Below, piece after piece: positions 1-64,000 of a stretch of DNA of 64,000 nucleotides. Each line of letters begins with the position of its first letter. The stretch's first letter is position 1. Below the pieces are notes generated by a model that made no database searches, had not been told where the DNA came from, and saw only the letters and a list, made by a program, of their open reading frames with translations. The stretch is from Candidatus Poseidoniales archaeon (GTDB lineage Archaea > Thermoplasmatota > Poseidoniia > Poseidoniales > Thalassarchaeaceae), in assembly GCA_028283505.1 (NCBI GenBank), contig JAPOFX010000001.1, positions 137,127-201,126 on the forward strand, in the 5' to 3' direction. The position numbers and the translations under genes were made by a program.

Positions 1-441
1 AGTGAAAACTACATTTCGGACGAATGCTCGGTATCTATCCAGGAAGGAGAGGACTGGTGCCTGGGGGAATCCAACTACACGTCCCTTGGAATAATCGGGA
101 GCCTTCCTAGCACCTCCGTAATGTACAATCCACTCGTCTTAGACACCAGAAGTAGGGCGTCGATACTAAACTCCCTGATCGATTTAAACTATGATATGTA
201 TCTGGAGAATTACTCCCGTCCAGGTTTTGGGACATATACCGGATGTTATGATATATCTGTCCACAAGGTATTCGAGAATATCCCAAAACATAGCTGTGGA
301 GACGAGATTCTAAAAAATATCTTGAATGGACCCGGAATAGTTAGAACCAACTCACAAGAACATCTAGGCGAATACTCTGAGGATGTTCTAATGGTCCCAG
401 GGGGTTTCTACGCCGTCGAGGAATACATGTTGACGGAATAA
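1..441 (+). CDS. Partial CDS (5' end outside window); possible solute-binding component of the downstream phosphonate-type ABC importer
   Basis: Frame 1 is open from base 1 with no stop before the ATG at 121, so the listed 121..441 ORF is probably the tail of a longer gene. Stop at 439-441. It lies 73 nt upstream of the PhnC/PhnE-like genes on the same strand. No diagnostic motif was recognised, so function is from context only. Confidence 0.3.
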   Translation, partial: SENYISDECSVSIQEGEDWCLGESNYTSLGIIGSLPSTSVMYNPLVLDTRSRASILNSLIDLNYDMYLENYSRPGFGTYTGCYDISVHKVFENIPKHSCGDEILKNILNGPGIVRTNSQEHLGEYSEDVLMVPGGFYAVEEYMLTE

Positions 442-514
442 TCCAATTGATGCTAGATAAATTTCCTTCCATCAATACCATATATGGGTTTAGGACCGCC
501 TAAACTATACCAAG

Positions 515-1228
515 GTGGGAGTAATGCAGGCAGGCTCCTTTTTCGTTCAACCAATCTTGGTTCTGAAGGATGTGGTAATAGGATATGATTCCTCAGATCC
601 ACTTGTCAAAGTTCCTGATTTGCAGGTCTTCCCGGGAGAAATAATCGCAATCGCAGGACCCTCAGGCATAGGCAAGTCAACCCTTCTAAGGACAATAGCT
701 GGATTGGTGAGCCCTATATCTGGAACTCTCGAAGTGTGTGGCAAAACCCTTCCAGAAAGTCCTCCAAGAGGACATCTCGGCTATGTCCCCCAAAAACTGG
801 GGCTCGTCCGGCACGCTAGCGTAAGACACAACGTGGATCAGGGTGCGAGAGCTGGAACTAGGTTACGAAAAGAAAGGAATGAACGTTCGACAGGGGCAAT
901 AGAGCAAATGGGACTAACCGACAAGTCCAGAGAGCCGATAAGAAGGCTCTCGGGCGGACAACAGAGGAGGGTCGCGACTGCTCGCACACTGGCTCAGAGG
1001 CCCAGGCTAATTCTGGCAGATGAGTTCCTCAGTGAATTGGATGAAGAGACACTTTCTTCTGTTTTGGAAGCAGTAACTAACTACGTAAGGGAAAACGACG
1101 CTTGTCTTATAGTCGTGGAACATGACATCACTAGAGCTAAGATGATGGCCGACAAGCTCTTGGTAATTGATGACGGAAGAGTAAACCCATTCATCAAGGG
1201 AACGAAAGCATTGGAGGTCAATATATGA
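515..1228 (+). CDS. phnC: ABC transporter ATP-binding protein, phosphonate-import type (PhnC-like)
   Basis: Walker A GPSGIGKST, ABC signature LSGGQQRRV and Walker B LILADEF. GTG start. 4-nt overlap with the following permease gene. Confidence 0.75.
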   Translation: MGVMQAGSFFVQPILVLKDVVIGYDSSDPLVKVPDLQVFPGEIIAIAGPSGIGKSTLLRTIAGLVSPISGTLEVCGKTLPESPPRGHLGYVPQKLGLVRHASVRHNVDQGARAGTRLRKERNERSTGAIEQMGLTDKSREPIRRLSGGQQRRVATARTLAQRPRLILADEFLSELDEETLSSVLEAVTNYVRENDACLIVVEHDITRAKMMADKLLVIDDGRVNPFIKGTKALEVNI

Positions 1229-2142
1229 GGGTTTCAATCGATAGTGGGATCTTAACTAAATCCTTTCTTTGCATACTTATGTTAGCATTCCTTGTACTGA
1301 ATGGTATGGTAAGTGATTGGGGAAGGCTAACCGGAGGTTTCGGAAATCTGAAAAATTTCTTTTATCAGTCACTTTGGCCTCCTGATTGGAGCGTTCTGGA
1401 ACCACAGGTGTACCCGGTTTGCACTGCAAGATATCCCTTTGAGTTCACCTGTTCTACCGCGTGGATAGGAGTCATAGAGACAATCAAAATAGCGTTTGTA
1501 GCGACGGTCTTTGGCATGGCTTTGTCTTTCCCCCTCTCCCTTGCCGCCGCTCGAAACCTCAGTCCAGGTTGGCTATCCTTCTCATCAAGATTTATCCTAT
1601 CAGCATTTAGAAGCCTCCCCAGCCTAATCTGGGCAATATTCTTTGTAATTCTAATCGGTATGGGGCCACTTTCAGGAGTTTTGGCAATGACAGTGTATAC
1701 TGTGGGATACTTGGGTAAATTGTGGTATGAGGCGATAGAGGGCCTGAGTAAGACTCCCTTGGAAGCCGCACAAGCAATGGGTTTGAGCCAGTATGAGACT
1801 GCCCTTAGTGTAGTCGTACCTGAATCAGCAAACGAACTGATTTCCCACTCCATTTTCCTATTCGAGTACAACTTCAGATCTGGGACAATTATTGGCATAG
1901 TTGGAGCCGGTGGAATCGGGTATTACATTGACTTGTATCTGAGGTTCCTGCAGTACGACAAGGTAGTGGCTTATCTTCTCATAATATTCCTAGTGGTACT
2001 AATAATCGACTTCATATCCATTTATGCAAGGTCTTTCTTCACTGAAGATGACGATCTCAAGGCCCCCTCATGGTTCGAAGTAATATATGGCCTCGGGAGA
2101 GCAGCGAGCAATCCCTCGTCGTTTTATCGTGGACGGCGATGA
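1225..2142 (+). CDS. phnE: Phosphonate ABC transporter permease (PhnE-like)
   Basis: Polytopic membrane protein. The C-terminal half carries the PhnE-type pattern EAIEG..PLEAAQAMG..VVVPE..FEYNFRSGTIIGIVGAGGIGYY. Translationally coupled to the ATPase. Confidence 0.75.
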   Translation: MRVSIDSGILTKSFLCILMLAFLVLNGMVSDWGRLTGGFGNLKNFFYQSLWPPDWSVLEPQVYPVCTARYPFEFTCSTAWIGVIETIKIAFVATVFGMALSFPLSLAAARNLSPGWLSFSSRFILSAFRSLPSLIWAIFFVILIGMGPLSGVLAMTVYTVGYLGKLWYEAIEGLSKTPLEAAQAMGLSQYETALSVVVPESANELISHSIFLFEYNFRSGTIIGIVGAGGIGYYIDLYLRFLQYDKVVAYLLIIFLVVLIIDFISIYARSFFTEDDDLKAPSWFEVIYGLGRAASNPSSFYRGRR

Positions 2143-2144
2143 TA

Positions 2145-2396
2145 TCAGGAATCCGCAACAATCCTGATTGCGCCGTCTTCATAGAATATCTGTATGCTAT
2201 CTGGTACCTTCGTGGTAAGGGAGGCTAGTGCTTGGTATACTTCATCTTTCTCGACCTTGAACGCCTCGGCCGCTCTCTCTGTCGACCATGGAACTTCCAC
2301 GAAGTCAGACGCGGAAATCCACCTTAGAAGGCGACTTTCAAATTCTGTGAGATCCTCTGCAGACAATATTATCACATTCCCTATGGGATGGCACAA
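2145..2396 (-). CDS. Hypothetical small protein (83 aa), co-directional with and 22 nt downstream of gpsA
   Basis: The ORF fills the gap between phnE and gpsA. No motif recognised. The overlapping + strand ORF 2194..2472 looks like an antisense artefact. Confidence 0.4.
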   Translation of the reverse strand: MCHPIGNVIILSAEDLTEFESRLLRWISASDFVEVPWSTERAAEAFKVEKDEVYQALASLTTKVPDSIQIFYEDGAIRIVADS

Positions 2397-2418
2397 ATCA
2401 ACCTATCCCAGTAGATTA

Positions 2419-3420
2419 TCAGTTCTCGACCATCATCTTGACAGCATCTTCTGCCTCGATTCTTCCATCTAGAAGCTCCCCTAGGGCTCCTATGAAAGAA
2501 GTCCTTACGCCCAATTTTGGGGCCCTGGCCAGGAACATTCTGGTAGCCCTAACGCCCTCAGCCACCATGTGCATCTCATTCAGTGACTGGTCCAGACTCT
2601 TTCCGGATCCAAGCTTCTCCCCAAGGGTTCTATTCCTGCTCCGGGGGCTTGTCGCGGTGACATACAGATCCCCAAGTCCCGCTGGTCCAAATGCGGTGGT
2701 TCTGGACGCTCCCATTGCCTCCAAGAGGACCATTCCTTCGCTAAACCCCTTCAAAACCAGAGCCGCCTTGAGGTTATCTCCTCCAATAGAGTCTTTCAGC
2801 CCGTCTACCAATCCACACGCAAGGGCCACACAGTTCTTGTACGCGCCCCAAAGCTCTGCACCATTCGGGTCATCTGCTGGGAGAAGGAAGAGAGTCTCGG
2901 TGGAAAGCCTCTGGGAGATCCTTTCAGCGACTCCATGATCATGACATGCAACAATTGCTGTCGTAATGACTCCTCGAGCGACCTCTGGAGCTATGGTCGG
3001 CCCCGTCATCACAACCACAGGATTAGACTTCCCAGCTTCCTCCAACCTCCTTTCTATAGAATCAGAGATTAGCCCCGAACCCCCCTCATCTTCCGGCGCC
3101 AGTCCCTTTGCCAGATCTAGAATTACCTGAGACGGCCTCAAACTTGGTACAATCCTGTCCACGACCTCGAGAATCACACCGCTAGGGAGGGATAGCACGA
3201 GTATCTCGCAGGACTCGACAATATCAGAGAGCTCCATGGTGACCTGTAGCTCTGGTATCTCATGACCACTCAGGTATTTCTCGTTCACAGATTTCGTCAT
3301 CAACGACTCGTAAACCTCCTGCTCGATGGTCCAACCAAGGACATTGTGACCGTCCTCGCACCACACCTTGGCTAGAGCTGTACCCCAGTTGCCTAGTCCG
3401 ATAACCCCTATTCGTGCCAT
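2419..3420 (-). CDS. gpsA: NAD(P)H-dependent glycerol-3-phosphate dehydrogenase (bacterial GpsA type)
   Basis: Motifs seen: N-terminal Rossmann motif IGVIGLGNWGTALA, GPTIAPEVA, YKNCVALACGLVDGL, GLGDLYVTATSPRSRNRTLG and MVAEGV. The ATG at 3420 (MARIGVIG) is preferred over the TTG at 3435 used by the ORF track. Confidence 0.85.
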   Translation of the reverse strand: MARIGVIGLGNWGTALAKVWCEDGHNVLGWTIEQEVYESLMTKSVNEKYLSGHEIPELQVTMELSDIVESCEILVLSLPSGVILEVVDRIVPSLRPSQVILDLAKGLAPEDEGGSGLISDSIERRLEEAGKSNPVVVMTGPTIAPEVARGVITTAIVACHDHGVAERISQRLSTETLFLLPADDPNGAELWGAYKNCVALACGLVDGLKDSIGGDNLKAALVLKGFSEGMVLLEAMGASRTTAFGPAGLGDLYVTATSPRSRNRTLGEKLGSGKSLDQSLNEMHMVAEGVRATRMFLARAPKLGVRTSFIGALGELLDGRIEAEDAVKMMVEN

Positions 3421-3513
3421 GTGCTTCCGCCTCAAGAGGGGGTTAAGACCCTATTCAATGGTTACCCCCCCATACGTTGAGTTCTTGACTGATGAATGAC
3501 CCCGAGCAGCCAA

Positions 3514-3598
3514 GCAGGGGTACCCGAGTGGTCAAAGGGGCTGGGTTTAGGTCCCAGTGCGTAGTGCTTCGCAGGTTCAAATCCTGTCCCCTGCACCA
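3514..3598 (+). tRNA. tRNA-Leu (anticodon UAG), long variable arm, genomically encoded CCA
   Basis: Acceptor stem GCAGGGG/CCCCTGC (7 bp). Anticodon stem CTGGG/CCCAG with loop TTTAGGT (U33, anticodon TAG, purine 37). Long variable arm. T-loop TTCAAAT. Discriminator A followed by CCA. Confidence 0.9.
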
Positions 3599-3655
3599 TA
3601 ATCGTCCCGCGATTCGCCACATCTTTGATAAACAGGGGATTATTGTAATACTCAC

Positions 3656-6067
3656 ATGTCCAGACTAGATGTACTAACTGCCAGCCTGTTACTTATTGTA
3701 GCCTCTCTCTCGGGGTGTATCACCGAAGAACTGGTTGATGATATCCTCGGGTGCATGGATGAGAACGCTGCCAACTACGAAGAAAATGCCACTACTGAAT
3801 TAGTAGGTGACTGTATTTACATGGCCACTGCGGAGACTTTCATGGAAGCCATGACTGACGTAGGTAGCATCGAGGATATACTAGAAGACACTCCCAAGGC
3901 TGGATACTCTCAGTCGATTTCATCGAGCGAATGGAACCAGGATTTGGGGATGCAGATGGACGTCGAGATAGAGGACATCGTAATGGCGGATCTTAATACC
4001 GACTCAGTCTACGTTCACAACTCAATTTCGATTGCAGGGCTATTGCAAATTGAATACACTCATGTGCAGGTCGGCGAGGTTGTCAATATCCACCTGTTAA
4101 TGGGTGGAATGATGGCTCAAGGAGATGCAACACAATCCGTCTCCCAAACCCGTGATGCAACCCCCAATGTTTTGGAGGTAATAGCAGAACAGGCAGGACT
4201 CTTCACTGGCGAAGATGATGACGGGGAAGATGATGATGGACCAGTCGTATCTGATGGTATTCCAGAAGACGCAGTAATTACAATCACCATGAGCGATGAT
4301 ATGGAATCCCAGACCATGACAATGGAGTATACTGAGGATGGCGCTGAGATCACTACGACTATTCACATAGATCAGAATCAAGATCTTGTTTCCATGAGCG
4401 TGGAAAGCGACAATGGCTCTGCGACCTCATCACTAACGTATGAGGTGATGTGGGGAGATGCAATAGTCATCGAGGTGGATGACACACTTCCAAGAACCTC
4501 GATTCCAGTTTGGTTTGATTCTGAGATATTCAACGATGTCAACGACCACGATGACCACGGTGATGACGACTCAGAAGAGATGTTCCCATGCGATGGTGGG
4601 AATACGTGGATCCCTTGGGATTGGGTAAATGACGGCCATGAAGATTGCGAGGACGGTTCTGATGAGTACGACGATGATGGATCAGATTCCGATAACGGGC
4701 CAGAAATGTGGATGTGTGACAACGGCGAAGAAATACCTGGGGATTGGGTGAATGACGGCTATGAAGATTGCGAGGACGGTTCCGATGAGTACGACGATGA
4801 TGGACACGACGATTACACATTCTACTGCTCAAATGACGGTGAAGATTACGCTGAATCAATGGGGGGAATCCTGTGCCCTGAAGGGTCAGGAACAACTCCT
4901 GAATGTCCAAATGGAGAATCTTGTGTGTGCATTGATGTCGATGGTTCTTGTGACGACGGAGATGACGATTGGGGATATTACGCAGACGACGATGATGGAT
5001 CAGATTCCGATAACGGGCCGGAAATGTGGATGTGTGACAACGGCGAAGAAATACCTGGGGATTGGGTGAATGACGGCTATGAAGATTGCGAGGACGGTTC
5101 CGATGAGTACGACGATGATGGACACGACGATGACGATGGACCACCATCACCTGAGGATGTAATGTATATGACCGACTCAGATGGAGATGGCAACATGTCC
5201 CAAGAAGAGTTTGTTACATACTGGAACAATGAAAATCCGGACGCGCCGATAGACTCAGACCAATCCTTCCTAACAACTGAAGACGTAGAGGATTTGATCG
5301 AGTTGTGCGACTACGATGCTCCATCAGATCTCATTGATATCAATGAAATGCTGTGCTTCATCGATAACCTAGTCGGAATGATGCCTGATGATGAAAACAC
5401 CCTGAGTCTGGATGACTTTTTCAGTCACTTTGATACTGATGGTGACGGACATCTCACGGCAACTGAATTCATAGATGTCAACGATGTTCCCGATGACGAG
5501 CAGGACGATGTTCACGACATGTTTGACATGTATGACAATGATGATAGCGGTGGTCTAGATCATTCTGAATTCGAGCCTCTTTACGATATGATGGTGGACA
5601 GTGATCATGACGACAGTGATGATGATAGTGATGGTATGGAGCGAAATGACGCTACTGGATTTGTCGCGGACAATCAGACACTTAACGCTCCGATAACCGA
5701 CTTTGAAGTTCACTTCCTCAGCGACTGTGAGGAGGAGTATGACGAGGATGAGAATCAAATGGTTCAGCCGGATCTAAGTACCTGCACAAACGAATTCAGT
5801 ATCCCCCTAAACGGCGGAGACTCGGAAGGTGTTACGATTACTTACACTGACCACGATGGGGATGGCCTAGTCTCTCCTGGTGATGAGGTGTATGTCGAAT
5901 GGGGCGAATATGATGGCGAGGAGATTGACAAGATGGAGATTTACGATAACTGGGCTTCCCAGTATTCATCAGAATCATCAGCTAATCCGCCTGTATTGCC
6001 AGGATTCGGAGCTGTCTTGGGGGCAATAGCCCTCATCGGTGCCTCAATGGCATCCCGGAGAGATTAG
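3656..6067 (+). CDS. Hyper-acidic Ca-binding cell-surface protein: signal peptide with lipobox, three LDL-receptor-class-A-like modules, Cys-rich spacer, four EF-hand loops, PGF-CTERM anchor
   Basis: N-terminus MSRLDVLTASLLLIVASLSGC. Three copies of C-x13-DC-x-DGSDE (for example CDNGEEIPGDWVNDGYEDCEDGSDE). EF-hand loops DSDGDGNMSQEE, DTDGDGHLTATE, DNDDSGGLDHSE and DHDGDGLVSPGD. C-terminus PPVLPGFGAVLGAIALIGASMASRRD. Confidence 0.85.
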   Translation: MSRLDVLTASLLLIVASLSGCITEELVDDILGCMDENAANYEENATTELVGDCIYMATAETFMEAMTDVGSIEDILEDTPKAGYSQSISSSEWNQDLGMQMDVEIEDIVMADLNTDSVYVHNSISIAGLLQIEYTHVQVGEVVNIHLLMGGMMAQGDATQSVSQTRDATPNVLEVIAEQAGLFTGEDDDGEDDDGPVVSDGIPEDAVITITMSDDMESQTMTMEYTEDGAEITTTIHIDQNQDLVSMSVESDNGSATSSLTYEVMWGDAIVIEVDDTLPRTSIPVWFDSEIFNDVNDHDDHGDDDSEEMFPCDGGNTWIPWDWVNDGHEDCEDGSDEYDDDGSDSDNGPEMWMCDNGEEIPGDWVNDGYEDCEDGSDEYDDDGHDDYTFYCSNDGEDYAESMGGILCPEGSGTTPECPNGESCVCIDVDGSCDDGDDDWGYYADDDDGSDSDNGPEMWMCDNGEEIPGDWVNDGYEDCEDGSDEYDDDGHDDDDGPPSPEDVMYMTDSDGDGNMSQEEFVTYWNNENPDAPIDSDQSFLTTEDVEDLIELCDYDAPSDLIDINEMLCFIDNLVGMMPDDENTLSLDDFFSHFDTDGDGHLTATEFIDVNDVPDDEQDDVHDMFDMYDNDDSGGLDHSEFEPLYDMMVDSDHDDSDDDSDGMERNDATGFVADNQTLNAPITDFEVHFLSDCEEEYDEDENQMVQPDLSTCTNEFSIPLNGGDSEGVTITYTDHDGDGLVSPGDEVYVEWGEYDGEEIDKMEIYDNWASQYSSESSANPPVLPGFGAVLGAIALIGASMASRRD
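4670..4813. repeat. 144-bp direct repeat, copy 1 (encodes an LDLa-like module)
   Basis: gacgatgatggatcagattccgataacgggcc..gatggacacgacgat is identical to 4988..5131 except for one base (gggccA versus gggccG). Confidence 0.9.
4988..5131. repeat. 144-bp direct repeat, copy 2
   Basis: Near-perfect copy of 4670..4813, offset by 318 bp and in frame. A more diverged third copy lies at about 4589..4669. Confidence 0.9.
5990..6064 (+). other. PGF-CTERM archaeosortase-type sorting signal
   Basis: A Ser-rich linker (SSESSANPPVL) is followed by the PGF tripeptide, a hydrophobic helix (GAVLGAIALIGASMA) and a basic tail (SRRD) at the extreme C-terminus. Confidence 0.8.
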
Positions 6068-6129
6068 ATTGGGCGTCCAATAGCTCCAGACGATACCTCA
6101 ATATCCAACAACTGAGTGGCAGGTCTACC

Positions 6130-6831
6130 ATGCCACTCCTGTCAATGAATAATCTAAAGAGGCACTATGAAACTCCTGCGGGAACTGTGAAGGCCCTTGA
6201 TGGAATCAATATTCAGATAGACGAGGGAGAGAGGGTTCTTCTCTTGGGTCCCTCGGGATCAGGAAAGACCACTCTTCTGAACTGCCTATCGGCCTTGGAT
6301 AGTCCTACTGACGGCTCATACATTTTCATGGGGTCAGAAGTCCCTAGGGGCAACTCTGAGGAAATGACCTCATTCAGAAGGGAGAACATAGGATACGTGT
6401 TCCAGTTCTTCAACCTCCTCCAGGATCTTACGGTGATTGAGAACATTTCGCTCATTCAGGAGCTGGCTGGGAACAGGGACAAGTCTAGGGCGGAGGAACT
6501 GCTCAGATTAGTCGGGCTCCACTCCGAAAGGAATAGGTTCCCCGGAGAGATTAGCGGAGGGCAGCAACAGAGGGTTGCTATTGCCAGAAGTATAGCCAAG
6601 AGGCCTACTCTTCTCCTAGGCGACGAACTCACTGGGAATCTAGATTCTGAGACCTCCGACAAGGTGATGCAAGTTCTCGTTGAGGCCTGTGAGAAGGAGA
6701 ACATCACGGCTGTCCTGGTTACTCACGACGAATCTCTGATCGCATATGCAACCAGGGTTATCAGGATAGATAGTGGTCGGATAGTATCAGATGAAAAGAC
6801 AGTTTCAAGCGAGAAAGAGACCATTTCTTGA
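6130..6831 (+). CDS. ABC transporter ATP-binding protein, MacB/LolD type
   Basis: Walker A GPSGSGKTT, Q-loop region, signature ISGGQQQRVAIARS and Walker B LLLGDELTGNLD. Followed by an FtsX-type permease. Confidence 0.8.
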   Translation: MPLLSMNNLKRHYETPAGTVKALDGINIQIDEGERVLLLGPSGSGKTTLLNCLSALDSPTDGSYIFMGSEVPRGNSEEMTSFRRENIGYVFQFFNLLQDLTVIENISLIQELAGNRDKSRAEELLRLVGLHSERNRFPGEISGGQQQRVAIARSIAKRPTLLLGDELTGNLDSETSDKVMQVLVEACEKENITAVLVTHDESLIAYATRVIRIDSGRIVSDEKTVSSEKETIS

Positions 6832-6840
6832 GGTGGAATA

Positions 6841-9297
6841 ATGTTAGGCTCCTCCAATCTACTGAATAAGAGACTCGCAAGGAGTCTTTGGGGGACAAAA
6901 CTTCGACTTTCCGCTGTAATAGGCATGATCTTTGTTGGCGTTTTTGCAGGGATAACCTTTGGAGGATACTCAGCAAATTTAGGGCCGATGTACGACTCAA
7001 TCTATGAGGACAGTGATTCGGGAAGCAATCTAGCGGATATCTGGATTGATAATGAGAGCTCCATTTGGTCTGCTGATCAGGTTCAATCCCTCTGCTCAGA
7101 GATTGAGTCCTCATGGCCCGAGGGAGCTGAATCCCTGGATCAATGCGAGGGCAGGATCGTGATGAATGGTGCGATGTTCCACATGACTGACTCCGGTCAA
7201 AATGTGATTAATTCCGTATGGCACGGGATACCTCACGACTCCGATGTAGACAAGCCATGGTTCCCAGACGGACACTCCCAAGGTACGCCGGCTAAGGCAG
7301 AGGACGAGATAGTGATTGACGAGCATGTTAGGGAGGCGCTTTCTCTGAGCCTACAAGACGTAGTAACAATTGGGGTAGGGGAGGGAAGTATGAATTTCAC
7401 AATAGTTGGGTTCGCATACCATCCATTGCACATATACATGGCTCCAGAAGGATCTCTATTCCCCCCTGAATCAGGCGAGTTCGTCGTTGGCTACCTTTCC
7501 AGTTCTGGAATGGAGAGGCTTACGGGCTTGTCACAGGGATCTGCAAATACCATAGTTCTGGACATATCGGGTACTCCATCCTTCGACCTTTCTGACACTG
7601 AGGAGTATGAGGGCGAGGAGTTGGACGGAGTAAAGGAGGCTATCGCCAGTTCTATGGATGAAAATGGCATGGACGGACGAATAAGAGACAGGGGGCAGGT
7701 CGAGTCAGTAGAGCTCATGAGGTTAGATCTAGAGGGTACCAAGACTATGGCAGCCCCGTTTACTATCCTAATCCAACTGATCGCCGCCATAACAATCGCT
7801 CTTAGCTTACAGAGGCTGGTCCAGAGCCAGACTCGTGAGATAGCCATCCTCAGGACCCTTGGGTTACCTAGGAAATCGATAATGTCGGGGTATCTGATTG
7901 CTCCTTTGGTAATCGGTGGATTCGGCTGTCTAATAGGATCTATAGCCGGTCCATATGGTATGAACGGAATGCTCGATTTCTATGAGGGAATAGTGGGGGT
8001 TCCAATAATTGAGAGAGAAATACCCAGTGAAATATACCTCTCAACCACGGGCATCACCATGTCAATAGTTATCATTTCTGGGGTCTATCCCGCGTGGAAG
8101 GCGACTAGAATAGATCCCCTGAAGGCTCTCGGTGGGAGCTCTGAAATCAGAGTTGGATCAAACTATCTGCAGACACTAACCAGCTGGATGCCTACCCTAC
8201 TGGGGCTCTCAGTTCGCTCGAGCCTCAGAAAGCCAGCGAGACTAGGGATGACATTCCTTGCTGTAGGAATATCTCTGATGCTGGCGGGTTCGATTCAGAT
8301 GATGACTGTCGCATTGAATGATACCATAGTAGGGGGTTTGAGGGAAGGCCAAACCTGGGATGCACAGGTTTTCGTCCAACCCGGCGGGGAGTCCGAAGTA
8401 GTAGAGTGGGCAATTGATAGAGGCGCCTCATATGAGATAGTTATCGAGGCCCCAGTCGGAACCCTAATTGACCCTTCAGAACTACAGAGAAGCTTCGTTT
8501 TAGTGGGACTGGGGGGTTATGGAGATGGCGAATCAATGAGGCAGACGGAAATTATTGACGGTTCAGAACCAGCTGCAAATACTACCATAACAGAGGTCAT
8601 GATGGACGAGGGGTCATTACAAATGATTGGCTGGGAAGTGGGGGACAGACAATCGGTATCAATATCTGGTAACGAATTGGAGGTAGATATTGTGGGATCT
8701 GTGAGAGGAGAGATTTCTAGAACCATGTTCTTCCACCAGACAGACTTGGCAGGGATAATTGGATTCAACGCTACAGCAGTATACCTTGATTTCCCAGAGG
8801 GGGTTTCCGTTGATGAGGAGCTCGGGAAATTATCCAGTGGAATTCAAGAGAGGGAATCACTTCTTAGAGGGATCGAATCTCTACTCGATCAACAAACCCA
8901 AGTTTTGGGTACGATAATGGTATTGGGATTCATATTCACTCTAGCTGTCATGTTCAATACTATGGTTATGAATCTCGCTGAGAGGGATCTCGAATTGGCT
9001 ACTCTGAGGGTGTTAGGGGCATCTACTGGAAGCCTTTCAGTAATGCTTCTCTTCGAAAGTACCATTATTGGTTTGATAGGGGGCCTGTTTGGTGTGATCT
9101 TCGCCTTCGGTGGCGCTATAGGTCTGGCGGCCGAATTCTCAACATGGCAATTCTACTTCCCAGTGGTCCTAGTCCCGAACGTCGCTTTCCAGCTCATTTC
9201 AGTGGTATTACTGATTTCTGTAGCAATGGTACCAGTTGGAATCGTTAGGCTCAGAAACATGGATCTCGTCGAGAAAGTCAAAGACCTGTCCCAATAA
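6841..9297 (+). CDS. ABC transporter permease with two FtsX/MacB-like modules and large extracytoplasmic domains
   Basis: 818 aa. There are two blocks of four TM helices, each preceded by a large hydrophilic domain. FtsX-like patterns EIAILRTLGLPRKSI and ELATLRVLGASTGSL. Confidence 0.7.
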   Translation: MLGSSNLLNKRLARSLWGTKLRLSAVIGMIFVGVFAGITFGGYSANLGPMYDSIYEDSDSGSNLADIWIDNESSIWSADQVQSLCSEIESSWPEGAESLDQCEGRIVMNGAMFHMTDSGQNVINSVWHGIPHDSDVDKPWFPDGHSQGTPAKAEDEIVIDEHVREALSLSLQDVVTIGVGEGSMNFTIVGFAYHPLHIYMAPEGSLFPPESGEFVVGYLSSSGMERLTGLSQGSANTIVLDISGTPSFDLSDTEEYEGEELDGVKEAIASSMDENGMDGRIRDRGQVESVELMRLDLEGTKTMAAPFTILIQLIAAITIALSLQRLVQSQTREIAILRTLGLPRKSIMSGYLIAPLVIGGFGCLIGSIAGPYGMNGMLDFYEGIVGVPIIEREIPSEIYLSTTGITMSIVIISGVYPAWKATRIDPLKALGGSSEIRVGSNYLQTLTSWMPTLLGLSVRSSLRKPARLGMTFLAVGISLMLAGSIQMMTVALNDTIVGGLREGQTWDAQVFVQPGGESEVVEWAIDRGASYEIVIEAPVGTLIDPSELQRSFVLVGLGGYGDGESMRQTEIIDGSEPAANTTITEVMMDEGSLQMIGWEVGDRQSVSISGNELEVDIVGSVRGEISRTMFFHQTDLAGIIGFNATAVYLDFPEGVSVDEELGKLSSGIQERESLLRGIESLLDQQTQVLGTIMVLGFIFTLAVMFNTMVMNLAERDLELATLRVLGASTGSLSVMLLFESTIIGLIGGLFGVIFAFGGAIGLAAEFSTWQFYFPVVLVPNVAFQLISVVLLISVAMVPVGIVRLRNMDLVEKVKDLSQ

Positions 9298-9306
9298 CGG
9301 CGATAC

Positions 9307-10089
9307 ATGCGAGTAGTTACTTGGAACCTGAACGGAATCAGGGCCGCCCATAGAAAAGGACTCTACAATTTCATAGATAGGATAGATGCCGATGTGATGC
9401 TATTCCAAGAGGTCAGGGCCCTGCCAGAACAAATGCCGAAGGATTGGAAGGAGCCAGAAGGGTACGATGTCATTTGGCATCCCGCGCAGAAGAAAGGGTA
9501 TTCAGGCGTGATGTCCTGTTCGAGGGTCGGCATGGAAGAGATTGGCAGGGGAATCGACACTGACTTAGATGAGACAAGGGACCCCGAGGGAAGGGTTTTG
9601 CATACAAAGCACAATGGAATGCATTGTGTGAACATCTATCTCCCAAATGGCAGTTCAAGAGATCAAAGGCAAGCTTACAAGGATCAATGGATCGAGGATT
9701 TGATGGAGTGGGCAGAAATGTTCGTGGGTTCGGAAGAGCCAGCAATTCTTTGTGGAGATCTGAATATTGCCCATACCGAGGATGACATATGGGATCCAAA
9801 AGGGAATAAGAGGTCATCCGGATTCCTTGAGCATGAGAGGGAGTGGTTCACAAGACTTCTGGATAGGGGATGGCATGACTTGCTCAGAATCCACATAGGG
9901 TCACAAAAAGGGCCTTACACATGGTGGTCAAATTTCAGAAGAGCCAGGGAGAGAGACAGGGGTTGGAGAATTGATTATGTCCTTGCGAATGATGTAGCGA
10001 GGTCTATGATGAAATCAGCTGAAGTCATGAGGGAAGGTGGAATGGTTGTTTCAGATCATGCACCTGTCATTGTCGACTTCGATATTTAG
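9307..10089 (+). CDS. xth: Exodeoxyribonuclease III / AP endonuclease
   Basis: N-terminus MRVVTWNLNGIRAA, plus LFQEV, ILCGDLNIAH, GWRIDYVL and the C-terminal SDHAPV motif of the EEP (ExoIII) family. Confidence 0.85.
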   Translation: MRVVTWNLNGIRAAHRKGLYNFIDRIDADVMLFQEVRALPEQMPKDWKEPEGYDVIWHPAQKKGYSGVMSCSRVGMEEIGRGIDTDLDETRDPEGRVLHTKHNGMHCVNIYLPNGSSRDQRQAYKDQWIEDLMEWAEMFVGSEEPAILCGDLNIAHTEDDIWDPKGNKRSSGFLEHEREWFTRLLDRGWHDLLRIHIGSQKGPYTWWSNFRRARERDRGWRIDYVLANDVARSMMKSAEVMREGGMVVSDHAPVIVDFDI

Positions 10090-10161
10090 GCCCGATAGTT
10101 CTGTTTAACGGCTATATGGCCCCAAGCCACCATTCAAGAGGTGAAGCGTCGGCGAACAATC

Positions 10162-10935
10162 ATGGCGAATACGCTGGAAGAGAGGCTTGAGAGAATCCTT
10201 CCAGGTGGAAAGGGCGTCTGGATACCAATGGATCACGGGGCATCCGGCTTTCCCGTCGACGGACTTACGGATACCGAATTCGTGATCGATTCAGTGATCA
10301 GAGGCGGTGCCGATGCTATCGTATTGCAAAAGGGTCTTCTCAGCTATCACCATTCTAGGAATGGCTGGGATGGATATGTTTGCCACGTCTCAGTCTCCAC
10401 CATTCACGGAGGGGGAAGATCCCAAGACAAGGTTTCCGTGGCAACAGCTTCAGAAGCACTCCTCCGGGGTGCGAGCGGAGTTTCAGCTCAAGTGAACTTG
10501 GGCGATAATTACGAGCCGGAGATGATACAGAGGCTCGGTGAATTATCCAGGCAAGCATATTCGGAAGGATTGCCCGTCCTTGGCATGGTATATCCGAGAG
10601 GCCCTAATCTTGTTATCGAGGAAGGCGACTCAACAAGGGGTGTGGCTCACGCTGCAAGAATCGCATGGGAACTAGGGTGCCATGTGGTAAAGGTCCCATG
10701 GACAGGTTCTCCAGAGTCCTTCTCCGAGGTTGTCGAGGCAGTGCCTATCCCGGTTCTACTGGCAGGCGGAGAAAAAAAAGGTGATTTCAGCGAAACCCTA
10801 TCCATTGTCAGGGAGGCTGTGGGTGTCGGCTGCTCAGGTATTTGCTTCGGTAGACAGATTTTCGGCTCGAAAGATCCAGAGTTGTGCGTAAAGGCCCTGA
10901 GGGAAATTGTTCATGCTGGCGAGAATACACTCTGA
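10162..10935 (+). CDS. aroA': 2-amino-3,7-dideoxy-D-threo-hept-6-ulosonate synthase (AroA', class I aldolase DhnA family)
   Basis: DhnA-type class I aldolase pattern (IPMDHG, candidate Schiff-base Lys in HVVKVPW, LLAGGEK). It lies directly upstream of dehydroquinate synthase II. The ATG at 10162 is preferred over the GTG at 10141. Confidence 0.65.
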   Translation: MANTLEERLERILPGGKGVWIPMDHGASGFPVDGLTDTEFVIDSVIRGGADAIVLQKGLLSYHHSRNGWDGYVCHVSVSTIHGGGRSQDKVSVATASEALLRGASGVSAQVNLGDNYEPEMIQRLGELSRQAYSEGLPVLGMVYPRGPNLVIEEGDSTRGVAHAARIAWELGCHVVKVPWTGSPESFSEVVEAVPIPVLLAGGEKKGDFSETLSIVREAVGVGCSGICFGRQIFGSKDPELCVKALREIVHAGENTL

Positions 10936-10947
10936 TGAGGTGGCGTA

Positions 10948-11895
10948 ATGGAGTTATGGTTGGATGCGGAGATGTATGGGGGCCCCACCCAAGATACAGA
11001 CGGGGTAAGAGTTTGGGATGGATCTAGCTCGGATGTCGCGATGGTGGACATAACGGATGCTAGAGCGCAAAAAGAAGCCATTTCCCTGATAGGGAGTGTT
11101 CCTTGGATATTGATAAGGTGTAAAGACTGGAAGATGATACCACTTGAAAATTTAGTAGCATCTTCTAGAGGAAGCGGGACCAAATTAGCCATTGCAGTCT
11201 CAAAGAAAGTTGAACTGCAGGGGGTGGCATTCGCACTCCAACATGGAGTTGATGCCGTGGCTCTCCCACCAGAAAATAAATTCCCGGATCTCTGGTCAGT
11301 TGCAAGATCAATTGTGAGAGATAATGGAAATGGAAGCTCCGATGTGGACCCCCCTTCTCTGTCTTATGCCAGAATTACATCTGTAACTGAAGGAGGAATA
11401 GGAGAAAGGGCCTGCGTCGACCTTACGGAGAGGCTACTGGAGGGCGAAGGTATCGTAGCCGGATCAATTTCTTCTTGCCTCGGTATGATTCACGGAGAGA
11501 CGATCCCCTCCCAGTATGTCCCAACTAGGCCATTCAGGATCAACGCTGGGGCTTTACACTCTTATGTCATAATGGGTGATGGAACAACGAAGTACCTCAG
11601 CGAATTAGAATCTGGAGATCGGGTTTCTATCTTCTCTGTGGACGGTTCAATCAGAGAAGCGACCATTGGGAGGCTTAAAATCGAAAGAAGACCACTGCTA
11701 AAGATATCCTTTGAATCAGGGGAGTTTACCGGTCATGTGATGGTCCAGCAAGCCGAGACAGTACGCCTTGTTTCGAGTGATTCGAAACCAATCTCAGTGA
11801 CGGATATCTCTCAAGGCGATGAAATCATTGTAGTCATTGACAACAGCATGCGTCACATAGGTAGTGCAGTACCAGGGGAGGTCAGAGAATTATGA
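10948..11895 (+). CDS. aroB': 3-dehydroquinate synthase II (archaeal AroB')
   Basis: Conserved block RITSVTEGGIGERACVDL..GEGIVAGS..YVPTRPFRINAGALHSYV..TKYLSELESGD..IGRLKIERRPLL, typical of the archaeal DHQ synthase II family. Confidence 0.8.
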   Translation: MELWLDAEMYGGPTQDTDGVRVWDGSSSDVAMVDITDARAQKEAISLIGSVPWILIRCKDWKMIPLENLVASSRGSGTKLAIAVSKKVELQGVAFALQHGVDAVALPPENKFPDLWSVARSIVRDNGNGSSDVDPPSLSYARITSVTEGGIGERACVDLTERLLEGEGIVAGSISSCLGMIHGETIPSQYVPTRPFRINAGALHSYVIMGDGTTKYLSELESGDRVSIFSVDGSIREATIGRLKIERRPLLKISFESGEFTGHVMVQQAETVRLVSSDSKPISVTDISQGDEIIVVIDNSMRHIGSAVPGEVREL

Positions 11896-12746
11896 CAATT
11901 CTAGGTACAGGTGAGGCATTTGGAGCAATTTCAATTCTTCATGCATTGGGTACAGGAAAGGGTTGCTCAATCCCCGTCGAACTCCCAATTAGAGTCAATA
12001 TCCATGATTTTGAAATGAGAAATGATAATGATAAGCACGGAATTTTATCCATAATCTCATCAATTTGGGGTGAGAAGGGATACCCGGTTCCACCTGTCAT
12101 AGGCTGGGAGGTGATTAGCGAAATCCCCATTGGCCAGGGCCTAAAGTCTAGCTCAGCTCTTTCCTGTGCAGCAATCAAGGCACTCGATAAGGCATCTTGG
12201 ACGTGCCTTTCGGATTATGAGATAGTTGACTTAGCTGTGGAGGCGCAGAGGAGATCAGGTTGCACAATTTCCGGAAGTATGGACGATACATGGGCTACGC
12301 TAACTCCTGGATGGAAAGCAGTGGACTCCTCAAAACCTCCTGAAGACTCGATTCTCTTTGAAGGAGACATAGAGCCCGGATTTTCAGTCCTAATTGGGCT
12401 GAGGGGTTCAAGGAACAGTGATATTATAATCGAGTCATTTTACAAAAACTCGCATATCTTTGATAGAGCGCTCGCATCATTGATCAACGGATCCATACTG
12501 GATTCACTATCCTCAAATGGAATGGCTGTGGCTTCTTCTACGGAAGACTTCGAAGCACTGAGGATCAGTAATCTGATGATAGCCTCTGGTGCTGTGGCCG
12601 CTGGTATAAGTGGCTCTGGACCTGCTATTGCTGTAGTCTGCTATGCCTCGGACTCTGAACACATCAGGGGAAAACTTTCCGAGCTGTGCGATGAGGTAAT
12701 ATCAACTCAGTTCTTGTTATCCGAAGAGCTAGTCGAGGAGGCATAA
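11892..12746 (+). CDS. aroK: Shikimate kinase, archaeal GHMP-kinase type
   Basis: GHMP motif PIGQGLKSSSALSCAA. Length of about 280 aa. 4-nt overlap with aroB' and located next to aroC. Confidence 0.7.
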   Translation: MTILGTGEAFGAISILHALGTGKGCSIPVELPIRVNIHDFEMRNDNDKHGILSIISSIWGEKGYPVPPVIGWEVISEIPIGQGLKSSSALSCAAIKALDKASWTCLSDYEIVDLAVEAQRRSGCTISGSMDDTWATLTPGWKAVDSSKPPEDSILFEGDIEPGFSVLIGLRGSRNSDIIIESFYKNSHIFDRALASLINGSILDSLSSNGMAVASSTEDFEALRISNLMIASGAVAAGISGSGPAIAVVCYASDSEHIRGKLSELCDEVISTQFLLSEELVEEA

Positions 12747-12747
12747 C

Positions 12748-13848
12748 ATGGGAATGGGTCTCGGTGAAAACCTCAAGGTTACAATTTTTGGCGAGAGTCA
12801 TGGAAAGTGTGTGGGGGCATTGATTGAGGGGATCCCTCCCGGTACTCCAATAGATCCAGAAACCCTACTTCAGGATCTGCAGAGAAGGAAGCCCGGTAGG
12901 AAGGGGATGTCTCAGCGTTCTGAGGATGATCGATGTGAGATTATGTCAGGAGTCTTTGACGGAAAGGCTACTGGTTGGCCAATATTGATGCTTACTATGA
13001 ACTCAGATGCCAAATCGAAAGATTACTCATTCCTGCCCGATCATCCCCGTCCAGGGCATGCCGATTTGGTCGAGTCCGTTAGGTCCCAGGGTTCCGCCGA
13101 TCTGAGAGGGGGCGGCTCTCAGTCAGCTAGGCTAACATTCGGTCTGGTCGCTGCTGGAAGCCAAGTCAGATCTATTCTGGATAAGGTTGGATGGTCATGC
13201 CATGCTCACTTGCATAGTGTAGGGAACATTCAGTCAAAGCCACTTTTCGAATTAGACAGAAATAAAGAATTTGACCCAGGATCAGATTCAGGGAGACTGA
13301 ATTGTAGGGATCATGAAGCCGCAATTTTGATGTCACGTGAGATCGAGAAAGTCAGAAAAGAGAGGGATACCATAGGATCCGTGGTTGAGTTATTGGTAGA
13401 AGGTCTACCAATAGGGGTTGGGGAACCGTGGTTTGATGGCATTGAACCGTCCTTGGCGAGAGCACTCATGGCTATACCAGGTGCGAGGGCAGTGGAATTT
13501 TCTCATGGAGTAAAATCCTCTACAATGAGGGGGAGTGAGCATAATGACTCTTGGTTGCCCGGAACAGACTACCCAATTCTTGATGGCGCGTCCGAGGGAA
13601 CCGCCGACGGCTCATTGGGAGGGCGCTCAACTGGTGCTCCAATCTCAGTGAAGGTCCATTTTAAGCCACCAAGTAGCCTTCCCCAGAAGCAGTTCACATT
13701 GCACCTGCCCTCGAATCAACGTCAATACCTCGAAGTCGGAGGAAGGCATGATCCTGTGTTGGGTCCCAGGGCCGCGCCTGTAGTAGAAGCAGTTTCCATG
13801 CTCGTTATGGCGGATTTAGGAATAGCCGGAGGTTTCATTTCAGGCTAA
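12748..13848 (+). CDS. aroC: Chorismate synthase
   Basis: N-terminus LKVTIFGESHGKCVGALIEGIPPG, plus LQRRKPGR, RPGHAD and GGRHDP motifs. Confidence 0.85.
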   Translation: MGMGLGENLKVTIFGESHGKCVGALIEGIPPGTPIDPETLLQDLQRRKPGRKGMSQRSEDDRCEIMSGVFDGKATGWPILMLTMNSDAKSKDYSFLPDHPRPGHADLVESVRSQGSADLRGGGSQSARLTFGLVAAGSQVRSILDKVGWSCHAHLHSVGNIQSKPLFELDRNKEFDPGSDSGRLNCRDHEAAILMSREIEKVRKERDTIGSVVELLVEGLPIGVGEPWFDGIEPSLARALMAIPGARAVEFSHGVKSSTMRGSEHNDSWLPGTDYPILDGASEGTADGSLGGRSTGAPISVKVHFKPPSSLPQKQFTLHLPSNQRQYLEVGGRHDPVLGPRAAPVVEAVSMLVMADLGIAGGFISG

Positions 13849-14786
13849 GCGTTTCTTTCTCTCATCTGCTGAATCCTCAGGGGGAGATTTACTCCGAACA
13901 TTATTGCAATTATCAGGAATACAATTGCAGTTCCGAGGGCTACTCCATACACACTTGTCAACTCAACGGATTCCCTGAGCCTCTCTGAAGCGACATCTGA
14001 ACTACCGTCAAAGATATCGACAATCGCCGGAATTATGAGATTTATGAGTAGAGTCATCAGAGCTACCACTCCCGCAATAACTGGAGCAATTGCAAGTGAT
14101 GTATGGTATCTTCTGGTTATCTTGTTTACACCCATTACGTATACCTCATTCATCCTGATTGACGTATCTAACATAGAGAACCTGATTACCCCACTTGTCA
14201 GTTCAATGTACATCACTAGGAAGACCGCATACAGAATCAGGATGAACTTCTGAGCAATCTCGCCTTCTGGAAGGAAATCGAACCTGAATTCCACTGTACT
14301 TCCCGCAAACCTAACTGTTACCAGTATCAAAGCAACATAAGAAATTAGGATTGCCCTCCTATCCCTCTGGAAAATCCCGTAGGCGCCTCCAACCAGGCCT
14401 ATGACTATCAAGGAGAGATGGAATAGTCCAGCCAGTGAAGCTAATCCAAGAATATTAGAGATCGCGAACCAGGCAGTCCCAGAGACTGGGGTTATAGCTA
14501 AAGTGAGGAATGATAAAATCACCAAGGATGAAACAGCTCCCACCTGTAGTGATGAGACCATTCTGTCAGCAGGCAGGAACTTCTGTTTAGAAACGACAGG
14601 TCCACCGAAAAAAGACTCGATAAAGCTCGGGACATGTATCTCAGGTATAGCATCCTTTGGTATCTCGGTACTCGACTTCAGCCTACCTGCCGCCTTCTTC
14701 CTGCTGGGTGCTGAGGACCTCACGGTCTTTCCTTCGTAGAGATGGGAGGTATCTCCTCCCCCGTCTACCTTTACCTTGTCAGCCAT
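13845..14786 (-). CDS. Polytopic membrane protein, last gene of the MoxR/DUF58 module
   Basis: 313 aa. A basic cytoplasmic N-terminus is followed by about 6-7 hydrophobic helices. It starts 12 nt after the DUF58 gene on the same strand. Its 3' end overlaps the convergent aroC by 4 nt. Confidence 0.6.
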   Translation of the reverse strand: MADKVKVDGGGDTSHLYEGKTVRSSAPSRKKAAGRLKSSTEIPKDAIPEIHVPSFIESFFGGPVVSKQKFLPADRMVSSLQVGAVSSLVILSFLTLAITPVSGTAWFAISNILGLASLAGLFHLSLIVIGLVGGAYGIFQRDRRAILISYVALILVTVRFAGSTVEFRFDFLPEGEIAQKFILILYAVFLVMYIELTSGVIRFSMLDTSIRMNEVYVMGVNKITRRYHTSLAIAPVIAGVVALMTLLINLIIPAIVDIFDGSSDVASERLRESVELTSVYGVALGTAIVFLIIAIMFGVNLPLRIQQMRERNA

Positions 14787-14798
14787 ATTTCAATCACC

Positions 14799-16118
14799 TC
14801 AGAATCCCCTTGCTCCTGCCAGTGCGGTATTCAGCATCATATCTGGTTCCCAATCCATCACGAAGGCTCCAAGTCCCCGTAATTCGCTCATAAGGATATC
14901 GCGCTCTGTCTTCAAAACCTCGTAACCGGTCCTATCAAGCCTCTTGGCGTCGAACTCGAACTCAAGACTACTTGGAGAGAGGACAGTGACGTCAAAGTTT
15001 CTCGCCCTAAGATCCCTGACAGCATCGACAATTGTAGAGTCATCCTCCAGAGGACTTAGGATGATGATCGGACTGCCTCTGTTTATGTGTGGCATGATTC
15101 TGTTAGTGACTACCTTCAGAGGCGTATTGCCTTTCGCTATTGCCCCAGCCAGCTTCGTAAGTAGGACATAGAGTTGCTTTTTTCCCGTATCCCTGTCCAC
15201 GGAAACTATTTCATCACTGTAAACCACCAATCCTACAGAGTCTCTTCTTGATAAGAAGTACTGAGACAGACTCGCGGCCGCCCTTGTACTGTAGACTAGC
15301 GAGTTGCGGCTGACCGGGCCAGTCTCACTTACAGACCTGCTGTCAATGATTATGATTATGTCACTAACTGCATCTCTCTCGTACTCATTGACCATCATTT
15401 TCCCACCACTCCTAGCGGTTGCAGCCCAATTCACCTTTTTCATCGGATCTCCGGGTATATACTCCCTCAGATTGTAAAAATTCGACCCTTCTCCAGGATT
15501 CCTAATGTTGACAGCACCGGTGAAAATCTTCGGGACTCGACTTTTTATTAGTGCGTCCTTGATATCTTCCATCTTGGGGAATACAAGGAAATCGTCGTAC
15601 AGGTTAACTTCCCTCTCATTGTGGAACAACCCAAATGCATCTTGGATTCTGATGCACACCGGCCCTATCGTGTAGAATCCTCTCAGAGGGGTTTCTATTG
15701 TGTACCTGATTGTGGTCTCTCTTTGTGGCCCTAGTTCCATAAGTACGTAATTCGCACCCTTCTTGACCCTCATAACCTCCGGAACCCGGTCTCTCACCTC
15801 TACGATCTTTGGCAAATTGGATTTATTCTGCAGCCTTAAGGTAACCTCAATCTCACCATCTTCAAAAATTCTAGACGAGGAAATCTTTCTCAAAGCAACA
15901 ATGCTGTTTAGTTGAACACCATCATTTTTCCTCTCTTCTTCTGCTCTTCGTCCAGATGAGGAAACATCGGCATGGTTGGACATGAATGCAGCCCAAGTTA
16001 GGAATGAAAGAAGTACCACTGCAACAGTTACCAGTTGCTGGTTGCGAAGTACCAAGCCAAGAAGGTATAGAGCGATTGCCAATGATGCGAACATCGCTGA
16101 CTTCCTGCTCCACGCCAT
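14799..16118 (-). CDS. DUF58 (vWA-like) protein with N-terminal TM hairpin
   Basis: DUF58 signature YNLREYIPGDPMKKVNWAATARSGGKMMVNEYERD followed by a vWA-like region (IIIIDSRS..). Adjacent to the MoxR ATPase. Confidence 0.75.
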   Translation of the reverse strand: MAWSRKSAMFASLAIALYLLGLVLRNQQLVTVAVVLLSFLTWAAFMSNHADVSSSGRRAEEERKNDGVQLNSIVALRKISSSRIFEDGEIEVTLRLQNKSNLPKIVEVRDRVPEVMRVKKGANYVLMELGPQRETTIRYTIETPLRGFYTIGPVCIRIQDAFGLFHNEREVNLYDDFLVFPKMEDIKDALIKSRVPKIFTGAVNIRNPGEGSNFYNLREYIPGDPMKKVNWAATARSGGKMMVNEYERDAVSDIIIIIDSRSVSETGPVSRNSLVYSTRAAASLSQYFLSRRDSVGLVVYSDEIVSVDRDTGKKQLYVLLTKLAGAIAKGNTPLKVVTNRIMPHINRGSPIIILSPLEDDSTIVDAVRDLRARNFDVTVLSPSSLEFEFDAKRLDRTGYEVLKTERDILMSELRGLGAFVMDWEPDMMLNTALAGARGF

Positions 16119-16158
16119 GTCAAATCTCCTCTTTCACCCTAATAGAGTCCTCAAGACC

Positions 16159-17214
16159 TCAAACCGTTGGGACCGGTACTTGTCTCAGAATGTCGGAAAC
16201 AACCTCCTCATTTTCCAATCCCTTAATTTGGTGTTCTGGTTTTAGGATCAGCCTGTGTGAAACTGCCAATACTGCGACAGATTTTACATCGTCTGGGGTG
16301 ATGAAGTCCCTACCACTCATTGCAGCCGCTGCACGGCTGGTCTTGAGCAAGGCTTGGGAACCACGAGGGGATGAACCGACGAGGACCCTCGGGTCTTCCC
16401 TGGTTCTGGTAACTATCTCAACCATGTACATTCTAACTGCCGGATCGACATACACCTCCTCACATGCTTCTTGCATTGCAACCACTCTTGCTGGGTCAGT
16501 TATCGTCTCCACTTCAACGTCATCCTTCTTCCTTGCTACACGTCGTGCAAGAATCTCGTCCTCATCAGCTCGGTTTGGGTAACCAACACTCATCTTGAAC
16601 ATGAATCGGTCAAGCTGAGCCTCAGGCAGAGGATATGTACCCTCTTGCTCCACCGGGTTTTGGGTGGCCATAGTCAGGAAAGGAGCTGGGAGCTTATGTG
16701 TAACTACTCCGATGGTAACTTGCTTCTCCTGCATAGCCTCTAATAGAGCCGCCTGGGTCTTTGGCGGAGCTCTGTTGATTTCGTCAGAAAGAAGAAGATT
16801 GCAGAATATAGGTCCAGGCTTGAATGTGAACTCTCCCTTTTTGGCATCATAGATGTTGGTCCCTGTGATATCCGCAGGCAACAAATCAGGAGTGAATTGA
16901 ACTCTCTTGAAGTCGCATCCAAGTGCGTCAGCGAACGTATTAGTCATGAGAGTCTTTGCCAGACCTGGGTAATCCTCGAATAGAAGATTTCCATTCGATA
17001 GTATGTTGATGAGCACGTTATCGATTACATGGGATTTTCCAATAATCACCTTCTGAACTTCAGCGCTTATGGCTTCTCCAATCCTTCCGACAGCCTCTAA
17101 CTTTTCGTTTGTCTTCTTGGATCCTCTGGCCTTCGCAGCCTTCTCCTCGTACCCTTTCGATACTACGTCTGCTGGCGGTGCTGGGGGTTTTTCTGCTGGC
17201 GGTGTTGCGTTCAT
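16159..17214 (-). CDS. moxR: MoxR-family AAA+ ATPase
   Basis: Blocks seen are LLFEDYPGLAKT, RVQFTPDLLPADITG, Walker B/sensor region LLLSDEINRAPPKTQAALLEAMQE, ATQNP.EQEGTYPLPEAQLDRF and a C-terminal SPRGS lid. Confidence 0.85.
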   Translation of the reverse strand: MNATPPAEKPPAPPADVVSKGYEEKAAKARGSKKTNEKLEAVGRIGEAISAEVQKVIIGKSHVIDNVLINILSNGNLLFEDYPGLAKTLMTNTFADALGCDFKRVQFTPDLLPADITGTNIYDAKKGEFTFKPGPIFCNLLLSDEINRAPPKTQAALLEAMQEKQVTIGVVTHKLPAPFLTMATQNPVEQEGTYPLPEAQLDRFMFKMSVGYPNRADEDEILARRVARKKDDVEVETITDPARVVAMQEACEEVYVDPAVRMYMVEIVTRTREDPRVLVGSSPRGSQALLKTSRAAAAMSGRDFITPDDVKSVAVLAVSHRLILKPEHQIKGLENEEVVSDILRQVPVPTV

Positions 17215-17260
17215 ACTATTATCTCCAGTTAATCATTGCTTTTGTCAATTGCGTCTGCGG

Positions 17261-18856
17261 TCAATTTCCGCCTCCCCAGCGTCTGATGGATTGCATCAGC
17301 TCTCTGAGCTCTTTAGGGGAGTATTTTCTCTCTTTGGAATAAGCTAGCTCCACAAGTCTTGGATTGCCAATCATCGATTGGATCTCAGCTGGTGGCTTAA
17401 GCGCCATTTGATCTCTGGTGAGGTCATGGTGGACCCTAATTTTCGTGAATAGTGCCTGCTGAACTCTTCTTCTGTATTCACTCGGATTTAGCTTGTTAGG
17501 CCTCTCGGAGAATCTGGTCAAATCAAAAACATGTCTCCAGTTTTCCTTTTCTGGGACAATCATCATTGCAACTAGTAGCAGAAGTCCAACGTTTAGTACG
17601 ACTAGCCATTTTAGGAATGTGTTGGAGGTGAGTAAAACGACAGTACTCATAGCTTCAACGAATGGGGCCGAGACGACTCCCGTGACGTGCCTGCTTTCGT
17701 CAAACACTACCTGAAAGTTGGAGAAATCACTCTTCACTTCTCCGGACAATTCCAGATTATCGAACTCCATCATAGAGTAAATTAGAAGTCTGAAGTAGTC
17801 TCCATTTCCATTCCATTGAGATCCATCGGAATCCTCGAATGCATCATTCCAACAACTCTGGTAGGCACCTATTACCTCACAAACTCTGGGAATCCCCTCT
17901 CCTTGAGCTACTTCATCAGTCCAAAGCATGTTCGAGAAGGCTTCAGGGTCTGAAACGAAAACAATGCTTCCAGTCACCTCTATCTCAGCGGTATTACCAC
18001 CGACGATTGCCTGACCTCCCCTAACTTTGTCGTACACATTAATTCCTGGGTAATCAGCTCTTATCATCAGTGCCAAATCTCCTGGAGCGGGATTTCTGAA
18101 GTCACTTGAATCTCCATTCCCGATTAGATCTATAAATGCGGAGGGAGATGCCTTCGATATTACGGTCACGTCACGATGCCCCGGGTCTTCCCTATCTCTC
18201 TCGGTTTGCTCAAATTTCATTCCCGTGGGCTTTCTGAACATTACTGGAAGAGCGCATGAGTCGTCGTATTGGTCAATCTCGAATGTCCCACACCCATCAT
18301 TTCCAAACTCCGTTGCCTCTTCCTCAAGTGTTCCGATCCCCCAAACGTTTTCCCATGAATATTGACTAACTCCTTCGTCATTCTCAGTGACGTAATACTG
18401 GTTTTCGTCTAGCAGGGGGGAATCAAAGTAAGTCACTCCAAATTTAGAGGCTAGCCTATTTGCGTTAGTTCCGTCAGCGGCCACAATGACCTTGCCACCA
18501 GACTCTGTGACGAAATCGTAAATTGAATCCGCCTCGGTCTGATCAATCGGTTTTTCTGGAGCTATAACGAGTAGCATGGTCCTATGAGGGTATTTCCAGT
18601 CGTTTACTAGCATTGGAGTTGACATGGTGTTAGCAATCGAATAACCATCGTCCTCCTCCAAGCTATCCCTCATATCCTTCAACTGAGCCAGTCCGTCGTA
18701 GTCCCCCTCACTTGAATAAGCAGAATAATGAGTGGCCTTTCCAACTACGAAAATCATTGGCAGGATGAGGAGTAATGCAGTCGTAATCCCCAGAGACCAA
18801 GTGACGTATGTGCCGAATTCTCGACCATCGTCTTTGTTATCCAAGCTAACCAACAC
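17261..18856 (-). CDS. DUF4350-like membrane protein (N-terminal TM, large exoplasmic domain, second TM, basic cytoplasmic tail)
   Basis: Region MLLVIAPEKPIDQTEADSIYDFVTESGGKVIVAADGTNANRLASKFG resembles DUF4350. First gene of the MoxR/DUF58 operon. GTG start. Confidence 0.55.
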   Translation of the reverse strand: MLVSLDNKDDGREFGTYVTWSLGITTALLLILPMIFVVGKATHYSAYSSEGDYDGLAQLKDMRDSLEEDDGYSIANTMSTPMLVNDWKYPHRTMLLVIAPEKPIDQTEADSIYDFVTESGGKVIVAADGTNANRLASKFGVTYFDSPLLDENQYYVTENDEGVSQYSWENVWGIGTLEEEATEFGNDGCGTFEIDQYDDSCALPVMFRKPTGMKFEQTERDREDPGHRDVTVISKASPSAFIDLIGNGDSSDFRNPAPGDLALMIRADYPGINVYDKVRGGQAIVGGNTAEIEVTGSIVFVSDPEAFSNMLWTDEVAQGEGIPRVCEVIGAYQSCWNDAFEDSDGSQWNGNGDYFRLLIYSMMEFDNLELSGEVKSDFSNFQVVFDESRHVTGVVSAPFVEAMSTVVLLTSNTFLKWLVVLNVGLLLLVAMMIVPEKENWRHVFDLTRFSERPNKLNPSEYRRRVQQALFTKIRVHHDLTRDQMALKPPAEIQSMIGNPRLVELAYSKERKYSPKELRELMQSIRRWGGGN

Positions 18857-18925
18857 CCTAACATAGGTTCAATCTAGCACCTACGGTGCTGTGCGGAGCG
18901 CGATTGCCCAATTATATGCTTCGGC

Positions 18926-18933
18926 AAAAAAAA
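18926..18933 (-). terminator. Oligo-T tract (T8 on transcribed strand), candidate archaeal terminator
   Basis: The A8 run on the + strand lies about 60 nt downstream of the stop of the 18995..19930 gene, in the only sizeable spacer of this minus-strand gene string. Confidence 0.35.
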
Positions 18934-18994
18934 TCTCATTTACCGCCCAATGCTAACTCAGTATGCCGATTTAGACATTTACTTGTGAGGTGCA

Positions 18995-19930
18995 CTAGTC
19001 CCGCCTATCCGTCTTGATTGATGCTGAAATAAGAATCATAATTACCGTCAGAAAAACTCCTATATTTGGCAAATTAGAACTTACCACCTCATCAATGGTG
19101 TCGCCCTCATTTCCTCCTTGATCATTTGTCCCCTCTTCCTTCACCGGAGGTGGCTCAACAGTAACTCTGACACTATCACTTGCTATCACAGAACCGCCAG
19201 AGTTCGTGGCGCCGTTCGATGAGATGACAACTTCCACCTCACAATTTCTTTGAGGATGGCTTTGGGACGCGGTAATCACCAAGGGCGAGGAAACTCCATT
19301 CTGTATATCACGACTAGTGAGTTCATCAAGGGAGCTTGTTGTCAGCAATGGGCAATTGTCGGATATCTCCACAGAACCAACCCTATCCGGTGCGTTACCT
19401 AGATTCCTAACTAATACCTCGAGCGTCATTTCAGACCCAGAATTCATCGGTCCAACTGGTTCCGATATGCTGATTTCCAAATCATAAATGGTTGGAATCA
19501 AAAGCTCTCCAGTGCTACTTCTTGAATCCGGAATTGGCTGAGGGACTGAACCCCTTGATGCCAACTGCCCGGTTATGCTAAACTCTTCAGTGGTTTCGGC
19601 GGGATTATCCCTGACATTGATGCCTGAAATTGCTAGGGTGAATGTCTTATTATTTCCAGCACCAATCGTCTCGGACTCTGGTCCGTCGTATTCCCCCTCA
19701 AACGGTATTTCATAGTCAAAATCCACAGTGATTGGTAACAGCTCGTTATTCGAGACGAAAAAGGACACAGTCACAGCCCCCGTTGAACTCAATTTGAAGG
19801 GATTATCTTCATCCTCTTGGGGGTATTCAATCCCTAGTTCCCAACCCGGAGGCTCAGGCTGCTGAGAGGCTACTATTGTCGAACACATGCAAAGTAAAGC
19901 AATGGAGGCGATAATAACTCCGACCTTCAA
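18995..19930 (-). CDS. Secreted CARDB/Ig-like protein with C-terminal TM anchor
   Basis: Signal peptide MKVGVIIASIALLCMCSTIVAS. CARDB-like segment MTLEVLVRNLGNAPDRVGSVEISDN. C-terminal helix IGVFLTVIMILISASI followed by KTDRRD. Begins 2 nt after the FAD-subunit gene. Confidence 0.6.
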   Translation of the reverse strand: MKVGVIIASIALLCMCSTIVASQQPEPPGWELGIEYPQEDEDNPFKLSSTGAVTVSFFVSNNELLPITVDFDYEIPFEGEYDGPESETIGAGNNKTFTLAISGINVRDNPAETTEEFSITGQLASRGSVPQPIPDSRSSTGELLIPTIYDLEISISEPVGPMNSGSEMTLEVLVRNLGNAPDRVGSVEISDNCPLLTTSSLDELTSRDIQNGVSSPLVITASQSHPQRNCEVEVVISSNGATNSGGSVIASDSVRVTVEPPPVKEEGTNDQGGNEGDTIDEVVSSNLPNIGVFLTVIMILISASIKTDRRD

Positions 19931-19932
19931 AC

Positions 19933-20913
19933 TTAGCCCTCCAGTAGGGCACTACATGCTCTTCTGGTTAGAACTTTGACCATTTTTTTCCTGTAAGAGG
20001 GCGGATACCAAGTGTTTAGGACAGGCTTCACCGACCTTCTGACAGACTCAGATAACTTGGTCACACTATCTTTGCCATCCCATCCTTCCAAAGCCTCCAT
20101 GGCCTGTTCAGTGTGTAACACGGGCACGGACTCCAAACCGGTCGTTGCTACACGCAAATCTTCGATGATGCCCCCCTCTCTTTTCCATGTCACTGCGACT
20201 CCTGCTTCAGGGAAATCCCAGCTTTCTCTCTGTCTTAGTTTCTGATAATCTCCTTCCCATTCAAATAGGTCCTCAGGGAAGGTGACATGTGTCACTATTT
20301 CACCTTCCCTTAGCACGTTTCTAGTCATCCCATCAAGTCTGAAGAACTCATTAATTGGCATCTCTCTGGATTCATCGTGTGACGAAAGGTGTATGGTCGC
20401 ACCAAGGCACATCAGAACGGGAGCCAAATCAGCCTGGTATGTTGCAACACATAGGTCGTTCTGATTAGGAATTACTCTACAGTCTGCCCCAGTTCCACAA
20501 TCACATTTATGGCACCAATCTATAGACTCCCGCCACTCCTCAGTTTGATTGTACCAGAAGCACCTAGTATCGAGACAGATATTTCCTCCCAATGTCGCGG
20601 ATCTCCTGACCATCACGCTAGCTATCTTGCTGGCAGTTTGGGAGATTAAAGGATGAATAGAATCCGACTCAACTATTTCCTGAAGGCTTACCATGGCTCC
20701 TATTCTGAGTGGCGAAATTACATACAATTCATCGATTCCTGATAGTGAGATCACATCCTTCTTGGTATTGATGTGCCATTTGTAATTTGGAATAATATCG
20801 GTACCTCCTGAAATCCAGTCGTACTCCCTTCCCTCTGATGATAATTCTGAGGCTTTTGATAGTGCTTCATTCAACGTACTTGGGGTGTGTAAGTTGAACG
20901 GTGGCATCCTCAC
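19933..20913 (-). CDS. Molybdenum hydroxylase FAD-binding (medium) subunit with Cys-rich insertion
   Basis: CoxM/XdhB-type FAD_binding_5 pattern (WISGGTDIIPNYK, ATLGGNIC). Cys-rich stretch CLDTRCFWYNQTEEWRESIDWCHKCDCGTGADCRVIPNQNDLC. 4-nt overlap with the large subunit. Confidence 0.8.
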   Translation of the reverse strand: MRMPPFNLHTPSTLNEALSKASELSSEGREYDWISGGTDIIPNYKWHINTKKDVISLSGIDELYVISPLRIGAMVSLQEIVESDSIHPLISQTASKIASVMVRRSATLGGNICLDTRCFWYNQTEEWRESIDWCHKCDCGTGADCRVIPNQNDLCVATYQADLAPVLMCLGATIHLSSHDESREMPINEFFRLDGMTRNVLREGEIVTHVTFPEDLFEWEGDYQKLRQRESWDFPEAGVAVTWKREGGIIEDLRVATTGLESVPVLHTEQAMEALEGWDGKDSVTKLSESVRRSVKPVLNTWYPPSYRKKMVKVLTRRACSALLEG

Positions 20914-23741
20914 TCCACATCACCCCTATACCTTCTCTCCGTGTGCTTCCATGCGCTTCCAGCTAAACCGGGATCTTCTAAATAACCATCCGGGGGTATT
21001 ACTACCGCTGCCCATCTTGAGTCTTGTTCGTCTCCGGGAATCTCAGGGTCTAGTCCGAAAAGGGCCCCATTGTGATAGGGGGATGGGCTATCTGTAAGCC
21101 TTCTTTCCTTATCCCTTTTTGAGTGATCGATTGACCTTCTTTGCAGAGTTTCCTGCAGGGATGTAAACTCCAGTCTGGGAGGGGCCATGTCTGATGGTTC
21201 CCCAATCCCCTCAGATTTGCACCTTCTCTCGATCGCCTTGTACAATCTGTCTGGTGTGATCGGAAGCTCACTAACCCTTACCCCGATAGCATCGTAAACA
21301 GCGTTAACAACCGCTGGAAGTATGGGAAGCAGAGGCCCCTCCCCAGCTTCCTTAGCGCCAAACGGACCTTCAGGATCATTGGACTCAACGATTATCGGAG
21401 TGACATCTGGCATCTCATGAACCGTGGGTATCTTGTAATCCAAGAGGTCAGGATTCAGAAGATGCCCCGTCCGGCCATACTTCATCTCTTCACTGAGGAC
21501 TTGCCCCAACCCCATGTGGCACGAACCAATAATCTGGCCCTCCACGGCCAACGGGTTGAGTGCCTTACCGCAATCATGAGCTGCCCAGACTTTCGTAACC
21601 TTAGTTTGCCCCGTCTCTACGTCCACATCAACCTCCGCGACATAAGCAGAAAATGAGTACGCAGGAGCAAGTCCGGCAGCTGCGCCTTTGTGTGCCCTTC
21701 CCATCGGGGGTGTACGGTACGAACCCGAGGAAACCAATGCCCCCTTGTCTTCTTGGGCCTTATGTAAGGCTTCCAAGTAAGAAACGCCAACTGCGGGATC
21801 TCTTTTGTCGAAGATTCGACGATCACCGATTACTAGACCCTCGATTTTCGAACCGGTAATTTCACTTGTCGCCTCCAATAACTCGTTCCTTATCTCCATT
21901 GCCGCTGAAATAGCCGCATTGGCATTCATGAAAGTTACTCTCGATGAGTAGGAGCCCAGATCAACCGGAGAAGTGTCACTTTCCTTGCTTCTGACTCTGA
22001 TCATGTCGAGAGGGAGGCCCAGAACTTCAGCCACCGATTGAGCTACAACCGTATCAGATCCCTGGCCTATGTCGGCGGCACCAGTATGGACAGTGACTCC
22101 TCCGTCCATATCGATTTTCAAGTGAACTGTGGCGTGAGGGAACTTGTTTGGGTCCCAATGTATCGGGAGGCCACTTCCAGAGATAAAGAACCCGCAACCT
22201 ATTCCTATGCCCTTCCCAAGAGGCATCTTTCTGAATTTTTCATCCCATCCGGACTCTTCTTTCACCCTTTCAAGACATTCCCTCATACCTATGCTTGTGA
22301 CTCTAAATCCAGTAATCGTGGCACTGTGAGGGGGCAGTAGATTTGCAAGCCTGAAATCAATTGGATCAACCCCAAGCTGTTCAGCCAAATCATCAATCCC
22401 AGTTTCCACGGCGCACCTCGAATTCACCGCGCCATGGCCCCTCATGGCACCACTGGCTGGCTTATTGGTCCACACCCTGGCGCCAGTATAATGGAAAGCT
22501 CCAATTTCATAGGGTGCAGTATGGAGAACTCCGTTGTAATAGGTAGTCACATGTCCGAACGATGCAAAAGCACCTCCATCAATCAGGGCATCGGTCTCTA
22601 TGCCACAGAGTCGACCCTCTGAATCCGCATGCAAAGACATTGATATCTTCGAAGGGTGCCTCCCTCTGTTTACCCAGAAAACCTCCTCCCTGTCGAAATT
22701 AATCCTCACAGGCCTGCCTGTCTTCCTAGCTAGAATAGCCGCGCACATTTCGTGAGGGAAAGGGTCCGACTTCCCGCCAAACCCTCCTCCTACGAATGTC
22801 CTGTACACATTTATCTGATGCATAGGGATGTCCAATACGTCGGCAAGAGCTCTGTGCAAGTAGTGAGGCACCTGTTGAGGAGTGTAAAGCGTCAATCTGC
22901 CAGAAGGGTCCCAGTGAGCCACGACTGCGTGTGGCTCAGTAAACCCATGATTAACCCCGGTGAAAGTCCAGTTTGACTCGTGAGAGGCTAAAGAACTATC
23001 TTTCATATCAGAAATATTTCCAAACTGCTGGAACACCCTTTTCTGTACGTTTGAATCACCAATATGGTATTTGCCTCGGTCATGAATCGGGTTTTCGGAA
23101 TCTTCCAGCCCCTGCTTAATATCATGAATGGAATCAAGGACCTCGTATTCTACCTCAATCAATCTACATGCCTCTCTAGCTGTAGGCTCATCAATAGCCG
23201 CGACACATGCCACTAGATCTCCGACATGTCTGACTTTCTCTACAGCCATGGCGTGCTCGTCTTTGGTAACCGGAAGGACACCAAACTTCCCCGGGGCGTC
23301 TTCCCCAGTAGCTACTCCCAAAACTCCTGGCAACTCTAGTGCTTTACTGATATCGATAGAGAGTACTCTGGCATAATGGTGAGGACTTCTCAGGATTCTC
23401 CCGATTACCTCTCCCTGGAGCCTGATGTCATCTCCATATTTTGCCTGGCCAGTTACTTTCCAATTACTGTCCACTAGGGAAGTGGGTTTTCCGATTACTT
23501 GGCCACTCACCAAGTCATCATGCCTGTGTGGCCCCCATGGCTGTTTCAAAGAACCCCCTTGTGATTCAGGAATTCTCGAGTAATCAGTCGGTTTGGAGAA
23601 ACGATTTCTACCCCCTGAACCCGGCTTAGAGAACGGTAGCTTACCGGGTTGTTGTCTGTATCCAACCATCTCACCCGATTCCGAAGTAACATCTCTTTCG
23701 GAAGCTTCCTTACTTTTGATCGAACGGTCATTATCTGACAT
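20910..23741 (-). CDS. Molybdopterin-binding large subunit, xanthine dehydrogenase/aldehyde oxidase family, with N- and C-terminal extensions
   Basis: Patterns KVTGQAKYGDD, FVGGGFGGKSD and ASGAMRGHGAVNSRCAVE. It lacks the VAYRCSFR motif of form I CO dehydrogenase. At 943 aa it is longer than the usual ~780 aa. Confidence 0.85.
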   Translation of the reverse strand: MSDNDRSIKSKEASERDVTSESGEMVGYRQQPGKLPFSKPGSGGRNRFSKPTDYSRIPESQGGSLKQPWGPHRHDDLVSGQVIGKPTSLVDSNWKVTGQAKYGDDIRLQGEVIGRILRSPHHYARVLSIDISKALELPGVLGVATGEDAPGKFGVLPVTKDEHAMAVEKVRHVGDLVACVAAIDEPTAREACRLIEVEYEVLDSIHDIKQGLEDSENPIHDRGKYHIGDSNVQKRVFQQFGNISDMKDSSLASHESNWTFTGVNHGFTEPHAVVAHWDPSGRLTLYTPQQVPHYLHRALADVLDIPMHQINVYRTFVGGGFGGKSDPFPHEMCAAILARKTGRPVRINFDREEVFWVNRGRHPSKISMSLHADSEGRLCGIETDALIDGGAFASFGHVTTYYNGVLHTAPYEIGAFHYTGARVWTNKPASGAMRGHGAVNSRCAVETGIDDLAEQLGVDPIDFRLANLLPPHSATITGFRVTSIGMRECLERVKEESGWDEKFRKMPLGKGIGIGCGFFISGSGLPIHWDPNKFPHATVHLKIDMDGGVTVHTGAADIGQGSDTVVAQSVAEVLGLPLDMIRVRSKESDTSPVDLGSYSSRVTFMNANAAISAAMEIRNELLEATSEITGSKIEGLVIGDRRIFDKRDPAVGVSYLEALHKAQEDKGALVSSGSYRTPPMGRAHKGAAAGLAPAYSFSAYVAEVDVDVETGQTKVTKVWAAHDCGKALNPLAVEGQIIGSCHMGLGQVLSEEMKYGRTGHLLNPDLLDYKIPTVHEMPDVTPIIVESNDPEGPFGAKEAGEGPLLPILPAVVNAVYDAIGVRVSELPITPDRLYKAIERRCKSEGIGEPSDMAPPRLEFTSLQETLQRRSIDHSKRDKERRLTDSPSPYHNGALFGLDPEIPGDEQDSRWAAVVIPPDGYLEDPGLAGSAWKHTERRYRGDVE

Positions 23742-24359
23742 CTACTCACTCCCTGAGAACCCGGGATGAGGATCACTCTTTGATGAAGTAGAGTTGCCAA
23801 CCCTTCTGCCAGAGACTAATATCTCTGACGCTTTGGAAATCGACTCAACTATTTGTTGATAACCGGTACATCTGCATAGATTTCCTTCGATTGCAGTCTT
23901 TATCTCCGCTTCAGAAGGAGAAGGATTTTTTTCTAGCAAGGCCGCTGAGACAACTAGGAAGCCAGGTGTGCAAAAGCCACATTGGCTCCCTCCGCAGTCG
24001 GCAAAAGTCTGCTGAATTGGATGCAAATGGTGGCCTGAAGATAGACCCTCTACAGTAGTGATTTCGCAATCCCTTACTTCTTGGGCCAGTACTAGACAGG
24101 AAAGCTTTGGAGTTCCATTTATCATCACACTACAGCAACCACATGTTCCCATGTCACATCCTCTTTTCGTACCCAAACTACCGGACTGATCCCTCAATAC
24201 GTCCAGGAGAATCGCATTGCTGTCTATGAAGAAGTCTACGTTTACACCGTTAACACTGGCATTCCATCTGACCTTATCGGGCCCGGGAACCAAAGGTAGG
24301 CTATACTGCACCACATGCTCACCAGAACAATCAACGACTTGAGTATTTTGTTCCCCCAT
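23742..24359 (-). CDS. [2Fe-2S]-binding small subunit of the molybdenum hydroxylase
   Basis: Plant-type cluster motif GCDMGTCGCCSV plus a second cluster motif QCGFCTPGF..LCRCTGY. Abuts the large-subunit start codon. Confidence 0.85.
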   Translation of the reverse strand: MGEQNTQVVDCSGEHVVQYSLPLVPGPDKVRWNASVNGVNVDFFIDSNAILLDVLRDQSGSLGTKRGCDMGTCGCCSVMINGTPKLSCLVLAQEVRDCEITTVEGLSSGHHLHPIQQTFADCGGSQCGFCTPGFLVVSAALLEKNPSPSEAEIKTAIEGNLCRCTGYQQIVESISKASEILVSGRRVGNSTSSKSDPHPGFSGSE

Positions 24360-24365
24360 CTACTA

Positions 24366-25013
24366 TTACTGAATGTCTTCTAACACTTTCTTCATAATTT
24401 CAAACTCAGCTCTCTTCATGTGCTCACCTAACGTGCTTCTGGCCATGCCAAGTCCATCAGCAATATCTTTGAGTTTGATATCCGAATTAGGGTCAAAGTA
24501 ACCCATATTTATGGCGTAAGAGAGTACTTCCTTCTGCTTGTCTGTCAACCCATCAGTCCAACCATTTTTCTCTTCCTTTCTGAAAGAATTAACACTGATT
24601 TTATCCGGTGGAAGTACTACTCTAAGAAGAGATACGAACCTGCTTACAGAGCCAGAAAGTCCGGATAGCCTAAGCTCCATGCCTCTTGTCGAATCTATCC
24701 CGTATGGGGGGTATACTTGAATGTTCGATAGCTCAATAGCGGACTTAGCAAAGGGATGGCTACAAAGAATGCTCGCTACCAACAAATCTCCATCCTCCTC
24801 TAGAACTTCGATAACCTCTAGCCAACTGATTTCTGATAAGTCGGTAATCTCCCTTCCTTCTTTCATTCGTATTTCGGCTAGTTGAACGACTCCCCTTTCG
24901 CTGACAGAAAGATGACTCAGAACCTCTATACTTTCTGCGATCTTCAAGATGTTTGATATGTCACTTGAGCCGTGGAGAGATGAGATATTCCATCTTAGGT
25001 TTACTCTTCTCAT
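24366..25013 (-). CDS. HTH_10 (bacterio-opsin-activator-type) transcriptional regulator
   Basis: C-terminal LTDKQKEVLSYAINMGYFDPNSDIKLKDIADGLGMARSTLGEHMKRAEFEIMKKV is the archaeal HTH_10 pattern. It ends 6 nt before the small-subunit start. Confidence 0.7.
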   Translation of the reverse strand: MRRVNLRWNISSLHGSSDISNILKIAESIEVLSHLSVSERGVVQLAEIRMKEGREITDLSEISWLEVIEVLEEDGDLLVASILCSHPFAKSAIELSNIQVYPPYGIDSTRGMELRLSGLSGSVSRFVSLLRVVLPPDKISVNSFRKEEKNGWTDGLTDKQKEVLSYAINMGYFDPNSDIKLKDIADGLGMARSTLGEHMKRAEFEIMKKVLEDIQ

Positions 25014-25077
25014 ACAATTCTCAACGACTTTATCTTATTGAAACCAACGGTCTGAGAATATATACGAAAAATACAAT

Positions 25078-26298
25078 TTACGTCCAATAAGCCTCTCTGA
25101 TCGCTTGATTTGTTTCCATACACAGTACTACGTCAGACGGCCTCTCATCCATCTGTTGTCCACCCCTCAGGTGATCGATAATTGGTTGCACATTGCTTTC
25201 ATTAACGACACCCCATCCAACTTGGGTGCATGGCGCTACGGGCGAAATAGGCATAGTCCCGGACAATGGGTCCCAGGTCGATGAAGAGGGGTACCAAGCA
25301 GACAAATTGAGAGCATCTCTCAGGTCATCATTCGTTACATTGAGTCCTTCCCCTGAGACTAAGAGTCCCATTCTGGTTATTGGGTCGGCTCCAGAAGAAT
25401 AGTCCCCGAACTCAGCCCTCAATGCCAGTATGATCTTCGATAGCAATCCCGCAGTCCTGGGAGTGGCAAATGATGTTCCTGAGGTCTCGTGGTATCCGTC
25501 GATATCGTCATGATTCGGTAGTATCTGGGTCCAATCGGCGGCAATGTCAGGGTAAGAACCACTCATTGTTTCCTTCTGATCATCCCCCTCCTCGGCATAT
25601 CCAGAAATCCCAATGCTCCAGGGCGGGCCAGCGGTTGAGTCTTGAACGGCAGGAGAAGGAGAGTTGTCAGCAGCGCCAGCATGAATCTTCTTATTTTCCA
25701 CAACGGCGACCCTTGTGGCATCTTCTATTCCGGGGACCGGAACAGATCCGATCGGCCCAAAACTGGTAGTAATTATATCTACAAGAGGCTGATTTGCGGC
25801 TGCCAGAACAGCAGCATCACTGAACCCTTCAACGAAAAATATCACTGCATCGGGGTTTGCATCCAGAACTGCCCCGGTAACTGCCGTTCCATGACCATCT
25901 TGGGGATCATCCAGTATTGGGATATCAGTCCCATCGTCAGGGGAGGTTCCGATTATTCTCGTGCCTCTAAACCAGACAATGTCAGAGGTGGTGATCTGGT
26001 CCCAGCAATCTTCCTTGTCGGCGTCATATCTTTCTTGCCAGGTTCCTTCGGTACTAATGTCACAGATCATTGTAACATTCAATCCCTCGAGAAGTGAGGA
26101 GGGAAAGGATTCGTTCATAATGAAGTGGTTGTGGTATACGTTAATTCCGGTATCAATTGGGGCGACAACGGTATATGCTTCCAAATCAGGTCTATCATCC
26201 GGCAATGGTACTGCAGTACCCTCCTCATCCCAAAGTATACAACCACTCAATAAAGGCAAAAGAAGAACCAACATAATGCCCTTCGCGGTGTACCTCAT
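25078..26298 (-). CDS. Secreted subtilisin-family (S8) serine protease, lipobox signal peptide
   Basis: Signal MRYTAKGIMLVLLLPLLSGC. Catalytic motifs PIDTGI (Asp), DGHGTAVTG (His) and SGTSFATPRTAG (Ser). Confidence 0.8.
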   Translation of the reverse strand: MRYTAKGIMLVLLLPLLSGCILWDEEGTAVPLPDDRPDLEAYTVVAPIDTGINVYHNHFIMNESFPSSLLEGLNVTMICDISTEGTWQERYDADKEDCWDQITTSDIVWFRGTRIIGTSPDDGTDIPILDDPQDGHGTAVTGAVLDANPDAVIFFVEGFSDAAVLAAANQPLVDIITTSFGPIGSVPVPGIEDATRVAVVENKKIHAGAADNSPSPAVQDSTAGPPWSIGISGYAEEGDDQKETMSGSYPDIAADWTQILPNHDDIDGYHETSGTSFATPRTAGLLSKIILALRAEFGDYSSGADPITRMGLLVSGEGLNVTNDDLRDALNLSAWYPSSSTWDPLSGTMPISPVAPCTQVGWGVVNESNVQPIIDHLRGGQQMDERPSDVVLCMETNQAIREAYWT

Positions 26299-26334
26299 GG
26301 ACCCCGGTGTCAGGGGTATAATTTCATACTTCGG

Positions 26335-27186
26335 CTATCTTGTCTTTCTATCGAATGATAGAATCTCGGCGCATATCGCCAATGCAATCTCCTCTGGGGT
26401 ATCGGCTCCGATATCGAGACCAATTGGGCATCTGGCTGGAGATAGTTTTTCCTCAGTCAATCCGGATTCAATCGCTGCCTTCCTGAAACCATTCCACTTT
26501 GTAGTGGAACCAATAACGCCTATTCGAGGAACGCCATCTAAGATTTTGAGCAGTCCTATGAGTAGTTCTTGATCCACGGACCAATCGTGACCTAGGACCA
26601 GTATATCCGAGAATCTTCTAATTGATGACACTGTCTCATTTCCCAGTAATTCATCAACTGAGCTACACAGAATCTCAGAGGCTTTAGGATATCTTTCCAG
26701 ATTAGAGTATTCGCTTCTGACATCAAAAACACTGTATTTCCAGCCAAGGGTTTCGCAAACTATCGACACAGACATGCCTACATGGCCACCTCCTGCAATC
26801 AATATGTGAGGGACAGGCTCAATCACTTCCAAAGACACCCTCAACTGACCCCCGCATAGACTGTCAAGGGCAACGGCCTCTTTTCCCTTCCCCTCTTTGT
26901 GCAGAATGTAGGTCTCAATTTTACCCCCTGTCTTCCTCATTTTGGATTTATCAATTGCTAACATTTCAATCAAGTTTCTCTCGATCTTCAATTCAAGCCC
27001 AGCACCACCCACGGTGCCGAATTTTTCACCCATGGAGGATATAGCTAACTTCGCCCCAGGTTTTCCCGGAACACTCCCCCTAGCCTCTATAACTGATGCC
27101 AAGGCAACCCTTTCTCCGTGATCCAATCTCTCGACGATCCAGGATAGTACGGCACGAGACATGGTCAGGGGAAGGTAATGGTACAC
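26335..27186 (-). CDS. xdhC: XdhC/CoxI-family molybdenum cofactor insertion chaperone
   Basis: N-terminal XdhC_CoxI pattern ALASVIEARGSVPGKPGAKL plus a Rossmann part ILIAGGGHVG. About 280 aa. Confidence 0.75.
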   Translation of the reverse strand: MYHYLPLTMSRAVLSWIVERLDHGERVALASVIEARGSVPGKPGAKLAISSMGEKFGTVGGAGLELKIERNLIEMLAIDKSKMRKTGGKIETYILHKEGKGKEAVALDSLCGGQLRVSLEVIEPVPHILIAGGGHVGMSVSIVCETLGWKYSVFDVRSEYSNLERYPKASEILCSSVDELLGNETVSSIRRFSDILVLGHDWSVDQELLIGLLKILDGVPRIGVIGSTTKWNGFRKAAIESGLTEEKLSPARCPIGLDIGADTPEEIALAICAEILSFDRKTR

Positions 27187-27314
27187 TTTGGATTTCCGCT
27201 AAATAGTTCTGTGAGAATATTAGATTCACTCTAACTCATTCGCCAAATATTTTCACTTGATATTGTTGATTTTATCATCTATAATTTGATATCCAGACAA
27301 TCATCCGTAGATAT

Positions 27315-28556
27315 ATGTCGTCAAGCATCACCCTTGACGAAGCTTTAGAAATTATTGTAATTTCGATGAGAGATGCATTTCTGGCAGTAACCGTATTCGT
27401 TGCTGCAATGGTCCTTTTATTCAGTTGGCTACAATATATCTCAGCTGGGAAATTCGTAATTTGGATTAGAGAGAACAGGAGTATCCAGCCTCTAATTGGT
27501 GCGATAATGGGACTAACTCCGGGTTGTGGAGGTGCGATAATTATAATGCCAATGTACACTAAAGGATATGTCACCTATGGGACCGTGATAGCTACACTTA
27601 TTGCCACTCTTGGTGATGCGGCCTTTGTCCTGATTGGGGCGGTTTTTCAGGATTTTTCATTCCTAGTGCCAGTTATTGCTGTACACTTAATCTCATTCGT
27701 CGTTGCGGTAATCTGGGGATTTACAGTCGATAGATTAGCGGTAACTCCTGCATCCCCATTAGGAATAATATGGAAAAAAGCTGATTATGAAACCCGCAAA
27801 GAAGACTACATCTCGGATCCTTTTGAAGAGAATGAAATAATTTCCGATATGCCCAGAGAGGCTCAAGATGGGTTTGGTTACAGAATTCTTCACCAGGGGT
27901 ATAGAATATGGTGGGTAGTAACAATCGTTGGTTTTTTGTTGGCGACCCTTCTTCTATTTTGGTACGCACAAGATCCCGAATACTCTCCCAACTTGGTCTG
28001 GGACCCATTCACACGTGACGGCCTGATAACTTGGGTCGGGTTCACAGGGACCCTTCTTTCTGTAATACTCTACATCTCATCAAAGAATTTCATACGGGAC
28101 GATACAGAGGCCACAATTGGGGACAAGCTGAACTCGTTTGATGAAACCCTGGTGCACGCTGCCTCCGAGACTGCTTTCGTTACATTTTGGGTGGTTTTGG
28201 CATATCTAATTTTTGAGTTCGGCTTGATATTCTCTGGAATTTCAGAAGCAGACCTAAGTGAAAGGGGAGCTGGAGCAGAGGCAATTGCGATAGCCGCCAT
28301 GATAGGACTGATTCCAGGTTGTGGGCCACAGATAATTGCAATTTCTGCGTATGTAGAGGGAATAGTTTCCTTCCCAGCACTGGTATCCAACGCAATATCG
28401 CAGGATGGGGATGCGCTATTCCCCCTTCTGGTAAGGCACAAGACAGCTTCAATTTGGGCAACGATTCACACCACGTTTCCTGCGTTATTAGTGGGGTTAA
28501 TATTCATGTGGATTCTTGGCGAATCTCACTTTCTCACAGAAATTCTACAGCCCTGA
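27315..28556 (+). CDS. Internally duplicated polytopic permease with paired PGCG motifs (possible metal/oxyanion transporter)
   Basis: Two homologous halves: GLTPGCGGAIIIMPMYTKGYVTYGTVIATLIATLGDAAFVLIG and GLIPGCGPQIIAISAYVEGIVSFPALVSNAISQDGDALFPLLV. About 10 TM helices by eye. The family assignment (ArsP_2-like) is from memory only. Confidence 0.5.
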   Translation: MSSSITLDEALEIIVISMRDAFLAVTVFVAAMVLLFSWLQYISAGKFVIWIRENRSIQPLIGAIMGLTPGCGGAIIIMPMYTKGYVTYGTVIATLIATLGDAAFVLIGAVFQDFSFLVPVIAVHLISFVVAVIWGFTVDRLAVTPASPLGIIWKKADYETRKEDYISDPFEENEIISDMPREAQDGFGYRILHQGYRIWWVVTIVGFLLATLLLFWYAQDPEYSPNLVWDPFTRDGLITWVGFTGTLLSVILYISSKNFIRDDTEATIGDKLNSFDETLVHAASETAFVTFWVVLAYLIFEFGLIFSGISEADLSERGAGAEAIAIAAMIGLIPGCGPQIIAISAYVEGIVSFPALVSNAISQDGDALFPLLVRHKTASIWATIHTTFPALLVGLIFMWILGESHFLTEILQP

Positions 28557-29136
28557 GAAATCTGTCAACATCATCTTTCGTGTCTACATTTAGGTGCAGA
28601 AATCTATCATCAACAGGGATTCTTTGAGGGTAAATTACTTTGTTGAGTGGGATATCTGAAGGAGATTTTAGAATTCTGTTACAATCCTCTTCTGAAATCA
28701 GAAGCGGGTGCCCACCCCTTCCGTCAAATGTGGGGCATGTACTGGAAACTTTGCTCATAAGAAACTCGACAGTAGCCTTCGAGAAACCAGGCCTATCAAC
28801 CGGTACGATCAGAATTCTATCGGGCCCTCCAGAGTCCATTTTGAGGAATTTCAGACCTTCTTTGACAGTGCCCGTCCTCCCTGACTCAGGAGAGTAATTA
28901 ATGATGACCTCAATGTCACCAACTGATTCCTTAACTTTTTGATAAAGCTCATTTCTGGTCACAACGACGGGCGACAGTCCCAGCTCGGTTAACCTTCTAG
29001 AGATCCATGAAACTAGTGTTTCCTCTCCTACTTCAATCAGAGCCTTTGGATACCCAAGCCTACTGCTCTCTCCCGCGGCTAGAACTATACAACCAATTTC
29101 TGTCTCACTTATTTTCACGAAGCATCTCTCTTCCAA
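28534..29136 (-). CDS. mocA: MobA-like NTP transferase, probable molybdenum cofactor cytidylyltransferase (MocA)
   Basis: N-terminal IVLAAGESSRLGYPKAL nucleotide-binding motif. About 200 aa. Located in a molybdenum-hydroxylase neighbourhood. The start overlaps the ACAD stop by about 30 nt and is uncertain. Confidence 0.65.
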   Translation of the reverse strand: MEERCFVKISETEIGCIVLAAGESSRLGYPKALIEVGEETLVSWISRRLTELGLSPVVVTRNELYQKVKESVGDIEVIINYSPESGRTGTVKEGLKFLKMDSGGPDRILIVPVDRPGFSKATVEFLMSKVSSTCPTFDGRGGHPLLISEEDCNRILKSPSDIPLNKVIYPQRIPVDDRFLHLNVDTKDDVDRFLRAVEFL

Positions 29137-30259
29137 TAATCAGCCTCTGAATCTGGCTTGACCCTTCAAAAATCTGAACGACCTTTGCACCCCTCATCCT
29201 TCTGGCCACTGGGTACTCCTCTGAGTAGCCATAGCCCCCAAAAATCTGAACAGCATCAGTTGTAACCTCCATCGCCATGTCTGCTGCAAACCTCTTGGCA
29301 TGTGCAGCTTCCAATGTATTCCTGTGCCCCGCGTCACACTTCAGGGCCGCTCTCCAAGTCAGGAGTCTAGCCGCATCGATCTTTGTTGCCATATCTGCTA
29401 GCATGAATGATACAGCCTGATGTTTGAAGATCGGTTTACCGAAAGCACTCCTATCTGTTGAGTATGCGACAGCTTCCTCGAGGGCACCTCTAGCATTGCC
29501 AACCGCATGGGCAGAAATGGTAGGCCTCGAGAAATCAAAGGCTTTCATGGCGTTCATCCAACCTCCATTCTCCTCCTCACCGATGAGATTTTCCACTGGT
29601 ACTCTTACGTCATTGAATGTCACAGAGCGCGTGTCTGAACATCTTTGACCCATATTTTCCTCCTTCTTTCCAAGTTCTATTCCAGGGGAATCAGCATCAA
29701 CGATGAAACCACTCATTCCTTTGTAGCCAGCACTCTTGTCAGTGTATGCTAGAACGAAAAACCAATCAGCATATCCCGCCCCAGTTATCCACATCTTGCT
29801 ACCATTGATGATATACTCGTCACCATCCTTCACGGCCTCGGTTTTGATTGATTGAACATCGCTACCCGCTCCTGGCTCTGTAACGCAGTATGACGCAATG
29901 CATCCTTCAGTAACCTTGGTCATGTAACGCTCCTTCTGATCTTCTGTACCTCCGGTCAGAATCGGGTATGAAGCAAGCATTGTACTTCCACACGCAGTGG
30001 CGAATCCTGGGTCGCCAGCCCCGAACTCTTCGCAAACCAGAACCTCTTCGAAAGAGCCCATGCCACCGCCACCGTATTTTTCGGGGATCTTCAGAGTTAG
30101 AAGTCCGAACTCATTGGCTTTCTTTATTGCCTGCCTAGGAAACTCACTCGTACTGTCCCATTTACCAGCATTTGGTTTCACTTCCTCTTCAGCAAAATCT
30201 CTGGCAAGTTGCTGAAGCATGCGTTGTTCCTCGCTCAAAACAAAGTCGACCATGAGCAT
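29105..30259 (-). CDS. Acyl-CoA dehydrogenase (short/branched-chain type)
   Basis: ACAD N-terminal pattern LSEEQRMLQQLARDFAEEEV, middle-domain CVTEPGAGSD and C-terminal IFEGSSQIQRLIIGR carrying the catalytic Glu. Confidence 0.85.
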   Translation of the reverse strand: MLMVDFVLSEEQRMLQQLARDFAEEEVKPNAGKWDSTSEFPRQAIKKANEFGLLTLKIPEKYGGGGMGSFEEVLVCEEFGAGDPGFATACGSTMLASYPILTGGTEDQKERYMTKVTEGCIASYCVTEPGAGSDVQSIKTEAVKDGDEYIINGSKMWITGAGYADWFFVLAYTDKSAGYKGMSGFIVDADSPGIELGKKEENMGQRCSDTRSVTFNDVRVPVENLIGEEENGGWMNAMKAFDFSRPTISAHAVGNARGALEEAVAYSTDRSAFGKPIFKHQAVSFMLADMATKIDAARLLTWRAALKCDAGHRNTLEAAHAKRFAADMAMEVTTDAVQIFGGYGYSEEYPVARRMRGAKVVQIFEGSSQIQRLIIGREMLRENK

Positions 30260-30277
30260 TGGAGCGGGTACTCAGTC

Positions 30278-31198
30278 TTAGAGGTAGAGGTATGCCATGT
30301 AGAAAAAATATCCAGCAACCATGGCTAAACCCGTCCTTCGACCGATTTCCCTACCGTTCAAAAGCATCGCAGCAATTGCACCGGAGGTAAGAAGCATGAC
30401 CCATATGTCCCTCTCAGCAAAATCAGGATTTATCGAGATCCCTCCTCCTATTATCGCGGTTGCTCCTAAAATCCCCAAGATATTCATCATGTTGGATCCA
30501 AGTACGTTACCTACTGCAACACCTCCTTGCCCCCTTATTCCTGCCACTATAGTTACCGCCAATTCAGGTAGGGAGGTCCCTAGCGCTACGACCGATAGTC
30601 CAATCACCGCTTCCGATATACCCATATCCGAAGCAATTCCTGTAGCACCTTGAATCAAGAACTCCGCCCCTTTCCAAATAAATAATCCGCCAACTATGGT
30701 CACTATCGTCGCTAATGATATCTTATTCGGCACCCAACTTTCCTCTATTTCGATATCATCATCCGACTTTAGGTATGAATAGCCGTAGTATCCAACCAAA
30801 CAAACTAACATCGAAGCGCCGAATATTTGGTCGATAGAGCCCAAAACAACGGCGCCTAGGAGGGCGAAGGAGGCCATCATCATGGCCTTTGCATCTCTCC
30901 TTACACCAATCCCCGGGTCACTAGCCGCTCCGAGCATTGATGCTGTACCCAGGACTAACATTACATTGGCAACGTTAGATCCCATCACCCCTCCAACAGC
31001 CAGATCAGGTTGACCTCCTGCCACAGCTTCGAGTGAGACCGCTAATTCTGGGAGGGATGTCCCGATAGCCACAACGGTGAATCCAATAAGCAAGGGAGGT
31101 ACCCTCATCCTTCCGGCAATCACTACTGCCCCTTGAACAATGATCTCTCCTCCTGCCATTAGAAGAATGAACCCCCCTATCACCAGAAGCCAGTCCAT
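30278..31198 (-). CDS. Ca2+/cation antiporter (CaCA family, YrbG-like)
   Basis: Two alpha-repeats GTSLPELAVS and GTSLPELAVT in a roughly 10-TM protein. Confidence 0.8.
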   Translation of the reverse strand: MDWLLVIGGFILLMAGGEIIVQGAVVIAGRMRVPPLLIGFTVVAIGTSLPELAVSLEAVAGGQPDLAVGGVMGSNVANVMLVLGTASMLGAASDPGIGVRRDAKAMMMASFALLGAVVLGSIDQIFGASMLVCLVGYYGYSYLKSDDDIEIEESWVPNKISLATIVTIVGGLFIWKGAEFLIQGATGIASDMGISEAVIGLSVVALGTSLPELAVTIVAGIRGQGGVAVGNVLGSNMMNILGILGATAIIGGGISINPDFAERDIWVMLLTSGAIAAMLLNGREIGRRTGLAMVAGYFFYMAYLYL

Positions 31199-31247
31199 GT
31201 TCGCCGGGTAGTAATTCTCCTCATGACCGTTTCCGATTAATTGTTAC

Positions 31248-34109
31248 CTAACTGCATGATCTTAGTATGTGGCGGTAGACTAAATCTGGGGTTGGGATGG
31301 TATGGTCCTCCAAGGTCGGAGAAAATGGAACAGGAGTATCTAGGGCGCCAAGGACGACTGGTGTTGACTCTAAACTCCAGAAGGATTGCTCAATTACCCT
31401 GCTGCTTATGGTATGTCCAAGTCCGCCTGTCCACTGGGCCTCTTGCAGGACTATCATCCTGCCAGTCCTTTTCACAGAGTCAATGCAAGTTTTTTCATCA
31501 AAAGGTTGTATAGTCCTCAAGTCTATCACCTCAACCTCAAATCCATCTTTTGAAGCCATTCTGGAGGCCTCTAACGCAACATGAACCATTGCTCCCCAGG
31601 AGATAATAGTCAGGTCGCTGCCCCCTCTGACTATTCGAGCCTTACCAATTGAAAGATTGCCTGAGGATACTCTGTCTTTCACAGACTCAGTATCTACTAT
31701 CTGATTAATCGAGGTTCCCCACCCTGTTTTACCTCCTCTGAGCCCATAGAGTCCTATGTGTTCCAAGAAAAGGACTGGATCGGGAACCGAATGCCCCTCT
31801 ACCAGTAAGTCATATGCGTCCTGGGGATTGCTTGGGAAGGCGATAACTAGTCCAGGGTCATTTGTGAACCATGATTCAATCATATTCGCATGAAATGGCC
31901 CACTCCGGGTCTTCGCTCCCAATGGAATCCTAACAGTGAGCGGTACGTCAGCCCCCCACCTCCATCGTAGCTGAGCGGCATTGTTGATCAATGGATTCAT
32001 GGCCAGTGCCGCGAAACCTCCAAACTGAATTTCGGCCATTGGCTTCATTCCTCCTAATGCAGCCCCCGTGGCAGAATGAATGATTATAGCTTCCGAAAGT
32101 GGCATATCCAGAAGTTTTGATTGGTGCCCTCTAGCCTTCAATGGAAGATTCATTCCGAATGCTCCAGCAATTTCCATATCCTCTCCCATGAATACTACCT
32201 CGTCCCCGTAAATTTCTGCTATCTCAACCATAGCATTTTGGATAGATCTGCTGAATGTCCAAGAATTAGGAGCATCCGAGAAGACCAACGCCTCTTCACC
32301 AGGTCCCAAGAGAGGTTCTGTACCACTCCTATCGCTGTTCAAATCAGTAATCTGTTGCGAGTGACTTCGTGCATCGATCAGACTAGTGACTCCTTCTCCT
32401 ACGGAATGCCCCTCGGGCCATGGCATAGACTCCATGTCATCCCTGCAAGATTTCACCATTTCCCTTTCCTCCTCCTCGATTAATGAGATGACTTTCTCAC
32501 TGCATCCCATCCGAATTAACAACTCTCTATGATTCGGAAGAGGGTCCTTATCTGCCCAGTAACTTAGTAATTCCTTGTCTACATATCCAGGGGGATTTCC
32601 AGAAACGGATCCAAGGTAGAGATCGTCATGATGGTGAGCATGCCCACATCCTCTCATGGTCTCGACATGAATCAATGTTGAACCTCCTCCAGATAGGGCA
32701 ATCTCTCTGGCAACGGAGGTGGATGCGTAGAATTGAGCTGGGTCGGAACCGTCTATGCTCCATGAGGGAATTCCCATTGAGATTCCTTTATCTCCAAAAG
32801 TTTCAGCTCCCGATTGCCCCAAAACAAACGTATCCAGAGCTATCTGATTATTCTGAATCATGTAGCAGATTGGAAGGCCACGAGTACCTGCCAAATTCAT
32901 AGCCTCCCAAAATTCACCGCTACTGCTGCAACCCTCGCCAACCGGGGCCAGATGGAACCTGGATTTACTCAATCTTTGGGCGGCCAATGCTATGCCGGTC
33001 GTGGTAGCACTCGCTGTGGGGAGAGGAGCAGTTGGGGGGAGGACCCTTTTTCCCCAGTTCCCGATATGTAAATCGCGTCCTCCAGACCCAGGGTTGCCAC
33101 CATCCATGTAAGAATCCGCCTTCCCCATCTGCGCTGCAAACACTTCAGTAGGAGTTTGTCCCATGGCCATTGCCAAACCCGTGTCTCTGATCATCGGCGC
33201 GATGACATCTGCACTATCAATTTCCGACTCCGGCAGATCTATGGCTCTGGACATAGCTGAAGCACAAGCTACAACCCCCTCTTGCCATGTAGACCTAAAC
33301 CCCTTGCCTGTGAATTTCCCACCATCAGGAGTCTCCAATCCATTCGTAAACAGGTCTTTCAAGTGTTCATCTACAATCCTTGTTCTGGTCATCCACCTTT
33401 GCCACATTATTCTTTGGTCAAGAGTAACCGAGTGATAATGCGCAATTCTACGCAAGCAAATTCTCAGGTCGACAATAAGTCTGGTAATTCTCCGTGAAAT
33501 GTGGGAAGACCCATTCCTTCTAGGGATAATCTCTATTTCCTGAATCCCAATTAAATTTGGCTCCAACAATCTCTGAGACAGGATGTCCGCCATTTTTTCC
33601 TCGAATCTCAAACTAAATGAATGGTATGAATCGCCGTCAAAAAGTTCGGGAGGTGATGAAGACTCCCAGCACATCGCAACCGTATCCAGGTAACCCTCAT
33701 TTCTCTCAGATACGAATCTTAGCAATTCAGTACGAACCTTTTCCGAAGCTATTTTACTTGGGAAACTCAAGCCCTCCTCCGGCCTCCATTGGTTTGCGAA
33801 TATTGGCACAAGTCCAGATTGCCCCTCGTCCCTAATCTCGCCATTTTTACCTATGATCGTCCCTGAATTGGATTCGTCTCTAGCTAGGACCTCTTTCATG
33901 AGGGCATAATCATCAAGCTTCATCGACCTTTCCCAGATATCAACGGAGCCCCTCCTGCCTTTACCGGAAGGGGACCTGTCCAATGTCGCCCTTACCCTCT
34001 CCCCACAACTTATGCAACTTCTATCAAGCTTGGAGGTAGAGACACTCCTAACCTTCCAAATCTGGTGCTTCTCACATTTCGGACATTTCCACAAACCCTG
34101 ACGTCCCAT
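31248..34109 (-). CDS. Fused 2-oxoacid dehydrogenase E1 component (alpha+beta) with a ~230-aa N-terminal zinc-ribbon-containing domain
   Basis: N-terminus CPKC-x19-CISC. The E1-alpha ThDP region covers GRDLHIGNW .. GEGCSSSGEFWEAMNLA .. YMIQNNQIA. The E1-beta region covers VVFMGEDMEIAGAFG..LLDMPLSEAII..AEIQFGGF. 953 aa in one frame. Confidence 0.8.
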   Translation of the reverse strand: MGRQGLWKCPKCEKHQIWKVRSVSTSKLDRSCISCGERVRATLDRSPSGKGRRGSVDIWERSMKLDDYALMKEVLARDESNSGTIIGKNGEIRDEGQSGLVPIFANQWRPEEGLSFPSKIASEKVRTELLRFVSERNEGYLDTVAMCWESSSPPELFDGDSYHSFSLRFEEKMADILSQRLLEPNLIGIQEIEIIPRRNGSSHISRRITRLIVDLRICLRRIAHYHSVTLDQRIMWQRWMTRTRIVDEHLKDLFTNGLETPDGGKFTGKGFRSTWQEGVVACASAMSRAIDLPESEIDSADVIAPMIRDTGLAMAMGQTPTEVFAAQMGKADSYMDGGNPGSGGRDLHIGNWGKRVLPPTAPLPTASATTTGIALAAQRLSKSRFHLAPVGEGCSSSGEFWEAMNLAGTRGLPICYMIQNNQIALDTFVLGQSGAETFGDKGISMGIPSWSIDGSDPAQFYASTSVAREIALSGGGSTLIHVETMRGCGHAHHHDDLYLGSVSGNPPGYVDKELLSYWADKDPLPNHRELLIRMGCSEKVISLIEEEEREMVKSCRDDMESMPWPEGHSVGEGVTSLIDARSHSQQITDLNSDRSGTEPLLGPGEEALVFSDAPNSWTFSRSIQNAMVEIAEIYGDEVVFMGEDMEIAGAFGMNLPLKARGHQSKLLDMPLSEAIIIHSATGAALGGMKPMAEIQFGGFAALAMNPLINNAAQLRWRWGADVPLTVRIPLGAKTRSGPFHANMIESWFTNDPGLVIAFPSNPQDAYDLLVEGHSVPDPVLFLEHIGLYGLRGGKTGWGTSINQIVDTESVKDRVSSGNLSIGKARIVRGGSDLTIISWGAMVHVALEASRMASKDGFEVEVIDLRTIQPFDEKTCIDSVKRTGRMIVLQEAQWTGGLGHTISSRVIEQSFWSLESTPVVLGALDTPVPFSPTLEDHTIPTPDLVYRHILRSCS

Positions 34110-34265
34110 GATAAGCTCCTAAATAGTCATAGTACAACAATTATTCGCATTACTATGTCTATTTATACCACTATTAATCTAAGTTTTCAATATTTGCAAT
34201 GATTATCATGGAAAATTACAATATAAACCATAATTAAACGTTATACTGAATGCTATTATACCGTT

Positions 34266-35384
34266 TCAATATTTTATTACAGACGAATCAATACTATCTG
34301 ACCAGAGATGAACTCCTCCTTCCAGATTATATACGCCATTGACATCCCATCCATTTTGCGTCAGGTACCTAACTACAGCTCCTGATCTACCTCCAGTTCT
34401 GCAGTAAACTACTATGTCCATATCATTGGGAATTTCATTCATTCTATCTGGGACAGAAGTATGAGTGATTCTTAGGTCCGTCCCTTCCAAGGAGACAATC
34501 GCTTCCTCTGACTCTGATCTAACATCAAGTAGGAAAAACTTCCATCCTCCATCCCTACGGTCTACGAATTCACTTGGAGTAACTGTCTTCATCTGTATCC
34601 CTTCCTTCCCTATTTCCGAGGTGCGCACTCTCCCGGGAATTGAATCGAATGACAGGACCCTAGTAATCATTGTCAGTGAATCTATCGTCAATAGCTTACC
34701 TCTCAGAACTTCCCCCACTCCTAGAATCACCTTTATTGCCTCTGTGGCTTGAATTGTTCCTACAATTCCAGGAAGGATTCCGAGAACACCAGCTTCTGAA
34801 CAATTTGGTGCCAATTCAGGAGGTGGGGGAACAGGAAATAGATCCCTGTAATTCGGGCCTTCTTCAAAGTTGAACGTTGATACCTGCCCCTCAAATCTGT
34901 GTATGCTACCAAAAATCCAAGGCTTACCTAATTTTTCACATACATCTCCAATTAGGTATCGTGAGGAAAAATTATCGGTTCCATCAATCACTATGTCGTA
35001 TTTTTCGATCATGGAATCAGCATTCTCTGTATCCAGTCTAGATACATAGACATCAACTTCAACCTGTGGATTCAACTCGTTCAATCTTTTCTTCGCAGAT
35101 AGAGCCTTAGGCTCGCCAACCGAGGATGTTGAGTGAATTATCTGCCTTTGTAGATTCGAGGACTCCACGACATCATCGTCAATGATCCCAATCCTTCCAA
35201 CACCAGCCGCAGCGAGATACATCATTGCTGGAGAACCAAGACCGCCAGCTCCTACCACCAATACAGATGACTCTAGAAGCTTGATTTGACCCTCCTCGCC
35301 AACTTGTGGGAGAACTATGTGCCTGGCATATCTCAGGCGTTCGTTATCCGATAACTCCTCTGACACAGATCCCCCCTGGAGCAT
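34266..35384 (-). CDS. MoeB/ThiF/UbaA-type E1-like adenylyltransferase fused to a C-terminal rhodanese domain
   Basis: RYARHIVLPQVGEEGQ, nucleotide loop VVGAGGLGS, and a C-terminal rhodanese domain with active-site loop CRTGGRS. Confidence 0.8.
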   Translation of the reverse strand: MLQGGSVSEELSDNERLRYARHIVLPQVGEEGQIKLLESSVLVVGAGGLGSPAMMYLAAAGVGRIGIIDDDVVESSNLQRQIIHSTSSVGEPKALSAKKRLNELNPQVEVDVYVSRLDTENADSMIEKYDIVIDGTDNFSSRYLIGDVCEKLGKPWIFGSIHRFEGQVSTFNFEEGPNYRDLFPVPPPPELAPNCSEAGVLGILPGIVGTIQATEAIKVILGVGEVLRGKLLTIDSLTMITRVLSFDSIPGRVRTSEIGKEGIQMKTVTPSEFVDRRDGGWKFFLLDVRSESEEAIVSLEGTDLRITHTSVPDRMNEIPNDMDIVVYCRTGGRSGAVVRYLTQNGWDVNGVYNLEGGVHLWSDSIDSSVIKY

Positions 35385-35409
35385 TAGGGCATTGTACTTA
35401 TCCCGTATA

Positions 35410-36336
35410 CTAATGCTGGTCTTCCAACCATTTTTCTGCGTCCATAGCAGCTTGACATCCCATTCCGGCGGCAGTTATGGCTTGCCTGTATCTAGTATCA
35501 ACCACATCTCCTGCCGCAAATACTCCTTCAACGCTGGTCATGGTATTTTTCCTGTGAAGAATGTATCCGTTTTCATCAGTTTCGACTTGAGACTCAAGGA
35601 AATTGGTGATTGGCTTGTGTCCTATGGCGATAAATGCTCCAGTGCACTCCACAGTCTCAGTAGTGTTGTCCCTGGGGTCTTCCAGAACTGCCCCTGTAAG
35701 TCCATTCTCATCTGATAGCCAAGATTTTACTATTCGATGGGTCTTAATCTCGATTTTAGGATGATTAACCGCTCTTTCATACATTACTTTTGATGCTCTG
35801 AAGACATCTCTCCTGTGAACTATAGTGACTTTTTTGGCGAATCTCGTAAGGAAAGTTGCCTCCTCCATAGCAGAGTCGCCACCGCCAACCACAATCACCT
35901 CCTCATCTCTGAAAAATGCTCCATCGCAAGTTGCACACGTAGAAATCCCCCTTCCTTTCTGAGCATCCTCTCCTTCCACGCCCAGCCAAATTGATTCCGC
36001 ACCTGTGCAAATTATGATCGACTCTGACCTGAACTCCTTGCCTTCCACCCAGACCTTGTATGGCCTTTCGGAAAAATCTACCTTCTCGACATTTTTGTCC
36101 TGCACCTGAAGGCCAAACCTCTCAGCTTGTTCACGTAGCTCCAACATCATCTCTGGACCACCTATGCCCTTCGGGTAACCGGGGAAATTTTCAATGTCCG
36201 AAGTCAGCATCAATTGCCCGCCAGACATGTAACCAGCAAACATCAGTGGCTCGAGAAGAGCTCTAGCCGAATACAGTCCAGCAGTGTAGCCTGCTGGACC
36301 TGAACCGATTATTATCACATTGCGCACTTCTTCCAC
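35410..36336 (-). CDS. trxB: Thioredoxin-disulfide reductase
   Basis: FAD motif IIGSGPAGYTAG, redox-active CATCDG, NADPH motif VVGGGDSAMEEA and C-terminal GVFAAGDV. Confidence 0.85.
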   Translation of the reverse strand: MEEVRNVIIIGSGPAGYTAGLYSARALLEPLMFAGYMSGGQLMLTSDIENFPGYPKGIGGPEMMLELREQAERFGLQVQDKNVEKVDFSERPYKVWVEGKEFRSESIIICTGAESIWLGVEGEDAQKGRGISTCATCDGAFFRDEEVIVVGGGDSAMEEATFLTRFAKKVTIVHRRDVFRASKVMYERAVNHPKIEIKTHRIVKSWLSDENGLTGAVLEDPRDNTTETVECTGAFIAIGHKPITNFLESQVETDENGYILHRKNTMTSVEGVFAAGDVVDTRYRQAITAAGMGCQAAMDAEKWLEDQH

Positions 36337-36381
36337 ATTGTTGCCAACGGGGGGACGTCCTTCAACATACTCTATGCTAGT

Positions 36382-36804
36382 TCACTCAAGCATTGACGCG
36401 ACAGCTACTACAGAAGCGCGCGCATGAGGCTCGAGTCGAGGCTCAATATGCGCCGGTTCCGCCCCCGGTCCAATAATCCCAAGGCCCACCGGTTTTCCAT
36501 GAACTAGCTGGAGCTCTATTATGGATCTAATGACAGCCTGTCCCATTGCAAGACCGTGCTGAGTCTGTCCCTTCTCGATTATCCCAAGACATGCAGCACC
36601 CTCAATATCATCTCTGCTCAGCAATCTATCCAAGGCCAACGGCACTTCCATTGCACCCGGGACCCATAAGATATCCTCAACGATTAGATTGAGTTTTACA
36701 GCTTCGTCCGTTGACCACTTTAGCATTCTCTCAACTTCTGACTTATGGAACGAACCACAAACAACTCCAATCTTCCGGCGGGATTGTTGACGATTCATAT
36801 TCAC
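36382..36804 (-). CDS. ribH: 6,7-dimethyl-8-ribityllumazine synthase
   Basis: About 140 aa. N-terminal IGVVCGSFH pattern. Sits in the ribB-ribL-ribE-ribH string with a 4-nt overlap with ribE. Confidence 0.7.
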   Translation of the reverse strand: MNMNRQQSRRKIGVVCGSFHKSEVERMLKWSTDEAVKLNLIVEDILWVPGAMEVPLALDRLLSRDDIEGAACLGIIEKGQTQHGLAMGQAVIRSIIELQLVHGKPVGLGIIGPGAEPAHIEPRLEPHARASVVAVASMLE

Positions 36805-37391
36805 GCACCTCGACCTTCAATCAGTCTCTTGGTAGTCTCGACAACAGTCTGTGTCATCGCATCGATTTCAATGTTGACATGCTCGCCAACGGACTTGGTA
36901 CCTAATGTCGTCAACCTCAAGGTTTCGGGTATAATATGGATTGCAAAACGACCCTTTCCATCGGTATCTCCAACAGTCAGTGAGATTCCATCAACTGCAA
37001 TGTACCCCTTCTCTTGTATATAGTCCCCCATTTCAGATGGGCACTGGATAATATAGTCTTGATTTTTTATGGAGGTGATTTCACCTTTGCCCATTATATG
37101 TCCACTCAATAGGTGTCCACCCAGCTCATCACCAAACTTTAGGGCACGCTCGACATTGACGTGTGAACCAGACTTAAGCGAACCCAGAGTGGTCCTCTCT
37201 AGTGTTTCCGGTATTATGTCAAATGATACAGTATTCCCAACAGAAGTTGCAGTCAGGCATACTCCATCAATAGATACGGAACCGCCTATTTTGAGGCCCT
37301 CTGTGGAGGGAATTTCGATTTCCATGGTGACGATTGAGTTGCCTGTGACTGACTTGACATAGCCAGTTCCTTGAACGATTCCGGTGAACAT
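36801..37391 (-). CDS. ribE: Riboflavin synthase, two-barrel bacterial/eukaryotic type
   Basis: MFTGIVQGTGYV start. Internal duplication of the lumazine-binding barrel (GGSVSIDGVCLT and GYIAVDGISLT). Confidence 0.85.
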   Translation of the reverse strand: MFTGIVQGTGYVKSVTGNSIVTMEIEIPSTEGLKIGGSVSIDGVCLTATSVGNTVSFDIIPETLERTTLGSLKSGSHVNVERALKFGDELGGHLLSGHIMGKGEITSIKNQDYIIQCPSEMGDYIQEKGYIAVDGISLTVGDTDGKGRFAIHIIPETLRLTTLGTKSVGEHVNIEIDAMTQTVVETTKRLIEGRGA

Positions 37392-37392
37392 G

Positions 37393-37851
37393 TCAATCCT
37401 CCTCGTAAGGCCCGCCTTCGGAGTTAGGCCAAAGGTCCAGTATCCTAGAAATTATCTTACGAGTCCCATCTAGGTCATCCGATAGCCCCTCAACTCTTGT
37501 GAGTTCTACTTCAGAGAACCCATGTTTGTCGAGACCACTTCTGATCGAGTCAATAGAATGCTTCTGATCATACCCTAAGGCAATAAGGTCAGGCTTTACA
37601 ACACCAAGGATGTCAAAAATAGGGGTTCCTGGTGAGTTACCAATTATGGCCTTGTCTACTGGTTTAAGCCCATTGACCATTCTACATCTTAGATCTTGAC
37701 TAGTAACAGGCTCGTGCTTTTGTGTACGGACTGTGTCATCATGCGCAACAACTACCACCAGTTCATCGCCCAGAGACTTTGCCTGTTCCAGATAATGCAG
37801 ATGACCGGCATGAAGCAAATCGAATACACCAACTGCCATGACTCTAACCAT
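37393..37851 (-). CDS. ribL: FAD synthetase, archaeal RibL type (cytidylyltransferase fold)
   Basis: VMAVGVFDLLHAGHLHYLEQAKSLGDELVVVVAHDD is an HxGH nucleotidyltransferase motif. The ATG at 37851 is preferred because the ORF-track start at 37899 overlaps ribB. Confidence 0.75.
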   Translation of the reverse strand: MVRVMAVGVFDLLHAGHLHYLEQAKSLGDELVVVVAHDDTVRTQKHEPVTSQDLRCRMVNGLKPVDKAIIGNSPGTPIFDILGVVKPDLIALGYDQKHSIDSIRSGLDKHGFSEVELTRVEGLSDDLDGTRKIISRILDLWPNSEGGPYEED

Positions 37852-37876
37852 CTTTTTGCCCTCCTTCAAAGCTACA

Positions 37877-38608
37877 TTAATCCAGATTGATTGAATCAAG
37901 AATGTCCTTTCCCGTAATCATCGGTATTCCATGCTTCTCAGCGTATATTCTCGACTCTTCCAGAGACAAGGCGCCATCTCCATTGGGATCCAGCATTTCT
38001 GCCCCAATCGTACATGGGACATTCCCTGAAAGCCTAGCTATTGAGACCGCCAACTCCGTATGTCCTTGCCTGTTGCTCAGGCCTCCAGGTGACTCCCTGC
38101 ATAATGGAATATGGCCAGGCGTTCTAAATTCGTCCCCCAATGCCTTCATGGCTTTGGATTTGGAGGCATCTGCCATTTCACCGGCAAGCTCTCCGAATCT
38201 TCTTGTTGTTAGTGCCCTGTCTCTGTCAGTGATTCCGGTGTAGGTTTTCCTGTGGTTTAGAGACAATGTGAAGGCAGATCTAGAGTCGTATTGTAAATCA
38301 TCAGTTATGAGGTGACCCAGAATTGGATTTTTTGTTACGAGGGATGAATCAGAGTGTATATCTTGTAGCCATGGAAGGCCGAATTTCTCACCTACTTCGT
38401 TCCCTATTGCGAGAAAAAGTAAGCCCCCGCAATCCTTCCTCAGCCTCCTCATTATCTGAGGTGTAGCAGCAGTGGCTGGCCAAAGAAGATCAGTTTCTTT
38501 CTCTCTAAAATCAGAATCGAAAATCATTACTGGCTCCCCTTTAGCAAAGGCTTCTATCGCCTCGGCGATGCTCCCACTCATGTATTCCGGAGGGGCCATA
38601 CCTACCAC
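37877..38608 (-). CDS. ribB: 3,4-dihydroxy-2-butanone-4-phosphate synthase
   Basis: FDSDFREKETDLLWPA (acidic active-site loop), TPGHIPL and HTELAV patterns. Confidence 0.75.
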   Translation of the reverse strand: MVGMAPPEYMSGSIAEAIEAFAKGEPVMIFDSDFREKETDLLWPATAATPQIMRRLRKDCGGLLFLAIGNEVGEKFGLPWLQDIHSDSSLVTKNPILGHLITDDLQYDSRSAFTLSLNHRKTYTGITDRDRALTTRRFGELAGEMADASKSKAMKALGDEFRTPGHIPLCRESPGGLSNRQGHTELAVSIARLSGNVPCTIGAEMLDPNGDGALSLEESRIYAEKHGIPMITGKDILDSINLD

Positions 38609-38743
38609 TTATTTTCGGTCAGACTGTCTACTATGTTAATCTTTGATTGATACCATCATTTACCCATTGATAAATAATTGTTGATGCCAAATCTTGGAAT
38701 GACTAGTCCGAAGCCCTAAACGTTACCAGCATTAGCCGAGCAC

Positions 38744-41700
38744 ATGGCGGGACGCAGGGCGACGGTGGTCTCGTTAATCGTTCTGCTAATGTTAGTCCCA
38801 ATGGCGTCCTCAAATCTTCATCCTTCTTTTAACAAGAAAGGAGGCCAAGACGCGGACGGCGTTTGGACATCCAGCGCAGAGTTAGATCTCCATTCCGGGT
38901 GGTGGGAGCATTGGAGTAGGGACAGAGATAGAAACTCCCTAGATGATAGACTGGAGTGGATCCTTGAACAGCAAGAGGACTTCCAGAAAGATTGGTGGAA
39001 GAGAGCTGACACCGGTTTCGCAAGGGTAATTGTAGATTATAATCACCACCCATCTGATGCGGATGTTTCGGCGCTAGAAGGATTAGGTGTGGAAGTCACA
39101 TTCCGCCCGAAATATTTGGATTCAGTAATAGCAACAGCTCCCATCCAATCAATCACCTCCTCAGAAGGCATCCGTTCGCTCACTGGGGTTGTGATGATAG
39201 AGGATTTGGGATTAGCAGAACCCCACATGGCCGAGGCCATCCCAAACATGGGGGTAGATCTTGTCTGGAACGATTTTGGTTTTGATGGAACCGGCTCCGT
39301 AGTAGCTGTTCTGGACACGGGAGTCAGAGGAGACCACGAGGGCTTGAACGATATGGATGATGAGCCATTTACAACAGGTTGCGAGCAACCTAGCCCGGAT
39401 CCTCTGGACCCGAACCCGATCTTCGTCGATTGCGATCCAAAGATTATAGCATTCTATGACGCAGTCTTGATGGACGCAGAACAAGATCCATCGTCATCTT
39501 ATGATTCTGGCACCCATGGAACACACGTAGCCGGGATTGCTGCTGGAACTGGAGGAGGGCAAGCAGACCCTTCAACCGGTCAGAGGCATGTTGGAGCTGC
39601 CCCCGGGGCCTTTTTGATCAATATCTTGGCGTGTTGTGACGGGGATATCGAGGATGTAATTCAAGGCGCACAATGGGCAATCGAAAACAAAGACAAGTAC
39701 GGTATCGACATTTTGACCTCATCTCTCGGGGAACAACAACTAGAAGTCCATTTTGACAATGATGGAAGCTCAGCATGGAGTAGGCAGATGGACGCAGTGG
39801 TGGAGGCAGGGATAATTACAACTCTGTCTGCCGGGAATGAGTTTGGGGGAGCCACTTTTGCTGGCTGCAATACAATAGACAGCCCTGGTGATGCCCAACT
39901 TCCGGTTACTGTAGCCAGCCTGGATAAGGATCTAGGACTAGCAATATACAGTAGTAGAGGATACACTTCAGATGGCAGGGTGAAGCCCGATGTGGCTACA
40001 ATCGGATCGAACATCATGGCTCCTGATGCCGCAACAAGTGATGGCTACACGTCAAAGTCAGGAACTAGCATGGCAACCCCACTGATGGCGGGAATTGCCG
40101 CGCTGATGGTTGAAGCTAATCCTGATATCACTCCCGCTGAATTCAAAGATATCATATCTGCACACTCAATTGAGAGAGACCTGCAACTCTTGGATGATCC
40201 GGGTTTTAACGACTGCAGTCTCTTGGAGACACGTCCAGATAACGAGTTCGGATATGGTCAGGCAGACCCAATAGCTTTCGTAGAAGCCGCTGGTAGTATT
40301 GACAGGACACTGAATGTTTCGATGAATCTCGAGACCCTGCAGGAGATTGGAAACCAGTCATATGTCTCTGGTACAGCCTCTGGAGTTGCTCCCGGAATGG
40401 GCATCGTAGAAGTAAGAGTGGGAGGAGGGGATTGGAAAGGAGCCGCCGACATAAAGGGAGATTGGAGTGAATGGAGAGTAAAGCTTGATCCCCATTTAGA
40501 ATCTGGAAATTCTACGATTTATGCCAGACTTGTAGTTTCAGAGGACAGTATTTCGCCAGTAGACGCAAGGAGGGTCATCTTGGTAGATGGAGATGCTTCT
40601 GATGCGATGTCGGGAGATTTTATGCAATTCGGACTCTCTGTATTCTTGTTCCCATTTTTGTGTGCCGTAGCACTAATTTCATTCGTTGCTCTCAGGGAAA
40701 GGTGGGACAAGAAGATCGACCTCTCGACAAAGAGCTCTGATTCAACGTCTAAGTTTAGGAAAACTCTAGAAGCTGTTAATCCCCTTCACTATCCAGGTTA
40801 TCTTGGATCAGCTGTTGAGTCTTGGAAAGGAGGGAAGTCACTTACCGAGAACCAATTCAGAAGGTATGTCTCACTTTCTATCCTGTACACTGCTCAAGGA
40901 CTTCCACAGGGATTCACCTACGTGGCGTTTCCTGCATTCCTGGCTGTTAACGATGTCAGTCCAGTCGCCATAGCACAACTCTGGGCAGCAATAGCATTGC
41001 CATGGACATTCAAATTTGTATGGGGCCCGATGGTGGACGGTATTCAAGCTCCTGACTACGGTAGAAGGAGGCCATGGATTTTATTTGCACAGACAGGCAT
41101 GGTGGTAACACTAGGGTCCTTGCTCTTTGTTTCCGATTTGGCTCAATCCATACAATTAGTAACTTTGATGCTTTTCATCCACAATCTCTTCTCATCTTTA
41201 CAAGATGTGGGTGTCGACGCACTAGCTGTAGACGTATTACAGCCAGACGAAGTTGCCAAGGCGAATGGATTCATGTTTGCCGCCAAGAGAGCGGGATACA
41301 TCCTTGGTGGAGCGATACTTGGAATAATGGCCACTAAATTTGGCATCAAATCAGCCATAGTGATTCAACTCCCATTGTTAGTAATTATCATGGCACTCCC
41401 ATTGTTCCTAAGAGAGAGGCCAGGAGACAAGCTCTTCCCATGGAGTGCCGCGCGAAGATCCAGCCTTTGGGATGCTCAAGAACAGAATTCTGATGAGAAT
41501 GAAGATGAAAGCTCGGACAATACTGTGTTAGAGATTCCATGGATGGAAAATGGGGAAGAAGATCCCTACAGAGCTGCAAATTGGACCGCAAGGAACTTAA
41601 TCTCAAGAAAAATCACTCTCCCTGCGGCTGTCCTTTGGGTATCAATTGTGCTTATTCTTCTGGGGATGGTAGTTTATATCGGAGGTGTGTTACTTGAGGA

Positions 41701-42559
41701 GAACTGGCGAGATCGCCCCGTTTTATTCATGGACATAGTAGATTTCGCAGTGGTATCTCTCTCCGCAGTAGTGATACTACAGCTATCCCAGAAATTAGGT
41801 CTAAGACTCCCCATGGTCCCAAATCCTTTTTCCAACGCAATGACGGGGCCTGCTGTTACGTCATACAATATCGTGAAAGGTTTCTCATTAAGGTCCTCTT
41901 TCCTACTCATATTCCTCTGCCTTCTCTCGGAACTGTATCTTTTTGTCGACCCCATCGTGCTTGATATTTTCATCAATGAGGCTGGCTGGGAGATGGACAA
42001 ATACAGCGCTGTTATGGGAGGTATTGTGATTGCTTTCCTGATGGCGGGGCAGTTGATAGGTGGATTCTTGGGCGATAGATTCGGCGTCAGGGAGGTTGCA
42101 ATGATAGGATTCACACTCTTGGCTCTGGCTAATGCGGGGCTGGCTCTGTTGCAGGGATATTGGGAGAATACAACCATCATGGTTGCCTACCTTTGCCTTA
42201 GAGCAATTATCAATGGATTGGCTTGGATCTCAATTATATCCGTATCTATGCGCCTCACCTACAGCAAAGCTGGTGGCACCCAATTTACAGCATACATGTC
42301 GATGTTCAATCTCTCCGGGGTAATCGCACTTAGTTTAACGGGGAAGGCGATTGAAATTATGGATTACATCTCAGCCTTGTATCTTGGAGCCGCGCTAACC
42401 CTGATGACTGTGATATTCCTTGTGTTCATTGACCCTGACGAGTGTGATAGGGTACTAGAAGGAAGGCTAGAGGGGGGGGATGGAGAAGTTTACGAGGCTG
42501 ACATGGGAGAGGTTCCCGGCTGGTGGGAGGATGAAGAACCGGATGCTGTCGCTTCATGA
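38744..42559 (+). CDS. Fusion protein: secreted S8 subtilisin (with I9-like propeptide and Ig-like domain), TM anchor, and AmpG-like MFS permease
   Basis: Signal MAGRRATVVSLIVLLMLVPMASS. Catalytic triad motifs VAVLDTGV, SGTHGTHVAG and KSGTSMATP. Anchor helix FGLSVFLFPFLCAVALISFVAL. MFS signature ILYTAQGLPQGF..LPWTFKFVWGPMVDG..GRRRPWIL. Uninterrupted 3816-nt frame. Confidence 0.8.
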   Translation: MAGRRATVVSLIVLLMLVPMASSNLHPSFNKKGGQDADGVWTSSAELDLHSGWWEHWSRDRDRNSLDDRLEWILEQQEDFQKDWWKRADTGFARVIVDYNHHPSDADVSALEGLGVEVTFRPKYLDSVIATAPIQSITSSEGIRSLTGVVMIEDLGLAEPHMAEAIPNMGVDLVWNDFGFDGTGSVVAVLDTGVRGDHEGLNDMDDEPFTTGCEQPSPDPLDPNPIFVDCDPKIIAFYDAVLMDAEQDPSSSYDSGTHGTHVAGIAAGTGGGQADPSTGQRHVGAAPGAFLINILACCDGDIEDVIQGAQWAIENKDKYGIDILTSSLGEQQLEVHFDNDGSSAWSRQMDAVVEAGIITTLSAGNEFGGATFAGCNTIDSPGDAQLPVTVASLDKDLGLAIYSSRGYTSDGRVKPDVATIGSNIMAPDAATSDGYTSKSGTSMATPLMAGIAALMVEANPDITPAEFKDIISAHSIERDLQLLDDPGFNDCSLLETRPDNEFGYGQADPIAFVEAAGSIDRTLNVSMNLETLQEIGNQSYVSGTASGVAPGMGIVEVRVGGGDWKGAADIKGDWSEWRVKLDPHLESGNSTIYARLVVSEDSISPVDARRVILVDGDASDAMSGDFMQFGLSVFLFPFLCAVALISFVALRERWDKKIDLSTKSSDSTSKFRKTLEAVNPLHYPGYLGSAVESWKGGKSLTENQFRRYVSLSILYTAQGLPQGFTYVAFPAFLAVNDVSPVAIAQLWAAIALPWTFKFVWGPMVDGIQAPDYGRRRPWILFAQTGMVVTLGSLLFVSDLAQSIQLVTLMLFIHNLFSSLQDVGVDALAVDVLQPDEVAKANGFMFAAKRAGYILGGAILGIMATKFGIKSAIVIQLPLLVIIMALPLFLRERPGDKLFPWSAARRSSLWDAQEQNSDENEDESSDNTVLEIPWMENGEEDPYRAANWTARNLISRKITLPAAVLWVSIVLILLGMVVYIGGVLLEENWRDRPVLFMDIVDFAVVSLSAVVILQLSQKLGLRLPMVPNPFSNAMTGPAVTSYNIVKGFSLRSSFLLIFLCLLSELYLFVDPIVLDIFINEAGWEMDKYSAVMGGIVIAFLMAGQLIGGFLGDRFGVREVAMIGFTLLALANAGLALLQGYWENTTIMVAYLCLRAIINGLAWISIISVSMRLTYSKAGGTQFTAYMSMFNLSGVIALSLTGKAIEIMDYISALYLGAALTLMTVIFLVFIDPDECDRVLEGRLEGGDGEVYEADMGEVPGWWEDEEPDAVAS

Positions 42560-42809
42560 TCACCTAAAGTCCGCGAATACGGACTTCCTATTTTTCAGCC
42601 AGACTGTATGTCCATACTGCGTCAGAGCTGCTATGACTCTTAAGGCGAAAAATTTCACATATACTGAGGTCAACCTTGATAGATTCGAAGGCCTGAGAGG
42701 TGAAGTAGTATCGAAGACAGGACATAGGACTGTTCCGGTGGTCTTTGACCTACGTGGGACTGAACCAATTTTTGTGGGAGGTTCGGACCATCTCATTGAC
42801 TATCTGTGA
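42531..42809 (+). CDS. Glutaredoxin/NrdH-like small redoxin
   Basis: CPYC active site in FLFFSQTVCPYCVRA, then TVPVVF and GGSDHL. The start is ambiguous (ATG at 42480, 42531 or 42543), and all candidates overlap the end of the preceding gene. Confidence 0.7.
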   Translation: MKNRMLSLHDHLKSANTDFLFFSQTVCPYCVRAAMTLKAKNFTYTEVNLDRFEGLRGEVVSKTGHRTVPVVFDLRGTEPIFVGGSDHLIDYL

Positions 42810-43410
42810 TATTTTCAGCTATGGAAGATATCATGTCCCTCATTTCTTCAAATTGGCCTAAATTTACCATGTGGCCCTTTTTGTGCTGAAACCTGGTGAC
42901 AGGCCATCCAGATTCTTCGAATATCTCGATATGTTCCATGCCTGCGTCAAGTGAAACTAAATGATCGCTTTCTCCATGCATCCAAATTACCGGTCGCGGC
43001 TTTAGAAATGGAAGCGAATCCCTCAATTCATCAGGTCTTGCGGTCTTTGTAGCAATCAATATCAGCCCGACAATTGAATTACTTGCCTCAGTCTCTAGTA
43101 AGGCCGATGCCATCGCACCTCCTTGCGAGAATCCCCCAACAATTATTGGACCATCGGGCAGTATCTCTAAGATTGCAGAAATTGACTCTTCCATTTGATT
43201 TAATGACTCATCCCTGGTGACGCCGTCTTCGAAAAGCCACCATGCAAAACCCCCTCTTGTGGGGTGTCTGATTTTCGCTTGCGGACACAAAGTCGACCAT
43301 CCTTTCGGGGTCAGGCTTCTCGCAAGATTCTCCATTTTCTGAGACGTGCCGGTCATTCCATGCATCATAATGAGCGTACCCTTGCTCATGCGATCACTCA
43401 TAGATTCCAT
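42793..43410 (-). CDS. Alpha/beta hydrolase, phospholipase/carboxylesterase family
   Basis: Nucleophile elbow GFSQGGAMA, plus Asp and His regions (HGESDHLV, KKGHMV). About 200 aa. Confidence 0.7.
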   Translation of the reverse strand: MESMSDRMSKGTLIMMHGMTGTSQKMENLARSLTPKGWSTLCPQAKIRHPTRGGFAWWLFEDGVTRDESLNQMEESISAILEILPDGPIIVGGFSQGGAMASALLETEASNSIVGLILIATKTARPDELRDSLPFLKPRPVIWMHGESDHLVSLDAGMEHIEIFEESGWPVTRFQHKKGHMVNLGQFEEMRDMISSIAENITDSQ

Positions 43411-44360
43411 TGGAAAACCAATGCCCCAGCAACTTTGAGGTGGATGTATGAGGATTGGCCACGAACCGTGACTGTGAGTGAGTAATCCCCTGAGTTGGAA
43501 GGAATAGTGCCTATCGCTCCCTTCTCAGTCGCTCCAGACCCCCATGCACGAGTCAGGGGAGAGGCTCCGGCATGGTCTTTCATTGTCAGGGAGCCAGATG
43601 ACGCACCGTTAGATGCTATCTCGACGTCAAGATACCAAACCAAGGTGCCCCAATCTCCTTCTGTTGGATGTCCATCATCAAAAAATGAGTCATATATTTC
43701 CTGATCATTCTCCTCATAAAGCCGATCAATTAAGTCTCTAGCCCTGTAGAAGAACACATCCCCCTGATAGTCCGATCTGGCGACATTTAGATTCATTCGT
43801 AATTGATTCTGCCCATCAGAGTCTTCCCATACCAGCCTTTCTAGGAATCCATCACTTCCGCTAAATGTATACTGCAATTCATGGCCCTCTGAGGATTCCG
43901 CACTAACTCTGGCATTCCCATTGTTTATTGAAACAGTAGTAGCACTCCATTCTTGGCCAAATAGAATGAATGACCATTGATCACCAACAGTCCATGGAAA
44001 TGAGAATACTTGTTGCGGTATTCCATTTTCGTATACAGATAGTCCATCAATTGTCATTCTTCCGAGAAATGGATTATGGTTAATCACTGCGTGCCTCTGT
44101 GCCTCTCTCTCTGAAGAAATTCCGACTTGATAATCCCCTGATTCGTTGTCTATCTCTGCAACAACTAACCTCGCGCTGTCTTCTCCAAATTGTGGTGTAA
44201 TAAACGTGTATAGCCAATTGTTCCCAACTTCCCACTCAGGGAGGAGTATGTCTCCATTGGTAGTTTCTCCCGATTGTCCTGAGTCCCCAGTCTCAATGCA
44301 ACCGGCGAGAATGCACATCAACAACAAACAAGCCATCCCAACCGCAGACCTGCCTCTCAT
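43398..44360 (-). CDS. Secreted hypothetical lipoprotein
   Basis: Signal [21 protein letters not shown] from the ATG at 44360. The ORF-track GTG at 44411 would add 17 residues. No catalytic motif recognised. Confidence 0.55.
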
Positions 44361-44407
44361 GGCGATGCGACAGGGGGCGCAGTCAAGAGACTGACGCTTT
44401 TTTTTAA

Positions 44408-46471
44408 TCACAGTAACCCGGCGATAACAACTGAAACAATTGACATTAGCTTAATTAAAATGTTCAGTGAGGGCCCGCTAGTATCCTTGAATGGATCACC
44501 TATTGTGTCTCCGACAACTGCCGCGGAGTGAGCTTCGTCTCCTTTCTCGGCACCGGGTATCTCGCCTTGCTCAATCGCCTTCTTGGCATTGTCCCATGCG
44601 CCTCCTGCATTGGCCATGAATAGTGCCATAAGGACCCCGGTGGCTGTTGCGCCAGCCAGAGTTCCACCGAGCGCTGCGGGTCCGAGAATGATTCCGATTA
44701 TCACAGGACTCATTATTGCAACTAATCCTGGTAGGACCATCTCACGAAGAGCCGCTTGTGTCGAAATATCGACGCAAGTTGCACTGTCCGGTTCAACTCC
44801 ATCACGACCTTCCAATAGTCCATCAATCTCCCTAAATTGCCTACGAATCTCAGTAATCATGTCTTCTGCTGCACGCCCAACAGATTTCATTGTCATGGCA
44901 GCCACTACGAATGGCAGGGCGCCACCGATTAGTAGTCCTATGACGACATCCGGCTCAGTCAAGGAAAGATCTGCGGCCTCAAGTCCTGCACTGGTTTTGT
45001 ATGCAGCGAATAGTGCCAAGGCGGTTAAAGCGGCACTGCCAATAGCGAATCCTTTCCCAATCGCAGCGGTTGTGTTCCCGATAGAATCTAGTCCGTCTGT
45101 GATATCTCTAACTTGCTTTCCTAGGCCTGACATTTCTGCAATACCTCCAGCGTTGTCTGCGACAGGCCCATATGCATCAACAGTCATTGTAACTCCAACT
45201 GTTCCAAGCATCCCCATTGCGGCCATTGCAATGCCGTACAAGCCTGCATCTCCACCTCCCATCACATCATTAGCGCCATAGATACCTGCGGCCATTAGAA
45301 GTACTGGGATGAATACGGATTGCATCCCCACTGCAAGGCCAGCGATTGCATTTGTCGCACTTCCTGTCTTCGAGGCCTCTCCAATGTAAGGAATTGCTTC
45401 AACCTTTATTCCGAAAACCGGTTCGATTCCTGTGTAGTATTCAGTTACCAAACCAATCAGGATACCCACGAGTGATCCAATCGCCACAGCGTAGATTACT
45501 TTAGTCTCCAAATCTAGGTAGTCTAGAGCGAGATATCCTCCTCCGATAAACAATGCAGCACCAATGAAAGTTGTGTTTCGTAATGCTGCGCCAGGGTCCA
45601 TGTTCTTCATCGCGGTAATCGAAAAGACTCCAATTATGGAAGCGACGTAACCGACAACAGCTAGGACAATTGGAATCATCAGATACTCGTCACCCAGAGT
45701 CTCCGAGCTAGCAGCAGCGATTACCATTGCAGCGATGATGCTACCAACGAAGGACTCGAAGATGTCCGCACCCATGCCAGCTACGTCTCCTACATTGTCG
45801 CCGACGTTATCAGCAATTACTCCGGGATTTCTGGGATCATCCTCTGGGATTCCCGCTTCTACCTTCCCGACGAGGTCTGCCCCGACATCTGCGGCTTTCG
45901 TGTAAATTCCTCCACCGACTCTGGCGAATAGAGCAATAGAAGAAGCACCCATTCCAAATCCAGCAATATTACCAACCGTAAGGAATCCGTCACCATCGGA
46001 TGGGCCAGTCAAGAAATACATTAGAGATATCCCGAATAGTCCTAGCCCGCCGACCGCCAAGCCCATGACAGCACCGCCGTTGTAAGAAGTAGTGAGGGCA
46101 GCGGCCTGGCCACCATTTGCAGCAGCTTGGGCAGTTCGTCCATTAGCGCTCGTGGCCGACTGCATACCACTGAATCCTGCAGCAACGCTGCAAAAAGCAC
46201 CGATAATGAAGGCAACCATGGTCTCGAAACCAAGGCCGTTCTCTTCACCACCGAACAGTAGTAGTGCAGATACCACTGCAATGAAAACAGCTAACATCCT
46301 ATATTCAGCCATAAGGAAGGCCATTGCGCCATCCTGTATTCTACCTGTTATTGTAGCTACAGTCTTGTCCTCAATCTCAATTGAATCGACTTTCTTGTAA
46401 AGCATGAATGCGATAAGTAGGCCAAATATTCCTACTCCCATTCCAATTGTTCCTAGTGTATCTCCTTCCAT
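44408..46471 (-). CDS. hppA: Membrane-bound ion-translocating pyrophosphatase (K+-dependent subtype by the GNTTAA motif)
   Basis: [29 protein letters not shown] and [18 protein letters not shown] (Ala rather than Lys in GNTT[A/K]A), plus [10 protein letters not shown] and [10 protein letters not shown]. Confidence 0.9.
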
Positions 46472-46549
46472 GTGGTATCAACCCGTATCGGTCCGGCGAC
46501 AAAAGTCCCACTTATAATTCAAGCCGTAAAATAACACAATTAGGTACAA

Positions 46550-47452
46550 CTACGACATATGTCTCTGTATGACATCGGCAAAAGCCTCCAGAACTCCAGC
46601 CCCATCGTGATCTTTCTGAAAGGAGAGCATCTCCGCTTCAGTGATATGCCCCCACTCAAATGCTCTCTGAATTCTATGCCTGGCGGCCTCAGGATGGAAC
46701 TGGACCCCCCATGCAGGCATCTTGCGTTGGCGTGAATCTACTACTCTTACAGCAGTAACATGATTATGTTCGGCGGACCCCAAGAGAATGCAATTTTCAG
46801 GGACTGTAATCACATGATCCTGATGAGAATAAACTACCTCTGGGCCTCTACCACTTTGCCATCTGGACTCAAATAACTCATCCGACATGCCATCCTCATT
46901 CAATACCATCTCCCATATTCCACTCGACATTTTTTCTGCTCGTGTGACTTCCGAACCTAATGATTTGCAAAGAAGCTGATGACCAAAACAAATACCCAGA
47001 GTCGGAGATCCCGAGGTTGCTGCCACCCTCATTAAAGAAGACGCACTTTCCATCCATCCCTCCCACATCGTGACATTCCTTCTAGAACCAGAACAAACTA
47101 CCGCGTCCACGCCTAAATTACTCAACCAATGTAACATTCCCGCGTCATCCAAACCAATCGGCAGAGCAATTCTGGAAAATTTGGCTGTGTTCTCACCCAT
47201 TGTTACTTTGCAACTTCTCCAAAATTCGTATTCATCGTCCCATTCTGGAACGTCGTTACGATCGATGAAGAATAGTCCTTCATCTGCTGCTTTACGTCCA
47301 GATTCAAGTGACTGCATCTGAGGGGTCAGGAGAAAAACATCTACATTTCCAAACTCCGCAATTGGCTGGATGACCTCTTGATTCCCTCCGTGTCCGAACT
47401 CCGATCTTTCTACCAGAAGGTCCAGAAGTAGGACTCTGACGTTGCGGTTCAT
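46550..47452 (-). CDS. Class I glutamine amidotransferase-like protein
   Basis: Nucleophile elbow GICFGHQLL and C-terminal QFHPE. The ATG at 47452 (MNRNVRVLLLDL) is preferred over the GTG at 47503. Confidence 0.65.
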   Translation of the reverse strand: MNRNVRVLLLDLLVERSEFGHGGNQEVIQPIAEFGNVDVFLLTPQMQSLESGRKAADEGLFFIDRNDVPEWDDEYEFWRSCKVTMGENTAKFSRIALPIGLDDAGMLHWLSNLGVDAVVCSGSRRNVTMWEGWMESASSLMRVAATSGSPTLGICFGHQLLCKSLGSEVTRAEKMSSGIWEMVLNEDGMSDELFESRWQSGRGPEVVYSHQDHVITVPENCILLGSAEHNHVTAVRVVDSRQRKMPAWGVQFHPEAARHRIQRAFEWGHITEAEMLSFQKDHDGAGVLEAFADVIQRHMS

Positions 47453-47511
47453 AGCACCCGGAAGAAGCGATTGTTTGAAAGGCTCCCGCTTGTTCAGGCA
47501 CACGAGTGAGC

Positions 47512-47790
47512 ATGGTCGACAAACAGGTAATCCTTGATTCAGTGGGTCCTGTTCAGGCTGTACTCGATGCCCATGATGGTGTTGTAAATGTAATTGATAC
47601 TACAGGAGGGGTGATTTCGATATCTCTGGAGGGAGGGTGTACGGGATGTAGTGCCACCCCTATGACTGCAATGCAAATCTACTACTCCCTGATGAAGCTG
47701 GAACAAGTGAACGACGTGATATTCGTAAACGGTGAGTTACCAGCCTACATGAGGGCGTTCATTGATGACAAGATTGGCGGGGAGTCTTAG
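47512..47790 (+). CDS. NifU C-terminal domain (Nfu-like) Fe-S cluster protein
   Basis: GGVISISLEGGCTGCSATPMT carries the CxxC motif. About 90 aa. Confidence 0.65.
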   Translation: MVDKQVILDSVGPVQAVLDAHDGVVNVIDTTGGVISISLEGGCTGCSATPMTAMQIYYSLMKLEQVNDVIFVNGELPAYMRAFIDDKIGGES

Positions 47791-48125
47791 TCCCGTTCTT
47801 TCCTCATCTTCATTATTTCGTGAGGGTTAGTTTCTCCTTGGACATCCTTACCCTTCAGACTCATTGATGCAGATATCGCCACGACGACTGCCACTAGTGC
47901 CATAGGTAGTGCGACATTCCCTGATCCCCATAATTCTCCTCCCATGAAATTAAACACAACCAGTAGAAGAGCCGCAGTCACACACAAGAGAGCTATGCTT
48001 CTCTGTGCAAAAACCTCTCCTGTTACGCTCCTTGAGAAAGTTCCTATTGACATCCAAAGGATTACGGATAATCCACACATTGTAAGTGAAACTGTCTCGA
48101 CGACCTCAACAAACGCGTCTGTCAT
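47787..48125 (-). CDS. Hypothetical membrane protein (3 TM)
   Basis: Hydrophobic 112-aa ORF filling the gap. No motif recognised. Confidence 0.4.
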   Translation of the reverse strand: MTDAFVEVVETVSLTMCGLSVILWMSIGTFSRSVTGEVFAQRSIALLCVTAALLLVVFNFMGGELWGSGNVALPMALVAVVVAISASMSLKGKDVQGETNPHEIMKMRKERD

Positions 48126-48224
48126 GTCCTCCCTAGAGTGTCAATACTTGTGAGGGTTGGGGGAGTTTGTTTACTGCACGGGATATAACGAACCTTCAAC
48201 AAAGGTGAGCTACTAGGTGACATC

Positions 48225-48449
48225 ATGGGTGTGCTACGCGGACTATCTTTGGCCCTGATTGTTATTCTTCCGGCATTCATCCTAGGATTCATAGCGTATC
48301 TTCTGACTGGAGAATTTCTGGTCGGTGGGACCTCAGATATAACAGAATGGGAAACGTGGATGTACGTGCCTTGCTATGGAGTTCCCCTATTTTGCCTAGT
48401 TGTAGCGTTCATATTTGGCATGAGGTCAGGTCGGGTGGAAGACCAGTGA
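48225..48449 (+). CDS. Hypothetical small membrane protein (2 TM)
   Basis: 74 aa with two hydrophobic helices. Its stop overlaps the GTG start of nth (GTGA). Confidence 0.4.
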   Translation: MGVLRGLSLALIVILPAFILGFIAYLLTGEFLVGGTSDITEWETWMYVPCYGVPLFCLVVAFIFGMRSGRVEDQ

Positions 48450-49087
48450 GAAGATTGGATAAGGCCAAAATGATAGGTGAGCAATTAGACTCCTTGTACC
48501 CTGAAACCCCGGTCCCCTTAGATCACAAAGACCCCTACACACTGTTGGTCGCAGTAATGTTATCCGCTCAGACCACAGATAAGAAGGTAAACGAGGTCAC
48601 TCCCTTTCTTTTCGATCTCGCAGATAGCCCACAAAAAATGGCAATGATGGAGGTTGAAGAGATCCACTCGATAATCAGGGAAATAGGACTCGCCCCCACT
48701 AAGGCGAGGAATCTAAAAAAGATGGCACAACAAATAATCCAGTCCGGAGGGGCAATTCGTCCAGATTGGGAGTTCCTCGAATCCTTGGCAGGGGTCGGTC
48801 ATAAAACAGCCGGTGTAGTGATGTCCCAAGCCTTTGGAATCCCTGCATTTCCCGTTGATACTCACATACACAGACTAGCAGACAGATGGGGGCTTTCAAA
48901 CGGAAAGAATGTTGCTAAGACTGAGTACGATCTGAAGAAGGTCTTCCCGGAAGACACTTGGAATCGTAGGCACCTGCAGATAATTTTCTTCGGTAGGGAA
49001 TACTGTCCAGCAAGAGGGCATGACCTATCCGAGTGTCCGATTTGCTCATGGGCGGCCACAAAAAAGCGGATAAAGGAAGGCAGGTGA
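48446..49087 (+). CDS. nth: Endonuclease III (DNA glycosylase/AP lyase)
   Basis: YTLLVAVMLSAQTTDKKVN, HhH region LAGVGHKTAGVV, VDTHIHR, and a C-terminal Cys loop CPARGHDLSECPIC. The start is GTG 48446 or ATG 48470. The 48347 start of the ORF track runs through the previous gene. Confidence 0.8.
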   Translation: MRRLDKAKMIGEQLDSLYPETPVPLDHKDPYTLLVAVMLSAQTTDKKVNEVTPFLFDLADSPQKMAMMEVEEIHSIIREIGLAPTKARNLKKMAQQIIQSGGAIRPDWEFLESLAGVGHKTAGVVMSQAFGIPAFPVDTHIHRLADRWGLSNGKNVAKTEYDLKKVFPEDTWNRRHLQIIFFGREYCPARGHDLSECPICSWAATKKRIKEGR

Positions 49088-49091
49088 TACA

Positions 49092-49667
49092 ATGTTAATC
49101 TTCAGAGGTAGAATTACATCTGTTGGATTCGACTCTGGAAATTCGATCGTGATAGGGGACTGGGTGGAATCGCCTCTCGGTAACTTCACAAATATCATGT
49201 GGTCTAAACCAGACGGTACAAGAATCCTACTCTCACCCTCTCAAAAACACGCCGATTTCGTATCATCACTCTATTCATTCGATGAGGTTTCAATTGTCGA
49301 TTTCGATACAAGACGGGGAAAGCGTGGGATTAAGGTGTTTACCGATAAACTTTCCATATCTGTGTACTGGGGATTTAGATTCTTAATTCCAGTTCCAAGG
49401 CCATTGTGGTTTATTTCCAGTGTAGAGAATTTCTTTGGAAAAATGATATTTGGGTCTTCTACCTACGGAAGAGCTCGTGATGGGAGCAGGGAATGGTATT
49501 CAATTAGGGGTTTTTCAAGAGTTATTTCTGCTGAGGCAAAACTCTCAAAACAGAACTTGGGAATGATGACCTACACAGATTTTCCTGAGAAGTTTGGATT
49601 TAGTAGTCCTCCAAGGATTCCAAGCAGTATTGAGGTACACTCACATATTGATAGAGACAAGGTTTGA
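49092..49667 (+). CDS. Hypothetical protein (191 aa)
   Basis: ORF 4 nt after nth on the same strand. No motif recognised. Confidence 0.4.
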   Translation: MLIFRGRITSVGFDSGNSIVIGDWVESPLGNFTNIMWSKPDGTRILLSPSQKHADFVSSLYSFDEVSIVDFDTRRGKRGIKVFTDKLSISVYWGFRFLIPVPRPLWFISSVENFFGKMIFGSSTYGRARDGSREWYSIRGFSRVISAEAKLSKQNLGMMTYTDFPEKFGFSSPPRIPSSIEVHSHIDRDKV

Positions 49668-49692
49668 TGAACCTAACAGTGTATTCAGCCAT

Positions 49693-50175
49693 ATGACAGA
49701 AGATGTTACGTTGGCTGTAGGAGGGATCGCACCAGAATTTGAGGCATTTTTGAGTGATGGCTCCAAATTCGTACTTTCAGAGGCGCTATCATCAGGAAAG
49801 GGAGTTATTCTCTACTTCTATCCTCGTGATAATACCCCTGGTTGCACCTCACAGGCCTGTGATTTCAGGGATAACTTCGGGAGGATTTCGGACGGTTCAT
49901 GGAAAGTTGTTGGAGTCTCGACAGACTCAGCAAAATCACATCAAAATTTCATCTCAAAACATGAACTTCCTTTCGATCTGATAGTGGACGAAGAAGCCGA
50001 GTTACATTCCCTTTATGGGACTTGGAGGGAGAAGAGTATGTACGGTAAAACCTACATGGGCACAGTAAGATCAACGTTTGCCATATCCTCGGATGGGACT
50101 CTGGCGTGGGTGGGCTACAAAGTCAAAACAAAAGGGCATGTGGACCAAGTTTTGCAAGATTTAGGGATAGAGTGA
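49693..50175 (+). CDS. bcp: Peroxiredoxin, Bcp type
   Basis: GKGVILYFYPRDNTPGCTSQAC contains the peroxidatic and resolving Cys (CxxxxC). The ATG at 49693 is preferred. Confidence 0.8.
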   Translation: MTEDVTLAVGGIAPEFEAFLSDGSKFVLSEALSSGKGVILYFYPRDNTPGCTSQACDFRDNFGRISDGSWKVVGVSTDSAKSHQNFISKHELPFDLIVDEEAELHSLYGTWREKSMYGKTYMGTVRSTFAISSDGTLAWVGYKVKTKGHVDQVLQDLGIE

Positions 50176-50179
50176 TATC

Positions 50180-50422
50180 TTGGACGAAAATGATAGAAGG
50201 AATCTAGTTGAGCGATTTCTAAGGAGATGCGTAACGTACGCCAATGAGTCGATAAGGAGGAAGTCGAATAGGGGAGCTAGCGAAGAAGAAATCGCAAAAT
50301 GGGAGGTTTACAGGGACTTTACATTGCACGCAGCAGATGAAGTAGCTTCAGGCGATTTGGATTCATGGCTTGAGGACGGTCCTGTAGATTTTGAGCCAAC
50401 AAATCAAGATTCAGAGAGCTGA
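50180..50422 (+). CDS. Hypothetical small acidic protein (80 aa)
   Basis: ORF only. Its 3' end overlaps the convergent SepF-like gene by 19 nt. Confidence 0.35.
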   Translation: MDENDRRNLVERFLRRCVTYANESIRRKSNRGASEEEIAKWEVYRDFTLHAADEVASGDLDSWLEDGPVDFEPTNQDSES

Positions 50423-50874
50423 TCGTAGTCCCCAATTCCCAATTCATATTTTTTAGTATCAACTCTCATCATAGCTCCGGGCACCATTAGAAGCGAGTCA
50501 TCTTCGTTAATCGCGAATGCGTGTAGGCCCAATCTCTCGGCCATTTCTTGGACCCTCCTCCTACATCGATCTCTTTGTGTAGGCATGTGTACCATTGAGC
50601 CAAGGTCTACTATGACTAAGCTACCCCTGGAGAGGGGAACGGATATCCCTTCCAAGGGAAGTCTGTGCATTAAATCTGGTTTGATATATACCACACTTCT
50701 TTCAGCCCCAGGAGTTAGCCTCCTGGTCATTTCCGACCATTTTTGGTCCCCTAAATCTAAGTGTAAATCACCCTCTTGGGGCCCGGGGTCTGCAGTCGCC
50801 CTTCTCCTCCTTGTTTCAGAACTCCTAACCTTTGTAGGATCGGGAAGACCAAGCAGTCTGAAGAGGTTCGCCAC
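50404..50874 (-). CDS. sepF: SepF-like (DUF552) protein, candidate FtsZ membrane anchor
   Basis: The layout resembles archaeal SepF. A short N-terminal amphipathic segment (MANLFRLLGL) and a basic linker come first. The core follows: LHLDLGD..VVYIKPD..SRGSLVIVDLGSM..MAERLGLHAFAINEDDSLLMVPGAMMRVD. Recognition is by eye only. Confidence 0.45.
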   Translation of the reverse strand: MANLFRLLGLPDPTKVRSSETRRRRATADPGPQEGDLHLDLGDQKWSEMTRRLTPGAERSVVYIKPDLMHRLPLEGISVPLSRGSLVIVDLGSMVHMPTQRDRCRRRVQEMAERLGLHAFAINEDDSLLMVPGAMMRVDTKKYELGIGDYDQLSES

Positions 50875-50888
50875 GGGTGTCCCCGTGC

Positions 50889-53800
50889 CTACTCATCAAA
50901 GAGTGCTTCGATATCTTCTTGGCTTAGAGCATCATCTACAGACATTACCACTTCTTCCGAGGGCTCACTCTTTCCCTTAGATACATCTGGAACATCCTCA
51001 TCATCCATGGCATCTGTGTCTACAACAATAGATTCAGTCTCTTGCTCTCCCGAGTCCATTTGGACATCTGTGTCAGATGTAACTTGCGAGTCGATTATTT
51101 CCGAATCTTGTTCCGTATTTTCAGTGGCAGGCTCGAGTGATTTTGATTTCGGCCCCTCCCTCCTGCTTTGCGAGTCAAATGGGTCATAATCAGGATCGTC
51201 AAAGGCGTCATCCACTGAAACTTTCTTCAGACTCTTGGTCTGGTCCATCCCTGATACTAGTCCGCTATCACTAGGTGGACTTCTGTTCTTAACTAGCATG
51301 AAACCTCCAGAAAGTGCAATTAATACTACAACAATTATCATTATGCCATATGACGAGACGAACTCGCCAAGGCTAAATGGCGCTGCTGAGACAGTCAGAG
51401 TAAGAGTTGCAGATGACCCTTGTCCTTCGTCTAACGCTGTCATACTAATCCCTCTGTTCCCAGAGCCAACGAACGACCATTCGATCCACTTTCCCTGAAT
51501 ATCAACATCGTTGGCGGCGTCACCATCGCCATCACTATCAACAGAGGTATCCATGTCCCAGTTATACACCATATTCTCCATATCTAAGATGGAGTCACTG
51601 GTCCCATTAGCGCTGAAGAAAACAATTTCTCCCTCCACTGGAGTAAACGTGCTTGCTGAAACTTTGGGAAAGGGATTGACATTTCTCACATCGATTGGAA
51701 TCTCTATCATCGCAGAGCTTCCATCGTCATCAGTTACGTGAAAAACAATCATACTGGGTGAGGTGGTAGCGTCTGGCCACGCCATCTGAAGTGTTCTGGA
51801 CTCAATGTCGCAGTCATCAGCTGCATTTCCAGATCCGTCTGAGTCAACCGTCGGTTGTAGGTCATAGCAATTCTGTAGTGTCAGCTGATCACCAGCAGTA
51901 TCTATGGTATCAATTGTTATGGAAATCTCCGAATCCTCCGCCACTGGCAGAGGGTCTGCAACTGGGCTAATCTGAGGCTCAAGGTTGATAATTTCGATAG
52001 GAATAATCAGTGATTCTGTACTCGCCCCGTCATTATCTATTACCTGTAGGGTTGCTAGATGCAAACCGGAGGTATGGTATGTATGCTGCACCGTACTTTT
52101 TCTGCCCTCAAATGTAATTACCTGGTCTGGATTATTTTCTGCATCGGGACTCCAGAGATGTACAAGTGTGGACAAGTCATTTTCAGAGTCATCAGCCATG
52201 CCTTCAAAAATTAGTAAATCGCCTTCATTGGCGATGTAAACTCCTCTGCTGTCAGGGACCATCCTATTTCCCTCCTTCCATACCTCTGCCCTGGGGTTCG
52301 TTGGTGCTATATTTCGAACTTCGACAGTTTTGTTTGAGTACCCAATATCCCCGTCATCGTCAACAGCTTCGACACTGATTGTGTATGCTCCTTCTTCATC
52401 AGGTGTCACAGTGCAATATACTCCGACTTGCCCTTCTTGACATGGGTAATCTGAAATCCACAGAATATCCATTGGTGCTTGTGGGTTTTGAGTATCGATA
52501 TCGCTTCTTTCCTCGACGTTAAACTGCAATGGAGAGAGAACGTTAGTCCACTCATATTCGGACTCGATAGTAATCTCAGGAGGTCGGTTCACAATCTCAA
52601 TTACGTCACCAATGACTGCCAAGTCATTTTCATTATCTGTGAATTCTATAACGATGTCGAATATTCCGTCGTCGTCCCACTCAAACTCGACAATGCACTC
52701 TTCTCCACCAGATATTTCCACTATCTGATCCTCACTCTCGATAAAGAAATTACATCCAATAAACTCTCCACCATCTGGATCGTACGAGGAACTAGCATCA
52801 AGAATCACAGCAGATTTCGTAAGAGACTGAGCTGGCATATCTAAAGTCGCCACAGGAAGCCTCCCTATCCACAATGAAAATACACCGTTATTGTTGGATC
52901 TGTCACCATCATCAGTTATTGACTCATTAGGATCCACTTGGAAAGAAAGCGAAATTTGCCCTATTGGGTAGGCATTAGGTACTGTCCAATTGACTTCTAC
53001 GATAGCTTGCCCTAAGCTCGGGAGTGAGGGAACTTGGGCAGTCTGCACAGATCCATCAGGAGACTCCACATTCATTGTAGTCGCGGGAGAGGGCAGAAGC
53101 CCTCTATTCTGTATCGGCATGTAGAATCTTAACGTATCCTGGGGAACAGCATTGAAGCCAGTGGAGGACGCCAGGGTTGTAGTTGCTCCCCCCCTTGTCC
53201 TCTCAACAGTAACACCCGAGGAAATAGCCACCAGGTCAACAGCACTCACATTAGGGTCGATGGTGATTGTCGATACTCCGACAATCTTCTCGGAGGGGAT
53301 CCATGCAATTACACCATGACTTCCTGCCTCGCTGCCCCCCTGCGAGTCGTCTATGGAATTTCCGGAATTGAACTCCACATACGCCGTTCCGTTGGATGAG
53401 GTAGTCACTGTTCTGATATCCCCGTCAATTCCATATCGGAACTCCACCTCCTGGCTTCCGGCAGATAGTGCCGAACCATCCTGAGTTACAGTAAGTATTG
53501 CTGTCGTGTTTAAATTGAGTGGGGAAAGAGGAAATTCCAAATCAACTGATATTTCCTTACTTCTTTGAACATCTTCCGGAATATAATTTTGAAGCTCATG
53601 AAATGCATTAATCCCATCTATGATATCAGTACTAGATGACACGTCTCCTCTGACAGCAGGGCAGAACCACCTATACCCGTCAGCCGAACCATTAGCATCG
53701 AATGTTGTCACGTTGTAGGATTGCTGACATTGTGAGTATGGTGTTCCCGGGGCCCCTCTCGACATCACTTGCCAACTCCTCACCTCGCTAGAATCTGAGT

Positions 53801-54452
53801 CTGCCGGGATGTCCACGAAATCACTTGAGCCCTCATATTCTGTCTCTTGGGAATAGCTTGATGTCCAATAGTCTCCGACAGTGAGCGGGAAGTCATAACC
53901 TTCAGTAGGAGGGGAATAAGTTTGAGTAATTGTCAACTCTGCTACATCTACATTTATGGTCCACCAAAAAAACCTATATCCGAAGTCAATCTCTATTGTT
54001 GCTTCTTGTTCGATTACTGCTAAGTCAGAGGCACGAATCAGCTCAATAGTATCCATTTCTATCTCGAGATCTCCATTGTTGCCATCAAGATTGACATTCT
54101 GTGCTTCATAACTTCCTTGGGACTGGGCCTCATATACTAATGTAGATCGATTATCAACAGTAGTGGTGTAGATATCAGTGACTGTCCGATCCAATGTACC
54201 AGTCAGGTATTGAACATCCGTCGAAACTCCAGATGAACCTACAAAGTCTCCGACATCTAGGTATCCATCGTAGACCCACCTATCTCCTACTCTCCAGGTA
54301 GGTATGTCAGCTATTGCCGTATTCCTTTGAGATGAACTCGATACCTTTTCTTCAATCCCTACCTCATCTAGATCCTCCGGAGATATCAGGAACACACATT
54401 GCGATATCAGTATCATTGCCATCATTACGGCCGACGCGGTAGCTCTACCCAT
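50889..54452 (-). CDS. Giant surface protein with CARDB and multiple PKD-like domains, one TM helix and an acidic cytoplasmic tail
   Basis: Signal MGRATASAVMMAMILISQCVFLIS from the ATG at 54452 (ORF-track start 54506). CARDB-like PIQNRGLLPSPATTMNVE..DDGDRSNNN. PKD-like ILDASSSYDPDGGEF and repeats. TM helix IMIIVVVLIALSGGFMLV followed by about 150 aa of D/E-rich tail. Confidence 0.7.
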   Translation of the reverse strand: MGRATASAVMMAMILISQCVFLISPEDLDEVGIEEKVSSSSQRNTAIADIPTWRVGDRWVYDGYLDVGDFVGSSGVSTDVQYLTGTLDRTVTDIYTTTVDNRSTLVYEAQSQGSYEAQNVNLDGNNGDLEIEMDTIELIRASDLAVIEQEATIEIDFGYRFFWWTINVDVAELTITQTYSPPTEGYDFPLTVGDYWTSSYSQETEYEGSSDFVDIPADSDSSEVRSWQVMSRGAPGTPYSQCQQSYNVTTFDANGSADGYRWFCPAVRGDVSSSTDIIDGINAFHELQNYIPEDVQRSKEISVDLEFPLSPLNLNTTAILTVTQDGSALSAGSQEVEFRYGIDGDIRTVTTSSNGTAYVEFNSGNSIDDSQGGSEAGSHGVIAWIPSEKIVGVSTITIDPNVSAVDLVAISSGVTVERTRGGATTTLASSTGFNAVPQDTLRFYMPIQNRGLLPSPATTMNVESPDGSVQTAQVPSLPSLGQAIVEVNWTVPNAYPIGQISLSFQVDPNESITDDGDRSNNNGVFSLWIGRLPVATLDMPAQSLTKSAVILDASSSYDPDGGEFIGCNFFIESEDQIVEISGGEECIVEFEWDDDGIFDIVIEFTDNENDLAVIGDVIEIVNRPPEITIESEYEWTNVLSPLQFNVEERSDIDTQNPQAPMDILWISDYPCQEGQVGVYCTVTPDEEGAYTISVEAVDDDGDIGYSNKTVEVRNIAPTNPRAEVWKEGNRMVPDSRGVYIANEGDLLIFEGMADDSENDLSTLVHLWSPDAENNPDQVITFEGRKSTVQHTYHTSGLHLATLQVIDNDGASTESLIIPIEIINLEPQISPVADPLPVAEDSEISITIDTIDTAGDQLTLQNCYDLQPTVDSDGSGNAADDCDIESRTLQMAWPDATTSPSMIVFHVTDDDGSSAMIEIPIDVRNVNPFPKVSASTFTPVEGEIVFFSANGTSDSILDMENMVYNWDMDTSVDSDGDGDAANDVDIQGKWIEWSFVGSGNRGISMTALDEGQGSSATLTLTVSAAPFSLGEFVSSYGIMIIVVVLIALSGGFMLVKNRSPPSDSGLVSGMDQTKSLKKVSVDDAFDDPDYDPFDSQSRREGPKSKSLEPATENTEQDSEIIDSQVTSDTDVQMDSGEQETESIVVDTDAMDDEDVPDVSKGKSEPSEEVVMSVDDALSQEDIEALFDE

Positions 54453-54502
54453 ACATCCTCTGTGGAGAAGGGGCAAATCAATGTGACTATCGACTGAGCT
54501 AA

Positions 54503-55243
54503 TCACATCGCGCGATAGTCAGGGAGGTCTGCAAGCTCATCTTGTATGAATTGGACAGCCTCTAAGATCTGATCCTTGGCCCTTGCTCCAGTGATAACCA
54601 TCTTTCCACTTCCGAATATCAGGCAAACTACTTTTGGGTAGTCCAGCCTGTAAATCAAACCAGGGAACTGCTCAGGCTCATACTCGACCTTGTCAAAAGG
54701 CAGATGGAATGTAAGATTATTCAGATTGAGCCTTCTTGGAAGGGCGGCCAATGGCTCTCCTTGTTTAATTCCCCTAATCCTTGGATCTTCATTTTCAACC
54801 TCCTCATCGGTCGCCGCCCTGATCCCACCAGCTTCATCAATCACTTTAGTGTTGATATCATCCATTTTGGCTACTCCAGTGTAGTCTTCAGGGAAGAAGA
54901 GTGAGTAGGTAGCGACCATGTTCTGAACTTCTATGTCGACATCAGCAACATCCCATGTGGAAATTCCCGCCGCTCTCAGGTCCCCAATCATTCTCTCGAT
55001 ACCCGTCTCGATGTTCTGTTGGTTCTTACCGCCCGTGCAAACAGCTCTGCCAGATCTGAACATAAGTATTGCCAGTTTTGGATCCACCACCCTGTAAACT
55101 ACACCGGGGAATTGTTCAGGCTCGTATTCACAGTTCAGTTGAATTGCAATATCTGGGAGGTCCAGCTCCTCGGCAACCCTGGTTGACGCTACAACATTCA
55201 CTACAGTTAGGCGTTCTTCATCACTTAGCATGAGTCCTCGCAC
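54503..55243 (-). CDS. tbp: TATA-box-binding protein with an insertion in the second repeat
   Basis: Two TBP repeats: VVNVVAS..CEYEPEQFPGVVYRV..LMFRSGRAVCTG and VQNMVAT..VEYEPEQFPGLIYRL..LIFGSGKMVITG. The start is GTG 55243 or, more likely, ATG 55231. Confidence 0.9.
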   Translation of the reverse strand: MRGLMLSDEERLTVVNVVASTRVAEELDLPDIAIQLNCEYEPEQFPGVVYRVVDPKLAILMFRSGRAVCTGGKNQQNIETGIERMIGDLRAAGISTWDVADVDIEVQNMVATYSLFFPEDYTGVAKMDDINTKVIDEAGGIRAATDEEVENEDPRIRGIKQGEPLAALPRRLNLNNLTFHLPFDKVEYEPEQFPGLIYRLDYPKVVCLIFGSGKMVITGARAKDQILEAVQFIQDELADLPDYRAM

Positions 55244-55253
55244 TTATATTCTT

Positions 55254-55261
55254 CTTATAAA
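55254..55261 (-). promoter_or_regulatory. TATA-box-like element (TTTATAAG on the minus strand) upstream of tbp
   Basis: It is centred about 27 nt upstream of the ATG at 55231. That spacing is canonical for a leaderless archaeal transcript and is too close to the GTG at 55243. Confidence 0.4.
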
Positions 55262-55301
55262 GGATATCAGTATGAAAAATCTGGATAACGCCCCTTTGTG
55301 A

Positions 55302-56270
55302 TCATAAAATTCGCGCCCCTCCAGATCCAAGTTTCGAGACTAGTGGCTTCCCACCTGCGATTTCTATGCATTCAGCGACTCTCTTGGGATGCCGAGTAAG
55401 GGAAACCATGCAACCTCCCCCCCCAGCTCCAGTCAGTTTGGCCCCGAGGGAATGACTATCCACAGCAGAAATTAGATTCTCAAGTTCATTGCAACTGACT
55501 CCAAGGTTACGAAGCCTTTCATGACAGGAGCTCATTGCCGAACCTACTCCTTCCATATCTCCCGCAGACAGCGAAGCAAGCCCGGAAGATGTGATATCCC
55601 CAATTGCCCTGATATCATCCATCTTTTGCGGATATTTCCCAATTAGTTCTGAAACTCCTTCCACCATTTTCCCAGTAGGCGATCCAATTCCTGTAGATCC
55701 CAACACTATCCAGATATCTTCAATTTCTGGCAGTTTCGCCTCACAGACTGACCATGACCTACTTCCCTCAGGAGTCTCTAGGGTAGCGTCGAATACATGC
55801 CTAGTCCCTCTGACCTTATGGCCAGAAACAACGATACATCCCCCAAGCGCACTAGTCGCAGTATCTGTAGGGCTAGCTCTTCCTTTCTGAGCGTTCGCCT
55901 CAGCTGAATGCCCCATCTTGGCGAGAGAAATTAGATCTAGTGGCTCATTTGGTTTAGTGAACTGATGTAATGCTGCCCCCATTGAATTGGAGAGTGCGGC
56001 AGACGAACCAAGTCCAGCAGCCGAGAAAAGGCCGCTCTTGATATCAATTTTCAAAGGACTTCCCTTGTATTGGAATATATCATTGATTATGTGAGAAATA
56101 TGGGGGTGTCTGGACGGCTCAAACGGCATCCCCTCCAAAATCCATCTATCTGACTCACTAATTGTAACCTCTACACCTGCGTCAATTGAGATGGCAACTG
56201 CCGGCTGCCCGTAAACTACCGCATGCTCCCCGAATAGAATGCATTTGCCCGGCGCGAATGCAGTAACCAT
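55302..56270 (-). CDS. mvk: Mevalonate kinase
   Basis: APGKCILFGEHAVVYGQPAVA N-terminus, GHMP motif GLGSSAALS and C-terminal KLTGAGGGGC. Confidence 0.85.
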   Translation of the reverse strand: MVTAFAPGKCILFGEHAVVYGQPAVAISIDAGVEVTISESDRWILEGMPFEPSRHPHISHIINDIFQYKGSPLKIDIKSGLFSAAGLGSSAALSNSMGAALHQFTKPNEPLDLISLAKMGHSAEANAQKGRASPTDTATSALGGCIVVSGHKVRGTRHVFDATLETPEGSRSWSVCEAKLPEIEDIWIVLGSTGIGSPTGKMVEGVSELIGKYPQKMDDIRAIGDITSSGLASLSAGDMEGVGSAMSSCHERLRNLGVSCNELENLISAVDSHSLGAKLTGAGGGGCMVSLTRHPKRVAECIEIAGGKPLVSKLGSGGARIL

Positions 56271-56382
56271 ACATCCCGCCCGCAGTCAAGGGAAATGAGC
56301 ATTGGGATGTGGGGCTTGCATCGGTTCCTTCAAGTTCAACTACCGTTTGGGGAGTCCAAGGCAGTTGCCGAGATGTGAAATT

Positions 56383-58425
56383 ATGGAACATCCACTATTG
56401 CAGTCTTATGGCCCATTGGAGGGTTGGCACATACTGCTCGCAATCGGGGTCGTCTCGATTGGTTTCTTCAGTTATCAGGTTCAGAAGGCAACTAGGCTGG
56501 TCATGTTAGGATCATCCGACAGTAGGTTTGACTCTTGGAGTATCAGAATCAAAGAGTTCATTTCAGGATGGTTGTTCCAGAAAAAAGTCCTCAGAGATAA
56601 GGTTGCAGGGATAATGCATGTTCTGATGTTCTGGGGATTCCTCATGCTATCGACAGACATGTTTGATCTAGCGACTGCAAATGCATTCTCTGATAAGGTA
56701 CTTCCAGAAATCATAGTCGGGCCTTGGAATGGGATGGTTGAGCTGGGATACTTTATGGCCCTGATTGGCTGCGTCAGCGCACTTACTCGCAGAGTGGTAT
56801 TCACACCAGAGAAACTCAAGGGAAAGTCCCAGCTAGAAGGTAATGCCATACTGTTGCTGATATTTACGATTACCACCACCTCATTCATGGTCGAGTCCGC
56901 AGAGTCGCCAAGTGCCTTTTGGGAACCAATAGGATATTGGTTTTCGGAACGAGGTCTTTCAGAACAGACAGTAATACTATCTTATTGGGCTCACATGCTG
57001 GCAATCTCAGTTTTTCTTTTCTTGATTCCACTCTCAAAACACATGCATCTCGTGATGGCAGTTCCGAACGTCTTCTTTCATGACGCTGGTCCAATGGCAA
57101 GAATGAGGCCCTTGGCAATTGGAGATGATGGAAAGGCTGTTCCTCTGGAAGATCTCGATATAGACTCCTTCGGAGTTAGTACATACAATCAGTATTCATG
57201 GAGGCAACTAATCGACGGATGGTCATGCACGTCGTGTGCTAGGTGTCAGGATGTTTGTCCCGCATATGCATCAGGAAAGGGACTCAATCCCATGCAGGTT
57301 ATCCACGATGTCAGAAACTACGCGAATGAGCATGCCCCAATTCTTCTTTCAGGGAACCAGCCCGAAGAAACAATTCTTGAGAGGATTACAGAAGAGGCTG
57401 TTTGGGCATGCACAACCTGCAACGCTTGCGTGGATGTCTGCCCACTGTACATTGAACACGTTCCAAAGCTCACAGATCTCAGGAGAAATGCGATGATGGA
57501 AACCATGGAGTATCCAGAAGTACTCAACACTGCCATGGGCAACATAGAGTCTGCATCTAACCCATACGGCTTTGGTGCGCATGAGAGAGCAGATTGGGCC
57601 TCTGACTTGGGAGTGAAAATTGGCGAGCCAGCAGAGTACATCTACTTCGTTGGTTGCGCGGCAAGCTTCGACGAGAGGAATCAGAAAGTAGCAAGGTCGA
57701 CAATATCCCTTCTCAAAGAAGCAGGACTCGATGTGGGAATTCTTGGTATGCAAGAAGGATGCTCTGGGGATCCAGCTAGAAGAGCGGGCAACGAGTATCT
57801 CTTCCAAATGCTGGCGGAGACAAACATGTCGACGTTCCAAGAATTAGGAGTCAAGAGAATTGTGGCTTCATGCCCCCATTGTTTCCACACGCTGGGCAAG
57901 GAGTATGGAGACTTCGGAGGAGATGATCTGGAGGTTTTCCATCACTCTGAAATTATAGCAAAGCTACAGAAGGAAGGAAAGCTCCCAGAGGCAGAGAAGA
58001 ATGGACGGTCAATCACTTTCCATGATCCATGCTACTTGGGAAGGATTGGAGATATCTTGGATGCCCCAAGATCGGTCATTGGAGGGGTCGACAAAGAAAC
58101 CGAAAGGCATGGCAAAGACTCATTCTGCTGTGGTGCGGGAGGGGCCCAAATGTGGATGGAGGAAGATGCTGATAAGAGAGTAAATGAGATTCGAGCAGCA
58201 GAGATTGCCGAGACTGGTTGCGACACCGTGGCTGTAGGCTGTCCTTTCTGCTCCGTAATGGTAAAAGATGGCTTAGACGCTGTCGGAGCTGATATGGAGG
58301 TCCTTGACGTTGCTGAACTACTCTGGGAACAGATCGTGGCTAGGGATTTGGAGATTCATGATAAGACCAAAAACAGAACAGGAAAAGCCAGGATCTGGAA
58401 ATCATCACTATCGGACCTTGTTTGA
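56383..58425 (+). CDS. Membrane-anchored Fe-S oxidoreductase: N-terminal 5-6 TM domain, two [4Fe-4S] ferredoxin motifs, two CCG (HdrD/GlpC-like) domains; EtfD/HdrD-like
   Basis: TM region at residues ~10-250. Ferredoxin motifs CTSCARCQDVCP and CTTCNACVDVCP. CCG-domain motifs VGCAASFD..CSGDP, CPHC and FHDPCYLGR..CCGAGG. The ATG at 56383 is preferred over the ORF-track start at 56302. Confidence 0.75.
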   Translation: MEHPLLQSYGPLEGWHILLAIGVVSIGFFSYQVQKATRLVMLGSSDSRFDSWSIRIKEFISGWLFQKKVLRDKVAGIMHVLMFWGFLMLSTDMFDLATANAFSDKVLPEIIVGPWNGMVELGYFMALIGCVSALTRRVVFTPEKLKGKSQLEGNAILLLIFTITTTSFMVESAESPSAFWEPIGYWFSERGLSEQTVILSYWAHMLAISVFLFLIPLSKHMHLVMAVPNVFFHDAGPMARMRPLAIGDDGKAVPLEDLDIDSFGVSTYNQYSWRQLIDGWSCTSCARCQDVCPAYASGKGLNPMQVIHDVRNYANEHAPILLSGNQPEETILERITEEAVWACTTCNACVDVCPLYIEHVPKLTDLRRNAMMETMEYPEVLNTAMGNIESASNPYGFGAHERADWASDLGVKIGEPAEYIYFVGCAASFDERNQKVARSTISLLKEAGLDVGILGMQEGCSGDPARRAGNEYLFQMLAETNMSTFQELGVKRIVASCPHCFHTLGKEYGDFGGDDLEVFHHSEIIAKLQKEGKLPEAEKNGRSITFHDPCYLGRIGDILDAPRSVIGGVDKETERHGKDSFCCGAGGAQMWMEEDADKRVNEIRAAEIAETGCDTVAVGCPFCSVMVKDGLDAVGADMEVLDVAELLWEQIVARDLEIHDKTKNRTGKARIWKSSLSDLV

Positions 58426-58490
58426 TTAGAGATCATTTTCCCTGAGCCGAATATAGAGAACGTCATAAGCAACACCACCTAGGGCCGTTT

Positions 58491-58889
58491 ATGGAAGACA
58501 CGTTCTTATTCTTCGGAAGGTCTGTACCCGATCTGGCTAAAATCCTCGGCTCTATACTCGCAATTTTTGGTATCGCAATGTACATCATATCTGGCCAATC
58601 CTCGGTCACTGCATTGATCCCATCATTCATGGGAGTTCCCCTGATGCTTCTAGGATTACTATCAGAAAGGATGCCAGAAAATCGTCATCACCTCATGCAC
58701 GCATCAATGGTTCTTGCACTTCTTATGGTAATCATGCCGATTGCAATGGTCGTGGCAATGGGAGTTCCCGACTCCAACCTAACTGTCACCTCATTATTCA
58801 CCCTGCTAATAATAGGCTCAATTTTTCTGGTAGCTGGTATAAAATCCTTCAGGCATGCCCGCATACTCAGGGAATCTTCGGGTGTTTGA
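58491..58889 (+). CDS. Hypothetical membrane protein (4 TM)
   Basis: Hydrophobic 132-aa ORF. Its stop is immediately followed by the TTG start of the next gene. Confidence 0.4.
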   Translation: MEDTFLFFGRSVPDLAKILGSILAIFGIAMYIISGQSSVTALIPSFMGVPLMLLGLLSERMPENRHHLMHASMVLALLMVIMPIAMVVAMGVPDSNLTVTSLFTLLIIGSIFLVAGIKSFRHARILRESSGV

Positions 58890-59579
58890 TTGAAGCCAAT
58901 AATCGGCGTAACTTGCTTCATGCGTGAAACAGCCTACGGCAATTGGCATAGACACGCAGCAATTCTCCCATCAGCATACGTATCCATGATAGAAATTTCT
59001 GGGGGTATTCCCATGATTATCCCTCCGGCAGTCGATACTACGAAGCTATTGGATATGATTGACGGATTGATTGTTTCCGGCGGTCCCGACATATCTCCAG
59101 CTCTTTACAATCAGGAGGCTGGTCCAATGACAGTGGAATTTTACCCTAAACAAGATGAAACAGAAATTGCACTTATTTCAGAGGCATTAGAAATAGACAT
59201 GCCATTGTTGGGAGTTTGCAGAGGGATGCAAATTCTCTCCGTCGCACATGGAGGAAGTCTCCATCAGCACCTGGATGACACCCCGGGACATGAAGGGCAT
59301 GGGGGATATGACGGAACCTCTACGGACCATTCTGTGATCGCGAAAGAGGGGTCATTGCTTGAGCAGATAATGGGAAGATCATTCATCGTAAACTCGACTC
59401 ATCACCAAGGCGTCGCAGACCCTGGAAAATTGTCAATATCGGCCGTCGCACAACACGATGGTTTGATCGAGGCAGTAGAAAGAACCGATAAGAAATTCTG
59501 CATGGGAGTTCAATGGCATCCCGAGCGTAAGGGGCATGAACAATTGTTCTCCGCATTCGTTGAGGCTGCGAGAGGTTGA
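58890..59579 (+). CDS. Gamma-glutamyl hydrolase-like class I amidotransferase (peptidase C26, PuuD-like)
   Basis: MKPIIGVT start (TTG codon), nucleophile GVCRGMQIL, HHQ and QWHPE. Confidence 0.75.
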   Translation: MKPIIGVTCFMRETAYGNWHRHAAILPSAYVSMIEISGGIPMIIPPAVDTTKLLDMIDGLIVSGGPDISPALYNQEAGPMTVEFYPKQDETEIALISEALEIDMPLLGVCRGMQILSVAHGGSLHQHLDDTPGHEGHGGYDGTSTDHSVIAKEGSLLEQIMGRSFIVNSTHHQGVADPGKLSISAVAQHDGLIEAVERTDKKFCMGVQWHPERKGHEQLFSAFVEAARG

Positions 59580-61048
59580 TGACCATCGGCCCGCTAGAAG
59601 GGGTAATGACGCTCAGGGTATATGATACCAGGTCTCGTTCGAAGAGGGTTTTTACCCCCTTAGAAGAAGGTAAAATTGGAATCTACGCATGCGGGATTAC
59701 TCCTTATTCCCCGAGTCACATTGGACACGCCAGGCAGGCAATAGCATTCGACATAATCGTTAGGTGGCTAAGGAAGAGTGGCTATGATGTAAATTACATC
59801 TCGAATTTTACCGATATCGATGACAAGATAATCTCCGTATCACAGAAAGAAGGAGTGGATTTCTTGGTGGTGGCCAACAGAAACATAGAGGATTATTTCA
59901 CTGTGATGGATAAATTGAATGTGATTAGGGCCAACAGCTATCCCAGAGTCACAGAGACCATACCAGAGATAATTGAGATGATTGAGGAACTGATAAGAAA
60001 GAATCATGCCTATGTTTCTGCCGATGGGGTCTATTTTGAGATAGACACTGCCCCAGAAAAATATGGCCAATTAACAGGGCAGACTCTTGAAATGGTCAGA
60101 AAAGGAGCCGGAGGAAGAGTCGGTAAATCCGGGACAGGAAAGAGGGACCATCGGGATTTCGCATTATGGAAGGCGGCCAAAGAGGGGGAGCCTAGCTGGG
60201 ATAGTCCATGGGGTGCTGGAAGGCCTGGTTGGCACATAGAGTGCTCTGCGATGTCTTTGAAACACCTCGGGGAGAGATTCGACATACATGGAGGGGGTTC
60301 CGATCTGCTATTCCCTCATCATGAAGCGGAGATATTCCAATCCGAATGCTGCCTCGGACATGATCCAGTAGTCCAATACTGGTTGCACAATGGAATGATA
60401 AATGTTGATGGAGAAAAGATGAGTAAATCAGATGGTAATTTCTGGACTGTTAGGGATGCGCTTGTGTCAATCGATCCGATGGTCCTTAGGTATGCATTAA
60501 TCAATGCCCCGTATAGGCAACCAGTAGACTTCAATGCTGTGATGATCGAAGACTCAACAACACACTACGGCCGTCTAATTTCCTCGTACTCAGAGGCTCT
60601 CCACATCTCACATGGAGAGCATAGTAGCTACAATGATATTGAGTCCTTAGCTCATTCTTCTGAGAGGGTAACTAATGGGATGAATGATGATTTCAATACT
60701 AGAACGGCCCTTGTTGAAATACAAACTATCGTCAAGGAGCTTTCCTCACTTCTTCAGTCTAATGCTAGAGAGCCTAAGGTTATCGGTGGCTATGTTTCGT
60801 GGTTGGAGGAATTCGCAGGGGAAGTATTGGGGATTTTGCCCCCGAGGAATGAGGCATTAGAGTTCTATGGACGTAAGCTTTCCAGAAGATCCGAAATTGA
60901 ACCTGAGGTTAGTAAGCTTCTGGAGATGAGGGAGAATGCGAGGGCATCAAAGGATTGGTCCGAGTCAGATAGAATCAGAGACGAGCTTAATGAGATGGGT
61001 GTAACTGTTGAAGACAGCCCCGAGGGAACAAAATGGCGAATTATCTGA
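59579..61048 (+). CDS. cysS: Cysteine--tRNA ligase
   Basis: HIGH motif (SPSHIGHAR) and KMSKS motif, with CGITPY upstream. The start is ATG 59579 or ATG 59606 (MTLRVYDT). Confidence 0.9.
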   Translation: MTIGPLEGVMTLRVYDTRSRSKRVFTPLEEGKIGIYACGITPYSPSHIGHARQAIAFDIIVRWLRKSGYDVNYISNFTDIDDKIISVSQKEGVDFLVVANRNIEDYFTVMDKLNVIRANSYPRVTETIPEIIEMIEELIRKNHAYVSADGVYFEIDTAPEKYGQLTGQTLEMVRKGAGGRVGKSGTGKRDHRDFALWKAAKEGEPSWDSPWGAGRPGWHIECSAMSLKHLGERFDIHGGGSDLLFPHHEAEIFQSECCLGHDPVVQYWLHNGMINVDGEKMSKSDGNFWTVRDALVSIDPMVLRYALINAPYRQPVDFNAVMIEDSTTHYGRLISSYSEALHISHGEHSSYNDIESLAHSSERVTNGMNDDFNTRTALVEIQTIVKELSSLLQSNAREPKVIGGYVSWLEEFAGEVLGILPPRNEALEFYGRKLSRRSEIEPEVSKLLEMRENARASKDWSESDRIRDELNEMGVTVEDSPEGTKWRII

Positions 61049-61063
61049 GACGGAATGCCCAAA

Positions 61064-63613
61064 TCACTCTTTTTCTCTGCTCAATAGATTGAAATTTCCT
61101 CGATTCAGGACCGCTAAGAAACCTATGACTAGAATAATTCCAATGGTTGCCTGTATTACAAAACCGTCCTCGCTTGAATCGCCTTCTCCCGCATCTCCAT
61201 CCTGCCCGGAATCTCCGAATGAGTTATCCTGAATGTACTCGACATTGTGCCTACATTCGACTTCTGCGGGATAATCCCCAGCATCTGTACAAATTCTTCC
61301 GGGTATAGTAAAGGATTTAGATACTTCAAGCTGACAGAATGTTGCCAATCCTGAAACAATACAATCTTCCGTTTCCTCCATAACTACTAGTATGGAGCCA
61401 CAAAGGAGCTTCTGCCCTTCTCTTTCCACTAGGGACGGATGCTCTGAAAGACATTCTTCGAGATGCACACCTTCATCCAGAGTTGTGATGTGGGGGACGT
61501 ATCCGCCTCTTGGTCCATAACTGTCGAAAAAGTCAGGGAGGGTTGGACGACTGACAACCATGGGCCCGTCACCATCAGAGATATTTGTCACTATGGGGTC
61601 AGCCCCTCCTACCGTACCGCCAATTCTGTGCCCCTCTTCATCAAGCTCTATATCATAGAATTCAGACCATAAATCGATATTCCTTCCTTTCTGAAAAGAA
61701 GGAGTCCTATTCAGAACATCGAAGTATCTCTCGTCCCCCATTGTGAAGAGATATTCGATAGGAACGTCCTTGCCATCATTACAACCACTTAGGTAGTCTA
61801 TCATTTCTGAGTAAGATTGCTGAGCCTCAGGAACGCCTTCGTAAGTTATGTCAATCGCTTTCGAAAAACCTTCTCCATGGATTATCTCTGTCTCATCATC
61901 CAAAGCCTGCATTATGTCTACGTCTCCAAAAACGGGGAGTCCGCCAACAACAACCAATCTGACATCAGGGTCCACCGCCTCAATCACATTTCTGTATGGA
62001 TCCGCCTCAAATGTGTCCAATACGACTAGGTCGGCGGCAAGTCCCTCTCTGATCCTGCCAGTATATTCCGACCAACCAATTGCATCAACTATGTTAGTAG
62101 TAATTGTCTGAACCAACTCAAAATCTGTGAATATATCACCCAGTACGTTCCTGTCCCACCAATCAGCTGTCTTCAGCTCATGCATGGAGCTCTTTGAGCC
62201 AGAAGGAGACCAATCCGGACCAATCATGATGTTAACTCCCTCCGTCTTTGCAGTCGCTATATCTGTGGTTTCCCCATATAGGAGAAGGTTGGATGTGGGA
62301 GACCATGCAAGGCTTCCCCCAACAGATCCCAATGCTGAGAATTCAGTCTGGGTTAATCCCGTACCATGAATTATTACTATCTCCCCTACGAGAAGGTTAT
62401 TTTCAACAAGAATATCAAACTCCGCTCTGCTGGACTCATCGATTCCCTCGGCGAGATGTATGAACCATGCATTTAGACTTCCAGATGAATTTCTGTCCTT
62501 TATGTGGTTGCCTTCATACTCTGATTCCAACTCTGTTACCTTTGTCCATATCCCATCTCCACCGAAATTGTAGAGCTCTATGTTTCTCGCAAGCATTGTC
62601 TCAAATGTGTCCGTGTTTCGATTTGCACTTCCTTGCAAGGCGGTATTGCCACCTGCTATCGCTCTTAATTCAGCAAACCTCATCGCAGATGAATCTTCAA
62701 TAGAGCAACCAATATCTTTGGCATCACTGTATCCTGAATAAGATTGCCACTGATATCTATTATCCCACCCTTCGGTTCCATGGTCCCAGAGTGGGATCAA
62801 ATTGTATTTTGCATGATTGTGCGGATCTATAAAACCCGGGTAAATGGTACCACTAGTGGGAATTGATATCACTCCTTCCGCTGATTCTGGTTCCGGTTCA
62901 GAGGAGCTCCAAATTTCCTGAATCATTCCATCAACAATCAGTATCCTTCCATCGTCTATGACGTCATTTTGTGACTCCATGGTCACAATCCTTCCCTCTA
63001 AAATGTATTCCCCTCTGTGAATATTATCCTCTTCCGGCTGTTGAGGGTAACAGCTCCCCATCAAATGATTGACACCTACCCATTCTTGATCATTGGGGCC
63101 TCCTGGAGTTGGACTTTGGTCAGAGAGCTTTGACCAGCTACCATTAGCAGCGTATCCATAGGGTATGCCGTAGTCCGAGTCTTCAGCATCATAGCTTACA
63201 GAATCTATTTCAGCACCGGCTTGATTAGTGATTCTGACTGTATCTCCTTCCCAGTAATTGAATTCGATCTGTGTCTGCGCCCTGTAGAATACCACATATG
63301 ATCCTGGTTCCATGACAGTCCCCCAGGCAATGCTGCACATTGGCGAACCGCCATTCTCCAAGTCATCTATCCACCATCCCCCTATATCTATTGCAGAATC
63401 AGTGGGGTTGTGCAATTCCAGGAACTGATTGGAAAACCTTCCAATTTCTCCATCTCCATTCCAATCTATCCCCCCGTACTCCTCACTATTTGGAGATACG
63501 TATATTTCGTTGATAATGACTGAATCACCAGCTCCTTGCGCTGAAGTAGTGATAATCGGCGATGATACCACTAGAATCATAAAGGCAGTCACGACAATTG
63601 ACCCGGCGCGCAT
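61064..63613 (-). CDS. Surface-anchored lamin-tail-domain (LTD) plus metal-dependent amidohydrolase protein with C-terminal TM anchor
   Basis: Signal MRAGSIVVTAFMILVVSSPIITTSAQG from the ATG at 63613. LTD-like VIINEIYVSPN..NQFLELHNPTDSAIDIGGWWI. Amidohydrolase HxH motif PGFIDPHNHAKYN. C-terminal helix ATIGIILVIGFLAVL. The ORF-track start at 63862 overlaps a + strand gene. Confidence 0.7.
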   Translation of the reverse strand: MRAGSIVVTAFMILVVSSPIITTSAQGAGDSVIINEIYVSPNSEEYGGIDWNGDGEIGRFSNQFLELHNPTDSAIDIGGWWIDDLENGGSPMCSIAWGTVMEPGSYVVFYRAQTQIEFNYWEGDTVRITNQAGAEIDSVSYDAEDSDYGIPYGYAANGSWSKLSDQSPTPGGPNDQEWVGVNHLMGSCYPQQPEEDNIHRGEYILEGRIVTMESQNDVIDDGRILIVDGMIQEIWSSSEPEPESAEGVISIPTSGTIYPGFIDPHNHAKYNLIPLWDHGTEGWDNRYQWQSYSGYSDAKDIGCSIEDSSAMRFAELRAIAGGNTALQGSANRNTDTFETMLARNIELYNFGGDGIWTKVTELESEYEGNHIKDRNSSGSLNAWFIHLAEGIDESSRAEFDILVENNLLVGEIVIIHGTGLTQTEFSALGSVGGSLAWSPTSNLLLYGETTDIATAKTEGVNIMIGPDWSPSGSKSSMHELKTADWWDRNVLGDIFTDFELVQTITTNIVDAIGWSEYTGRIREGLAADLVVLDTFEADPYRNVIEAVDPDVRLVVVGGLPVFGDVDIMQALDDETEIIHGEGFSKAIDITYEGVPEAQQSYSEMIDYLSGCNDGKDVPIEYLFTMGDERYFDVLNRTPSFQKGRNIDLWSEFYDIELDEEGHRIGGTVGGADPIVTNISDGDGPMVVSRPTLPDFFDSYGPRGGYVPHITTLDEGVHLEECLSEHPSLVEREGQKLLCGSILVVMEETEDCIVSGLATFCQLEVSKSFTIPGRICTDAGDYPAEVECRHNVEYIQDNSFGDSGQDGDAGEGDSSEDGFVIQATIGIILVIGFLAVLNRGNFNLLSREKE

Positions 63614-63703
63614 GATATCCCGACGGAATGATATGACTTCAACCCAACTATGCAGGAGCATTGAGTGCGAAGTGCGAAATAGCACTATTTCTGCCCAGCC
63701 ACC

Positions 63704-64000
63704 ATGTCTGGCATTAGGTCTACCTGTGTCGCACTCGTTACAATCATGCTCTCCTCTGTTTCCCTGTCTGGATGTATACATGATGCAATTATTGAGAATC
63801 TGAGTGCCCCATATCCAAAATGGTACGAAGAAATGGAATTTATCGATGACCCGATGAGTCACACAGACTCCTGTTTCAGTACTCCTTGTGTGAGAAATTT
63901 CACAATAGGAGAGCCATTTTCAGATGAAATCTGGGACGAGACTGGCAACAAATGGGCGGTATTTGGGAATGTCGAGGGAGGCAATTGCTGTGAACACTAC
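63704..64000 (+). CDS. Partial CDS (3' end outside window): secreted lipoprotein, N-terminal 99 aa
   Basis: Not in the ORF track because it has no stop within the window. The ATG at 63704 opens a stop-free frame to base 64000: MSGIRSTCVALVTIMLSSVSLSGCIHDAIIENLSAPYPKWYEEM... This gives a basic n-region, a hydrophobic core and an LSGC lipobox like three other proteins here. Confidence 0.6.
   Translation, partial: MSGIRSTCVALVTIMLSSVSLSGCIHDAIIENLSAPYPKWYEEMEFIDDPMSHTDSCFSTPCVRNFTIGEPFSDEIWDETGNKWAVFGNVEGGNCCEHY

Follow-up and report, generated by a model that had tools for sequence, protein, structure and literature searches.

A predicted surface subtilase joined to an AmpG-like permease in a single protein of Marine Group II archaea

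The physical pairing of a peptidase with a transporter has been described in a few settings. In the mammalian brush border, ACE2 or aminopeptidase N associates with B0AT1 (SLC6A19), so that a peptidase is held next to a secondary transporter that takes up its products, while in lysosomes the MFS dipeptide carrier MFSD1 has a single-pass glycoprotein partner, GLMP (PMC11252000); these associations are non-covalent, all are eukaryotic, and the ACE2 and aminopeptidase N complexes use a different transporter fold from the one considered here. In PCAT ABC exporters a peptidase and a transporter do share one polypeptide, but the C39 cysteine peptidase lies on the cytoplasmic side, the transporter is a primary ABC exporter, and the function is leader cleavage during export. 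Among MFS permeases, AmpG of E. coli and P. aeruginosa (PDB 9c3f, 8zgz, 9j9z; TC 2.A.1.25, PAT family) is a proton-coupled importer of roughly 0.5-1 kDa substrates (PMC11568325) that lacks any ectodomain, and SLC33A1 (AT-1; PDB 9m0s, 9mun; Pfam Acatn) is a eukaryotic ER acetyl-CoA transporter without a fused enzyme. The subtilisin-like protease Tk-SP of Thermococcus kodakarensis (PDB 3afg) carries a propeptide-like N-domain and a beta-rich C-terminal domain but no permease. Marine Group II (MGII) genomes encode one to four extracellular S8 peptidases as well as M28 (PMC6864105), and a ‘subtilase’ is listed among highly transcribed peptidases (PMC9723583).

Here we describe a core gene of these abundant, uncultured ocean archaea that joins a predicted outward-facing subtilase to an AmpG-like permease in one protein. 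The window analysed is a 64,000-nucleotide stretch of a Candidatus Poseidoniales archaeon contig (JAPOFX010000001.1), in which a first-pass annotation, made from the sequence alone, had noted a single frame of this kind and proposed that it couples digestion to import. That observation is confirmed: one uninterrupted, ATG-started ORF encodes 1271 aa, laid out as follows.

38744..42559 (+), the whole S8-MFS fusion gene, 1271 codons plus stop
38744..38812 (+), predicted signal peptide, residues 1-23 (MAGRRATVVSLIVLLMLVPMASS)
38870..39253 (+), propeptide-like N-domain, residues ~43-170
39287..40258 (+), subtilase (S8) catalytic domain, residues 182-505, with D191 (nt 39314), H258 (39515), N365 (39836) and S442 (40067)
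40313..40582 (+), Ig-like (Big_7-like) domain, residues 524-613
40583..40696 (+), extracellular stalk (residues 614-624) plus the single anchor helix (625-651)
40697..40852 (+), basic cytoplasmic linker, residues 652-703
40853..41407 (+), MFS N-bundle, TM1-6, residues 704-888, with YTAQGLPQGF (715-724), the extended motif A FKFVWGPMVD..GRRRPW (756-778) and QDVGVDA (820-826)
41408..41890 (+), central insertion, residues 889-1049: an acidic loop (889-942), two extra TM helices (943-1017) and an amphipathic segment
41891..42424 (+), MFS C-bundle, TM7-12, residues 1050-1227, including GDRFG (1110-1114)
42425..42556 (+), acidic cytoplasmic C-terminal tail, residues 1228-1271
42480..42809 (+), glutaredoxin-like gene overlapping the 3' end of the fusion gene

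In the N-terminal half, the signal peptide has a hydrophobic core at residues 5-23 and is taken to be Sec-type because only one Arg is conserved in the family consensus (MxGRxAxxASxxVLLFLxPLASS). Pfam Peptidase_S8 (PF00082) matches residues 182-505 with the full profile (positions 1-288 of 288; 150.9 bits against a cut-off of 21.8; E 6e-44), and the best PDB hit is Tk-SP (E 2e-36). The triad D191, H258 and S442 sits at exactly the residues given in the first-pass annotation and, together with the oxyanion N365, is invariant in 20 fused homologues down to 44% identity. The annotation's I9-like propeptide requires correction, as no Pfam family, including I9 and Tk-SP_N-pro, was found at E<=10 for residues 24-180; its only support is a confident AF2 model (pLDDT 90+ for ~92-154, with a beta-alpha-beta-beta pattern) and a Foldseek hit to ProN-Tk-SP (3afg). 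Likewise, the Ig-like domain received no direct Pfam hit, but aligns to the Big_7 domain of P0140, an unfused, membrane-anchored S8 relative that shares the N-domain from residue 43. The S8 core was modelled with pLDDT below 50, too low to judge the geometry of the active site relative to the permease vestibule.

The membrane topology is consistent with a protease outside and both MFS termini inside, as the first-pass annotation had reasoned. The anchor helix has a hydrophobic core at 631-649 (KD score 2.54) and is a helix at 625-651 in the AF2 model, the 650-716 segment containing the linker carries 12 K/R, and K+R counts total 35 on the proposed cytoplasmic segments against 6 on the outside loops. 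The GRRRPW and GDRFG motifs fall in loops predicted to be cytoplasmic. AF2 gives 14 permease helices arranged 6+2+6, with pLDDT mostly 90+ (90+ for the N-bundle), whereas the C-terminal tail, with 16 D/E in 44 residues, falls below 50.

The permease is a member of the Major Facilitator Superfamily, but it is only AmpG-like. Pfam MFS_1 matches 712-1025 plus a second stretch (95.2 bits against 33.4; E 5e-27), motif A is complete in the TM2-TM3 loop (D765 and GRRRPW at 773-778, both invariant), and Foldseek gave 275 PDB matches at E<=0.001, the listed top hits being almost all MFS transporters. AmpG ranks in the top four (E 1.6e-14) and is the closest solved fold, with a sequence match of E ~1e-10 over TM1-6. 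The best sequence hit in the PDB is SLC33A1 (E 5e-11), although only TM1-5, about the N-terminal 150 residues, align; Pfam Acatn (PF13000) matches 711-855 with 39.9 bits against 23.7, but only over profile positions 5-170 of 546. The AmpG-family model TIGR00901 aligns over residues 706-1227, yet the protein fails the curated NCBIfam AmpG cut-offs (120 vs 350 bits for TIGR00901, 57 vs 756 for NF008238 and 66 vs 656 for NF008867) and that for the RhtX/FptX siderophore transporters (TIGR02718; 106 vs 356 bits). No C39 or ABC domain, as in PCATs, was listed by Pfam or NCBIfam.

Residue by residue, the AmpG-specific extended motif A (W65, P67, D70, R79/R80, W83) and K62 are retained as K757, W760, P762, D765, R774-776 and W778, and the TM4 acidic pair D125 and D129 is retained as D821 and D825 and is invariant in the family. 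However, AmpG K132 is replaced by A828 (SLC33A1 also has Ala here), and Y152, required for disaccharide binding, by R849. Both proteins have 14 helices, but AmpG's extra pair, TM13/TM14, which forms its hydrophobic vestibule, is C-terminal (6+6+2), whereas here the pair lies between TM6 and TM7 and nothing hydrophobic follows TM12. The two substitutions, and scores far below the AmpG cut-offs, weigh against the possibility that the permease imports muropeptide-like fragments of bacterial cell wall from seawater while the head trims their protein or peptide parts. Although AmpG is the closest fold and shares the residues listed above, S8 enzymes are not known to cut D-amino-acid stem peptides, and we consider this scavenging of peptidoglycan debris or glycopeptides very unlikely.

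The fusion is not an assembly artefact. Full-length homologues at 54-99% identity were found in more than 120 protein clusters (63-99% identity) and in nearly all of the 80 loci returned from 186 relatives in species-representative genomes; all but one mislabelled contig among these 80 are labelled MGII, Poseidoniales, Thalassarchaeaceae or, more broadly, as archaeal MAGs, in line with the marine archaeal origin assumed at first pass. Marine Group III (MGIII) carries the same fusion at 44-47% identity. A chimeric join or an indel-created read-through of adjacent genes is ruled out by an identical architecture in hundreds of independent assemblies, SAGs and MAGs from many studies; nothing was found in its favour, although some database members are short fragments from contig ends. 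The fusion is vertically inherited, and synteny is conserved in relatives at 64-71% identity.

Both halves are under constraint. Within MGII the S8 domain shows 90% mean identity (63% to MGIII) and the MFS bundles 77-78%, while the stalk, anchor and linker drift in sequence but keep frame and stalk length, the latter fixed at 11-12 aa. The linker varies in sequence and in length (35-75 aa), and the central insertion is variable across the family and absent in P0126, a 12-TM relative. Unfused S8 paralogues also exist: P0140 and P0122, one of them (P0122) 73% identical, share the whole ectodomain and end right after the single anchor helix, without a permease.

The same anchor-linker-MFS chassis also carries other heads. 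In other MGII lineages (the P0130 group), a signal peptide, an M28 peptidase, an anchor helix and a linker precede an AmpG-like MFS that is 36-50% identical to the one described here and, judged from its length, has 12 rather than 14 helices. This M28-MFS form occurs in at least 57 clusters, and its head is a metallo-exopeptidase rather than a serine endopeptidase. Its locus is collinear with ours, sharing glutaredoxin, an esterase, a 337-aa unknown protein, H+-PPase at 85% identity, and GATase. A second group pairs M28 with a divergent MFS-like domain. Other members of the chassis clade carry an unknown, non-hydrolase-looking ectodomain of roughly 230 aa or a cupredoxin, and more distant MFS relatives have C-terminal 3-keto-disaccharide-hydrolase-like or FG-GAP domains.

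This diversity raises the question of whether the chassis is a general platform for displaying ectodomains, with the S8 head acting as an ordinary surface protease and the permease moving some unrelated metabolite. The head is not always a hydrolase, and no substrate signature for peptides was found in the permease. On the other hand, a single helix already anchors the same ectodomain in P0140 and P0122, such that 14 extra helices are unnecessary for display alone; two unrelated peptidase families recur on the chassis, once by replacement at a collinear locus; and the fixed stalk suggests that geometry relative to the membrane matters. We therefore regard the platform explanation as possible but unlikely.

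The gene neighbourhood counts against a digest-and-import role, being housekeeping in character (riboflavin, thioredoxin reductase, glutaredoxin, H+-PPase) and containing no peptide-catabolic genes. The overlapping glutaredoxin-like gene (Pfam Glutaredoxin, E 5e-13), whose true start is probably near residue 14-18 of its ORF, is a conserved neighbour, adjacent in relatives at 64-71% identity and next to the M28-MFS gene, but no functional link has been shown. The neighbourhood also bears on a further alternative, in which the MFS would export an endogenous precursor (a peptide, a lipid-linked intermediate or an envelope component) that the tethered protease matures outside, resembling LanT/LanP or PCAT logic. 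MFS direction cannot be read from sequence; SLC33A1, one of the two closest solved relatives, moves its substrate out of the cytosol; and subtilases such as LanP act as extracellular maturation proteases. However, no precursor or biosynthetic genes are nearby in any of the loci examined, replacement of the head by an M28 exopeptidase fits scavenging better than specific maturation, and the characterized prokaryotic relatives AmpG, RhtX and FptX are importers. Export and processing thus seems unlikely.

The best explanation, in our view, remains coupled digestion and import, although we hold it to be only about as likely as not. In this view, a Sec signal peptide takes the N-terminal half out of the cell, where an active subtilisin-type endopeptidase, with its propeptide-like and Ig-like domains, would be held on its short stalk just above the membrane by the anchor helix; the chain then returns to the cytoplasm as the basic linker and enters a permease of the AmpG/SLC33A1/RhtX branch. 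The tethered protease would cut dissolved proteins or polypeptides at the cell surface, and the adjoining permease would take up the oligopeptide products by proton symport before they diffuse away, the fusion fixing one protease per transporter at nanometre distance. Our analysis establishes that the gene is real, that both domains are intact and conserved, that the topology is consistent and that the chassis also carries M28 heads, but protease activity, transport direction, a peptide substrate and kinetic coupling are all inferred, without experimental or expression evidence for this particular gene.

The interpretation offered at first pass is therefore only partly supported. The architecture, its topological logic and its apparent novelty hold, in that our literature searches found no paper describing the fusion, and the digest-and-import idea gains real comparative support from the unrelated M28 head at a collinear locus. 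Its premise that AmpG-type proteins import peptide-containing molecules is weaker than stated, however: AmpG, which carries a disaccharide-peptide, recognizes a disaccharide rather than a peptide, and the wider family carries acetyl-CoA, glutathione and siderophores. Subtilases and AmpG-like permeases are each familiar; their conserved union in one polypeptide is, as far as our searches show, undescribed.

A broader and more tentative reading, somewhat less likely than not but compatible with the data, is that the class Poseidoniia (MGII and MGIII) has evolved a modular family of ectodomain-tethered MFS importers, in which a constant chassis of stalk, anchor helix, cytoplasmic linker and AmpG-like permease carries interchangeable extracellular heads: S8 endopeptidase, M28 exopeptidase, the unknown 230-aa domain, or a cupredoxin. 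The peptidase-headed members would then be covalent digest-and-import machines, letting free-living planktonic archaea harvest dissolved protein without losing products to diffusion, as a protein-directed, single-polypeptide analogue of ‘selfish’ polysaccharide uptake.

The window contains a single ATG-started ORF of 1271 codons at 38744..42559 on the + strand, with no interruption, and the first-pass annotation of this frame as a subtilisin joined to an AmpG-like MFS permease is confirmed. Pfam finds a complete Peptidase_S8 domain at residues 182-505 (E 6e-44), MFS_1 in two stretches from residue 712 (E 5e-27) and Acatn at 711-855, while NCBIfam aligns the AmpG-family model TIGR00901 over 706-1227 and RhtX/FptX over the N-half. 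The residues D191, H258 and S442 are exactly where the first-pass annotation had placed them, and the oxyanion Asn is N365. The elements of the predicted protein, in residues, are as follows.

Hydrophobic core 5-23, signal-like segment
43-613, ectodomain homologous to the unfused S8 protein P0140 (34% identity)
524-613, Ig-like part, aligned on the Big_7 domain of P0140
614-624, stalk, fixed at 11-12 aa in the family
625-651, anchor helix (KD core 631-649)
652-703, basic linker
704-1227, MFS helices, arranged 6+2+6
889-942, acidic loop
1228-1271, acidic tail

An I9-like propeptide had also been proposed, but Pfam scans of the isolated N-domain (residues 24-180) and of the Ig-like region gave no match even at E<=10. 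Of two AF2 models of residues 72-1271, built from alignments of 20 (A1) and 104 (A2) sequences, the second folds residues ~92-154 confidently, with Foldseek retrieving ProN-Tk-SP, and gives the permease helices pLDDT values of mostly 90+. In contrast, the S8 core stayed below pLDDT 50 in both, such that the models, which were intended to show whether the active site faces the MFS vestibule, could not place the protease relative to it. With the protease outside, the predicted cytoplasmic segments hold 35 K+R and the outside loops hold 6, and the motifs GRRRPW and GDRFG fall in cytoplasmic loops. The topology is therefore self-consistent, as the first-pass annotation had argued. Twin-arginine export was considered and rejected, as only one Arg is conserved in the family consensus and a 15-helix membrane protein needs Sec insertion.

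The fusion is real, old and core. More than 120 full-length protein clusters at 63-99% identity were returned, all with both domains, and JGI already labels some of them ‘subtilisin family serine protease/MFS family permease’. A scan of one genome per species finds 186 relatives; of the 80 loci returned, nearly all span the whole query, and all are labelled MGII, Poseidoniales, Thalassarchaeaceae or more broadly as archaeal MAGs, except one contig (NZWI01000049.1) that carries the gene at 65% identity and is labelled Candidatus Neomarinimicrobiota bacterium, which is probably a binning error in that MAG. The window is 96% identical to the MAG UBA130. At 50% clustering only two further fused representatives exist, one of which, at 47% identity, belongs to Marine Group III. 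Neighbouring genes are conserved at 64-71% identity, in the order E1 dehydrogenase, MoeB-rhodanese, thioredoxin reductase, riboflavin genes, the fusion, glutaredoxin, esterase, an unknown protein, H+-PPase and GATase. Thus an artefact is excluded.

Both halves of the protein are constrained, while the joint between them is not. In 20 fused sequences that include MGIII, the catalytic residues, the MFS motif A and the TM4 Asp pair are invariant. Within MGII, mean identity is 90% for S8 and 77-78% for the MFS bundles, but only 40-47% for the stalk, anchor and linker. Stalk length is nevertheless fixed at 11-12 residues and that of the anchor at 27, whereas the linker varies from 35 to 75.

By sequence, the nearest solved proteins to the permease are human SLC33A1 and AmpG (E ~1e-10, TM1-6 only), and by fold AmpG takes the first four Foldseek ranks in both searches. 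Using the AmpG cryo-EM paper (PMC11568325) as a key, we observed that the extended motif A and K62 are conserved, with K757, W760, P762, D765, R774-776 and W778 as their equivalents, and that the D125/D129 pair is conserved as D821/D825. However, K132 is replaced by Ala828, as in SLC33A1, and Y152, which is needed for disaccharide binding, by an invariant Arg849; the two extra helices that are C-terminal in AmpG are central here; and scores are far below the curated AmpG and RhtX cut-offs. The protein is an AmpG-like member of the PAT/Acatn branch, not an AmpG, and muropeptide scavenging remains only a rival reading of its function. A tblastn search found no second MFS of this clade within the window.

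The same MFS clade carries other extracellular heads on the same plan of signal peptide, head, anchor helix, linker and MFS. A Peptidase_M28 head is found in P0130 (869 aa), a protein with at least 57 clusters. P0133 (660 aa, on contigs over 1 Mb) carries an N-terminal plastocyanin/azurin-type cupredoxin domain, which does not fit a digest-and-import logic. In P0125, P0126, P0132 and P0134 the N-terminal ~230 aa form a conserved, Cys-containing unknown ectodomain (motifs NMYxWGD, GYGEIE, FRMYYSD) with no Pfam match, for which a profile search against PDB sequences gave no hit at E<=1. The cupredoxin and unknown heads suggest a rival explanation, namely that the chassis is a general platform for ectodomains, with a transport cargo unrelated to the head. 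A neighbour-joining tree of the MFS core, albeit a crude one, groups all N-extended forms apart from about 60 stand-alone permeases of 420-470 aa.

The gene for P0130 (positions 6001-8610 of locus L087, from another MGII lineage) sits at a locus collinear with the genes downstream of the fusion in the window (42480-47503), such that one peptidase head appears to have replaced another on a positionally equivalent chassis.

Genes downstream of the M28-MFS gene, with identity to the corresponding protein of the window
Glutaredoxin (inverted), 50%
Esterase, 46%
337-aa unknown protein, 50%
H+-PPase, 85%
GATase, 34%

A further Thalassarchaeaceae group (P0410 and P0408, ~890-908 aa) joins an M28 ectodomain and anchor helix to a much more divergent polytopic domain carrying an AmpG-like motif (LRPLWAQPVD..PWGRRRSW), the Pfam support for which is only sub-threshold (Acatn E 2e-4). 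Conversely, P0140 and P0122 are the same S8 ectodomain ending just after the anchor helix. P0122 (672 aa; loci L089-L091) is an unfused paralogue, 73% identical to the ectodomain encoded in the window, and lies in a different gene context (SnoaL_2, GtrA) on nine Tara contigs. The MFS is therefore not needed for anchoring.

A number of other features of the window and its relatives bear on the genomic context of the fusion, or are unusual in their own right.

42480-42809 (+), glutaredoxin-like gene overlapping the 3' end of the fusion gene by up to 80 nt
38609-38743, gap of only 135 bp upstream of the fusion gene
34266-35384 (-), MoeB/ThiF-rhodanese fusion (372 aa)
25078-26298 (-), second, small (406 aa) divergent subtilase
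3656-6067 (+), 803-aa protein with EF-hand and LDL-receptor class A repeats
61064-63862 (-), 932-aa protein with a Lamin-tail domain plus an amidohydrolase
50889-54506 (-), 1205-aa CARDB/PKD protein

A functional link to the glutaredoxin was considered, since the adjacency is conserved in MGII relatives and the related transporter SLC33A1 has a structure with bound oxidised glutathione (9mun). However, the glutaredoxin gene is inverted next to the M28-MFS gene and absent at the MGIII locus, and on present evidence the link is no more than a possibility. Two relatives carry a GHMP-kinase-like gene between the ribB-like gene and the fusion gene (locus L001, 7032-7907; locus L003, 7112-7963), which is absent from the corresponding 135-bp gap in the window. 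The MoeB/ThiF-rhodanese fusion corresponds to the moeBR fusion reported for Ca. Poseidoniales (PMC11237513). The second subtilase has a lipobox-like signal (LLSGC) and an apparently intact triad (IDTGI, DGHGTAV, SGTSFATP), with a Pfam S8 match at E 6.6e-6. The combination of EF-hand and LDL-receptor class A repeats is unusual for an archaeon, and the 932-aa and 1205-aa proteins are probably on the cell surface.

The best-supported reading is that of a surface-tethered endopeptidase which would feed oligopeptides to its own proton-coupled permease. The interpretation first placed on the gene, that surface proteolysis is physically coupled to uptake of the products, is thus partly supported. What the analysis establishes is an enzyme and a transporter that are intact and conserved in sequence, a consistent topology, the recurrence of peptidase heads, and the sufficiency of an anchor alone for display; that the protease is active, that the permease imports, that peptides are its substrate and that the two are coupled are all inferred. 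The known substrates of this branch are large (muropeptides, acetyl-CoA, glutathione, siderophores), which is compatible with oligopeptides but does not prove them, and a module that exports and then matures its cargo is a further rival.

Studies of MGII report 1-4 extracellular S8 and M28 peptidases per genome (PMC6864105) and high ‘subtilase’ transcription (PMC9723583), but do not mention fusion to a transporter. Full-text literature searches found no description of an S8-MFS or peptidase-MFS fusion, and the archaeal fusion catalogue (PMC11237513) does not mention it in the main text or in the supplements examined, although database auto-annotations do show both domains. The nearest functional analogues, ACE2 or aminopeptidase N with B0AT1 and MFSD1-GLMP, are non-covalent, while PCAT exporters fuse a peptidase to a transporter, but on the cytoplasmic side and with an ABC transporter.

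Marine Group II archaea are among the most abundant archaea of the surface ocean, are uncultured, and have been repeatedly proposed, from peptidase gene counts and transcripts, to live on dissolved protein (PMC6864105, PMC9723583). Peptidase and transporter censuses of their genomes may count this single gene in both categories. If the inferred coupling holds, enzyme-to-secondary-transporter fusion on the outer face of the membrane would be added to the known ways in which cells couple hydrolysis and uptake. How a small free-living cell profits from extracellular proteolysis when products diffuse away is a standing problem in marine microbiology, and a core, vertically inherited gene that welds the protease to a permease offers a concrete answer, the case for which is strengthened by the apparent swap of its head for another peptidase at the same locus.
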